This document shows, piece after piece, positions 1 through 64,000 of a DNA stretch of 64,000 nt. A model generated the notes under the pieces. It made no database searches and was not told the origin of the DNA. It saw only the letters and a list, made by a program, of their open reading frames with translations. Within the stretch, counting starts at the first letter, position 1. Every line of letters begins with the position of its first letter. The stretch is from Oopsacas minuta (lineage: Eukaryota > Animalia > Porifera), in the NCBI GenBank assembly GCA_024704765.1, contig JAKMXF010000177.1:558001-622000 (forward strand), given 5' to 3'. Position numbers and translations under genes: made by a program.

Positions 1-267
1 AAACGTATAAAACGTTACACGTGATTAATCTCAAAATAAGAGATTTTAGACTTGTTTATATCACATTATTATCAAGTATTATATAATTTGGCCAACTATG
101 CTGAGATTTCCCATTGATATTTCGAGAACTTCTGTTATCATGCAAATATTTAGTGCAGAAATCAGACCAATAGAAGTTACGTCACCAAAAATTGTAGATT
201 CAACGTAAAATACTTAAGATACAATACATTTTATATGTAATACATCTTCATTAAAAGACGAATTAAC

Positions 268-769
268 TAGTATAAATTGCTGAATGTAGTACTGTAACTT
301 CTCTCAAAATACATTCAAAAGGAAAGAAGAGAAAGATAGACAGCGAAACAGAAACTTTATCAATAGAATCAATTAAACTCAATGAGCCCCAAGAAAAGAT
401 CATGATTTCCGAGGAGCTGTGTCTTTTACCTGAGCCAGGTTTTGAATGTTTTGAATGTAAAATATTTGGAACCACGTAAACGACTGTAAAGGCTATCAAA
501 ATATGTAAATATAGCTAGAATTCTATAAATAATATTATAATCCAGATTATTGGTAATATATTGTAATATCAATACTCACAATACTACGTTTACATTCCAA
601 ACCTGGTTCAGGGAAAAACACAACACCTCCTCGGACATCGTGATCTTTTCTTGAGGCTCATTGAGTGTAATTGATTCTATTGATAAAGTTGCTATTTCGC
701 TGTCTATCTTTCTCTTCTTTCCTTTTGAATGTATTTTGAGAGATGTTACTTTCAGCCATATATACTAAG
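268..769. repeat. Inverted duplication, ~180-bp arms (268-449 / 592-769), ~140-bp spacer
   Basis: The reverse complement of 268-449 aligns by eye to 592-769 (e.g. GATCTTTTCTTG.GGCTCATTGAGT.TAATTGATTCTATTGATAAAGTT; TCGCTGTCTATCTTTCTCTTCTTTCCTTTTGAATGTATTTTGAGAGA) with scattered substitutions and small indels. Confidence 0.9.
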
Positions 770-869
770 TATATAGCTATGGCTATGTGGCAAATTGTAA
801 ATACCGAATGATAAATCATTTTAGTACTAAAAAATCAAGCAAATATATAGTTTGGTAAAGAACAAAATG

Positions 870-1470
870 CGTTGTTCCGTTATTGATGGAACTGGATCAA
901 TGGCCAATGATATTGATAGGGCCAGAATCTCGGTCAGACTATAAATTAGTAGCACAAAAAGGTGATAAATCTGTGTTTGCGATAGTGATTTATCGTGATC
1001 ATTGTGATGGTGATGATCTAATAGAGATGTTCCCAGTCGATTCCAGATTTACAATAAACCACCAGAGTGTACAAAATTTTCTTGAAGGCGTAAAGATATT
1101 TGGTGGAGGAGATGGTCCAGAGGCAGTGTTGGATGGACTAGCTATAGCAATCAACAAATTTACCCACTCAGATAACATATGACTCAGAAATATGATCATT
1201 CACATCTTCGACTCTCCCCCACATGGGGATTTCCCCAATTATAAATCACACAGCGCTGGTAGTGATAAACAAAACTGTTGTTGCTGTAACAAAGGTGGAT
1301 TGTGTGAATTTGAATGGGAAAGCGATGTCTGGGATACTATGCGAGAGTTGAAGATTGAATATAATGGGATAAATACAGGAATAATTAATTACTTGCGATG
1401 ATTACAGAGGATCTACTGAAGTTAAGATACCAGGTAAATATGAAATGGAGTGTTTTCAAAGAGCAAACTG
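870..1470 (+). pseudogene. vWA-domain gene remnant (DxTGS...YRDH...GGGDGPEAV...DSPPHG type)
   Basis: The MIDAS-like VIDGTGSMA is at 879-905 in one frame. A frameshift at ~940 leads into IVIYRDH and GGGDGPEAVLDGL (ORF 883-1182). An in-frame TGA at 1180-1182 precedes IIHIFDSPPHG (ORF 1192-1401), and further lesions follow. Confidence 0.75.
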
Positions 1471-1954
1471 GGAATGAATAGGATTGGAATAAAGTTTAAT
1501 CAGATTGAAGACTACAGAATCCTACAAGAAAATAACCGTGAAAAAATGATGAGGATTTGGAGCAAATTTTGGAGAGGAATATTAAATTATCATGCAAAAA
1601 CGGCAACCGAAATTACCCACATTCCCTATATCTTTTTAGAAAGTATTGAAATAGTTGGAATATTCTATTTTCGTATTTGTTAGGGTAATAGCTATGCCAT
1701 ATTGATGCAGTATTGACTTTCAATAAACCTTTATAACCAAACAAGCATTCATAAGTAAATACCAATTAAGCGCTTAAAGTGCATTTAATTATTTGATGCA
1801 AATAATACAACCCGGAATCTTAAAAGTGGAGGAAGTAGAGGGTACACAATTTATTTAGTTTAGACCACTAATGTATGTTCGAAAATTCGGACAAATCCCA
1901 AATATTGCCCGTACTTTTATGCCCAAGTGTTTTGCAATACTATCTTTAGTGAAT

Positions 1955-2342
1955 TACAAGGATGGGTTCGGTTAGCCGGTTAAGCGCGCTCTATCCAGTT
2001 GCTGCTAGGACAACATTGCTATTCGGTTAACCGAATAGCAATTTCCCAACCATTTATTCATAATTGCTAAGGTTTTAAGGGGTAAGAATATCTAAATACA
2101 CGAATTCTGCTAGTTAATAATTTTGAGATATTACATTTTAGCTCCGTATAACTAAATTCAGTAAATTTTAGATACAATCGAATCACGATTGTTTACATAA
2201 TAGCTATGTATTTATATTCCCAATATTAGTTACGTAACTTCATTCATTATATTAATAGAATACTACAGTGGTTAACCGGTTAACCGCTATTATCGAAAGG
2301 GTTTTAACCGCGCCCGAAATTCGGTTAACCAACCCCAGCCAT
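1955..2342. mobile_element. Degenerate MITE-like element with repeated CGGTTAACCG motifs
   Basis: The ends GGATGGGTTCGGTTAGCCG and CGGTTAACCAACCCCAGCC are imperfect inverted repeats, and GGTTAACC recurs internally. Confidence 0.45.
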
Positions 2343-2423
2343 AGCGAATTATTAGACTATATTTGACTTTTCTAATGTGCTTTAGCTCGACATTATCTAA
2401 ATTACTATAACTGGATTGTCCCT

Positions 2424-5400
2424 ATGTCTGGAGGTGGAAAATACTGGCAATATTGTGAAGATACAAAATGTGAATTCTGGAATGATTATCCTGATGGAAA
2501 ATATACAGTACTTGGTAGAAAATGTGAGGTTTGTGGTAAGACATTGATCACTGAGAAACCAACAGAAGTAAGTGGATCAAATATTCCTTCAAGTTCTAAT
2601 TCACTTCCATCATCTGGATCAAATGTTAGCACCCAACATACCCCAAATCAATCAGAAATTTCACATTGTGGTGAAGTTAGAAGTCTTAAAACCAATAAAG
2701 ATGTCTCAACAAAACCTATCGAAAATCTTAATTCTGAGGTGAGAAAGGAAACTATAGACACCGCGCAGTGTAAAACAGAGAGTAGTACTACCTCAGAATA
2801 TGGCTCTCGTACTCAAGTGGCCGAATCTTATAGAGTTCCTGCTGATGTTGTAGGTAATACTATGCCAATTCTGTCTTCACATGATGGTGATAAAGGACTT
2901 CCTTATTCTTCTACAGCTGGCAACAACAACAACAACAACACAAATACCTCAGAATCAGAAACACATATTACTCGTGAGAATGAATCCCATACTGATAATT
3001 CTTCACTTCATTTTAAAAGGGTTACTGATACAAATCCATTACCCAAGAGTCCTAAAGGAAATATGTCTTGTGAAACAAATATGAATCAACAAGCTGGTAA
3101 AAGTGGATTGAATAATCAATTGAAAAGGAAAAGATCAAATACTGAAGCTAATCAACCTGCCAAAACACAACCTTTGGGCAAAGAAGATGAATCTATACAT
3201 ACAACCTCTCAACCTCTTCCAGATAGACCTTATATCCTAAGTCAAATGGATCCAAATGAGACCCGATATTTTAATATACATTTCTATACTCTAATATTAA
3301 AGGAATATTGGAAGAACATTTATGCGATATGTCTTCGAATAAGTGGCAAGTATTTCAATAATTTTCAAACTTCTATTGTGCAATTTCATAAATTCAGTGA
3401 GGTTGAATTACAGTCTGGTACATTTGTAATAATTGAAGGCACTCTAAGATTCCCAATATCTGCTATTCATCAATCTAAAATCTGCTTTGCATACAAATAT
3501 TATTTGTATTTACAAGATGGACAAGGAAATTACGAGAATTTACATCATCATAGTGATGTAAATCGATATTTTAATCTGAAGTTTGATGATAATGAGCGAA
3601 AAGAACGAATAGTTGGTCACTCATATCAACACTATGATATCATGATACTCCCAGATACTCGAAAAAAAGAATCTTCATCATTTTGGTCGAATATCATGAG
3701 CACTGTTTCCTACTACACCACATCCAAGGGAGGGGATATTCCCTTCTATAATATTAATGAAAGAAAACTAATATCACTCCAAGTATTATTACCAAAATAC
3801 TATCAATTGGGTCACTTAATGCCATGTACTTTATTGAAAGATTTCATTTCCAAATTTATCTTTGAAATAAATAAATTTGTCTACTTCTATGTCCAAGATT
3901 ACCAGGGATATCATAGTTCCTATATTTGGTATAGCTATGACAATCAAAACTATACATCAAAATTACCTGAAGAATGGATAATCGCCACTTCCATGCCTGA
4001 TAATTATGTTACAATGGATCCGATATCTATCATCCACTTGTTCTACTCTGCTTGCTATCTTTTGGAATATTATAACATCGATAATGATGTTGTTATTGCC
4101 AATCTGATTAATATGATCGAGGATTCAATAGTAAACATTTTGATGACAGAGAGCTATATTTTAACCACAGCGTTTCTTTCAAGACAGAATTTCGAGATAT
4201 TCTTCTATCCTCTATTCGCGACTTTATATTTAGTAAAGTTAACAGAAGTAAATATCGTCAAAGATTTTTCCCACTGGTTCTCATTTACCATAAAATTTGT
4301 ATTTCTCAAGAGTATGATGTATTACATGAAGCTTTATCCTATAATAAAAGTGAGTATTGGGGATTTCCTAAAGAAGAAACGTTATGCTGTCAAAGTGAAC
4401 TCCCATTTGATTCTTGTAAACCTATCCTTGGATTAGCAAAGTATGATAAACTACTTCCATACAGTATAGTGATATATACACTCAATGAGAAAAATGCAAG
4501 TCGTATTTGCCAGCATTTTTTTAATGATACTCAAAACTGTCCTTTATCTGCTATAATGAGTGCATTGTTGTTCCGTTTATTTCATTCAAGTAAAAAGAAT
4601 GTGAACAATAGTGGTGTAAAATATAATGAAAAGTTAGTTACAGAGGTTCTGAAATCCCTCCGTGATGGTTTCTTGAATGATGAACTTAAATTAGAGACGA
4701 AAGATGTCAACCGTTTGATCAGATTAACCTTGGCTCTCACTAACAATCTCCCGTATAATTATTTTAATGAAGAACAATTTCAACTCTGCTTGCAACTACT
4801 TTCTCGAGGTATATCATACTGGGATAATCATCAACCTAATACCCCTCGAATTAACATCCAAAATCTTTTTAGTTCTTTCATTCCAAATTGGTATTCTCAT
4901 CATTACTATGGAAAACCTAAACAGCATTTCTCCAATTTTCTTCCTGAGATCAAGTTTTGGGAGCAGATACTCTTCAATATTCAATTTCCCAATTATTACA
5001 AATTCGATTCTATTATTGAGGAGTTATTAACTAAAAGATTTAGTGACCGGAACATTCCACAACAATCCATTATAGATCTTTTCATTAATCTTCACAATAT
5101 CAAGAGCCAGTCATCTCTCTTACAAGACATATTTCTTAAAGAACTTACATCACGATTACAAGTCAAATCTGCTGACAGATCTAATTGCATCAAACAATTA
5201 TCACAACAATTGACAGATCCTAACCAACTTCCCAAACTAAAAACAATTTTTACTAAGATATTGCTTGACGAAGAAAGAGGCTTTAATGAAAATCCAATAA
5301 AGCACTTTGTTAATTGGAATTCATGGGATACTTATTTTAGACTGCTTGATTCCGAAAATATTCATCAAATACTCTCCCCGCAAGCAAAAGAACTGCTCGA

Positions 5401-8400
5401 TATGGCTTCAGTACAACTTTGCACTGTTATTGAACAAATTACAAAACTCACAATAACTGGTGAAGATCTGTCAAGAATACACGATAATTCCCAGCGTTTC
5501 CTTGATCTTTTCTTTATTGTTAAAAATTCTGAATCTCTTAACCAACAATTTTCAATGGCGGATGATATCAAAGCTAAAATGGATCAATGCCTGGAAATGA
5601 ATAAGTGGATTCTACAACAGCAAAATTTTCTCTTTATATTTAATGAGTTCCTGGAAGAATTACGAAATATTCACCATGAAAATATATCTGCATTTTTAAG
5701 TCTTGATCTAGGAAAGGAAAGCATAAACAGTATTTGTAATAGGAAAGAAAATGGGCACTCATTTGCATATTCAGATGAGATTAATGCAATTATTGAGTTT
5801 CCATTATTTCCGTCTATTTGCCAAATGTGTACCAAACTATCAAAATCTAGAATAATTATTGGATATTTTAACGAGTTTATTAGTAAGAACAGAGATATAC
5901 AAGATGGTCCGTATAAAATGAATATTTTCTATGGAGAAATTTGGATTCCTGCAATGAAATTTTCTGAAAATACTTTACACGAATTAATCAATCAAACTAT
6001 GTTGATATCTAAAATGTGCGAATATTTCACATCTACTGATACTATTGAGGAAATTATGAAGGAGTTGGTCGCGCTGAACAATGGATGTAATCAAAGTGAT
6101 ATTCAAGTTAACAATTTCCTCATGCCCTGTGCAGAGAAAATTAGGCAATATTTCGATCTTCAGCAATGCTCTGATGGCGCTAAAATCATAATTCAGCTTA
6201 AAAATGCCTTCTCTATTCGAGGAAATTTTGAAATAGTAGAAGGTTTGGGAAACATAAAACTTACATTTCAATCCAAGGAACTGAGTAGTGTAGATTCAAA
6301 AGTCAGTGATACAGCTAGATACCTCTCTAGTTTAACTAATTCCAATCTTGAAGTTATTAAAGCTATAATTGATAAAATTGAGTTCATCAAGTGGATACAA
6401 ACAAATTTGAAAGATATTAATGAACTGAAAACTTTCATTGATATATCCTTAACAACCTGTGGAGGAAATCCAGTGGATGTAGACAGGATAACTTGTCTCA
6501 GTTCCGTATGTACTAATTTTGCTCCTCTCATATTTCAAGTCGATGAAAACACCAGCTACGAGACTCTAATTGATAGATGTAAACAAGTGATTGAGAGTGT
6601 AGAGAGGAACAAAGAGCTAACTGAGCTACTCAGACAGGTGGGTGAGAATGTTACTTTATGGGAAGAAATGAAACAATCTCATGGATCAGTTGAAGAGACA
6701 ACACTAGTGCAGTTAGATAGCATTATCAAATCTGGAGTGTTGTGTTTGAAGGTTGGAGATTCACTCAATGTCTCTGATGTAGTGAGTTTAAGTGTAGACA
6801 GAGAAAATGATGAGAAAAGAATTTACACTCTAGAACAGTTGAGAGAGTTTCGTAGCAAACTTATGCTAGTAGTTAGCAAATTTGAACAACCAAGAGCCGA
6901 TGTCAATACGAATAGTTATGAGAATTCTCAATTATTTACTCATAAATTAGACACCATTACTGAGATTGCAACTATTGTAATTAAATTAGCAGAAAGTGGT
7001 AATCAGAGTTATATAAACTACAAACTGACTTCAAATTTTAGTGAGGAAAGGGAAATACTAGTAGAACATGAGAATCATGTCAAAGGCTTGATTGGAAAAT
7101 GGAAACTAAAAGTTGAAGAAGTTCGTGCTACACATTATTATTTGAATTACTATACCATAGCCCAGATTGTATCTCTCCAAAAAGGAGTTAACTCTTTTAT
7201 TGCAGATAGAGAAGATAGAGAATTAGAACAGCTTTATCATTTGCTGAGACTTCTTAATCCTGAAGTTACTAAAGAGGATATACAACAAGCATTGAAGCAA
7301 CCTAAAATTAGTCATTTACACAATTCAATCAGTAGAACCAACTCTACTAAAGGTTCTCCGGGCCATGCTAAACAATCATTATTCGAAACCATGCAATTAT
7401 CTGAATCTTTTTGTAACAAACCAAAACATTCATCCGAATCAATGAATGTAATAAAAGTGAAACATTGTTTCCGAATAGTTTTGGAATGACAGAGATAGAA
7501 CTTGCTAAAAGTGTGAGTGAAAAAGCTGAATACGATTTAAAACTAACCATAAAGGGTATCGTTGAGATTCAAAAGACAGAAATTGTTACGGAAGATTCTT
7601 TGGTAGAATGGTGTATACTACATGATGATGATGTCGATTCAGAGTCAAATAATGACGAATCATTATTTCAGTCAGAAATTGTATCACCTACTCATACAAT
7701 CGTCTCACCTTCATGTATCACTGAGACACTATCAAATTCAGATTTGTCTTCTCCTGAACAAACATCAGACTTTTATCAATTAGGAAATTTCCTTGAAGAG
7801 ATTTTTAGATCATGTGGAACTAAAATGAGAGCTGAGAGACAATTACCCTATAACTTAAAACCAGGAACTCCAAATCTAGTAGTGATACCTTCACAAATGA
7901 TCTTAGAATTCGTTCTTTCTCTTTACATGAGTGATAACGATAAGTTACCCTTACCTTACTATCATGAAGTATTGATATGTACTGCTCAGACCAAAATTGA
8001 AGAGATAGATATTTTTTGGAGAAGAGCCATGATTAATGCTGACAAGAATTACATGTATATATTTTGTTTGGTTAATGTTGAAAGTCTGAACTACGAAGTA
8101 GCAGTTCTTGCTGTTTCTAAATTTAAAATTAAATTACAAGAGTATGATAATCGGCGAAGCAAGGAAAATGAAACTTATTTGTACAAACTTGTATTGGTCT
8201 GTTCAGAAGAAAAAGAAGCATATTCATATGTAGCTTCTGCATTTGAAGATTCAAAGATACCAATTCTTCATCAAATCAAACTGAAGAAATACAAAATTAC
8301 TTGTATCGAAGACTTACTGCCATTCACCGTCGTACTACACTCAATAAGGGAGAATCAGCATGGGAGGTTGATGATAAGAAATCTAGAGTTAGATTTGTAG

Positions 8401-11400
8401 TATCAGATAGTGTAGGAGCAGGTAAATCTTTGAAAATTCAAAAGATTCAGTCAGATATATTGACGCATGATATAGTCCGTGAGGATGAGATAGAACAAGC
8501 AGCTGTCACTGTAGCTATTCACGGGAAGCAAGCTTCGGAGGAACATCTAGCTGAACAGCTACTGAGTAGGAACATTTGTGGAATGGAACATGGAGTAATG
8601 TTCCATGTAGATATTGCTTCTACCGTTCAGTGGGGTCTAGAACCAATACTCTTTAAGTTACTTGTATTAGGTGGTATCAGCAAGAGTACAGGTGAGTTCT
8701 GGCACTGTAGACACAAAGATTACTATGTTGTCGAAATAACATTAACCTCTGATCAGGATGCTTTAGCGAAATTTTCTCGACTTTTCCCAAGTATACAGTG
8801 CGTTCAACCTTCTGATGTGCTTGGATTCGCTGGTAATATTGATACACAAATCATCGATTTGGCTGAATTGAGAAGTGAACAGTATCAGAGAGTTAATGCG
8901 TATTTGGAGAGATCAGGGGATATTACAGAATTGGATAGTTTCCTTTTTCAGTCATCTACATCAAATAGGGGAGTCTCTCCTATTGACACAATGGCAAGAA
9001 TCATACAGCATTGTGATATTGTCCAGCCATCTTGGGCTGAATTAAGAAATTTCGTATCATTTCTTGATAAGCAACTTTATGATTGCGACAATTCAGATTA
9101 TTGCAAATTTGCAGCAATGGGCAATGAATGGAAAGGTTTTAAAAATTTCGTTGTCAACTTCATGATTCACATGTCGAAGGATTTTGCTACACCTTCCCTC
9201 AAAGCGGAAAATAGACAATCCATGAATGACGAACTGAACATGCCTGAACTCATTGATCAGCGAAGATGGGAGAATAATTCACACCCATATATATTTTTCA
9301 ATCCAGATAAACATACAATGACATTCCTAGGATTCCACATTTCAAAACAAGGACACTTACTAGACTCTGAAAATCCATCAACCACAATACGGGAAAATAT
9401 AATTAATCCTAATCTCGTTGAGTTATTGCACGCGAACGGAGTTAAATTTCGAGAAGATTATAATAAACTAACTAAAATAGAAAAGGTTATAAAAATGGCT
9501 GGCGTTATGGACTTAGACTTATTAACAGATCCAGATCCTGGTTATGTTTTGACTCTCGACAATATGAGGAAGATTCTAGCTATCGTGATGCGATTCCGTT
9601 GCAACATACCAGTAGTGATTATGGGAGAGACAGGCTGTGGAAAGACACGTCTCATTCAGTTCATGTGTTCATTACAAGCTTTAGAGACGGGAGCTACTAA
9701 CATGTTAATACTGAAAGTACATGGTGGTACTACTGAAAAGGATGTAATGACTAAAGTAGAAGAAGCTGAGGTGCTAGCTATGAAGAATTTCCGTGAGCAC
9801 GATATTGATACAGTATTGTTTTTTGATGAAGCTAACACTAGTCCAGCCATTGGTCTAATCAAAGAGATTATGTGTGACAGGAGAATGTACGGTAGACATA
9901 TTCGTAGCGACATTAGACTACAGTTCATTGCAGCTTGTAATCCTTATCGTAGACACACAAAGGAGATGTTGAACAAGCTGAGTACTGCTGGCCTTGGATT
10001 CTTCACCAAATCAAGTGAGACCACGGATAGACTAGGAGACATTCCTCTCCGTGAGTTAGTATACAGGGTTATGGAGCTTCCTGCTAGTCTGCGTCCGTTG
10101 GTGTGGGATTTCGGTCAACTTAGTAACAACATAGAGAACACTTACACACGTGAGATAGTAGTAAAATACCTCCGAGATCATAACAGTCCAATACAAGCAC
10201 GTGATGACATAGTAGATGTGATTAGTAGTGTACTTGCTGGTGCTCAGTGCTATATGAGAGAGAGGAAGGATGAGTGCAGCTTTGTGAGTTTGCGAGATAT
10301 AGAGAGAGCTATGCGAGTCATGCTTTGGTTCTTTGATGTACTAGACTTTTTTCAACCTGATGATACAGTGTCTGAATACGAATACCAAGGCAATGCGAAT
10401 TCTGACGATAATAGTATTGATTCTGAAGGTTCTCTTGAACTTGGTTCACCTGACGATGACATTCAGAATCTTATTCGCATCCATGATATCCTACCTGTTT
10501 CTATGATAGTCACAAAAAGTAATCTACAGACCAAGTCAATCAATCAGATTGACTACATAACATACAGTCTTATTCTGTCATTAGCTGTTTGCTACAGAGC
10601 CAAACTTCAAGAAAGAGAAGAATTTGATCTTAAAATTGTAGGGCTTTTTCAACATCCTCTCACGCCAATCAAAGATCACTTGATTATTCATAAAGAGGTT
10701 GACAGATGTCAACAGCTGATACTAGATGAGATGACTGTAGGTGCTAATATCGCTAAGAATAATGCTCTGAAAGAGAATGTATTTATGATGTTTGTGTGTA
10801 TTGAACTTAAGATTCCACTTTTCGTCATTGGTAAGCCAGGTAGCTCCAAATCTCTTGCAAAATCTATCATTTCAAACTCTATGCAAGGAAGCCGTAGTCC
10901 AGATTACAGCATTTTACGACATTTCAAAGAAGTTCAGATTATGTCATATCAATGCAGTCAGCTGTCTACTGCAGAGGGAATAATTGGAGTGTTCAAGAGT
11001 TGTAAGAACTTGCAACGCAAGACAGGAAGTAACAAGTTTGCCGCATGTGTTGTCCTGGATGAAGTAGGTTTAGCAGAAGATTCACCACTTCTTCCTCTTA
11101 AAGTACTTCATCCTCTCCTTGAAGATAACGATTATGAGTCTGAAGAAATAGAAAAAATGTCTGAACAAGACGAGCTTAAGACAAAAGAAATACATATTCC
11201 AGTGAGTGAGGAAAAAAAGCCGAGTAAAGTCGAGTTTGATGATATGAAAGATCGTGTAGCATTTATAGGCATTTCTAACTGGTCTCTTGATCCTGCCAAA
11301 ATGAATAGAGGTATTATGGTAGCGAGAGGAGATCCTGATGTAGATGAATTAATCGCGAGTGCTGAAGGAATATGTAAGTTTGATTCTCAAAGCGGTAAAC

Positions 11401-13178
11401 GATCCAAGAGTATACAAGTACAAATATCAAACTTGTCGCAAGCTTATCATAAGCTTACCCTCGACAAAACTGAGGTAGTAGGAGTTTCTCAAAATCGAGA
11501 ATATTACGGACTGAGAGATTTTTATAGTCTCATTAAAATGCTCGTTTTCATATGCAATGAATACAAAACCTTATTGTCACCTGGTATTTTGGAACATGCT
11601 GTCAAAAGAAACTTTGGTGGTATGACATGTGTAGATCCAGTCAAGATATTCAACGATATTGTTAAAATCCCTAGAAAAGACACTAACCAATGTCCAGATT
11701 CTTCTCCACTTGGATTGATCAGAGCAAACCTGACTAATCTTTCTCGCTCTTACCACGGTGAAACTCGTTACTTACTACTACTCACTGAGAACTATGCTGC
11801 TCTTAACATCTTGTTACGTTCACAAGACATGTGGCCAAAACTGCAGGATATTAGAAATATCCGTGTCATATTTGGATCTAGCTTTCCATGTGATCAGGAG
11901 TACTCTGCAGTTTGTCGTAACATCAATAGGATAAAGGTGTGCATGGAATCTGGTAAAACTATAATTTTGTTGAATCTTGAGAACCTCTATGAATCTCTGT
12001 ATGATGCTCTGAATCAGTACTACATGGAAATGAACAATCAAAGATATGTAGATCTGGGGTTAGGTACCCATCGAATGAAGTGTCGTGTTCACAACGAATT
12101 CAAACTAATTGTAGTTGCAGACACAGAGACCGTACAGGAGAGATTTCCTACTCCTCTAATCAATAGACTTGAGAAACATTTTCTAACTATGTCCACGGTT
12201 TTATCTGAAGATGAAATGATAATATCAAAATCCCTAACTGAATGGGCTAACGATTTCTCAACGTTAGATAAGGATCGATCACTAGGATTTCAACAGAGGG
12301 GCAGTTTTACAATAGGTGACTGTTTTATTGGATATCATGACGATACTTCTTCTTCCATTGTGTTCCACTTAATGAAGGAGATGTATCCAGCTAATACAAC
12401 TTCCTATACAAATGATAATTTTGTGGATGTGTTTGAAAGATGTAAAACACTATTATTAAGAATGGCAACTACTGATGCAGTGTTTCGTGTTAAGAACAGT
12501 TCTCTGTCTTGTCAATATGAAGAAATTATTAATAAATATTTTAAATCATGTCAAAGTAGTCTTGAAGGATACCTGAGGGAAGCACTCAAATGTACTCAAA
12601 TATGTGGAAATGTAACAGCTGAACTTAATGAAATAGTATCAAATGGTACAGGAGCACATCTCACACTCGCTACAACTCATTCCCGACTCCTGACAGAAAA
12701 AGATGTAGATCAGTTGAAAGAATGTCTCTCCACAGACTCAGACACTGATACAATTGAGATAACAAGTATCTCTCTACAACAGTTCCAGACAGAGCAACAA
12801 TACACTTGTGAGATTCAGAAGTTCTTGAGAGGGGAAACAGAGATTGAAACAAAGGAAGGTATACACAGAAAGATATTGCTTGTTCAGTGTGAGAGAGGGG
12901 CAGACAATGCTAAACTGATTGCTTGTGCTCGTCATAAGGCAGTAGATGAGTTGAAGGATTGGAGAGAAGAGAAAGGAGAATATATGTTTGAGGTATGTTT
13001 GGTATTCTTGATTCAGCTGAGTAGAGAAGCACATGGGAGTAAGTTTATCAGTTTTTGTGGAGGAGACTGGAACACAGTACACATTGATGATATCCGTTCT
13101 TTTGACAGCATACATATGCTTCCTATCTCTGATCTTATTAGAAAACAAATCTATCAAGTATTCGGTGGTTATAATTTG
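2424..13178 (+). CDS. RNF213: RNF213-like exon 1 (10.75 kb: N-arm, stalk, AAA+ core), split across ORFs 2424-4436, 4469-7489, 7465-8400 and 8301-13268 by three -1 shifts
   Basis: Each downstream frame is open before the upstream one closes. One added base restores continuity at AACATTTTGAT (~4138), CCAAAACATTC (~7423) and ATCAAACTGAA (~8278). The exon ends at TTG/GTGAGT (13178). Confidence 0.88.
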
Positions 13179-16100
13179 GTGAGTGTATTAGTCTTGTTAG
13201 ACAATTACGTATGTGTTCCTTTACAAACTACTTTTTCTAGGAATCTAAAACATATTCCCCTTCAATAAATTATCAAAAAATGAAAATTATTGAATGTATT
13301 CAATCAGCAGCTTCTAGATTGGATGATTCTAATGGTAGTGAAGAACGGACCCTTACTCGTATTGGTGACTTTGTTAAACTGTTTAAAGAAGAGAAGTATT
13401 TTGGTGAGTATAACACGCTTAGCTGTATGCACCAATTCTTAGGAGCGGTCTTTGTAGCGTGTTCCATATATGGATCCCGTACCATTTCATACCTGCCAAC
13501 CTGAGTGAGGAAAAGCCATACGGAAGATACTAATTTAGCTAGACATCGTGGGATGTCACATATTAGCATTCTATTGCACTACAATAATCGGGACAGTTCA
13601 AATACGGGTCTGACATGTTGTATGAATCTATGTGCAAATAATAATAATTTGTTATAATTTCAGGACTCTAGCATCACACCGTAAATAGATCAATAATAAT
13701 AATAATAATACTAACCACTATTTGTATAATTATTCAATAGTTAGTTTTATTTAGACATTTTAATATACCAACCTTCGGCTTGTCGCTTCGTGATGAACTC
13801 GGCTCCTTACGCCTCGAGCAGGCCCCACTGAGAGGGCTGTAGCCGGGCAAATCCCGGGGCCCCATCTTGATGGGCTCTTTAAGAATTTTTAATAAGCTGA
13901 GTGTTAGGGGAACAATATTCACCAAGGGGAAACACTCGGAGAAACAGGAATCCCTATGATACTGGAAATGTTTTGAATGGTAACTGTTAATTCTGTACAA
14001 ATTTATCCTCACGTTCGACACTTTTGTACTCCATGGCTGCTGAATCGGCACTTACGTGCCCGCCATGCGCCCAGATAAACCCCTTGCACTAAATTTTTTA
14101 CAAAGAAACACAAAATGTAGATTCACTAATATACGTAATGTGTTCTTGGTTATTTTAAATTTAATACTTGTATTATGAAATAATCTTGTAATTTAGATGA
14201 ATTTATTCAACCTTTCTGTCAAAGAATGACAAATCTATTGAAGAACCAGTATGATTCTTCATTAGATAGTAGTTATGACTGGATCTTACAAACTGCTAAC
14301 TGTGGAGAAGACATTAAATCTTGTGGGACCTTTCATAAAGCTGTTAATCTCCGTATTAATAGCACGATTACTCCTCTTTTATCAGAGTTGATCGCTTTCA
14401 TAGATAGAAATGCAAACTTTGAATTGGCAGTGCAAGATGAAAAGGTATCAAGATGTTATTATGATCTATGGTGTGATATTTTCAAAGATGAACAGCTGTT
14501 AGTATTTCAATACGCAGATACAATTTCTAGTAATACGTTCCTTCCTAGAAGGAAAGTACCTGTTTTGAGTGATGGAGCTGGAGGGAAATTCTTCAGAGCG
14601 AATTTCCCATTCTCATGGTTAATACAAGAGAATTGTTCTTTACTAATGTCTAAGGCCAAGAATTTAGCAGGTAATATCACAAATTTGATGAGAGTCGTGT
14701 ATAACGTGTTTGAATCATTTAAATTGCAGCACCTATACGGAGATGCACTATTCAACATGTACTATAGCCAACTTTTTATGAAATTTGTATCATGACCACA
14801 CCCAGATCAACTGCTAGTTCACGACTACAGGTTCTGTCAGGATTGGTTATGTTTGGTCACCTTTGGTAAAAATGGCCATAATGTTTGACCTACCAAAAAA
14901 TGACGTAAAATATCTCTGCCGCAGTGTGACCAAGTTTGGTCATATGATCCTCGACCACAGTTTAATAAACCCTGTGTTATAGTATTGAATATACTATCCA
15001 CTCTCTGGCCAAAAAAAGTATTTGAACACTCTGCCACAATTGACACATTGCACAAATATGTATTTTACTTTAGCTGCATAGGCTGAAGATAATTTCAAAC
15101 ATTTGTGAACTTAATTCTATCATATATTTTATCATTACAATCGCCTTTTCTGATATATCCACAGACTATTCAATACGTATATTCTCGCAATGTGTCATTA
15201 ATGGTATGGCGTTCCAATAATTTTGGATTTGGGAGTGTATACAAAACCAATCAAATTGGGAAGAGTTGGAAGAAATTCAGGATTCGATACTTCAATGCCT
15301 TATGTTAATCTTGCTGGGGTTCCTTTGGTGGCTCCCTACATATGAATTTCTTGAGATTGATTTGGGGAGGTCTCCTAAATCAATCTGAACAAATGCATAT
15401 TTAGTGCCCTACAAACCTTTCTATCTTCTAGGGAAAATTCTACCTTGGATGCACTTTGAGTCTGTATTTAATGAAACACCTCTTGGTAAACTTATTTACA
15501 AGAATTTAATGTCTAATGAGGAAAATGCCAAATATATTGAGCTTTATTTGAGAGACTTTATTTATATGAAGGTGTATCCTACTTCTAAAGCTGATTATTT
15601 GGTAAGTATTAGCTATTAGGATATTCTAATTCTGCTGATATTTCGAAATTAGTATCTTTTCGCATATTCATTCATCAATTGACTTTCGAGCATGTCGATT
15701 AGAGAGGAGTGCCTCGAAATGACTAGAAACTTCTCAGCAGGTATAGCTACTAATTCAGGGTAAATCCTTACTCCAACAAAGCAAAATGACTTGGAACAAC
15801 ATCCAAGCAGGTACAGCCACTTCAAACGAAACCATGTATACTTAATCGCCAACCTCTTGCGCGGAAAATGTTTAATCTTTAAACGGATTTATAAAGCACT
15901 GGGAGCAACAAGAAGGGCTCAGGTTATTCACTAGCCCAATTAAGGCAGATTTTTGATGAATTTTCTCTATTCTTACCCTTGGTGTTGTATCAGTACCTTT
16001 TGATTACTCAGCTACTCCAGAAATATTACGAACTTATTCATACTTCAAATTCGGACTTATTTCGGCGCCCATTCTTACAATATATAATAATATACACTCA

Positions 16101-19100
16101 ACTTCCCATTGAATAAAAGGATCATTTGGTCAATTCTTAATTCTTATGAATTATGAAATCTATTATGCACCAATTTTGCCAAATAATGCTTACTAAGCAT
16201 AAAATTACACATTTAGAGATTTTTGCTTATCTACATTAATGTAATATGTACATTCATCGAGTAAAAAATTAAAAGTCTATACATTCTAGATATATAAGTC
16301 ACATGTCTACAAGTTGGCCTGCTCACATAGCCCTGGCCCATTTTTCTGAACCTGCACCATGACCTTGTACAATATGAGTCCCGATTTTGGCAACTGAAAT
16401 TTCCATAACCTCGCTATATTAATGATAGATACTTTTAAGTTTTGCCTGATTGATTGAAACTATTCTTCTTAGGTATTTGAGTGTATCTTGCTGAATTGTA
16501 TCCACAATCTGTGTTCAATCGATGCGAGCGAAGGATATGAAGATATTCGTTATTCTGCTAACAAAACCACTATTCCTAAGATTCATTATGCTTACCAGGA
16601 CTCTAGACAGCTAATTGAGCTTTTCGAACAAGCTTTTGGATTGAAAGATACTTTGGGCAGAACAATCTCTGATATGCTCCCACAAATGTGGGATGATCAA
16701 GATATGAAGTTGAATTGTTTGGAATTAGTTTTGATAGAAGAAATCATTTCATTATGTTCTCATAATAAGGATCGTACTTCTTCAATGGAGCTAGCAGAAA
16801 TATATGTTACTGAGATCAGAAAATGGCAACCTCTGATTGAGAAGGGATTGTCTCGTACTCATTCAAATAAAGATATTAATGAATATCAGCTCGAAATTAG
16901 GTGATTTGAAAATTTCTAAAACAAATAATCATATACCGCTTATATAGGATCTGGATTGGAGTATACACTCAATGGCCAAAAGTATTGAAACACTCTGCCA
17001 CAATTGACACATGGCACAAATATGTATTTACTTTACTGCATATGCTGAAGATAATTTCAAACATTTGTGAACTTAATTCTATCATTAATTTTGTCATTAG
17101 AATCGCCTTTTCTGATATATCAACAGACTATTCAATACGTATATTATCGCATTGTGTCATATGCCGTATGTGTGTTACTAATGGTATGGTGTTCCAATAC
17201 ATTTGGCCAGGGAGTGTATAGCCCCTTTAGAAAGTAGGATAGGACCGACTACTATGAATGCAGACCATAACCAAAGATTGGATTCAGGATTTTATTGTCT
17301 TCCCTGATTATTCCAATGGAGTGCTAGTACTATTCTAGGTTATAGGGTTTAGAATACTTACTATGACTAGATTTATTTATTGTTTTCTCTGAATTTCTCT
17401 CATTATTATTATTTTGCAAATAGGCGGAAGTGGAACCGTATTATAGCAGTTCAATTATTTATCTCTCATTGCACGCTAGGAGTTGGTCTTAATGTTACAG
17501 AAAGCAGCATAAACAGATTATTCTTGGTAAGTAGAATGGACATCTTAGGTTGGAAAATTTCTGACACAAATTCATTGTATTACAATCCCTATTCGGTTAA
17601 CACCTACACTCTAGTATATTACGTAATTAATTTGTTCCCCTAAGGGGGTACATATTATCCAAGATCTACTTTATTAATAACTTAATTATTTACACATCTT
17701 CTATGTAAAATACAAAAGCAAGCTAGATATTAGGTTTCAATATGCTGTCAGGGGTAATTGGGCGTGTAGAGTCCGATTTTGACATTTTTAATTTTACAGT
17801 CAAACACATAGCGGCCACCTAAAAACAGGGTTGAGAAATTTCCAGAGAATTAAGCGCTCCTAATTTTTGGGCGCGCTCTCATCCCCGATCCTTATTCAGA
17901 AATAGGAGTGCACTCCGGCTCCCACTCCACAAAAATGGAGCGCGCTCATTTTCATTCTTTCAGATTTACATTAGGTTTGTATTTTAAGTAATTAATATTA
18001 AATTTATTTAATTATTTCCTGAATCTTAAATGGACCGTGCTCCTCTAATGCCAGAAGTGGAAAATCATTATCTTCTGAATATCAGCTCTAATCCTCGTAG
18101 ATTTTCAATCTGGTTAATATTTGTTTATATTCGCTATTTCAGCTCTAAAATTATGGAGTTTTGTTATCTCTCCCAAATATTATCCACATTCGAAGATAAA
18201 TGCTAGTTAGGGTTCTGTTTTGGGGCCAGGATTTTCAAATCCAGAGCGATCGATAGTTGTATAACTATAAACTATAAACGAAAATTCTGTATCATTAAAT
18301 GTACTTTTATTACCAATGAGGAGATGGTCACCCTTAGACTTAAAGTCAAAAATTTTTTTCTTGTAGAGTGGATGTTATTGTATTAACACGTTAATAAATT
18401 TGTATTGATATTAGTCTGTGTTTATTTTATTCACTAAACTCTTTAGCGTATACACTTATTAATTATATGATTAATCATATTTCACCCTCTTATCAATACT
18501 TCAAATTGGTCCTAGAGGTTAGCTTTCGTCTGATAATTAGGGTAAACAGGGAAATAGAATCGATTCTAACACTTTAAATTGTCTAACACGATTATTTACA
18601 TAAAATATTAACATTTTTTGTAATTGAATTATTTAATAGAACATTACAGACTAAAAATATACTAAAATAGATTTAGTGAAATTCCGTCAGTAAAGGCTGT
18701 GATTTGAGAATTCATTTATTTTAATTTCGCTACTAATTCTGTATCTTAGATCCTTGGAGAGTCTCCAGATTTTACTTCACTAAAAGTTGTTAATCATATT
18801 CTCACAATTATTTCTAACTGTTTTAAGAAAATGAACAAAGAATTAGGGTAAGGAATGTTATGAAGTCATTCTATTGAATGTGATCTAATTTTGTTATTTG
18901 TTCATAGGACTCAATCGCCTCTTAGAGAAAGGTTCAAAGGCTATGCAACAAGATTTTTCATCAGTATTCTCACCAATTTATCATTCAAATATTTAGAAAT
19001 TGAAGATGACAATACTGATATTATTCGTTTATTGATGGGATTTGTTTCACTAGATGAGACTACTTTCTCGCAAAGTTTAACAGAAGAGACGAATATTAAT

Positions 19101-22100
19101 ATACTCACTAAGAATGAACTTGATCCTTCTCCAGCATTCAGAACTTTCTTACTTCAACTTTTGATCAAACACAGGTAATATCTCAACTAAATACATATAC
19201 GTAATGCTAGCATTAGCACTTCGTCTCTTTGATGCTAAAGCAAATTTCAGATTTTAGCCATTTATTATTCAAAAATATTGAATAATGTTGAGTTTGTCAT
19301 TCCATTATATATTTGCAAAGTATTATTTTGGTAAATATTTATCCTCAATATTTGTTTATCGATCAATCATCTGAAATACAGTCCATATACGTATACCACA
19401 TCTATGATTGAGGGGAATATTCGAAAATTATCTGTGTAAAAGTTAAATTCTCCGAACCAGGCCCGAAATACTGCCAATATCAGTCAAATAAAACCTAAGA
19501 GTATTTAGGTTATTCAATCCATTATTCAAACGAATAGTTACGTATTATTTAATGAAAATGTAGATCAATCTCAGGCAGCTCTGTAAGAAGTGAAATACCT
19601 AGTTTTATCTCTTCATTTCACCCTAAGTAATGTAATGATGTTGTTAAGGTATTTTTTGTATAAATATAGTAGACATAGAATATTGATTGGTAGGGCCCTT
19701 TGGGACAACTTGAATTATAATGAGTCGAAAATCCTAACCCAGGACCAATTATCGGGCTAAGAATTCATCATCAATATCTATTATTAGGCACGATTTCTTT
19801 AAACAACACATTACTGAATATTTAACAGATACAGTTGGGAAGTTTCAAGATACATTGAAACAACGAGAATTATTTCTACTGATAGTTCAATCAATCGAGG
19901 TAGGATTTTGTGTATTATTAGATTTATTATGTTTGTTTAGGCCGTTTATAATTAGATATTATTAGAGCTAAAAACTTATTGCTTACATTTCTTTTCATTC
20001 GTTTTAATATTTGGATTACATAGAAACACTTTGCTGTCTCTAATTTACGGGTAGCGAGGGATCTGGTACAGGCAATAATATTGGGCATTTATCTTTATAC
20101 ACACTTTAGGAGGGTTAGGCCCGAATTTCTTAGAGAGAGAGAGAGCACTTTATAGAGCTATAGGACATCTCGGAATAACATACTATAAATCCTGTTCTTG
20201 ATAACGAACAAACAAGCAAACAAACAAACTAATAATAATTGACCAATAAAGTGGTTGAGAAGGAAAATATGTGAAAATTTATGGTCACATTGCAATAAAC
20301 TCATCTACAAACACAAAACACAACACAAATTATCGATTGATTAGGAGTAACCTCGGTGCAAGAAGGGCGTCTATTGCGGACACGAAATGTCTGAAACCGT
20401 GTACCGCAAGGAAGCGTAACTAACTTGTCTATATATACAGGAATGGGAAATTTATAGTCTTATTAGAGCGTAAAATTTCCAACTTTTCTAAAATGAATAT
20501 GAGCGTGCTCCAAAGGATGAAGAGCGCTTAATCCTCTGTGTAATATATTGCAATTACAATTACCGTATCCAGGTTCAGGGACTTTGCTGATCATTCCGAA
20601 AACTTATCTCGAATCCACATTATTCTTTCAAGTGTGAGGATCCGAGTAGAAATTGCGTCACTTTTCAGACCCGACCGACCAGAAAAACCCGAACCCGATT
20701 CCAAATCTGGTGAGGTCTTGCAGTCATCAATAATACCATATATAGTCATTTTCAAGATTACGTCATATTCATCAGCGATTTCATATCAAAATGTATTATC
20801 AGGGTATGGGAAGTCGGAAATATACTAATTGTTTGTAAATGATTTGGTACTATAATTATTCAATCAATCCCTGGTCCAAAATCTTAAGTAACCATCAATG
20901 CCTTATATAATTTAATATATGCTTAGAATGCTTTATGTTGATCAATTTTAGGATTTATTTCATCAACGGTTTAAAGAATATACTCAGGAACATCAGCACC
21001 AGCTTGTTAAAAGTCAAATAGATACTGAAATAGCAGTCAATTCTGATATTACGAAAGTATCTTATGAGTTACTTGAGCAGATTGGTACTCTGAGGTTTAT
21101 TAGTGTCCACATTTCTAATTGGATTATTGATTGTTATAACTTACTAAGAACACAATTGGATACACAACCACCTAACTATTTCACAGAGAGAGATAGGTTA
21201 ATCACAGATTTTAAAGACATGTGTAGGCTGGAAGGGAATGAATATCTTCATTTATTCCTCCTCAAGAATATTTATCATCAATTAGGCAGTGATACGTTGC
21301 AATTGATTACTAAGAATGATAAATGTTCCTGGATTATACCAGATGATGTGATGGATATCATTACTGAGGTATGTTTAACGGATAATTGTATATAGCTCAG
21401 CTATACTACATAGAATACAGTTTTTTGTGAGCCCTATAGATGCTAACGACATGACATGGTGTCTTTACGTCCGTCCACTCGCCGTGCGAAATCTAACAGT
21501 CCGATTAAGCTGAAAATATGTACACAAAACACATACATTTTGGGGTGGAGTTTGCACCTGCGATATGAATTATTCTAAAGTTAATATTCAAATCATTCTA
21601 TGTAAAATTCGAAAGCATGCTAGAGGCTAGGAGGATTCAATTTGGTGTAATTTGGTGCCGATTTTGAATTTTGGAGTGTGATAATCCTATTTTTACCTTT
21701 TGACATATATTTCAGTTTGATGCCAGAAAAATTCTTTTCAACGGCTAGTCAGGGTAATCGAGCATAGGTACAATACTAAAATTGTACTAAAATGGTACCA
21801 ATTTTTATTATCCATGGTCCATCCATATTTCATTTAATGACCTTCTGTGGTTATGTTGCAATATATTAGAGATTTTCGTGTGTACGCGTATACACTAAAT
21901 GTTTCGGGTGTACTCGTACACACGATATTTTTTAGTGTATTAGAGTTTACCTCAGCATATGGGTTGTTTATATGTGATTTGTTTGGATTAGTACATACCA
22001 GCTTTAGCGTTATCAATCAGATGTTATTACGTTTGTTGTCGTCGTTACTACTAATTGGGTGATATTTCTTGGATATACAATATATCTGTAATAATACATA

Positions 22101-25100
22101 TAAGCGTACATTCAATATACATAATATTTATCTGTTGATGGATTCAAGGAAACAGAATTTTATCAAATCATTATTGAAGTTGCAGGAACAAATTATTAAA
22201 TTAATACCACGTTATCAGCATAAGATATATTATCCATAGGAAAGATATGCGTGACATAATTATCTTAGAAAGAAACAAGAGCCAGAAAAAGAACTAAACA
22301 AACAAAACAAATAAAATGAACACTAATATAATGGAACTACAAAAACAAAGAAAATACTGATAACTATATCAAGCAATGAAGCTATAAACACGAATACATC
22401 ATGATCTTGCGGTAGACAAGTTATACATTTCGAACACCTCTTATCACAAACCTTGGAAATACACAGGGTATATAAACAACCCATATGCTATGGTAAACTC
22501 TAATACAATAAAAAATATTCGTGAGTACGCGTACACCCGAAACATTTAGTGTATACGCGTACACATGAATATCTCTGATACACTGCAACAGTAATATTGT
22601 TGCTGCTACGTGGCTTTTGGTTTGTAATGTGGCACTTCATGCTACGAGTATTATGAAATTCGCAAAAATATCGAAATTCGGGGAAGTTTGATTTTTATAC
22701 AGGTCCTGATGACGTACTATACATACATATATAGACACACACACACATATATATGTTACCGTCCAAATTGAGTAAGGTTATTCTTACACAAAAATTGAGA
22801 TTATACATTATGGTTTACTAAATAACAATATTTATAATTTCAAAGATATGATTTATGGTCTGCTAAAAAATATGAAATGTCCAATTCTGAAATTGTATGT
22901 TGGATCTAGATTCAATCTACAATTATATTCCTTCAATTGACTTAGTATTTGACAAATACTAATACTATTTGTATGGTTTAATACAATTAATATCTAAATA
23001 TACATTCACAATATACTATAAAAAATTAATAATCATGACAGAGTAGGAGATAATGTTGTAAATGTACTTCTAGAAAGTAGAACTCTATTAGTTTTCAGTG
23101 AATTAGTTGTCCAGGATAATTAGTTGACCAGTTGATTTCGGTGGTTTTGACAAAACCCTGTTTTACATTACTATCTGTTCTCGCATACGGTGCCTGTGAC
23201 ACCTATAGTTGCATTTAACCGGCTTTCGTTAGCACTAGTAAGTCTTCAGACAGCTGTCTTACACTAGCATAAGGCGAACTACGTAACTCTGCCTATACAG
23301 GTTTCAATCCGGGATTTACTTTTGGGAGGGAAGTTCTCATAATGGGGAACGCTATATATCCCTGACTATTCTTTCGTTTATTTAGCTTATTCAGATATTT
23401 TGTCCAATTACTATACTAAATACAAACAACAATAATTTCAATATGAATATTTTAGGAAAATCTGTCTTAATTAACAATACACAATATTTATGCTTGAACC
23501 TCACAATACTATTCTACGGCTCTTTTTCCCTGTATAATTATCAACAAATTCCTCCAACATATCATTCGTTAGGTGATTAAGGCCTTCAATGCATATGCCT
23601 ATCATATGTTCAAGCGCGCCATCTCCCTAAACCGAACTTCAACTATCGCCTAACTATGGTATGGAAAAGAGGAGATGGAGAAGGTCGAAAACGAACATAG
23701 AGAGACTAGATCAGTGCACTCCATCCTATTTCGGATATGGTCAATCACGCTTTGTATTTATGGCCGATACACTGTCTGAAGAAGTTGAATTTTTTCCTCT
23801 TCCATGATCACAATGTGTTTTCCACCAAGCTGAGTATCATCTGTAAAAACTAAAGACTGGTTCTGTTTACTATTTATTTAATCTCTGTTCTTCTTTCAGT
23901 GGTACTATTGACAATGAAGTAGTATCTTAATTGCACAAAATATCGCATAAGCTAGATATAACGAAAGAATAGTCAGGGATATATAGCGTTCCCCATTATG
24001 ACAACTTACCCCACAAATGTAAAATCCTGGATTGAACCCTGTAGAGGCAGGGTTACGTCGTTCGTCTCATGCTAGTGTAAGACAGCTGTCGGAAGACTTG
24101 CCAGTGTTAACGGAAGCAGGTTAAATGCAACTCGAGGTGTCACAGGCACTCTACCGTATGCGAGAACAGATAGTAATATAAAATAGGGTTCTTTCAAAAC
24201 CACTTCAATCAACTGGTTAATTACCCTAGACAATTAATTCACTGAAAACTAATAGAGATTCTACTTTCTAGAAGTACATTTACAGCATTATCTCCTACTC
24301 TGTCATGATTTTTAATTTTTTATAGTAAATATTGTGAATGTATATTTAGATATTAATTGTATTAAACCATACAAATAGTATTTGTAGTTTGAATCTAGAT
24401 ACAATATACAATTTTAGAATTGGATATTTCATGTTTATTAGCAGACCATAAATCAGGAGTGGGCAAACTACTCGCTTGTGATTTTGAACCAGCCCGCCTG
24501 GCTTAAGGTATTTGGGTACTCTAATTATTTGATCACTGTCTTACTCTTCCTTACGCATTCGGAAATTTCGCCCCATGGAAAATTTCATTAATATAGTTAA
24601 TTATTGTTTGTTTTACAAATAGCTAGTAGAATTTCTCTAATAATTTAGAACCTGGAACGTACTCGTAAGTCAATATGGCCCGCATAAAAATATGGAATTA
24701 GAATGCGACCCGCGCATAAAAAAGTTTGCCCACCCTGACATAAATCATATCTTTGAAACTATAAAATATTGTTTTTTAGTAAACCATAATATTTAATCTC
24801 AAATTTTGTTTCAAAATAACCTTACTCGTGAATACGTAATATAAGGACTGGAAACAGCAAAAAAAACTGGACCATGGATGAACTACAAGTGCATTCGTTT
24901 TTTGCTATTTATTATTATTAGTTATGAACTTTAAACGATAAATGTACCTATTTTAATTGGAAATCGACTTTGAGATTGGACCAGGGATGAGATAGAAGTC
25001 ATTTAAATAAAGTATATTATTATCATAGCATATCATTGCTTATAACTGAAATAATAACATAATAATAGGTCTAAAACAACATGAATATAATAAAGGAATA

Positions 25101-28100
25101 GGAAACCAAAATCATTACAAAACTGTTAAGTAATTTATTAGCTGGAACTAACATGTCTCCTAAATAGATCTAAATTTCTTCAATTTCCGAGAATCATTCT
25201 TACTAGATGTGATTTCAGAGTTGACATTGCGAACTTTATTAGCTAGTATGCAATTAGTACATACACTAAGGATCTTCCTAAGGATAGTCCAACCAGAAGT
25301 ACCACAGCCCTTACAATTATCTCTCCAATGTGGGCTAAAATTATCAACCAACATATTTTCAGTCAGCTGAATTAATACCTTCCTTGATGGCGAGGAACAG
25401 AAGTGTTTCCTAAGAGTTTCATTCTCATCAACCTTGATAAATATTTTCCATAATACAACAATTGATTCAACTACTATTTCTGAAGGCCATTTCAGAAAAC
25501 CACGATCAATGTACCTTATAAGGTCATATTTAATCGTGTCTGTAATATCAATATCTTGGTTCTCAGTTAGTTGCTGACTACAAAGATGGCAAGTGGCAGT
25601 TTTAAGATAAGAGTATACAGCGTAACCACCAATAAATACAATTAATTGGAGAACATGAAGGTCGAGGTCAATAGAATTTAGATCATGTAACAATTCAGTA
25701 TACTTATCGCAAGATATATTTGTGAATTCATCCAAAGTTGGAGAAAATGTGTTAATGGATTGTTTTTGTTTTGAATAAACTAGAGATCATCAAGGCAAAA
25801 CCTTTTTAGTCGAAGTAGTAGGATCAATCTCACCAACCACCTTCCCGCCTAAACAACATAATATGAAAAGTTAGAACACCATAATTAGAAATTATATTAC
25901 CATGTATTACCTTGATAAGAAATATCAGATGAAACGTGGATCTCGTCCATATTGAGGGCAACATGTCGATTCCCCTTAGAAAAATCTACTGTTAAGTTCT
26001 TAAGTATATGGAAATATTCACTATCTAACCCAGGGGTGCCCAACATACGGCCCGCGGGCCAAATCTGGCCCGCGTAATAATTTTATCCGGCCCGCGCAAA
26101 ATTTGCACTTTGTAATATATACTATTTCTTCATGGACAATTCCTAAGCCACATTTCGATAGCATTCATACTGGGTGTCGAATTTCAATGTATTTGACATT
26201 TTGAGGATTCTTATTCATTTTCAATACACGACAGGTGCATGCGTTTAGTAATAATAATCCTTAGCGGTGTATAAATATAAACTAGTATAATTCTAACCTT
26301 ATAATTGAAATTCAGATACTGCGTTTACTCATCTCCTAAATTACCTGTAGAATATATATATCATTTATATTAATGGAGCCTTGTTCTAAGAAAAGGAAAG
26401 TTGATATCGAGAGTAGAACTTTCAACGACAGCTGGACCGAGAAATACTTTTTCACCAACTTGCTTAATATGCAAGCAGGTCATCGCAGTGATGAAAGAGT
26501 ACAACATCCAAAGACACTATAGTGCTAAACATCAAGATTACAAAGCATGCTCAGGGCAGATACGGAAGGATAGAGTACAATCATTAATAAGGGAACTTTC
26601 GGTACAGCAAAATATTTTTACAAATACTAATTCTGAGTCAGAAAAAGCTGTTCGTGCAAGCTTTGCCATTTCCAAACTTATTGCAAAGAAATATAAGCCA
26701 TTTACTGATGGTGAATTTATCAAGGAGTGTGTTATTACTTTGGCGCAAATTATGTGCCCAGAGAAACAAGTTATTTGAAAACATTAGCCTTTCAAGAATG
26801 ACAATTAGCCGTAGGATAGAGAACTTATCAACAGACTTAAAACTTACTTTAGAAAAACGTGCGAGTGAGTTCCAGTACTATTCTCTGGCCCTTGATGAGA
26901 GCACAGATGCCACTGATACTGTCCAACTTGCTGTTTTTGTAAGAAGAATCGATTCAAAGTTTAATCTTACAGAAGAATTGGCGAACTTACATAGCCTTCA
27001 CGATAAAACAACTGGAGTTGATATTTATAAAGCGGTGATGAATGGAATTGATGCTATCGGACTTAAGTTGAATAATTTATGTGAGGTAACGACAGATGGC
27101 GCACCATCAATGATTGGGAAGGAAAGGGGCTTCGTTGCTCTTCTGGAGAAAGAAAGGATCAATTCAGGAAGTAGTACTATGAAATTAGTCAAAGTGCATT
27201 GTATAATTCACCAGGAAAATCTCTGTTCAAAGCCATTAAGAATGCAGGGTGTAATGGAAATAGTAGTGAAAACTGTCAACTTCATTCGTGCTCGAGGACT
27301 CAATCATCGACAATTTCGAAAACTTTTAGACGAAATGGATTCTCAATATGGAGACCTTCTTTACTATACGGAAGTACGATGGTTAAGTAGGGGTGCGATG
27401 CTTCGACGCTTTTATGAACTCAAAGAAGAAGTATTTCATTTTATGGAGGAGAAGGGGAAACCAGTTTTTCATCTCAATGATCCATTATGGTTGTGTGACT
27501 TGGCATTTTTGGTCGATATCACTCAATATTTGAATAACCTCAACTCAAAATTACAAGGAAAAAATCTGCTTATTCACAATTTGTTTGACTTCATTTGCGC
27601 TTTTGAAAGAAAGCTCGAGATATGGGAAAAACAATTAATAGAAGAAAATCTTTATCACTTTGAAACCTTATCAAAACATTCCCCTCCAGATACAGGTGTA
27701 TACACAATCAAAATCAATTCCCTGCACAAAGAATTCGAGAATAGATTTAAAGATCTTCGTAGCAATATTGTAAACTTCGCTATATTCTCAAATCCTTTCT
27801 CTTTAGAACCTATTGAACTCCCCGAGCATCTCCAGCTAGAATTGGTTGACATGCAATGTAACCAGGACTTGAAAGCAAAATTCAATGATGTCACACTTAT
27901 GGACTTTTATCAAAAGTATTTATCATCATCAGATTACCCCAATCTTATCAAGCATTGTAAGATGATGGCTTGTTTATTTGGGAGCACATACATATGTGAA
28001 CAACTGTTCTCCCAAATGAAGCTAGTAAAAGCAAATGCAGAACTGTTTTACTGATAGACATCTCGAAGATACATTAAGAATAGCTACTACGGATATGGAA

Positions 28101-31100
28101 CAAAACATCGACCATATAGTCAGACATATGCGTCATCAATCGTCATCCATGTCAAAGTAGTAAATCATTGTCTGTACTCGTATTAGCGGTGGTAAAATGA
28201 GTATTCGGGTTTCTTATTAGTTAGTATTTTTGATCATTTTCTGTAGTCTGCCAATATTTCATATGTGTGTTCCCTTTCTGTAGCATTTCCACTTGGATAT
28301 TCCAACAAATTTTCTCTAAATAAATCTGAAAATTATAAATTGGTCCATGTGGCCCACCAAACTATTGAGGAAGCCAATGTGGCCCGCAATTAAATCGAGT
28401 TGGGCACCCCTGATCTAACCCAATGCAAGACGATAATGCACGAAGTAATCTAGTTGTTGGAAGAAATAGACAATCCAATGATTGAAAAAACCGATAGCAA
28501 GCAGGTGAGATCAAATGTGCTTTCAAGGCGACTGCCTAGAATGAGTAAAAAGGGTAAAAAAAGAAACAAAATAGATAAGAAATGTAGAAACACTAACCTG
28601 AGTAACTACGTTATATCCCCTTTTGGTTGGTGAAACTAATGAGTTTCCAAGCTAACAAGTAATGAACTGTAGGAGAGGTAACAAAGTAGTACCCTTTACA
28701 TCATGCTCAGTTATTTCTGTATTTTCTAATATTGAGATTGATTATTGTAATTTGGTGACGGCCTCTTTGATATTTTTCTAGAAAAAACTGGATTCAAATA
28801 ACTCAGGATTAGTGTAGTTTAGAATATCACCAATTAAGATTTCAATTCCGTATATCTGTTAATCAACTGAGATTCAAAGGAACTTGGTGTTGGCAACAAA
28901 CTGCTGAAACTGTTAAATCTGAATGAATTGATAAGGTAGATAGAATATGTATAGACTGATTGGCGAATTCCAGCTGTATGATCTCTAAGGTATTGCTAGA
29001 GGAGTACCAGATCGCCCAATCTTGGTTAAGGTGTAACTCTGGCAACTTAATTTTAAGATCCTCAAAATTCCCCAAACCGAACCGTAATGAATCTTGTTGA
29101 TCTTGTATAATGCTATCATGAAGAGCTTTAGCAAAGTTTTCCTCTTCCTTAGATTCAAGATTTAAACGCTTTGCTATTTGACCAGTTATATTCAAGTATG
29201 ATGGGCCTGCTTGGAAAATAATAGGCACTGCATTCGGACGATAAATTGGTCTAATGCGTGGTATTTCAGAGCAGCAACCATCAGCTTGGAGTGCCCGGTC
29301 AACGTGGATAAGATCTTCCTCCTAAAATGGTGTATGCAAATGAATATCTTATCCTCTGGAAGGTCTTCGGCTAGATCCCTATGAAGAGCTCTAATCCACT
29401 TCCCTTTCAAGTCTTAGATCCTTTCGGTAAACTGAAAACAGTGCCAGTAGGGTGACCTCTGTAATTAGTTTTGCACCCAAATACAGAACATGTATTTAGC
29501 ATTAAGAAGTGTCTAAAATACATGTGAATAAAAGAAAAAGGTAAAACGAAGAAGGAGGAAATGTATAAAGACGAAAAATCAGGGAATTCCAATCACGGGA
29601 CAAGTTTCCGGTAAAATACAGCATAGAATATTCCAAACAGTACCTGTGTTCATTTCATAATATAAATTAATGATATAATCCAATTATGGTTTAGATGTTA
29701 TGGGTTATTAATGATATTTTATTTAAATGACTTCTATCTCATCCCTGGTCCAATTTCAGAGTCGATTTCCAATTGAAATAGCCACATTTATCGTTTAAAG
29801 TTCATAAGTAATAATAAATAGCACAAAAACGAATGCACTTGTAGTTCATCCATGATCCAGTATTTTTTGTTGTTACCGTCCTTATATTACGTAGTTCACG
29901 CCTTACTCAATTTGGACGGTAACATATATACAGTAGATGTCGGATATAAGAACACCAACTTGAATTACGGATACTTTTGTGTTCTATTCCATGGATTTTT
30001 TTACCGGTTATAAGAACATTCTATGCCGGATATAAGAACATCATAATAGAAAACGGTTACTATATACCCTATATAAATTCTGCTGGTTATAAGAACACTC
30101 TTAGTGTAGTACTAAAATTGGTTCTCATTACCAGTATGTTTGTAGAAGTCGGGATTAATTATATAGTAGATGTGAGAATACTTTTCTTTAATATGGTTTC
30201 TACATCCAAATGTGATTAAATGAAGTGTTCTCATAACTGGCATCTACTATACTACATAGCGGTTATAAGAAAATTATGTCCAGTTCCCGACGATTTTCTT
30301 ATAACTGACATTCACTGTACTGTAACTTTAAACTGGCAAAGAAACAAACTATTTATCATACTAAAGATGAGAATGCTAATTGAACTAACTTTTCTAAGTA
30401 GTTGATTCTTGTCTAATTTATCGATTGATCTATGATTATTTGTAGTTACCAACATTTGTACCTGATTACTTCATTATTTATGGCGAAGATTATCTAACTA
30501 TCACGAATAAAGTGGAACAATTATATCTTGTCGAAAAGAAAGATGCTCTTACCCTTTTCTTCAATACAGAACCAGTAAGTAATTGTAATAGTTCCTAGTT
30601 AGTTAGTGTGTTCAGGGAATATCTCAAAGTCCGGGAACAGATTCCTTAGCAAGAAATTTCTTCACCAGTGTGTTTATAAGGGTGTCTACTAAATCTCAAA
30701 AAATTTGAATGCAACTCCCGTAGGGGAACCTAACCAAATTCTATAAACTGGAAATTGTCACCTGTGTCTCTCTCGAAATTATTCATAAGGGATAGTTACC
30801 AGGCTATTAAGACTGAAGATGTTCTGATCACTTTTGAGTGATTACAAATATCACAATAAACATTAACATAGCCTACTCTATGAAATTAGATTCGATTTAA
30901 AGAGGAAAGGAGTTTATGCATTTTAACGTGTTCAAATATTCCTGGTGGTTGTGGATTCCTACTTTCAGCAACTGTCATCGGGTACCCTATGGGAGTTGAA
31001 TTTAAACTTATTGAAACATGTTAGTGAACACTCTTCAGGCGCGGTACGTCCCTTCGAAAAGTGCTACGGCGACAAATTCACAGTACAGTACAAACCGGTT

Positions 31101-34100
31101 TTTAAAGCAGCCCCTATAGGGAGATGCCGTGATGGTATAGACGATATGCCACGTCCGTAAGTCCGTCTGTGCTGCCCTGAGAAATCTGGTGCATTGCTGC
31201 ATCAACACGTGCCCCTGAAAAGAACAAAAATACATAACCCTGAGCTGCACTTCCAGTTTGTCGGTTGGACATTTTTTCTTACTATTTCTTTACACGGAAA
31301 AACGAAATAATTACAATTGTACGGCGCTCTACGCACCAACCATACCGGGTATGCTGCCCCTGCCAATATCAACACATAGGTGAAGAAATTTCTTGCTAAC
31401 GAATTTGTTCTCAGACTTTAGCTGTTTATTCACATTCCCTACTATCCAAAGATATTTCATGTAAAGGTTTACCTATACTGTTGCTGCATTTAAATTATCT
31501 TCACATACTGGAAAAGCAAAAACCTATTCAAGTATTCTGAATCCTCATTGACCGGAATGTAGCCAGAGACATGGGACAAATCTGACTACACCTCTGCTCA
31601 TTGAAGACATTGACCAGATTAGATTATCATTTAAGAGTGTCTTAACTTTAAGGTGGAGCATCCTCTTCATATTCACTGTAACACAATAGATGTCTTATAT
31701 GTAAGCCAAGCGCAGCAAGAATATATATTTGGGAGTAGCTGTGTGACTATACATAATTCGTGTTATATTACCTCCCTTTTATCCTTTCAAGCTTTAGGTC
31801 AGAAAAATGAACTGAACGTCTAAACCGTGTGTTATTTGAAATATATACACGGACATTCTATGCTATATAATATTGTTTTTGTTGTATTATTTCAATTATC
31901 TGCTTTAATATCAAATACATTTTCTTTAGGAAAAAGCATTGAAATCATTTGAATATGTATTATATTCAATATTTCAAGAAGTTATCAAATACTTCATGGT
32001 ACTTCACGATGAAATGAGCATTGAGCAGGTAATGTTAGTTGACTAATTCATTAATAATAGTACTTACTTGTATAAATAGAAAATACTGAAAACTAATGCC
32101 TTTGTCGTCAAATTTGCCTATTTTCGGAATCATTTTGGTTTAGATTTGAAATACTCTTTTCTCTAGCTGCATTAGCTAACAAGCAAGCTTCGGCTTGTGC
32201 ACACTTTGTGCACAAGCCGCGGAGCAATAAATTAAATATAATAATGAGTATATATATCCCGACCCGAGTCCGAATCGTGTTTACTTTATAGATCCCGACC
32301 CGAGTCCGAATCTCAACACGAACTGACTGAACCAGGGACGTAGGGAGCAAGGTTATTGGTGCGCCTTGCCATTCCAGCTCCTACGGACTTGTGACTCCGC
32401 ACCCTACCCGAAGGCATCTCCCTATAGGAGCTACACTAAAAAATGTTCAGCTGACATACTGGAGTCAGCTCGGACATCTGGGTTATGTTTTCACCCCTGA
32501 TGAATAATGATTAGTCATTAGAAACAAATTAACAATATCATTTAAAATATGAGCGTAATGGAGTGAAAATGCGATTAATCATATGATAAAATATGTAGAA
32601 GTAGTTGTTAAAATATCATAATTGGAATCTACATACTTGGTTACCCCTGACTAACAGTCGAAATGAAGTTTCTAACATCAAAATATATTTTGATGTTAGA
32701 AAGATTTAACAAATGATTAATCATATGAGAAATCTGTGGATTTTAAACTTTCAGACTATGAAAATGTCAAATTCGGACTCTACGCACCCAATTACCCCCG
32801 ACGATACGTTGAAACCTAAACTCTAGCATGTCTTTGAATGTATATGTGTACCAATTGTCATGTGAATCCGACTGCTAGATTTTGCACGTCACACATTGTC
32901 TATGCCATAAGCGCATCTCCCTAAGGAACTGCACTAAATCATTGGGTTTTAATCAAGGTTGCAACCAAATAATATATGGCGAATTGTTCAATATTCGGTT
33001 TCCAACTGAATATCAGTATTAAGTATTCAGTCAGGCTGCTTTTCGTGAATACTGATATTCGGTTCTATCAGTTTCAACCTTGGTTAATTGTATATACAAG
33101 ATGTAGCCAGGGACTTTTCTGGGAATAATTAGATGATTGCAAGGGACAAACTATCATTTCTGATTTATTGGATTCATTAATACTATGTAGGTAGGGAAAT
33201 GATTTCATCTTGTTTCTAGAAATTTTGCACTCTGATTGATTTTGTTAATAATGATTTTGCTATGATAAATCAAGAGCTAAAGAACCTTACCAATCAAATA
33301 GCGACGAACAACTTGGGAGATGGAATTCTGCCCAATCTCATTCTAAATGATCGTTGCAGAAACAATGAATTATTCCTAATCAGACTAATCTACCATGTAG
33401 CTGTTATGCTATCTTATAAGAAATATCACCAGCTGTTCCTACCTATTGCTTTGATTTATGAAAAACCTGAGACATTAAATGATAAGTTATTTCCTACTAT
33501 GATGGATGATCAGTTTCTATTTACAAAGAATGCTATGACTGAAGGTGGGAAATGGTATGAATGTCCTAATGGTCATCCCTACTTCATTGGAAATGTAAGT
33601 TTAGAGTAAACTATTCGGATAATAAAGAGATATATTAATCAATACTAATAAATCTCTGAATTTCCCGAATAGTTTTACTCTAACGTCACTTTCAAATTTC
33701 AAATTTTGACCACTGTTCCTATACAATTGCCCTATCCATCAATTGTATTCTGGATTTATTCATGTTTTGTATCTAGTGTGGGAGACCTTGGGTGGTTTCT
33801 ACATGTAGAGAGTGTGGCTCCCAAGTTGGTGGGAGTAGGCATAAATTAGATGATAAGAATAAACTCCTCGATGTAGCTAAAAATGAAACTAAAACAGGAT
33901 ACTTCATTGGAAAAATGAACCATGCTACAACCGTTCTTGCAGGGGAAAGGTAATTTGTGTCTGAAATCAAATCAAGGAATTGATTATTATTATTATCATC
34001 TATAGGTTACTTGGCCCTGCATCAGTTAAGATAATCCGTGTATTGATTGACATCTCTTTCATCTGGTCATCATGTTCTAAATACCCAACAGTTAGTAGCC

Positions 34101-37100
34101 ATGTGCTTCCTTCTCTTGTGACAAAAGGATTAGATGACCCCAGAGATCTTCCTAACTTCTTCTATTTGCATCTAGAGAGAGATATTATGGATCTGGTAAA
34201 GCTAACTGGCAAGAACTTTGGTGAAGTTGTATTTTACCTCCATCTGATAATCAAATCCCTGATGGAGACATCAGAACAAACATGTGAGTAGTAGTATTCT
34301 ATATCAGCTGATCCAGCGTTCTGAGTTCTAACAATTGTTTTAGAATTAAGGGTTTATCGTTCCCCCAGTATAGGGTAGGCCGATAATTATTAGCTTAATT
34401 AAAAGTACCGGGTAATATTCATGATTGACGTTTTTGATGGAGCATACTTTATCCTAGTTAACGAGCCTTTGGCTCATCGCTTTGCGATTAATTCGGTGCT
34501 TTGCGCCTCGATATAACCATTAATATCCTAATTGATTCATATTACATATATAAGTATATTATATCACGAAATCAACAGTAAATTTACATATGAGAAACTT
34601 CAAATACGAAATTCGGATTCAGCGTACTTTTTACCACTATTTTAACCTTTGCAAGCAAGTCTCTATGTATATCTTGAGATTTGACTCATCTCTTTACTAC
34701 AGTAAAACCTGTCTTTTACGACAACCAGGGGTTCCAAGGAAAAAGTCCGTAATGACAAGTGGTCCTTGATCACAGGTTTGGAATAGCCATTCGTTTAATA
34801 TTTATATCAGTCTCAACCTTTTCGAACTGGGGAATACTAAAAATTCAAAATTCGGTCAGGAAAGGTGGCATATTGTGGGGAACCTGTGATTCAAATTCCA
34901 AACTTCTATCACGTATATTAGCTGAGCTGTAGTTAATAATTTGATTATTCGAAAATCCAAAAAGGTGACAATGATCTTGTCCGAACCAGGCCCAAAATCA
35001 GCCCTTGGTGCCTTCCAGTTTCTCCAATCAATTCTGGACATATATATATATATACTAGCGCGCTTCGCTTTCTAGATCGCAGCGAGAGCTTAGTGCCCCA
35101 GGTTTGCTTAAGTATTAATTAAATAGTTCAAAAGTGGTATTGGCTAAGTTGTATAATACGTGATCAATTTTGACGTCTTATCCGTCTAGGATAACCTGAG
35201 ATATGAGATTTAACATTGTTCTACTTGTATAAGCCAAATTATTATCAAATATTATATAATTTGGTCAACTTATACTGAGAATTCTCATTAACAATTATAG
35301 AACTACTGTTATGATGGATAATACTTATTGCAGAAATCAGCCTAATATAAATTACGTCACCAAAAATTGTAAATTGAACGTATAACATATTATAGTAATA
35401 CGTCTTCATTGAAAGATGTATTAACAAATACTCGGAACTACGTGCCTTGAATTCACAGAATAGATAAATTTTAAGATTTATTATCCATGATCCATCCAAA
35501 TTACATTTACCGGGTAATTCAAAAAAATGCAACCCAAAAGTAAATGTTTGCAGTGAAGACAATTCTTAATCAAACTCAATCAAACTCAGAACATACGTAG
35601 AATATCTATATTTTTAGTACATATTAAAAATTCAGCGTACTACAGTCAATATTTTATGAATTAGAGCAAATGTTCCAAATGACCTCCTTTGAGTTCTGTA
35701 CATTTCTTGAGTCGTACCACCAAGTTGTTCATGACATTTTTGCATACAGTGGTCGGAATCTTTCTTATTTCTTCTCTGGTGTTTTCCTTCAACTCGCTGA
35801 TGGTTCTAGGCTTAGTAGAATAAACTCGGTCTTTAAGATAGCCCCACAAGTAGAAGTCAGGAGGGTTTAAGTCGGGGCTATAGGGGGCCCACTCAAAATT
35901 CGTCTTGAGACTGATGACTCTTGCTCCAAAGTGTTCTTTGAGCCAGTCCCTGGAGAAATTTGAGGTGTGTGAGCTCGCTCCATCTTGTTGGAACCAAAAG
36001 TGATTCAGAAGTGATGAGTAGAAGACTCTGAGCTGCTCCCAGAAGAGCTCAAGGACCTGGACATAATGTTCTTTCGTAACTGTAACAGCCCTGTCATTTT
36101 CTTCAAAAAAGAATGGTCCTATGATCCCTTTCGCCGAAATGGCTGCCCATACTGTGCATTTTTCTGAGTGTAGTGGTTTCATTGCAACTTCCATTGGTCT
36201 CTGGGTTCCTCAGAACACGTTTGTCTTGGAGTTGATTTTTCCATTTAGGCGAAAGTGGGCTTCATCGGACATCCAAAGTAGTGAAAGAAATCGGTCCTGA
36301 CATTCAATTTTTTCTAACAAATTCTTGGACATTTTAAGCCTTTTGGACTTATCACCAGCTGTTAACATCTGTTTTGTTTGTATACGATATGGAAACCTCT
36401 TAAGATCATCAATTAGGATCCTCCTGATAGTGCTTGCAGATATTTTTCTATCCAATGACAATGATTGACTCCTCCGCCTGATTGACCGTTTTGGACTGAA
36501 TTCAACAGAATTTCGGACCATCTCAATAACTTTTGTTGGTCGTTTCTTTCTCCGACCAGAATGCGTTAGTCTGTCATCACACTTACTATTGAGGTTTTGA
36601 ACTGTCCCATACTTCCTAAACTTCTCCACCCAACGATAGATCATCGATTTATCGGGAGCAACTTGGGTCTGGAATGATGTACGAAATTGCGTCTTTACAG
36701 TCTCGTATGAGGAGATATTAAAATAATGTTCCACGCAGAAAATTCGGTGTTGCAGTATCCAATTTGGCATTTTCTGATCGTTTAGACTCAAACTAATTAT
36801 AATCAAAAAGAATAAATAGGATTAGTTAAGAAATAAAGATAGGGTACCCGTAAAACATTTTGGGTTGCATTTTTTTTGAATCACCCTTTAATGGCCTTCT
36901 GTGATGACACTGGAGATGCTATGTCACTTGTGGTTAGTACTCTTGGCACTTCGTGCCTCGGCTAATAAGAAATTCTGAAATTTTAGAAATTGGGAGAATT
37001 TTGATATTTTTGTACAGTCATGATGACGTGATAATCTCCTGATGAGTTAGCTTTAGTCTAAATCATGACATCAGAACATGTGACATATTCATGGGTACTT

Positions 37101-40100
37101 GTGATTCAAATTTCAAACTTCTATCATTTATATTGCTGAGCAGTGGTTAAGCGAATATTTTAGTATTTGGTTAGGTTGCTATTCATGAATACTGATATTC
37201 CGTTCGATCGGTTTCAACCTTGGTTGAATTCAATCCTGAATACTTAGGATACAAATCTAATGTAAATCTAAAAGTATGAAAAGGAGCGGAGGTGGGTGCG
37301 GCGCTCCTTTTTCGGTTCCAGAACTCGGAGCAAGAGCGCTCCAAATAATGAGAAACGCTTTATGATCTGTACATATGTTTATACGTCTGGAATTGATTGA
37401 AGAAACTGGAAGACCCCCAGGGTGATTTTTGGCATGTGAGGCATGAATATATAAATTGGGATTACAGGCAAACATTTTTTGGTTCTATACACTAGAAACT
37501 CCCAAGATATTTATATCTCCTCTTCTACAGGCGATATTAATACTGAATTAAGACAGTACAAGTTGAGAGAGCAGTGGGAGAGAGAATTTGATAAGAAATT
37601 CATTCAACCTATACTCACCTCTCTAAACACAGATGTACAGAAACAGATGGAACAGGTGCTGAGTGAGAAGGGGATAGCTAACAATCCTTTACTCAGGTTA
37701 ATACAGAGATTAATATATTAGTTGAATTATCTATGAATTGTCCCAAATATTTAGAATTGTATACGAGAGAGATGAATCAGAACCAAACAACCCGTTACCT
37801 CATTTCTGGCGCTACAGAACTATTGTGAGCCTGGAGCATTTCTCTCAGAGCTTCAGTACAGCTGATTTAAATACCAAAAACAAGTGTCCGTTAGTAGACA
37901 AGTTCCTGAAAGAAGAAAACAAATTATTCGTGACTCGTTACTTACCAGACATTGTACAGCTACAGAGACGAGTAGGAGATAAGTTCCTACACAGACTGGA
38001 AAAGAGAGAAGCTGCTAATACTTCTATTAAAGATTTCTTAGATAGAATGAAAACTGGTAAATAGTTTATAGTTATACTCTATTCTCTCTTTTGAGATGAG
38101 TTTGCCATTTTGAATTTTATTCTTAGAGAACAAACAAGAATCAGAAGAATTAGCTAGACTAGTGAAGAGTCTTGCTACAGCATGGAGTATAATTGGAGAA
38201 GATGTGAAGAAGAATGGACGTCTCAGAATTGAAGAAGCTCTAGAACAACAAGAAATAACTCCTGCTACTTCTCTATCTTACCTGCTCCCCTCCTCAACAG
38301 GAGATGGACTGCTGATCACCTCACTCACTGACTATCTAGTGCTGATACACAACTCATTTGTACACGCCTACAGAGACAGAGTGAAGGGGTATGTATCATT
38401 CTATTAAATGATATGTCTATAGACATGTGTCATATGATTCTTATTGTATTAGGTCTCGTAGTAATAAGATACCACTCCGTGAATTGAATATGAGTCATGT
38501 AATTGAGTACGAAGAACATCTGCAGCCTCTACTACTGTCACAAGCTCACTACTCACTAGCTCTCGGACAAGGAAGTCAGGTGACTTATGATTTTGAGGGA
38601 GTAGAACAGCAATTAATGGAACAATTCATTCAGAACAAACCTCTTATTCTAGCAGAACATCTCCGCTTTGAATACATTCGTGAGGCTTACAACTTGGGTG
38701 TGTTTGAGCAGGTGCGACACAAAGTTCAACAGGTGAGTAACTCTTTAAAAGGAATATCTTCAGTGTTCTTTCTGTCAAACACTAATATATTTGGTTATTA
38801 ATCAATATTATCTCATCATTAGACTGAACTGAAGAAAATAGTATGGAGTGCAATACGGAAAGATATGGACTCTCTTGAAGCAGTTACTGATGTTCTCCTA
38901 CTACTAGATGTAGTGATTGGATTCTTATCATCAGCAGGAGGAGATCCAGAACAGAAATTGTCTTCTTATCTTTATGATGTTCTAAAATACTCTTACACGT
39001 CAGAAGGAGCTGGTCCTCTACAGAGCAGAAGAGTATGTATAATTGTACATTATCTGTAATATGTATACAATTATAGTAAACTCTCATTATAAAGAAGCTC
39101 CCAGGACATCTGTTTCATTTCGTTGTACACCCAGTTACATACATTCAAGCAATCACTTTGATATAACCGAAGATTACTGTCTGTCTTTATATTTGTTCTA
39201 ATATACTTACCTATTTTATTGAAGGTATAAATACTTGGCAACTTCTTACTTCCTTCCTTCCACGTGGCAATTTGAATTTCTGAGTTCTAGTTGTATTAAT
39301 TTGGGGATATAGATGTGTACCCATTGTCTATTGTCTAGAATGTGCTATTTCCACCACTTCTCAGTTCTCACAGTTATTACAATTAATTATACAACGGTTT
39401 TGTTTACTAATATTTCCATTTATTCTTTTCTTTCTACAGGCAGAGAGTGCATTGCGTTTGAAACATATACTGAGCTTTTGGGAATTTATGTCAATAGAGA
39501 AAGCTCGTAAACTTTGTCTCCATGGTCAGGTGAGTACCAGGTGTATTTGGTTGACATCTATTTATCCGGCACACATCTTGCGAATACTGATTAGAGTATT
39601 ACTAGATCACCAAAATTACTGTGAAGATTTAGAATATAATATTCTAACGTAAAAATTTCCTATTATAATTCTTAATAAATATAGAATTTATTAACGAGTT
39701 TGAGGCACATCGATTCTACTGTCTCAATTACCTCCATATATTGGACATTTTGAAAATGTCAAATTATCACTTGCTCAGATTGTAACCTTTTTCCAATATA
39801 GATTCCCTTCTCTTCTCTGAAAGATGAGTTTCAGGAAGTTGTGAGTGATAAGGAGAAACGTCAAATAATACGAAGCTGTACCCACTTTCCAGTAGAGAAA
39901 ATTCTGGTATTTCTTCATGATTTTATTCTCTTCTTTGTGCGAGTGAGAGATGCTGAAGAGAAGGATTTTGGGTAAGAACTCTAAACTTTCTATATACACA
40001 GAATTCATAAAAGTTGTATAAGTATTGCATGGGCTCGCTTTGTTGGCTTATTTTCGTATCAATATACGTACAATGGGTATCACTTTAATATTTCTATACA

Positions 40101-41634
40101 TACTAGTCTGGAATGGAAACACCCTTAATAGAATCCTGGATCCGCCACCGATGTAAAGTATGAGCACCTGCAGTGAAAAACCTTCAGTTTTTTGAGCATT
40201 TTTAACGCCCTAAGATGGCACAATAGCCTCTGCAACATTGCGAATCGTGTACAGTCGAAATGGGGTGTTTCTCCACAATACTATTTAAATTTTTGTTACC
40301 TTTATTGTGTAAAATAGTGCAGTTCTAATGCATTTTTTCGGGTTATTTTTCCTTCCTGTTTTTTGCCCTGTGTTAACTGTTAAGTGATCAAAAATTTGAT
40401 TTGCAATTTTAATTGATTAAAATTATTGGATTTACAAAATTAACGCTGCAATGTCTAACAAATTTGATATAGAATACTTATAACAAATCAGGCAGTGTTA
40501 ATTAACAACTTAGTACAGTAAACTCTCGCTATCACTACCAGGGAGTATTCCTAGCATAAAAGTAAGGGAATGCTTCAAAGCACTACCCATTCCATTAAAT
40601 TTGCGTCTCTTATGTGGTATAATCGGCGCCTTCTGATGTCCTAGTTTAGCTATAATCCAAATTTTCCATAAAGAAGCGCTTTTGCGTTCCCCCCTGTTTA
40701 TATAATGTAATTAGATAGAAGGACCTACGGACCATTGGACCACTTCGTTATATGCAGGTTCCGTTGTATCCGACTTGGTTCGACGGGAGTTTACGTAATA
40801 ACTCATCTGGCCAGTACTTACAGAGTTATAGTACAGTAGATACTTGCAAACTAAGTTGCTTGGAAAATAGTTGAGGGACGATTGCGAGAGTGATTTCTTT
40901 GCGGAAAACTCTAAATCTGAGAGGTGTGTCCAATTTGCGATTGCCTACTGTAATTTAATTGGATAGAATTATATTCTACCTCTTTAATTAATTCAATGCT
41001 AATTAGCATACTTAGCTACTTAGCTTAGAGTATATATCAAAATTGTTAGACATTGCATCCTAACCAATAGAACCCATTGTTTATTGTATAGTAGTTATTA
41101 CTTAACTTATTGATTTTGTATTATTTGTACTACATAGGCTAATTCGATAAACGCCTTCATTGCGTTTGGGGCAAAAGAAAACAGATTTCAACTGTATAAG
41201 TATTATAACACAATTTGTTTGTACAATAATGAGGACTTAGATTTAAAGATTACGTTTTGCGAAGTCATTTGCTGTGTAGGAGGATTTGCTGATATATGTT
41301 ACCAATACGTATTTAAAACGAATACCCAATAATATATGTGTATAGCTTATGTTATGTGTTATTGGTAGTTGCCCACAAGATTCTAAAATGTGTTAAGGGC
41401 CTTACCGCAGATGCCATACCTACAGTACAAATTAGTGAGTTTACTGTATTCAAATTTGATTTTTATAGACTGAGGGAAAGCATAATGGAATATGCTGAAG
41501 AGAATGATTGGAAACTCCCTGAAGGGTTCTGTAAATTTCCTGAAGGAATCAAACTATCACAATGCGCCTCTGCTTGGTCTGTGTTAGCTGTATTAGAACA
41601 CAGTATTTCTAATTCTTATATTACTGACGTATAA
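2424..41634 (+). CDS. RNF213: RNF213 (mysterin)-like giant AAA+ ATPase / RZ-finger E3 ligase, ~5230 aa, 23 exons, RING-less
   Basis: Hand-spliced exons, all GT-AG and phase-consistent: 2424-13178, 13241-13403, 14197-14670, 15432-15601, 16473-16900, 17424-17526, 18750-18847, 18908-19174, 19788-19899, 20952-21368, 30446-30574, 31930-32028, 33220-33594, 33777-33949, 34006-34283, 37531-37696, 37755-38056, 38127-38388, 38453-38732, 38823-39032, 39440-39529, 39802-39971, 41469-41634. RNF213 hallmarks include an N-terminal Cys ribbon, a CBM20-like region (FAYKYY...YE), GAGKS, GETGCGKT/LFFDEAN, GKPGSSKS/VVLDEVG, FIGISNWSLDPAKMNR, YGLRDFYSLIKM, RYVDLGLGTHR, PLINRLEKH, the RZ finger and NPLLRIVY. Three frameshifts occur in exon 1. 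Confidence 0.93.
9601..11300 (+). other. Two catalytically intact AAA+ modules (AAA3/AAA4 equivalents) of the RNF213-like protein
   Basis: Walker A GETGCGKT with Walker B LFFDEAN, and Walker A GKPGSSKS with Walker B VVLDEVG, plus sensor ACNPY and GISNW motifs. Confidence 0.92.
14999..15237. mobile_element. Tc1/mariner-type MITE, copy 1 (intron 3)
   Basis: CACTCTCTGGCCAAA...GGGAGTG ends. The body is closely similar to 16966-17216. Confidence 0.75.
16966..17216. mobile_element. Tc1/mariner-type MITE, copy 2 (intron 5)
   Basis: TA/CACTCAATGGCCAAAAGTATTG ... CAATACATTTGGCCAGGGAGTG/TA gives TIRs and a TA target duplication. Confidence 0.8.
21854..22590. repeat. Inverted repeat with ~120-bp arms (21854-21972 / 22470-22590), probable MITE
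   Basis: GTGTACGCGTATACACTAAATGTTTCGGGTGTAC...GCATATGGGTTGTTTATA is mirrored by TATAAACAACCCATATGC...GTACACCCGAAACATTTAGTGTATACGCGTACAC. A partial copy is at ~57820-57850. Confidence 0.8.
22754..24827. mobile_element. Non-autonomous foldback element with ~620-bp inverted arms
   Basis: 22771-~23395 is the reverse complement of ~23950-24827 once the MITE at 24454-24737 is removed (e.g. ATAATGGGGAACGCTATATATCCCTGACTATTCTTTCGTT vs AACGAAAGAATAGTCAGGGATATATAGCGTTCCCCATTAT). It starts with the same 24-mer as the right end of the THAP element. Confidence 0.85.
24454..24737. mobile_element. hAT MITE (284 bp)
   Basis: TIRs CAGGAGTGGGCAAAC / GTTTGCCCACCCTG; 8-bp TSD CCATAAAT / ACATAAAT (7 of 8 match). 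Confidence 0.85.
24827..29924 (-). mobile_element. THAP-domain P-element-like DNA transposon, ~200-bp TIRs, internally deleted and interrupted
   Basis: TIRs at ~24827-25020 and ~29716-29924. Minus-strand THAP motifs: CSVFGC...KWIRAL...ICIHHF...AVPIIF (29510-29200). Then AVALKAHLISPACYRF..LPTTRLLR, MDEIHV..YQGG and a C-terminal IGGYAVY..CHLC..DRGFLKWPS (25160-25735). Two 62-bp GT-AG introns at 28536-28597 and 25849-25910. Confidence 0.85.
26031..28412 (+). mobile_element. hAT transposon (SPIN/GTF2IRD2-type transposase), 2382 bp
   Basis: Perfect 14-bp TIRs CAGGGGTGCCCAAC / GTTGGGCACCCCTG and a perfect 8-bp TSD ATCTAACC (26023-26030, 28413-28420). The transposase runs from ATG 26373 (KRKVD..W..YFF, CLIC..YNIQRHY, YSLALDESTD, TTDGAPSM, HCIIHQE, EVRWLSRG, FGSTYICEQLFS) to ~28160, with about three frame disruptions. 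Confidence 0.95.
29931..30317. mobile_element. pogo/Tigger-type MITE
   Basis: TA/CAGTAGATGTCGGATATAAGAA ... TTCTTATAACTGACATTCACTG/TA, with internal TATAAGAAC repeats. Confidence 0.75.
33553..33845 (+). other. RZ finger (exons 13/14): WYECPNGHPYFIGN/CGRPWVVSTCRECGSQVGGSRH
   Basis: The spacing C-x3-H-x6-C-x8-C-x2-C-x8-H is identical to the human RNF213 RZ finger. Intron 33595-33776 lies just before the putative catalytic Cys codon (33777-33779). Confidence 0.92.
35510..36888 (-). mobile_element. Tc1/mariner transposon of the DD41D (rosa/Visitor) type; transposase 36806-35661 with one in-frame TGA
   Basis: TIRs GGGTAATTCAAAAAAATGCAACCCAAAA / TTTTGGGTTGCATTTTTTTTGAATCACCC. Motifs LWMSDEAHF, FQQDGA and SPDLNPPDFYLWG, with 41 residues between the second and third Asp. 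ORFs 36210-36806 and 35661-36194 share a frame and are separated by TGA at a conserved Trp (xxWG). Confidence 0.92.
40834..40950. mobile_element. Short pogo-type MITE
   Basis: TACAGTAGATACTTGCAAA ... TTTGCGATTGCCTACTGTA. Confidence 0.5.
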
Positions 41635-43019
41635 CATGAAATATACAATGAATATATTCTTCAGTAATACACTGAATTTAGTATATAATATTATAAGAAT
41701 TGTTTTATGCTTCTTTTTGCTATTTTTGAAATGTTTTGGTAATTCTTTAATTCCCAATTATACTTTTGTAATATTTATTTTGTACATATACTTGTATAAT
41801 GAAATATTTTTATTTATTTACTTATTTGATATTTACTAATTAATTTATTGGTCAGATTGTAATATCTTTATATTCTCATATTAAGCCACTAATTTCAGGC
41901 TTGCATCTATTCTACGCTGGGCTATCCAAATTCTAACGTAGCTTGACGAAGTATATTTGCCATGTAAGATCCGAGGACAACCCAATCAGCATTATTATGT
42001 CACCATTATGATTCCATACTTTGATTTAGATTCTTATATCTTACAGGATCATACTGAATCATGATTTATTACTTTAGAGAACAAATCTTCCAGGCTACTA
42101 TTCGAGTATACATTCCATGCTCTGAAATCTTTCGATTCCACACACCCTATAAACATAGACAAGGTGTTTGAAATCGAATATCGAATAATTATTACAATAT
42201 CTTCCAGACTATAAATGCTAAAAAGCAATCCAATCACTTCGTCATAACGAGATTTGCCTTGTATCCTAAAAAGTTGTAGATACATCAAGTGTATACAAAA
42301 GTATAAATTGGCCTTATAGTGTTGGTAAATCAAGAAGATCTGAGTGCTTAAATTGTGTAGGTAGCCCTGAAGTTGCTTATTCCAGCTCTAATGATAATAT
42401 ACTTCCTGGATCTCGAGCATTTATAGATTAAGAGATATTGGAATATACAAATGATTATTCGAAAAGCATTTCATATCAGGCGAGGAATGTAATTTCCCAT
42501 TTTATTGAAACCATCTATAGAAAACAAACGTATAATGTGTTTGAAGTGGACCAGAAATAATAAACCTTCTTTTCTAAAATCCTATTAAGCACACTGATGA
42601 GGAAACAGTACACATTTAATACTGGTCAACTGTCCTGATCCCTATAATCCAGGGAAATTCTGTTATTCGCTTTTCTGATTCAATTACCAAACACAATCCC
42701 AAACATTGGTATTATTGGATGTGAAACTTGGAAATCAGGGAAATTTTAGAAAATCTACATCATTTTCATTTTGAATTTGAACCAAAGTATTAAAAATTAC
42801 AATTCCTTACCTCACAATTGAATGCCCCAAAATGTATTTGTTATAATAGATTTCATTCAAGTAGTTACTATAAATAGCTATTTATAGGAGCTTATGTGAA
42901 AGCTATTATCAAAGGACAATGCTTCCACATATACAAACTATTGCTCGTATTACAAATATAATAACTTAACAAAAGTAGTAATAATAATATTTATCACCAC
43001 CAACCTAATCCGAGATAGT

Positions 43020-45023
43020 CTAATTATTTACATTCAAATACTCGTTCTGCAAATCCTTGTACAACTCCATTGCGGCGATGGGATCAGCACCCAGCATGAA
43101 AGCAGGTGGCAAGGTACCAGATCTGTTCTCTAGCTGAGTACGGACTAACAACATCTCATTAGGTACACTTAGTCTGGTAACTATATCTTTCATGTCAGGA
43201 CGCTGATTAGCTCTAGGATGCCAAGTGTCAACCATAAGTTCATATATAGCACGAGAACAGCCAGATGGAGGGGGAAGGTTTACTCCCCGTGCCATCTTCT
43301 CCACGGTGCTCCTGTTGTCCTCATATGGCCATGGCTGCCTTCCCACTGACCAGATCTCGTATAAAAGCATACCGTAGCTCCATACGTCACTCTTGAGAGT
43401 GAAGCGCTTGAAGAAAACTGCCTCGGGAGCAGACCACTTGACTGGAAGTTTGTTGCTTCCTTTTACCTTGTAATAATCTGATTCAGTTTGTAAACGTCGT
43501 GACATGCCAAAGTCTGCAATCTTACAGACAAATTTGTCTGTTAAGAGAATATTCCTTGCAGCGATATCTCTGTGGATACATCCTCTCTCAGCGAGGTGCT
43601 GCATTCCACTTGCCACCTGTCTGCTGACGGAGAGGAAGTGAGGTGCTATAGTCTCATAGTCTAGTTCTTGATTGTGTTGTGTCTGTAGATCGATTAGGAA
43701 ACGTTTCAGTTCTTCATGCATGAGTTCGGTCACTATCATGTTTGGTACTGTCAATGTCACCACCCCAACTAACCTCAGTATGTTAGGATGCGAGAACTGA
43801 CCCAAAATAGCAGCTTCTTGTAGCAAAGCAGTCTGTGATTGCTTATCAATATCCTGGTTCATTACTTTCACAGCCACATTCAAATCTCCTACAGGACTTT
43901 GCCATATACCCTTATTTACTTCCCCAAATTCTCCTGATCCTAACAGTTCCTGGATAGATATAGTTTCTTTGTTGATTTCTAGGAGTTTTTCGTTCGACAT
44001 TTGGATATACAGATCCTCTACGTTATCAGAAGGTTCCCAGTATATTGCTTCAGCTTTTGACAAATAATCATCTTCAGCTTTATCCATACTTACGAATCGA
44101 GTATAATATAGTGACTGTTTTTTTGCATTATGATTGGAATTACTCAATTTCCTTTGTTCTAGCGTCGGAACCACGACGTAACTGACAGTCCCTGAAACGT
44201 TCGTGGAATTAGAATTAGTGCGAATATGTGAAATTTGATTTTCAATAGTTTGTTCTAAATCAGCACTAATACGAACAGGCTTGGTTTCCCTCATTTTACG
44301 ATAGAGATCTTCACTGTTATTGGTATAGCACCTAAATGAATACAGATTCTCTGTTTCTATATCAACATAATCATAATCCTTGAAATTTACCTCAGCGTAT
44401 ACAGATTCAATTCCTGGATTAAAATGTAATTGTGACTGAACCAATGGATTTATTGTTACAGAATTAACGTTTTGTATTGGTATACTCTCTTGGGGATTTA
44501 CACATGCGAAAGGGTGATCAGATTTCTTCTTTCTTACAACTATCCACAGTAGAGGAACGCAAGACAATGTTACCAACGATATTATGACCAGTATTATGAA
44601 GATAGCCACGGCTAAAATAATCCAAACTATATTTCTATTTTCAATAAAAGTATTGTCTACTAATAAAAACCCTGTACAGAACAAATCTTTTGTGACTTCA
44701 CCCGTCCGAATGTTAGCAAAGCTGCAATTACAATCCACGCTGTTTATAGCTTTAATTACTAACAAAGACTTTTCCATACAAGTTAAGACATAGTTATTTA
44801 ATAAAGAATCTGTTGTATTGCTGAAATCATGAGGGATAAATTCATTAAATATAGCTGGAGAGCAAAACATGTCGTTTAAGTCAATCCAAGGTACTATATC
44901 TTGAAATCCGATGTTAACATTACATAATACCTGACATTCAATGTTCACGAAGAAGAGAGAAGTTAGGAAGAAGACAAGAAAGATATTGTTCATTGTTTTA
45001 GAAAATAGAGAACCAGTTCTCAT
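43020..45023 (-). CDS. Intronless receptor tyrosine kinase: signal peptide, short Cys-rich ectodomain, one TM helix, long Tyr-rich juxtamembrane region, TK domain
   Basis: Hydrophobic N-terminus (likely start MNNIFLVFF), TM IVWIILAVAIFIILVIISLV, GSGEFG, VAVK, HRDIAARNILL, DFG, DYY activation loop and LPVKWSAPEA. Confidence 0.93.
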   Translation of the reverse strand: MRTGSLFSKTMNNIFLVFFLTSLFFVNIECQVLCNVNIGFQDIVPWIDLNDMFCSPAIFNEFIPHDFSNTTDSLLNNYVLTCMEKSLLVIKAINSVDCNCSFANIRTGEVTKDLFCTGFLLVDNTFIENRNIVWIILAVAIFIILVIISLVTLSCVPLLWIVVRKKKSDHPFACVNPQESIPIQNVNSVTINPLVQSQLHFNPGIESVYAEVNFKDYDYVDIETENLYSFRCYTNNSEDLYRKMRETKPVRISADLEQTIENQISHIRTNSNSTNVSGTVSYVVVPTLEQRKLSNSNHNAKKQSLYYTRFVSMDKAEDDYLSKAEAIYWEPSDNVEDLYIQMSNEKLLEINKETISIQELLGSGEFGEVNKGIWQSPVGDLNVAVKVMNQDIDKQSQTALLQEAAILGQFSHPNILRLVGVVTLTVPNMIVTELMHEELKRFLIDLQTQHNQELDYETIAPHFLSVSRQVASGMQHLAERGCIHRDIAARNILLTDKFVCKIADFGMSRRLQTESDYYKVKGSNKLPVKWSAPEAVFFKRFTLKSDVWSYGMLLYEIWSVGRQPWPYEDNRSTVEKMARGVNLPPPSGCSRAIYELMVDTWHPRANQRPDMKDIVTRLSVPNEMLLVRTQLENRSGTLPPAFMLGADPIAAMELYKDLQNEYLNVNN

Positions 45024-45726
45024 AAATATAAGACTTTCATTGAAAGTACATATTTATTCCATTGTGTATCATATTTCAGATAGACTTAGTAGATATACAA
45101 ACCTCAGCGAAGTAAAGACTACGGATCTATTATTTGCTATTAAATTCTAATAATTAGGAAAAGGAATAGATTTGGGAGATCTAATTAGAAATAACAATAT
45201 TTCAATGTATTAATGTTAGCAATCTAATATACTGCATAACGTATAATTCAGGGATGATTAGATGTATCGCTAATTTTCATCTCCGTCTGTCTATTACATG
45301 GCAGTATGAGACGGTCGATTGGTCAGGTTTCAACCGAACCAACATTTGGATTGCTAATACAAATAGTATTAGTCGAACGGACCAACTTGGATAATCTGAT
45401 TTAGACCAACTTGAGGAATTGAAATCTTGTAACGACCTGTATCAAAATCTATGGACGGTGTATGTTTGGTGGCTTAGCTATGTTACAAGGCTCAGGAAAT
45501 TGGTGACTATCCCTACCAAACCACGGAATTTGTCGAGCACAAGAGAGTAGGCTCCAGCATGGTTGGCGAGGTAATGGAATAATTCCTACTCTTTCCAATG
45601 AGACGAATAGAAACATATGTGTATGGTCTACCAATCCGCATCCCGAGTCTATGCCCCTGTTATTTTGCAAATGCCTACCAATGAATGAAACATGATTGGT
45701 TTTGCTTGAATTTTGAACTCTTAATA

Positions 45727-45873
45727 CAGTGGAGTCTCCCAAAACGGAAACCTCGTGCCACGGATTGAATTTGCCAAGCATGTAATACTTAAGCAGTCTC
45801 CGAGTAGCGGATAATTCTCTACAACGGACAGATACTATGTCCCCAACGTGTCCGTTATTCAGAGGCTCCACTG
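45727..45873. mobile_element. pogo/Tigger-type MITE
   Basis: TA/CAGTGGAGTCTC ... GAGGCTCCACTG/TA. Confidence 0.7.
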
Positions 45874-47399
45874 TAACATATTAATGTTGTCTGGACAAAT
45901 TTTAATGGATTATGTGAATGCGATCCATCTGGAAGATGTGCCAGTGGTGGTTGTTTTAGCACTAATATAGTACGTATAGTTTGAACCACTATACTATAGG
46001 CAGTGGCGCGGTAGTTCCACATCCGCCAGTTATGCGTAACTTTCCGTGTAATTGAATGCATTAATATTTACTTCTGGCGCCACATTAACTTCCTCGGATC
46101 CATATCCACAGCACTGAGGCACTGACTATATGTATGGTTGGATCGGCAGAGTAATAACCCGGATTTTCGTATCCCGAATGAAGTCCGTCGAGATTCGGGA
46201 TTCAGAAGCGAAAAGTTTTCAATAATTATTATTTCAATGGAGGCATCGACCAGAAAAGCGTACGATAATGCTCAATATTATAACTTGTATGGTCAATTCT
46301 AGGTTGATAGAGCATACGAGCTATATCACTGATTTTTAGATAAGATTAAATACTATCGAGGGTAAGATGCGAGTAAAGCGAGCCGAAAATTTCCAGTTTG
46401 CAATTTAAGCGAAGGCGGTGACATGCCCCGAGTCAAATATCACTTTGACATTGAGCTATAGCTGGGTGAAATTCCTCCGAGGCACATTAGCACATAAACC
46501 GATACGCCTGGAAGAAGCCTGAAATGTATCCATTTTTCATATACGTAAAGCACAAAGCAAATAGGAAAATTGTCCAAGTAAATGTGTATTAGGCGGTTTT
46601 GAGAAATTGTTTCAAGATTCAAATCAAGATGGCAGTACAAAGGTAATTAATGTGGTAGCTATTATAGCTTATTGTCCAAGGGATCACACAGATAATACTG
46701 GAAGACATACAGCACCCCAGACCCCCAGCTAGAGTTGCCACGCGCATATGCAACTGGGAGCCCTCAAATATTCTCCGAGCTACATATCATTACTCCATGG
46801 GACTAGTAAAACCAAGTTTTTGGGGTAATTGCAGACCAAACGTTATTTCTTTCATTGTTTCGCTCCTGGACTTACTGATTTACTGATTGTTTACAGCACA
46901 CATAGGCTTTGAAATCTGGGAGTGCAAAAATTCAATCTGGTAGGTAACGTCTAGAACTTGTTGACAACCAGATTGAATTTGTGCACCCTAGATATCAAAG
47001 CCACACGACCCCACTGCTCAGCTGGATGGTTATCGTACTCAACTAAAAATTTATAGACCCGCCACTAGGCATGCTCTTGCTAAACCCACTAAACACCTTG
47101 CCCACCGTCCTGCTCCTTGGAACTTCGTGCACCCTGATAATTTTTTGGCCCCCCCCCCCCTTAGGTGAAGTATCTGGCGATTCCCCTGCCCATACCCGCG
47201 GGCATCCCTCTCCAGGGCAGCGCTGTATATTAGTTAGCGAAGGTAAAACCAATTTATCTATACAATTTGATATCTCTCTTACGAATAAAACTGGTATATT
47301 GTCAACTTATCAAATCTACACATGACAAACGTTCAGTATACACAAGTAAATAATATAATTGCTTGTCGCTGTGTTACATGGAAAGTTCCTTCTCGAATC

Positions 47400-48056
47400 T
47401 CAAGTCATGAATATCAGTTTGGAGCATCTGTATCCAAATTTTAATGGCATGTTCAGGATCGAAAAAGCGATCAAAAACAGGAAAAGTAATATCGAAAACC
47501 ATCCACGCTTTCTCTGAATTTGCTTGTTGTTGCTAACTTGGATTGGCTGGGGGAAATTGAAACTTCCTTGTGATGTCACAGACCGTCTCTCCACCTCACT
47601 GCCTCCAAATTCGCTCTCTGTTTTTCTATCATACCAATCAGGGGAGTTGATGTCAGAAAATCTCTGAGTTTCATAGGTAAATGCTGAAGAGTCTGAATCG
47701 CTACAAGAATCATTCCTTATTCCCTGATAAATCTCATTATCATCGATCTGTTCTTCTGACTTGCTGCTACTTCTTGCAATTATCGTTCTAGCCAGCTCCG
47801 CGTGCTGAGTATAACTGCTATCACGTACTACAATATCTAAGAAAGGATAAAATCCTCTCCTCTCGTCTTGTAGATACTTCACCAGAGCGAGGTTCTGTTT
47901 CCTAGGGCTAATTATGTTGCTTATCTTTTCTCTTTCATCCTCCCACATCAAACTTGAATTCACAAGCTCATCTCCAATCCTTTCGAAATTCAACTTACTA
48001 ATGATTATATATTCATAAGTGTAGAAATTCATGTAGGATTTAGTAAAGTCACTCAT
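47400..48056 (-). CDS. 218-aa protein: N-terminal death-fold (CARD-like) domain, Ser/Asp-rich linker, C-terminal TM anchor
   Basis: Helical pattern IGDELVNSSLMWEDEREKI..PRKQNLALVKYL..FYPFLDIV..HAELARTI resembles a CARD. RKR-GWFSILLFLFLIAFSILNMPL-KFGYR is a tail anchor. Single exon. Confidence 0.65.
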   Translation of the reverse strand: MSDFTKSYMNFYTYEYIIISKLNFERIGDELVNSSLMWEDEREKISNIISPRKQNLALVKYLQDERRGFYPFLDIVVRDSSYTQHAELARTIIARSSSKSEEQIDDNEIYQGIRNDSCSDSDSSAFTYETQRFSDINSPDWYDRKTESEFGGSEVERRSVTSQGSFNFPQPIQVSNNKQIQRKRGWFSILLFLFLIAFSILNMPLKFGYRCSKLIFMT

Positions 48057-49239
48057 TTTTTGTATCGTGGGAATTATGTAAATATGTAAATGAGTTCACT
48101 ATACTTGTTATCGTATTTATAGTGTAAGGACAACGTTATGAGACATATGTATGTACTGCCCAATAGAGCATATTGTCTCTAATTATTCAATTAATTATGA
48201 CTGACTTGTCTGGTAGTGATATTTTTGACGCAACTTTATACGAGTAATACACAATACATACATTCGCAATTTTAATTACCGACCAAACCTATAATTTTGA
48301 TTATTCCCCATGACTCTCGTTTTTGTGATTAATTCTAACACTGTCTAATTGAATATTGCATATGGAATAACATATTAATTGCTACAGGCTATTAACCAAT
48401 TGTCATTAAAATTATTTTGACGTATCTAATGTTAATTAATATCACGTATTACAGCATTAGAACTTAGAAGTTCATCTAATCATTAATTCGTGAGAATAAT
48501 TAAATATTAATTTTCATTAATAGCTTTTTCGTACAGATTTATTAACTGTCTGATTCTATTAGTCTGTATTCAGCATAATGATACAAGCAAAATAAATAAG
48601 ATTTTATGGCGTATGATTATCAAGAGTATCTGCCTTGTCTGGCCACTTTAAAATTGGAATCGTTTAGAAATGTGTGCAAATTAATAGGCTAATGAATGGA
48701 AATATCATGTAAATAGCTTGTACATGATAGTGACTGCAATATCTTCTTTATCTCCAGTTACTACGCTTTCTTTATGGATAATTAGAAAACATTTATCAAT
48801 TGTAATCTCTCTTTCAAAATAATATATTAAATATATAAACAAAAGGTCTGTTATATTATAATTATCCATTCAGGAAAATCAAAAGATATTAAATTGTAAT
48901 ATTATATACACCTACAGTCGTACACATTGTCTAAAAGTGTTTTACTAATAAATTGCACTATAACTCCCATGATGACTGTTATGTCAGCTATCATATTCCA
49001 GTATATCATTCTCCCGCTAACAATAAGAAATATAAGATGTTGAAATTTATAACGTGTTAGAATTTATCGAGACATAATTGTATTATGGGTTGATATTGTG
49101 GGTTATGTAATATATTGGAGTCATTTTGTATCCGAATTGACTCCAAGGATTTAAGTCGTTTTGATATATTTAATCATATTTTAGGCGCAGATTATTTTGG
49201 ATAAATTTGTCTTTAGCTGCTCTAAAATTATTTTAATCA

Positions 49240-50330
49240 TTGTAGTGCAGCTCCTACAGGCTGCCCTAATAGCATGGACGATGTGCGACTTCCGTCCGTC
49301 CGTGCGAAATGTAGCAGTCGAATTAACATAAAAATTGGGATACATATACCTTTTGGGTCGGAGATTTGCACCTCAGGTATGCATGTTTTCTAAAGTGAAT
49401 ATTTCACACCTTTTGATGATTAATCATATTTTCTCACCTTTTGGATATTATTCAAAATCACGCTAAAGATTTCGTTTGAACTGCTAGCAAGGGGTAATCG
49501 AGTATGTAGACTAAATATATTGATATTCATAATAGCTAACACAGTTTGTATAGTATTTAACCGAAATTATTTCTCAGAGTAAGGAGCCCTAAATTTGGGC
49601 TGGTGCAGTGTGGTATAGACTTATACACGGGGGGCGTCAGCGGGAGCGTGGCCCTCTTGAAAGAACATAAACAACTAATCCTAAGCTGCATTCCCAGTCT
49701 GTCGGCTAAACATTTTACTGTACCGAGTATAGTGGCTCAGTTCTAAAATGGTTGACTTAGTATTTATATGTTTTTCGCTCTGCTTTTCACACCTTTAGAG
49801 ATTAAGACACCAAATTCGGCATGTATACTCGTAGTGACTTCTAATTTTCCACCTGATATTTGGAAAATTTCTAATGTGTATATTTTCACACCTTTTGATA
49901 CTTCTGTATTTTAGCCCAATCAGTTGGTAGGGATTTACAATTAGGCATAAACGCATACAATTAGTTCTGGTGGAGTGTTTGTAATTTAATTAGCACTGTG
50001 AAGTATTTGTAATGATGTATACTGCAATTCTATTAACTAAGACATTCTATTAAGTATATATATACTGATTTATCATATGATTAATCATATTTTCACATCT
50101 TTTGGTGAAATTTCAAAATTATCTTAGAGATTAGCTTCCACTTGTTAGATAGGGGTAAACAGAGACGTATAATTCTATTCTAACATTTTGGAATGTCTAA
50201 CAGATTATTAAAATTCAATTTTATATTTGCTAAAATGAATATTTAGTAGAATAGCATAATTTCAATAATCTAATAAATTAATTTGGTAAATTTAAGTCGG
50301 CACAGATGGTGATTTGAGATTTTTCATTGT
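49240..50330 (+). repeat. Dispersed repeat family copy (HINE/Helentron-derived-like); other fragments at ~17730-17800, 18440-18720, 21420-21790, 31100-31175, 32410-32940 (-), 39700-39770
   Basis: Shared terminus TTTAGTGCAGCTCCTA.AGGGAGATGC-like, a CGTCCGTCC(GT) microsatellite, and repeated GATTAATCATATTT and TTTTCACACCTTTTGAT blocks. 18465-18720 aligns to 50075-50330. Confidence 0.6.
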
Positions 50331-50728
50331 CATCTGATCTGTGGATATCAGTGTTATGTGCGTGTTGGACCATCATCCAATCTATTTATGTCTTGGCCTA
50401 TTGTTTAGTATTGTATAATTATCAAGGTTCGAAAAAATATACTTGGATTATTCTTATTTTCTAATTTGGAATTTTTTCATAAACTTGAGTGGAAATTCCT
50501 GGAATTAAGATTAAATAATACAACCTATTGGATTTCGTTTAGGTTCATATTGTATCTTCTGCCTCTGGGGTGTCACTATAGAATAAAGTATGTAGTATAA
50601 TATACGGATTGATAATAAATACAGCAATACTTCAATTTTGAGTTTTTGACTTATACAAAAATAAGCTTAATTAAAACATGCGAAATTAATCAAATGAATA
50701 TGCATACAATACGGAAATTATCATAAAT

Positions 50729-51688
50729 TTACAATTTCTTCATGTAATCTGGTAATTTGATGGACAGTAGTTGAGGATGCATCCCTCTAACCACGCAATA
50801 GAGGACTCGTGTAATCTCGTCAAAGATCAAGCCTGATGGTTTGAAGTAGGGAATTTTACCTGAAGAAAGATTAATATTAGCAATAACATTTCCTTTAGAA
50901 TCTATAAACGATATTGTGTTATCTCCCCAGTTTGATAAGATTATGTTATTATTAGAAGTCACCGTTAAGTTCATTGGAATGTGCACTGCATTTGGTAAGT
51001 CACTTGCTAAACCAGATACAAGAGCTGAGAGCAGTATTCCATCCTTGATTGAGAATACAAGAATACACCTATCTGACTCGTGGAGTACAAATAGCTTATT
51101 TTTCCGTTTGCAAATGTCTCGTGCCACTTTAATATGGTCGATACCAAATGCAAACCTCTCTTGACTAGTAAATGTACAGCTGATCTCTATTATTTCACCT
51201 CTTACATTACCCTGGTAGTTGACAGTATATAGCAAGTAGATAACATCCAACGAGTCTGCACAGACAGCCAGCAGACTAACTTCAGAAAACCTTCTAGGAT
51301 GTACATATTGTATGACAGATATCAACTGCCCATCCAAACTACAGAGAAGTAATGTAGAAGACAATGACACTAGAATTATGTTATAGGAGGAGAGACACTC
51401 CGTGTGTAAAGTGTGTCTGTCAATATTTGGATATCTGTGATCACGAGGCAAACGAGGCAAAAAACGAGTAGGGTAATTAATTACATACTCAGAATCAACG
51501 TTATTGGGTAACAGGACAGACTTTCCACTGAGGGAATTAGAAATATATAAACTACGAGATAAAGGGTCATGTGTGAGGTATCTAGGGTCTTCAAAATTTA
51601 TGGGACGAGATATTATGCTACAGTCTAGTTTTATTGGATCTATTGGGACTCTTGGAAAGTCATCAGTTCTTGAGAAGAGTGTACCCAT
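50729..51688 (-). CDS. N-myristoylated NHL / six-bladed beta-propeller protein (319 aa)
   Basis: MGTLFS fits MGxxxS. NHL-like blades: PRYLTHDPLSRSLYISNS, ARDICKRKNKLFVLH, PMNLTVTSNNNIILSNWGDNTISF, PSGLIFDE. Intronless. Confidence 0.75.
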   Translation of the reverse strand: MGTLFSRTDDFPRVPIDPIKLDCSIISRPINFEDPRYLTHDPLSRSLYISNSLSGKSVLLPNNVDSEYVINYPTRFLPRLPRDHRYPNIDRHTLHTECLSSYNIILVSLSSTLLLCSLDGQLISVIQYVHPRRFSEVSLLAVCADSLDVIYLLYTVNYQGNVRGEIIEISCTFTSQERFAFGIDHIKVARDICKRKNKLFVLHESDRCILVFSIKDGILLSALVSGLASDLPNAVHIPMNLTVTSNNNIILSNWGDNTISFIDSKGNVIANINLSSGKIPYFKPSGLIFDEITRVLYCVVRGMHPQLLSIKLPDYMKKL

Positions 51689-53230
51689 TGATTAGAGAAG
51701 ATAAAATGTGCATGTAAGTAGAATCTTAGATACTGACTAATCTAGCTGCTATATTCTAAGTAAGATTTAGTAGATTGGTCAGTATGTTCTATTTTGAATA
51801 AAATTTGTGTTTTTAAGGCTAATACGGATATATTTTATGCCAAGTAAATTGCAATATTCTTCTGTCTCTGTTAGTCTGTTTGTCTGTTGTCAAACAAAGG
51901 ATTCATTGTGTGCTATTTTTAATTGGAATTTCTTAATTCCGACATGTCGCATAACTAGGTCATTAGTCGATCACCATCTTAATGATCACAACCACGATCA
52001 CAACCGTTCATTAACAGATTACGGGATGAGTGCTACGCTCGTTATGAAGAGGAACACTAAACTTTTACCACTTCGTTTTAACCAATCCCAGTACCTAAAA
52101 CGAGATTTTAGCACCTTTTAGACGTCATAAATTCAAAAATATTCCTGGCCATATTCAGTAGATCGTGATCATGCCATCAATGATCGCATGATACTAATGC
52201 CCTACGCGTAACTACGTATTTCTCGTTTTTCAATGGCCAATTTCCGTGATTGTATTACGTAGTAGAGTCATGTGAAATTTCTAAATAATTTAAGTATTGT
52301 TTTAATCGAATTTAAAGAACTCAGCTAACTTAAAGCGTTTTTCAGATTAACGAATTAAGTAAGAAATTAGAATGTTTGAGTATTCAAATTTTTAATTTTC
52401 GTTAGCAAAAGATACCACAAATAATGTGATAATAAATAAATTGCGAGAAGAATTAGCAAAAGCAAATAATAAGCAAAATATTACTACATATTACAGCAAA
52501 TACAAGGAGAGACAATGTATAATTGTATATGCCTTGAATTCCAATAAACTTGAATATATAGGACAAGAGTAAGAAAACTAATAGAAACTCTAATTCCCAA
52601 ATTACAACAAATATGTTATCCAGACACAGTAATTAAATAAGTTTGTTTTATCAAGGTTACTGTCTCTGTATTATAAAATGTAAATTTCCGTAAAATAGAC
52701 ATTGTCAACAACAAGGCATAATTTGTAAGAATATTAACCAAAAATTCGATTAGAACCGCTACAGGCGAGTCGGGCCTATCGTGGAATATATCAATTATGG
52801 ATATACATCAAATAGGTATGTAAACGGTTGTATTCATGCAAATGATTTTGTGGCATAGAAAATTATCTGGATCCAGCACACCTACTGAAATATGAAGTCA
52901 CATAGAATATGTGACTTCATGTTTCACCTCACGCGCTGGGATGAAAGCATGACAGTATATTGTAAATAATATTACATACCAGTCAATAAAATTATACTGG
53001 GCAGTACTATACTCGTGGCGTCGTGGGGACCAGTCAACTCGTACCAGTACTTAAGTCAACTCGTGGCAGTGTTTGTAAGTCAAGTCCTACCAACTCTCTA
53101 CTAATTTTTAACTGGTATGAGTTGACTTAAATTAGGTACGAGTTGGTCATTGGTATGAATTGACTGTCCCCCTTTCAACGTCATATTTTCTACTAGGTAA
53201 CAACTTAGCGATTGCAAACAATAAGCTGTA

Positions 53231-54142
53231 ATGGCTGGAGTAACACATTTAATACCTGATAGAACAGAGGAAAAATCAATATTGAAAGCTATGAAAGAAA
53301 ATAGTACGAAAATTACAATTGAATGTAACAATGAAATGGATATGTATTACTTTCCAGCAAAGAAAATATCAGTCAGTGAGTATCAAAAGGTAACAAGGAA
53401 GAACCTGAAAAAGATAATCATGGTGGGAGAAACTGGAAGTGGGAAAAGCACACTAATCAATGCATTCGTTAATTATGCGGCTGGAATAGAAATAGAAGAT
53501 CCATTAAGATTCAAGTTAGTTAATCATGAAATTGAACTTCAAACAAGGGAGATATCTGGATATCTCATTGAGGATACTTTGTTCGAATATCCCATCATGA
53601 TATGGGATACTCCAGGATTTAAGTTTGCAAATGGGAGAAAGATAGATGAAAAGATAGAACAACAAATTCAAAAGCTACTCAGTGTAGAAGATGAATTTCA
53701 TGCAATATGTTTTGTGATAAAGGCAGACGTAAACAGACTGACAGATGTACAAAATCTCATCATTGATAATGTGAAACGCTTATTTGGGAGAGAAGCAGAA
53801 AAGAACATGTACACTCTCACTACATTCGGGTACGGTGATCGTCCAGAGGTGCTGAGAACTTTAATGAGAAGCAATTTCCCATTCGATGAAAACCGTTGGT
53901 TCACATTCAACAACAGACATTTATTTAAAACTGAATCTCAAAGGTGGTTCGGTTCTAAAATATATTGGGATATCACTATTAACAGCATTATCCAATTCCA
54001 TAATACACTAGCCCATCAACTACCATTCGGAATAACAAGAGAAACTAGAAAAGCTAACGTCTTCGGATATATGAAAGTAGAAAGTGATGAAGATTATTAT
54101 GCTGATTATGTAGAAGAATTAAGCTCTCCAGAGAACAAATGA
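53231..54142 (+). CDS. P-loop GTPase (septin/AIG1-GIMAP-related TRAFAC type), 303 aa, intronless
   Basis: KIIMVGETGSGKSTLINAF (G1), IWDTPGF (G3), AICFVIKA..NRLT and FTFNN. Confidence 0.85.
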   Translation: MAGVTHLIPDRTEEKSILKAMKENSTKITIECNNEMDMYYFPAKKISVSEYQKVTRKNLKKIIMVGETGSGKSTLINAFVNYAAGIEIEDPLRFKLVNHEIELQTREISGYLIEDTLFEYPIMIWDTPGFKFANGRKIDEKIEQQIQKLLSVEDEFHAICFVIKADVNRLTDVQNLIIDNVKRLFGREAEKNMYTLTTFGYGDRPEVLRTLMRSNFPFDENRWFTFNNRHLFKTESQRWFGSKIYWDITINSIIQFHNTLAHQLPFGITRETRKANVFGYMKVESDEDYYADYVEELSSPENK

Positions 54143-56329
54143 TTGATCCAATGGGGTACCAAGATTTTGATGAGGTGAAAAGCAGCTATCTTCTAGAAAA
54201 GATATTGCCTAGTCATTAGTATAAGTGTGTTTTAGTAGTTTGGAATAGAATATTTGTATTTGTAGTTACGTGTGACAATGTGAAAACATTATGAGCTATT
54301 TCCAATTTTATCTCTTAGAATAGTAGTAAAGTTGGTCCATATTACCGGTATGATTTTAAAATCTGCATAAATAATACAGTATATATGAGAACCCTAATAT
54401 AGTTCCTACCATTGGCGCAACTAGGCTCATGAGTCAGGGCGGGCAAATATGACGTCATACCCACCCGCCCTATACTTTTTGTATTACGATGGAGTCAAAT
54501 CTGGGTGGACACTTTATCGTTTACCTTATAAAGGTTGCGTTTCTGTCTCCAATATTTTACAAAATTACGAAAAACACATAGAAATAGTTTATGCTCTGTA
54601 AAGTTCTATAGATTATTTGAAAAATAGAAGAAGAACCTAAGCCAATGTCACGTAAATTCAGATCCAATTGACTATGAGGAATGATACTAGCGATAACGGA
54701 GCAAACTAACAGAAAATTAACTGTTGCGAATGGTAAATAATCATAGAGAGAAGGTAAGATGATAGATACACTCGACTAGATATAAAACTGATCAATTCCA
54801 TTCTTACCGAAGTAAGCTTGGAGAGGATAAATACTTTGTATAACATAGCCTCCTGGTAATGTAACCAGTCCATCTCTTAATAGTGTACTTATACGGCCAG
54901 TGATGATACACCAGCCTAACTTTCAATAATAAGCAGAGCAATGGGACATGGCAAATTCGTGATATATATGGTAATATGGCAAAAGACATAGCACAATGTC
55001 ATATGAAAGTTATACATATTATAATATTGTGCAAGTGTCTTTACGTAAATGAAAAATGTGGCAAAATTATTATAATTTCGACAGACAAAATTATTATTAT
55101 GGAATTTGTGATCATACATATACATTTAATTTTCAAATTTTCATATGATTAACATAACTTGGATTCCATTATTGTTCTACGGTCAAATCTGTTATGTCTA
55201 CATACAGATAATATCTATGGCGTATAAAGTAGAAGAGAACCAGGACAGCTGCTATGCAGAATGGGAATGTCATGGATGAAAGATTAAATTCCGGGATGAC
55301 GTGGTTGTGTATTAGAGCCTATTATAACTATTAGCGAATATATTAAATTGGTATCAAAAACGAAGTGATAAAATGTTAGTGTTCCATTCATTACGAGCTT
55401 AAAACGTAATCGGTTAATGAATCAATTGAAAGATATACACGGCCATACTAGGCTACAAAATCCTTACAAATAGGACTTATAGAAGGCTATTCAGTGAATT
55501 ACTTAGCCCACGGTTATTCTCACCTCATTCTCTAAATTTAGGAAAAGTCACCCATTCACATTACTCAATAGTTAATAACAACGGTTAATTTTGTATAGCA
55601 ATAATAATGTCACCATTTACTAAACAGAATTATCTATGTATAGTTTACAAAATGCAGGTAAACTTCCAGGAGACAGTATCATCGGTGAATCATTTGTGCT
55701 GTATCTTTTCCAAATCCTGGGGCCCGTACTCAATAATTATGACTCTCTCTTTACCAGATACATACTTGTCAGACACTATGATCATTTTTCAAATGCTTAT
55801 CTATAATCAATACAAACCTTCATGCATATACTCAATATTATTTAGTGATTGCATACCTGCAAAATGCAAACCTATTTGTGTCTTATCCCTGTATAGAACT
55901 CTTATTTGTTCTTCCATTGGCCAGAACCCTGTACACCCACAAGATCTTTACTCGCTCCATGCGGTCGCGTTCAGAGAATCAATGTATGCGTGAATATACA
56001 TAGACTCAAATATGGTTGACGTATACAAAAATACTAATTCGGGAAAGAGAAAAGTATAAATAGACTGTAATGGAAATCCAGGTGTGTTTGAATAAAACTG
56101 TTGATTTACACAACAAAATGTATAAACCATGCCTGCCAAGTGCCAAGTGTCCCGATTGTTCCAATTGTGAGTAATTGGGAACATGGATAGGAGGATCATA
56201 TAATATAGACTTATAGTAGTGCATATGTTATGAGGAATCAACTCCTAGAGAAGTAACACTCTTCTGTAGAATGAAATTGTAGTTGAACAGATATGCGAAA
56301 TTGGGCATTTGCAAAATGCCCAATTTAGC

Positions 56330-57260
56330 ATATCTCCCAAAATACAGATACCTAATACGATATATATTATCTTATCCATGTCTCAAGTCACTGATGGGTA
56401 AATTTTAAAATTATTAACAGTGTTGATAATATTTGTGAGTTATTCATGACTGTTAAGTTACGATGTGTGACAAGTCGTAGAATATAGAATAGACAATCAA
56501 GAGTGAGGAGTAATTTATGACTTTTACTTTTCCTCGAGAAATGATATTCTTCTGGGATATGTGATTATGATTAAAGAGATGAATACAAGGATTACTATTA
56601 TCCAAAACAAATATACTTTCGTATGAGAGTTTACATCTTAAGGCCATGAGGATGTCTGAGTGAGTGTACCGTTACCAAAGTATTTTGAAATCTTTGGAAA
56701 GTATTTGGATTCGATTGTTGGAACTATTACAAATATATATATCTTCATTAAATTCGTCAAATATTAAACCTGAAGGATTGTTAATACAATTTCTCAGCTT
56801 CCAGTTTCCAGATGCAATCTAGAGACAAGTTTGCAATTAATATTCAGGATATAGTGGTTATATTGAGAATAAGAATTCTATCTCCGCAAATAACTAAACC
56901 GCTTAGGTATATCATCTTTCAACTTTGTTGTCTCCAAATTTAAACAAATACTTAACAGTACATTCAAATATTTTACCACTGATTAAATGGATGTGATTCA
57001 GTATTATTTCCTTTTAAAACTTTTACACACAAACTTATGCAAAACTGGATTGAGTATTATTTTCTTGAATAATCAATCCCACTTCTCACATTCTCTACCA
57101 ACTTACTCAACTTGTTAACAGTTCACGGTTGTTGTTTCAGAACAGAAGGTAACGTAACAATTAATGGTTGTTTTGGAATCTCAATGGAATCAAGTTTGTG
57201 TATCGATTCATTGAAAATTTAGTGAGGATATCTCACTCAAGAATAACCTAGTTTCAGATA
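56330..57260 (-). pseudogene. Decayed NHL-repeat gene
   Basis: Minus-strand fragments in shifting frames with stops: LSKLVENVRSGIDYS, YLFKFGDN, GLVICGDRILISQY, NPSGL.FDEFNEDIYIC, NRIQILSKDF, KLSYESIFVLDNSNPCIHLFN. Confidence 0.65.
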
Positions 57261-57535
57261 TTTAAGTGCTAGATCATTTCATTTATTTGTTTATAAAAAG
57301 TGCTAATGTTGTGGTTTCACCAAGCTATATTTCCTGGATAATTACAATTGGAGCCTTTGATTTATAGTAAAAAAGTTCACATGAAAATACATAAAAACAC
57401 AAAAATGAACTGAATTATCCTTAAACTTCAGAAGAAGTATAAGATTTTATAATTATATAATGTCTTTTCACAACACGATATAGTTTTAATATTCTCTCCA
57501 ATTATATTTCATTTTAATAAGGGAAACATTAGAGA

Positions 57536-57598
57536 TGTATTATTAGTATTATTAGCATTATTAGTATTATTATTAGTATTATTAGTATTATTAGCATA
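57536..57598. repeat. (TATTAG/TAT)n microsatellite
   Basis: Degenerate TATTATTAG tandem array. Confidence 0.8.
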
Positions 57599-58351
57599 GA
57601 GAGATCAATCAGTGGAATTGTGCGTGGCACATATTTAAGTTCTGTCGCAATTAACAGGCTGTGTTGTGCACAATATTGGCTGTATTTTAATTTATCATCA
57701 GAATGAGAAGAACCTTAGACAGTGATTTCAATACAGGGTGTAATACATGATTACTGAAATCAAATAGTACAATGCAACAATGCATACAAACTGTATGCAT
57801 TGTTGCAGTTTATTAGAGAATACGTGTGTACGCGTACACCCGAAATTCTCTAACAACTATACCGTAGCTGAATGGGAGAGCATAAAATGTAAATTATACT
57901 GATCTATGATATATCAATTTCAATATTATTTGGTGAGAGAAAATCAGAATTTCCTGAGACAAAAGGTATTTTCGGATACAGTATATAAAAGATATATAGT
58001 GATAACGCTGGGAGCACTGATATTAGAGTCAAATAATCATTATATCCAATAAATTTTGTGTGGGGTATACTGTAGACGTGGAGAGGAATCAACAAACAAA
58101 AATATCACTATAAACATTGTCACTATATCCGGAACGCCCATTGTGGGAATTAAATTGAACTCTTCTTATGTACTCAATCCTGATATCTGAAATTACGTTA
58201 TAACGAATACTTAAGATATTATACAAAATAATTCCGCCAAAAGAGTTAGACATGTAACAACCGAGAATACGTATAACCAAGGCCCTTTGTAATTATAATC
58301 CAATTCACAACACAGACAAATAATGTGAATATAACTTGCAAATAAATATAA

Positions 58352-58732
58352 TTAATTCTTAGGGGTATCAATATTAATTCCATATTTCTCTTTGAGCTTT
58401 TCCAAATGTTCCTTCCGCTTATCAGGGTCCATCCTACTGAATGCTTTATGTGGCTGGTAATACAATACTATGAGATATCTGTTACATACGTTAAAGCCAG
58501 AGAGATGCTCACAAGCAACTTTAGCATCAAATATATCATCAAATATTACGTAAGCAGTTCCTTTAGTGTCAGGGGCGTTTCCTAGACGTATTTGCCGGAT
58601 CGGGCCGAACTTACCGAAAATATCATAGAGTTCTTCTGAGGATATCTTCCATGGTAGGTTACGTATATAGAGTATACGATTAACTTCAGGAGGGAGACGT
58701 ATACCTGCTCGTTTAGCGGCAATAAGAGCCAT
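58352..58732 (-). CDS. SF3B6: Splicing factor 3B subunit 6 (p14), intronless
   Basis: [70 protein letters not shown] is the highly conserved p14 RRM. Confidence 0.97.
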
Positions 58733-59957
58733 CTATTAGCTATTCAAAAAATAATTATCATATAAAGTATATAATATTTTGTCAGATTTAGTTATGTTCT
58801 CTTCTACATTAGGGTCCCGCTAATCCGAACAGACTTGTACCCATGAAATATACGTATGTTCCGATTAGCGAAATTGGTTGGATTAGTGAATAGCATTGAA
58901 ACAATGCGATACTATTATAAAACGATGAAAAGAATCAAAAACATGTCTGTGTAGCATAGTATCATAATCCAAAGTAGAATTGGTCACAATGAAGTGAATG
59001 AACTACAGCGCAATATGTCAGTCTTGTTCGGATTAGCAATGTTGAGTGTCTACTGTATCTATTCTATCACAACTAGTTAAGATAGTATAGTATGGTGGTA
59101 ACGGAATTTTCGTGCCTCAAAATTTTCATTCTTGCAAAACTTGCATCCTCAAGGTTCCCTTAGCAGGTCGCTTCCTACTATTCTTACTGTAGTGAAGAAT
59201 TTTAAACTTGGAATAATGTAAGTTTGCTCTTGGGTGTTGCCCGGATGTATGACAAGCTCCTAGTTGTTGGTTTGGGTCTTTGGAAGCAAAATCTCGTTGA
59301 TGAGTTGGATATTTTTTGAATTGGTTAATTATTTTGCTATTAATTGTCGTATTTATATTTTACACTATTTTGTAGTGACGCATGCCAGTACATTTTAATA
59401 ACTCGAAAATACGAGGGACGAAAGTTCAGTATAGTATGGTGCAGTAAATTATGTGTTACTGTTATCTTAATAGGTTACGTAACGCTTGTGAGGCTTAAAG
59501 AATATACAAGAAGAAAACCAAAATATAATACAGTAAACACATAATATATCATCAAAGCAAATTAATACATAGTATCATAGCCTATTATTGTATTATATGC
59601 TATACTAATGGCAAAATAGTTCATTTTGAGATCAGCTGTACCTCGTTACTTTCATGAAATGGTAAATTCACAATTGTGGTGAAAATTATCGAATTCACAC
59701 ATATTATAAGGAATAATTACGTACTACCGTTCAGAAGGTTCGTAATAAATAATATTTTAAGACACACCGGAACTTGATAATATCAGAATATATACCTGAG
59801 TTAAAAGTTGTATTGCTATAGAATATGTCACAGAGTAGAGTACTGCAGGTTGGCAGAATATAGTATCAGGATAGGAGCATAGCAAGATACAATAATCATT
59901 ACAAATAAATTGAATTCTGTAAGAACATCTGTAAAGTGATTAGGACTCTACCATTAG

Positions 59958-62900
59958 TCAGAACGTTGGTCGGTTGAGAGAGAGAGGAGCGATAGGATTG
60001 AAAGGGAATTGTGGATTCGTCTTGAGAAGATACTTAGGATCTGCGGAGATATCTACTATATTAGTCCTAGCCTCTTTAGAGGAGGCCGCTCTGACAGGAG
60101 GGGGAGTTAGGTTGGGATCAGTGACAGGGTTGAAAGGTAGAGAAGGCTTAAAATCTTCAAGAGTAGTGCTAGGGAGATCGCATATCTTCTTCTTATACTG
60201 CAGCTGGTATTGAGGAGGAGGTGGAGGGAGAGGGAGAGAAGGGTTACCGTTGAAATTAGTACTATGAGAGATAGCACCAGATACACGTAGTGGTATACGA
60301 GATGGAACTGGCAATGAGTGATTCATGGAAGAAGCAAGGGGTTGTGTACGAGTTATAGCTCTGTCATTGAGTTGCTTATTCAGCCAGGATATCACATTTT
60401 CATTCGTTTTAATCTGTTCTTGACACTCAAATAATTCCTTCTTGCTCTGTTCCAGCTCATGTCTAGCTGTCTTACTCTCCTCTCTAAGTCTAGAGCTCTC
60501 CTTTTCCACAAGCTCTAACTCATTAGAAACTCTCTTCATTGATATTTCTCTCTCAGCTATAGCCTTCTCTTGCTCCATAGTTACTGTGTTTTTTAATCTG
60601 AGTCGTGTTTTAGTATTATGCAGCTCCTGTTGCAATTTCTGTATTATTTCATTGCCTTTGTTAACTTCCTGAGAAGCGGTCTTAACAGCTTGCTCCAGCT
60701 TCCCTACCATCAACTGTTTGTGTTGTACAGCTGTTTCAAGTCTCGTACGATCAGCTGTGAATTCTTCAATAGTTTGAGAGCTCCTGAACAGCTGTTGTTC
60801 TCTCTCTGTACTGTTCTGCTCTAAAGTGGTTAGTTTAGTAGTCATTCTTCTTAACTCGTCTGATTGATCTTCTGCCCGCGTGTGAGAGCTCATATTCTGT
60901 AACCGAGTCTGACTGAGAGACTCCTGCAACTCTTGACACCTGAAATAATATCAAACTTAGCATATTATTGATTTAACATTAACTATTGAGAATTAGTAAA
61001 GTAGAAATCGGATAGTACGTAAGATATAATTCATATTAATAAATTAATACGAACTAAATTTCTGATCCAAATTCATCAACATATACAGTTAACATTTGAT
61101 AACTCGAACCCTCAGGGGAAATTCTGTACGAGTTAATGAATGCTGACTGTATAACTATGCAAATTCTCTCACTTAATATGAATACGTGTATAGTTTATAC
61201 AGATCGAATGTACATTTTTGGTCACCGAGAAGGCATTTAGTCTTTAGTATTTTAAATCCTACCTTATTGAAAAAGTTTCTTTCTCTTTCTTACTCTGTTC
61301 TAGAGATGTTTCCAGCCTCAATACTTGTTCTCTCAGGTCTGTTAGTCTGTTCTCTAACTCCCTCTTCTCCTCTCCCCGATCAGTTCCCTCTTTCTGGAGA
61401 CGAAGTTGTAACTGTCTCTTCTCTGTCTCAACCCTCTCCAGGAGATGCTCCTGCTTCTTGTGGCTGTCCTCTCTTTCAGCTCGGAGCTCTTGCTCGTTAT
61501 GCAAAGACAATTCACTCACTCGTGTCCTTACCTCCTCTTGGAGTCGATGTAGTTCAGACTAGAAGAAAGTATATTAAATAAACAATAGAAGGTTGCGCAG
61601 CAAACACTGCGCATGTGTGTGTTGCGAGCACCATGCTGAAACCGCATCAGGAAGATAATCGGGTTTATTTACTATAATCTGGCTTATAGATTACATCCGT
61701 GTCTAATCAATGATACCCCAGAATATATCCCCTTAGCCCAGTAAATGATACTAGCACATTCCCAAGAGGTGTAGCATTCACGCTGAACCATTAAAAATGT
61801 GTCCAGATAACTATAATACCCGAGGAGTATTCTAAAGATTATATCTGGGTATATTCTGGGCTACTACACAGCTTCCGATGCATATGGTTCTCGAGTGTAC
61901 GCATGCGCAAGCCTTTTCTATCCGTATGCACAGTTGACTATTACATATACAGTGCTACCTTTACAAACGGGGTGTAGGATGGAGAAAAATGCTACCCGTC
62001 CATTCGAACAGCTGTTCCAATTGCAAAATAATTCGTTCGGATTAGTGAAATGCATAGAAACAATACTATAGAATCTAGTGGAGATTTTTTCGAAAGTTGT
62101 ACAAAGGATGAAAAGCCTGCCATGCGGCAACATGTGTAATATAGTAATATATATTACACATATTGCCGCATGGCAGCCTTTTCATCCTTTGTACAACTTT
62201 CGAAAAAGTACACAGTAGAACTGGATACAATTAATTGTTTTAGAACATTTTCCAAAAGTTGTATAACTTTTCTGACCTGTTCAGATTAGGAAGGTATAAT
62301 ATATTGTACTTCAATCGAATCACTCCATTTCAAGATGTTCCCGTTTGTGGAGGTTACACTGTATGGAGTAACACTAAAGTATATTAACTGAAATTTGCCC
62401 ATTTTTGGTGAAATTTGATAGGATTCGTGTAAATAATGTAACAAACATTTTCAAAGAAAGCAATGCGTCACCATTACAAAATAATACCTCCTGCTGTGCT
62501 GCAGCTGCTCTGGAAGCTGACATGTGTCTAGTGAGCTCGTCCTTAGACACAGCAAGCTCCTCAGACAATCTACCATTCTCAGTCTTATAGCTCCGCAAGC
62601 ACTCAGCTAGATATTCCTTCACCGTCCTGTCTGTACCAGGCAGAACCCGCAGTGATAGGTGTGTCAGATGTTTGAAAGGATTCGTCTCTACTACCTCGAA
62701 TACCGTCCTACCCTCTCCAGCCTGAATCAGCTGTAGTACGAACTTAGGTTGTTCTTTACTGTGCTGAGCTCTGCATAGAGTCAGCAGTTCTATTAGTTTC
62801 TGAGGGAAAGATGCAAAGTCTATGAGCAGGCCCTGTTGACTCTTCAGATCAGAATACTCCTCCTCTGACAGAGCTAGAGTGTGGAGAAAGAATGGATCGC

Positions 62901-63054
62901 TGTCATCTGTCAATCTCAGAATGAGTTCTTGGGAAAATGGAGAGGCAGATGATGCTGCGTTCTTAGAGAACACAGATATTCTGATTCTTACGAATCTCTC
63001 CTCAGAATTCAGTTTGGTTAGGACAGGAAGTTCCTGAGAGAATAACTCTTCCAT
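59958..63054 (-). CDS. SASS6: Spindle assembly abnormal protein 6 (centriole cartwheel), 3 exons, ~614 aa
   Basis: Exons 62488-63054, 61263-61558 and 59958-60939 (phases 0 and 2, GT-AG). PISA/head motifs LRLTDDSDPFFL..L.EEEY..LK.QQGLLIDF..FP and ETNPFKHLTHLSL, a coiled coil with EVNKGNEIIQKLQ and NENVISWLNKQLN, and a Pro-rich tail. Confidence 0.95.
61950..62361. mobile_element. pogo-type MITE in SASS6 intron 1, containing a 122-bp near-perfect palindrome
   Basis: TA/CAGTGCTACCTTTACAAACGGG ... CCCGTTTGTGGAGGTTACACTG/TA. The internal hairpin is at 62086-62207. Confidence 0.8.
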
Positions 63055-64000
63055 AGAAATAGTATGACCTAAAATTCTAAATAACTACAAAGAACTATTA
63101 GTGGGTTTGTCACTGGAAAATTGGACCTACCTACTCCGTGGCATAACAACCGGGGCAATGGGAAACGTGCCCCTAGCGGCACTCTTTTAGGACCGCATTT
63201 TGACATTTCGTCCCACACACATGTTAATATATATCCGTTTCAATCATAGTTACAATATTGTACATGCATTTTTTCAAGGACTTGATACCAGTTGCCAATG
63301 ATACAGTAATATTTTTAAATAATGAGAGTAATGTTTCTATAAGATATGTACTCCAATCATCTAAAGCTAATGGTCGGCTGAGCCAAACGCGCAGTTGTCA
63401 AGTCTCACTTCAACTTTTGCATTCTCACTTTGAAATTTAATGTTATAATCGTGATTAAACAAGAAAAGAACAGTATTAGGTCATTATCGTAAAATCGTAT
63501 TTCTAATAGGTATTTTAATTTCTTTAAAAAACTAGCAAAAATAAAAATAATCTTAACGATATCACGGAAAGAAATAGTCATAAGTTGACAACTATGTACT
63601 AACTTCAACACACAGATTAGGTTAACAGGCAGTGGTGTTTTGTTGAAAAACGAAGTATAGGCGCTCCAGATTCAAGCAAATCCTAACATCCGAGATGCTT
63701 TGTGAAAACTGACACCTAGACATGAACAAAATTTCGTGCCCTCTAGGTGAAAAATCCTGGCGAAGTCTCTGGCCGCAGCACGAGCAAGCGAACCGCACTC
63801 GTAGACATAAAAGTGAAAATTATAATTATATACGTAATAAATAACTTACATAAGTGATATAATTGTTGTACAATTATGCCTAATTATAGGTATTCTCTTC
63901 ACAGAGAAACTCCTTACTCTCATATTTATGGTTGAATAATATGAAATCATTACGGAATATTTCATACAACCTCCTCCGTATATTCAGTGGAATTTCACTG

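What the first reader, a model, noticed from the sequence alone, without database searches (positions are those of the whole stretch)
17424..19174. RNF213 homologue with no RING domain but an intact RZ finger
The spliced product across exons 6-8 reads RRKWNRIIAVQLFISHC..ILGESPDFTSLKVVNHILTIISNCFKKMNKELG-TQSPLRERFKGYATRFFISILTNLSF. In human RNF213 (recalled sequence) the equivalent flanks RWNRIFSTALFVEH..CKETASKTLSRFG and HARFRQMCNSFFVDLV enclose the C3HC4 RING plus a linker. Here those flanks are joined directly. The only intron at the junction (18848-18907) is 60 bp, too short to hide a RING exon, and I see no RING motif in any other exon. The RZ finger, with Cys and His at the positions of human C4516/H4537, is fully conserved. 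It is established that RNF213 LPS ubiquitylation and transthiolation depend on RZ rather than RING. This would be a natural RZ-only mysterin in an early-branching animal, suggesting RING is a later insertion or was lost here.
Basis: partly seen in the sequence, partly recalled or inferred. Interest (0 to 1): 0.8.

Follow-up and report, generated by a model that had tools for sequence, protein, structure and literature searches.

The report
RNF213 homologue that lost its RING exon
This giant, expressed RNF213 (mysterin) gene, probably from a sponge, has no RING domain but keeps an intact RZ finger; the RING was lost secondarily, and the same loss recurs in many other animals whose RING-less proteins already sit unremarked in public databases.

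Summary
Intron-free contigs of one public run (X4, which behaves like RNA) join them exactly at GT..AG sites, including the 60-nt intron 18848-18907. A RING profile built from 16 homologues finds no RING in any frame of the 64-kb window, although it finds one in 120 of 165 RZ-bearing homologues. The RZ finger is intact (Pfam PF20173), with all six Cys/His at the human spacing.

The RING is not a later insertion.
- It sits at the same site in homoscleromorph sponges, corals and bilaterians.
- A member of the window's own clade (locus L004) carries it as a separate, frame-neutral exon between the equivalents of exons 7 and 8.
- The window and two relatives (L001, L002) lack that exon and have only a 57-60-nt intron there.

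The state is also not unique. The same clean gap occurs in annotated RNF213 proteins of frogs, amphioxus, a hemichordate, a crinoid, bivalves and four coral genera; a lamprey protein also lacks the RING by profile. These proteins are scattered on the tree (at least 12 changes of state; a single RING-less clade is rejected).

Other first-stage notes report RING-less RNF213 copies elsewhere in this genome. I found no paper describing natural RING-less RNF213. Interest is moderate.

The parts
2376..13265 (+). N-terminal arm and dynein-like AAA core, read as four overlapping open frames (2376-4433, 4112-7486, 7417-8397, 8247-13265) with three frame changes
   Evidence: Pfam AAA_5 E=1.2e-6. A 1200-aa query gives 4826 homologues, the best annotated as RNF213. 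The frame changes lie at about 4145-4181, 7309-7471 and 8277-8331, relative to the single 3459-aa ORF of relative P0002.
9624..9647 (+). Walker A motif GETGCGKT of an active AAA unit
   Evidence: The same motif is present in Pleurodeles, Oscarella and Xenopus RNF213.
16473..16900 (+). Exon upstream of the RING site (E3 module)
   Evidence: X4 joint 16900|17424 at GT..AG, and a loose end linking it to 15601. It is 46% identical to L001.
17424..17526 (+).
   Evidence: X4 joints on both sides. It aligns to the WxRI..(A/M)LF(V/I)EH motif of all homologues and is 72% identical to L001.
17527..18749 (+). Intron of 1223 nt with repeats and no coding RING
   Evidence: X4 skips it (depth about 450-560 at the joint), X4 depth inside is about 0-28 outside repeat-rich bins, and the RING HMM gives no hit. 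The equivalent intron in L001 is only 73 nt.
18750..18847 (+).
   Evidence: X4 joints. It aligns to the DF(K/T)....(F)L..C segment that precedes the RING in homologues.
18848..18907 (+). 60-nt GT..AG intron at the place where relatives carry the RING exon
   Evidence: X4 contigs join 18847 to 18908 with a G>A allele. L001 and L002 have 57-60-nt introns at the same place and phase, and L004 has a phase 2-2 RING exon there.
18908..19174 (+).
   Evidence: It aligns to FR..CNSFF(M/V)(D/E)LVS..CF of homologues immediately after the RING and linker. tblastn to P0026 gives E=4e-5. It is 64% identical to L001.
19788..21368 (+). Exons 19788-19899 and 20952-21368 of the E3 module
   Evidence: X4 joint 19899|20952 at GT..AG, and loose ends 19174->19788 and 21368->30446.
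21369..30445 (+). Long intron holding a transposon (about 22754-29924)
Evidence: X4 loose end from 21368 to the sequence at 30446. Pfam zf-C2H2_12 in 26374-26775.
30446..30574 (+). E3-module exon
   Evidence: X4 loose end. It is 60% identical to L001. The donor at 30575 was deduced.
33220..33594 (+). Exon carrying the first half of the RZ finger (Cys 33562-33564, His 33574-33576)
   Evidence: Pfam PF20173 E=4e-8. Splice sites were deduced from GTAAGT/AG and from the ends of homologue alignments.
33777..33949 (+). Exon carrying the second half of the RZ finger: candidate nucleophile Cys 33777-33779, zinc Cys 33804-33806 and 33813-33815, His 33840-33842
   Evidence: Pfam PF20173 E=7e-9. The spacing equals that of human C4516, C4525, C4528 and H4537 (PMC11549300).
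34006..39056 (+). Downstream E3 and C-terminal-domain exons (34006-34281, 37455-37718, 37726-38061, 38114-38404, 38412-38798, 38823-39056)
   Evidence: tblastn of ten full-length homologues hits these in order. The exact splice sites were not determined.

Best explanation
This is an expressed gene of the RNF213/mysterin family in a poorly sampled animal, probably a sponge. It encodes the dynein-like AAA core, the E3 scaffold and the RZ finger, but the exon that encodes the C3HC4 RING and its linker (about 60 residues) has been deleted. In a more distant member of the same clade, the RING lies on its own exon, which starts and ends in phase 2. Removing that exon therefore keeps the reading frame. 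In the window and two close relatives only a 57-60-nt intron remains at that spot. By analogy with human RNF213, the protein would work as an RZ-only, transthiolating E3. A cysteine-reactive E2 would hand ubiquitin to the RZ cysteine (codon 33777-33779). The neighbouring histidine (33840-33842) would then help pass it to the substrate, under control of the AAA ATPase. Shown here: the exon structure, the absence of the RING, the integrity of the RZ finger, and the loss inside the clade. Inferred: the enzymatic activity, the E2 choice, the substrate and an immune role.
For: Splicing: intron-free X4 contigs with GT..AG joints across five introns, and the spliced frame is open over 792 aa. No RING: six-frame HMM search of the window and of L001, with a positive control on homologues. 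Position: P0024 aligns as two pieces, leaving 74 of its residues (including RING 3181-3219) against 13 window residues. The alignment shows a clean gap between conserved flanks, and the flanks map to human RNF213 on either side of the RING. Loss rather than gain: L004 has RING exon about 22622-22813 (HMM E=1.4e-5) between the exon-7-like and exon-8-like exons, all in phase 2. L001 and L002 lack it, like the window. The window's clade has 100% support and is sister to RING-bearing sponges. RZ: Pfam and the six-residue motif. Function by analogy: removing the RING does not impair ubiquitylation of bacteria by human RNF213, whereas H4509A and C4516S abolish it (PMC11549300), and mouse RNF213 acts in a RING-independent manner with UbcH7 (PMC7311170).
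Against: Three frame changes in the N-terminal half, relative to the uninterrupted ORF of the relative, could mean that this copy is a transcribed pseudogene or that the assembly has indels. I could not lay reads there. X4 is not on record as RNA; its nature is inferred from its behaviour. With several paralogues in the genome, some contigs laid at 95-99% identity may come from sister copies. No biochemical evidence exists for any RING-less RNF213. The organism is not identified.
Confidence: 0.75

Rival explanations
1. This copy is a transcribed pseudogene, a decaying member of a tandem RNF213 array. On this reading the missing RING is part of the decay rather than a working RZ-only design.
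For: There are three frame changes in 2376-8331 relative to the single ORF of P0002. Earlier notes on the same genome report other RNF213 copies with decayed RING or RZ (unchecked).
Against: At least ten downstream exons keep their frame and splice sites over 792 aa. All six RZ residues are intact. The same RING-less structure is conserved in L001 and L002 with 46-72% identity in exons and unalignable introns. X4 depth on the exons is high. HiFi-style assemblies of AT-rich DNA commonly carry single-base indels.
Confidence: 0.12
2. The RING function is supplied in trans. RING-less copies would work together with RING-bearing paralogues or other RING E3s, so the organism is not really RZ-only.
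For: Many species carry both RING-bearing and RING-less paralogues (Stylophora, Montipora, Acropora, Branchiostoma, Glandiceps, Mizuhopecten, Mya). Human RNF213 assembles cooperatively into coats (PMC11549300).
Against: Nothing was tested here. Human RNF213 needs no RING for the activities assayed. I did not establish whether frogs, or the window's genome, keep a RING-bearing copy.
Confidence: 0.07
3. The RING-less state is ancestral, and the RING was inserted later in other animals.
For: The window's lineage branches early if it is a sponge.
Against: The RING sits at the same site in Oscarella, Corticium, corals and bilaterians, and also in L004 inside the window's own clade. RING-less proteins are scattered next to RING-bearing kin, with at least 12 changes of state. 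Forcing the 15 named RING-less rows into one clade is rejected (p-AU 7e-95; the group was named after the tree was seen).
Confidence: 0.03
4. A RING exon exists but was missed, for example in an alternative isoform or an assembly gap.
For: Intron 17527-18749 is long and rich in repeats.
Against: The RING HMM, run with filters off on stop-free stretches of 15 aa or more in all six frames of the 64-kb window, gives nothing better than E=0.13, and that hit lies outside the gene. X4 contigs skip the whole intron. L001 has only 73 nt and 58 nt of intron at these two positions.
Confidence: 0.03

Closest known systems
Human and mouse RNF213 (mysterin), PDB 6TAX, 7OIK, 8S24
   Same: Dynein-like AAA core with the GETGCGKT Walker A, an E3 scaffold with conserved flanks around the RING site, an RZ finger with identical C/H spacing, and a C-terminal domain.
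   Different: The RING and its linker (about 60 residues; mouse E3-RING 3940-3999 according to PMC7311170) are absent. E3-region identity to RING-bearing homologues is only about 21-26%. The N-arm and CBM20 domain were not examined.
Engineered RNF213 with the RING deleted (Otten 2021, Ahel 2020, Crespillo-Casado 2024)
   Same: The architecture is the same as in the laboratory deletion, which still ubiquitylates Salmonella and Listeria and still auto-ubiquitylates (PMC11549300; PMC7311170).
   Different: The deletion here is natural, fixed in at least three related genes, and removes exactly one exon. Its activity has not been tested.
RING-less RNF213-like proteins already in public protein sets
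   Same: Xenopus tropicalis XP_012809139, Mizuhopecten XP_021359260, and Stylophora, Montipora, Antedon and Branchiostoma models show the same clean gap at the same site in the alignment, and four of them have RZ as the only Pfam ligase domain. Hyperolius XP_068089245, Lampetra XP_078736318, Glandiceps XP_077981787/90, and Acropora and Pocillopora models lack the RING by profile.
   Different: These are independent losses in other lineages. Most are gene predictions that I did not check against RNA. I found none discussed in a paper.
ZNFX1
   Same: It shares the RZ finger, the only other known home of this domain (PMC11549300), and it has no RING.
   Different: ZNFX1 is an SF1 helicase and is unrelated outside the RZ finger. 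The window's protein is an RNF213 by descent.

Membership tests
RNF213 / mysterin family (by descent) | Dynein-like AAA core homologous to RNF213 | tested here: met
   Pfam AAA_5 and AAA_7. phmmer E=0 with 45-50% identity to annotated RNF213 proteins over 1200 aa. The protein is nested within RNF213 sequences on the tree.
RNF213 / mysterin family (by descent) | E3 scaffold (segments flanking the RING and running down to the RZ finger) | tested here: met
   blastp of the spliced 792-aa model gives E down to 3e-53 against RNF213-like proteins over about 570 aa. The flank motifs are conserved in the alignment.
RNF213 / mysterin family (by descent) | C3HC4 RING inside the E3 module (the name-giving domain) | tested here: not met
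   No RING in six frames, a clean gap in the alignment, and RNA-type contigs join the flanks. The protein is therefore filed as a RING-less variant of the family, not as a canonical RNF213.
RNF213 / mysterin family (by descent) | RZ finger about 450-500 residues after the RING site | tested here: met
   PF20173 at E=4e-8 and 7e-9. It lies about 420 residues after the junction in the model.
RNF213 / mysterin family (by descent) | C-terminal domain | tested here: met
   tblastn of ten homologues hits 37.5-39.05 kb in the right order. The exon borders were not resolved.
RING-type E3 ligases | Cross-brace C3HC4 or C3H2C3 zinc-binding domain | tested here: not met
   The 55 residues between the flank motifs hold one Cys and one His.
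RZ-finger transthiolating E3s (RNF213, ZNFX1) | Zinc ligands C, H, C, C plus a nucleophile Cys and a general-base His with the spacing C-x3-H-x6-C-x8-C-x2-C-x8-H | tested here: met
   compared with human C4505, H4509, C4516, C4525, C4528 and H4537 (PMC11549300).
RZ-finger transthiolating E3s (RNF213, ZNFX1) | Ubiquitin thioester on the RZ cysteine, and transfer that depends on a cysteine-reactive E2 | not testable with these tools
   This needs biochemistry.

The most novel reading that the evidence does not exclude
The RING of RNF213 sits on a frame-neutral cassette exon. It has been discarded independently many times across animals (sponge lineage, stony corals, bivalves, crinoid, hemichordate, amphioxus, lamprey, frogs), while the RZ finger is retained in the copies examined here. 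That would be evolutionary evidence that RZ is the core ligase and the RING an expendable accessory. In this probable sponge, a tandem array of RZ-only RNF213 genes lies among immune-type genes (AIG1/GIMAP-like GTPase and a reported CARD adaptor), which suggests an ancient RZ-only branch of cell-autonomous defence.
Probability: 0.5. Interest if true: 0.6.

Novelty: new variant of a known kind. Interest (0 to 1): 0.45.

Why it matters
Work on human RNF213 shows that ubiquitylation of bacteria and auto-ubiquitylation need the RZ finger and not the RING, and no genuine RING substrate is known (PMC11549300). Natural RNF213 genes that have dropped the RING exon and kept the RZ finger are an independent, evolutionary test of that conclusion. 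They also offer ready-made RZ-only enzymes for biochemistry. The scattered pattern of loss, which includes frogs, raises a concrete question: what does the RING do in the lineages that keep it? On the other hand, the state is not rare and can already be seen in public proteomes. This single gene is therefore one more example rather than a discovery on its own.

Tried and rejected
- Searching single exons (143 aa and 89 aa) against PDB sequences gave nothing. The region is too diverged, so I went through homologues instead.
- A strict C3HC4 regex and the precomputed Pfam lists both under-call RINGs. Many mollusc, nemertean and echinoderm proteins that look RING-less have a diverged RING by the family-specific HMM. 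I therefore did not use the Pfam lists to count losses.
- The idea that the window's exon 8 keeps the first codons of the old RING exon ('TQ' in both the window and L004) was dropped, because L001 and L002 do not share it.
- Enumerating GT..AG mini-introns to explain the three N-terminal frame changes was uninformative. Comparison with P0002 suggests single-base indels.
- Identifying the species with SF3B6 failed. The only close hit (96%) is an unnamed ENA protein on a contig of the same length (1,026,804 nt) as the contig of L001, which suggests synteny but gives no name.
- L003 and L005 did not reach the E3 region within 10 kb, so the RING state of P0010 and P0020 is unknown.
- I did not predict a structure, because a spliced protein cannot be passed by reference and I did not type long sequences.
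Full report
**What is in the window.**
- The DNA is AT-rich (about 29-41% G+C per 2-kb bin) and eukaryotic.
- One giant + strand gene runs from about 2376 to beyond 39 kb.
- Its largest exon (8247-13265) carries Pfam AAA_5 and AAA_7 and the Walker A motif GETGCGKT.
- A 1200-aa piece of that exon finds 4826 relatives in the representative library.
- The named relatives are annotated as RNF213 or rnf213-alpha-like, from hemichordates, nemerteans, molluscs, corals, sponges, sharks and amphibians.
- Pfam ZnF_RZ-type is split over 33220-33606 and 33777-33950.

**Checking the observation: splicing.** I laid four public runs on 16400-21500 (5101 letters, within the operators' limit).
- Runs X1-X3 cover introns and exons alike, so they behave like DNA.
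- Run X4 is from the same sample and is not on record as RNA. It has depth in the hundreds to thousands on exons and about 0-28 across the interior of intron 17527-18749, apart from repeat-rich bins.
- X4 contigs skip 16901-17423, 17527-18749 and 19900-20951 at GT..AG sites.
- X4 also removes the 60-nt intron 18848-18907. Two alleles are seen at that joint, GGA or GAA in place of GGG, so the frame is kept.
- Loose ends link 15601 to 16473, 19174 to 19788, and 21368 to 30446.
- I take X4 to be RNA or cDNA; that is an inference from its behaviour.
- Splicing these exons, plus 33220-33594, 33777-33949 and 34006-34281 (deduced from consensus sites and from the ends of homologue alignments), gives 792 residues with no stop.

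**Checking the observation: is the RING really absent?**
- I built a profile from the RINGs of 16 homologues and searched all stop-free stretches of 15 aa or more, in six frames, with filters off.
- The best window hit has E=0.13 and lies outside the gene.
- As a control, the same profile scores 15-64 bits on homologues, including many not used to build it. It finds a RING 440-535 residues before the RZ finger in nearly all of the 120 positives among 165 RZ-bearing proteins.
- The 55 residues between the two conserved flank motifs of the window's protein hold one Cys and one His.

**Checking the observation: is this the right place?**
- blastp of the model against the RING-bearing nemertean protein P0024 gives two pieces. 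They leave 74 of its residues, including RING 3181-3219, opposite 13 residues of the window.
- Several other RING-bearing homologues (for example P0023, P0034, P0035, P0022) start aligning at model residues 217-219, about 25 residues after their RING.
- A multiple alignment shows conserved flanks (W.R....LF.EH ... DF......FL..C | RING + linker | FR..CN.FF..LVS..CF) with a clean gap of about 60 residues in the window.
- The salamander RNF213 in that alignment maps onto human RNF213 in the PDB on both sides of the RING.

**The RZ finger.** The motif C-x3-H-x6-C-x8-C-x2-C-x8-H is complete. It matches human C4505, H4509, C4516, C4525, C4528 and H4537, described as four zinc ligands plus the proposed nucleophile and general base (PMC11549300).

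**Loss or late gain?** I looked at the contigs that encode the nearest relatives.
- L001 (70% identical in the AAA core) has the same three exons separated by introns of only 73 and 58 nt, and no RING.
- A protein 96% identical to the window's SF3B6 lies on a contig of the same length (1,026,804 nt) as the contig of L001. L001 therefore probably comes from a close relative with a syntenic region.
- L002 (63% identical) is the same, with a 57-nt intron.
- L004 (about 50% identical) has a RING hit (E=1.4e-5) in an exon of its own, at about 22622-22813. That exon lies between the exon-7-like and exon-8-like exons, and it starts and ends in phase 2.
- The window's junction is also in phase 2. The simplest reading is that one frame-neutral exon was deleted in an ancestor of the window, L001 and L002.
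- On a maximum-likelihood tree of the AAA core (66 rows, 1111 columns), these sequences form one clade with 100% SH-aLRT support. That clade is sister (support 82) to the RING-bearing homoscleromorph sponges Corticium and Oscarella.

**How common is the RING-less state?** The same clean gap appears in annotated proteins of six other lineages. Pfam on the C-terminal halves of four of them finds the RZ finger as the only ligase domain.
- Clean gap in the alignment: Xenopus tropicalis RNF213, Mizuhopecten, Stylophora, Montipora, Antedon and Branchiostoma.
- RING-less by profile: Hyperolius (a second frog family, sister to Xenopus on the tree), a lamprey paralogue, two Glandiceps paralogues, Mya, Acropora and Pocillopora.
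- On the tree these proteins lie next to RING-bearing kin of their own phylum. At least 12 changes of state are needed.
- Holding the 15 named RING-less rows together costs 3293 log-likelihood units (p-AU 7e-95; the group was named after I had seen the tree).
- Seven coral sequences from four genera form one RING-less clade, sister to the RING-bearing coral clade. This argues against annotation error in that case.
- For most of the other species I did not check the gene models against RNA.
- RING-less is a minority: 45 of 165 in my sample, which includes isoforms and near-duplicates.
- The precomputed Pfam lists greatly overstate RING loss, because many invertebrate RINGs are too diverged for them.

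**Mechanism.**
- By analogy with the mammalian enzyme, this protein should act as an RZ-only transthiolating E3 gated by its AAA ATPase.
- Mouse RNF213 works with the cysteine-reactive E2 UbcH7 in a RING-independent manner (PMC7311170).
- Human RNF213 lacking the RING still ubiquitylates Salmonella and Listeria. H4509A or C4516S abolishes this (PMC11549300).
- None of this has been tested for the window's protein.

**Caveats.**
- Relative to the single 3459-aa ORF of P0002, the window changes frame three times in the N-terminal half, at about 4145-4181, 7309-7471 and 8277-8331. These are either assembly indels or real lesions. My one read-laying run was already spent, so I cannot tell which.
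'Sponge' rests on one gene tree and on the kind of assemblies that hold its relatives.
- Paralogues may contribute some X4 contigs.

**Literature and earlier notes.**
- Four full-text searches found no paper on natural RING-less RNF213. The state is visible in public protein sets.
- Earlier first-stage notes of this scan report further RING-less or otherwise altered RNF213 copies in the same genome, including one 12 kb before this window. I did not test those.

**Verdict.** This is a RING-less variant of a known family and one instance of a recurrent, apparently undescribed pattern. Interest is moderate.

Noticed in passing
window 4145-4181, 7309-7471, 8277-8331: Three frame changes in the N-terminal half of the RNF213 gene, relative to the uninterrupted 3459-aa ORF of relative P0002. 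They are either single-base assembly indels or real lesions.
   Followed up: partly
window 22754-29924 (ORFs 26374-26775 and 26591-28051): A transposon sits inside the 9-kb intron 21369-30445. Pfam finds only a Spin-doc-type zinc finger (zf-C2H2_12, E=7e-7).
   Followed up: partly
window 53225-54139 (+): A 305-aa ORF with an AIG1/GIMAP-type GTPase domain (E=6e-10), an immune-type GTPase next to the RNF213 gene.
   Followed up: no
window 43023-45053 (-): A single 677-aa ORF with a tyrosine-kinase-type catalytic domain (PK_Tyr_Ser-Thr, E=3e-80) and an N-terminal half with no Pfam match.
   Followed up: no
window 58355-58732 (-): An intronless SF3B6 (p14) gene. It is 96% identical to a protein on a contig of the same length (1,026,804 nt) as the ENA contig that carries L001, which suggests conserved synteny with a close relative.
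   Followed up: partly
L001 29490-30380 and beyond; L001 10001-25834: The relative's contig carries a second RNF213-like gene (3507-aa ORF) starting about 3.7 kb after the first one ends.
   Followed up: no
P0040 (Xenopus tropicalis) and P0046 (Hyperolius riggenbachi): The annotated RNF213 proteins of two frog families lack the RING and are sisters inside the tetrapod clade. This suggests a loss early in anurans, in a vertebrate model organism.
   Followed up: partly
window 17939-18109 and 17084-17254: Very high depth in the DNA-like runs (up to about 8800 against about 30-150 nearby) marks repeated elements in the introns.
   Followed up: no
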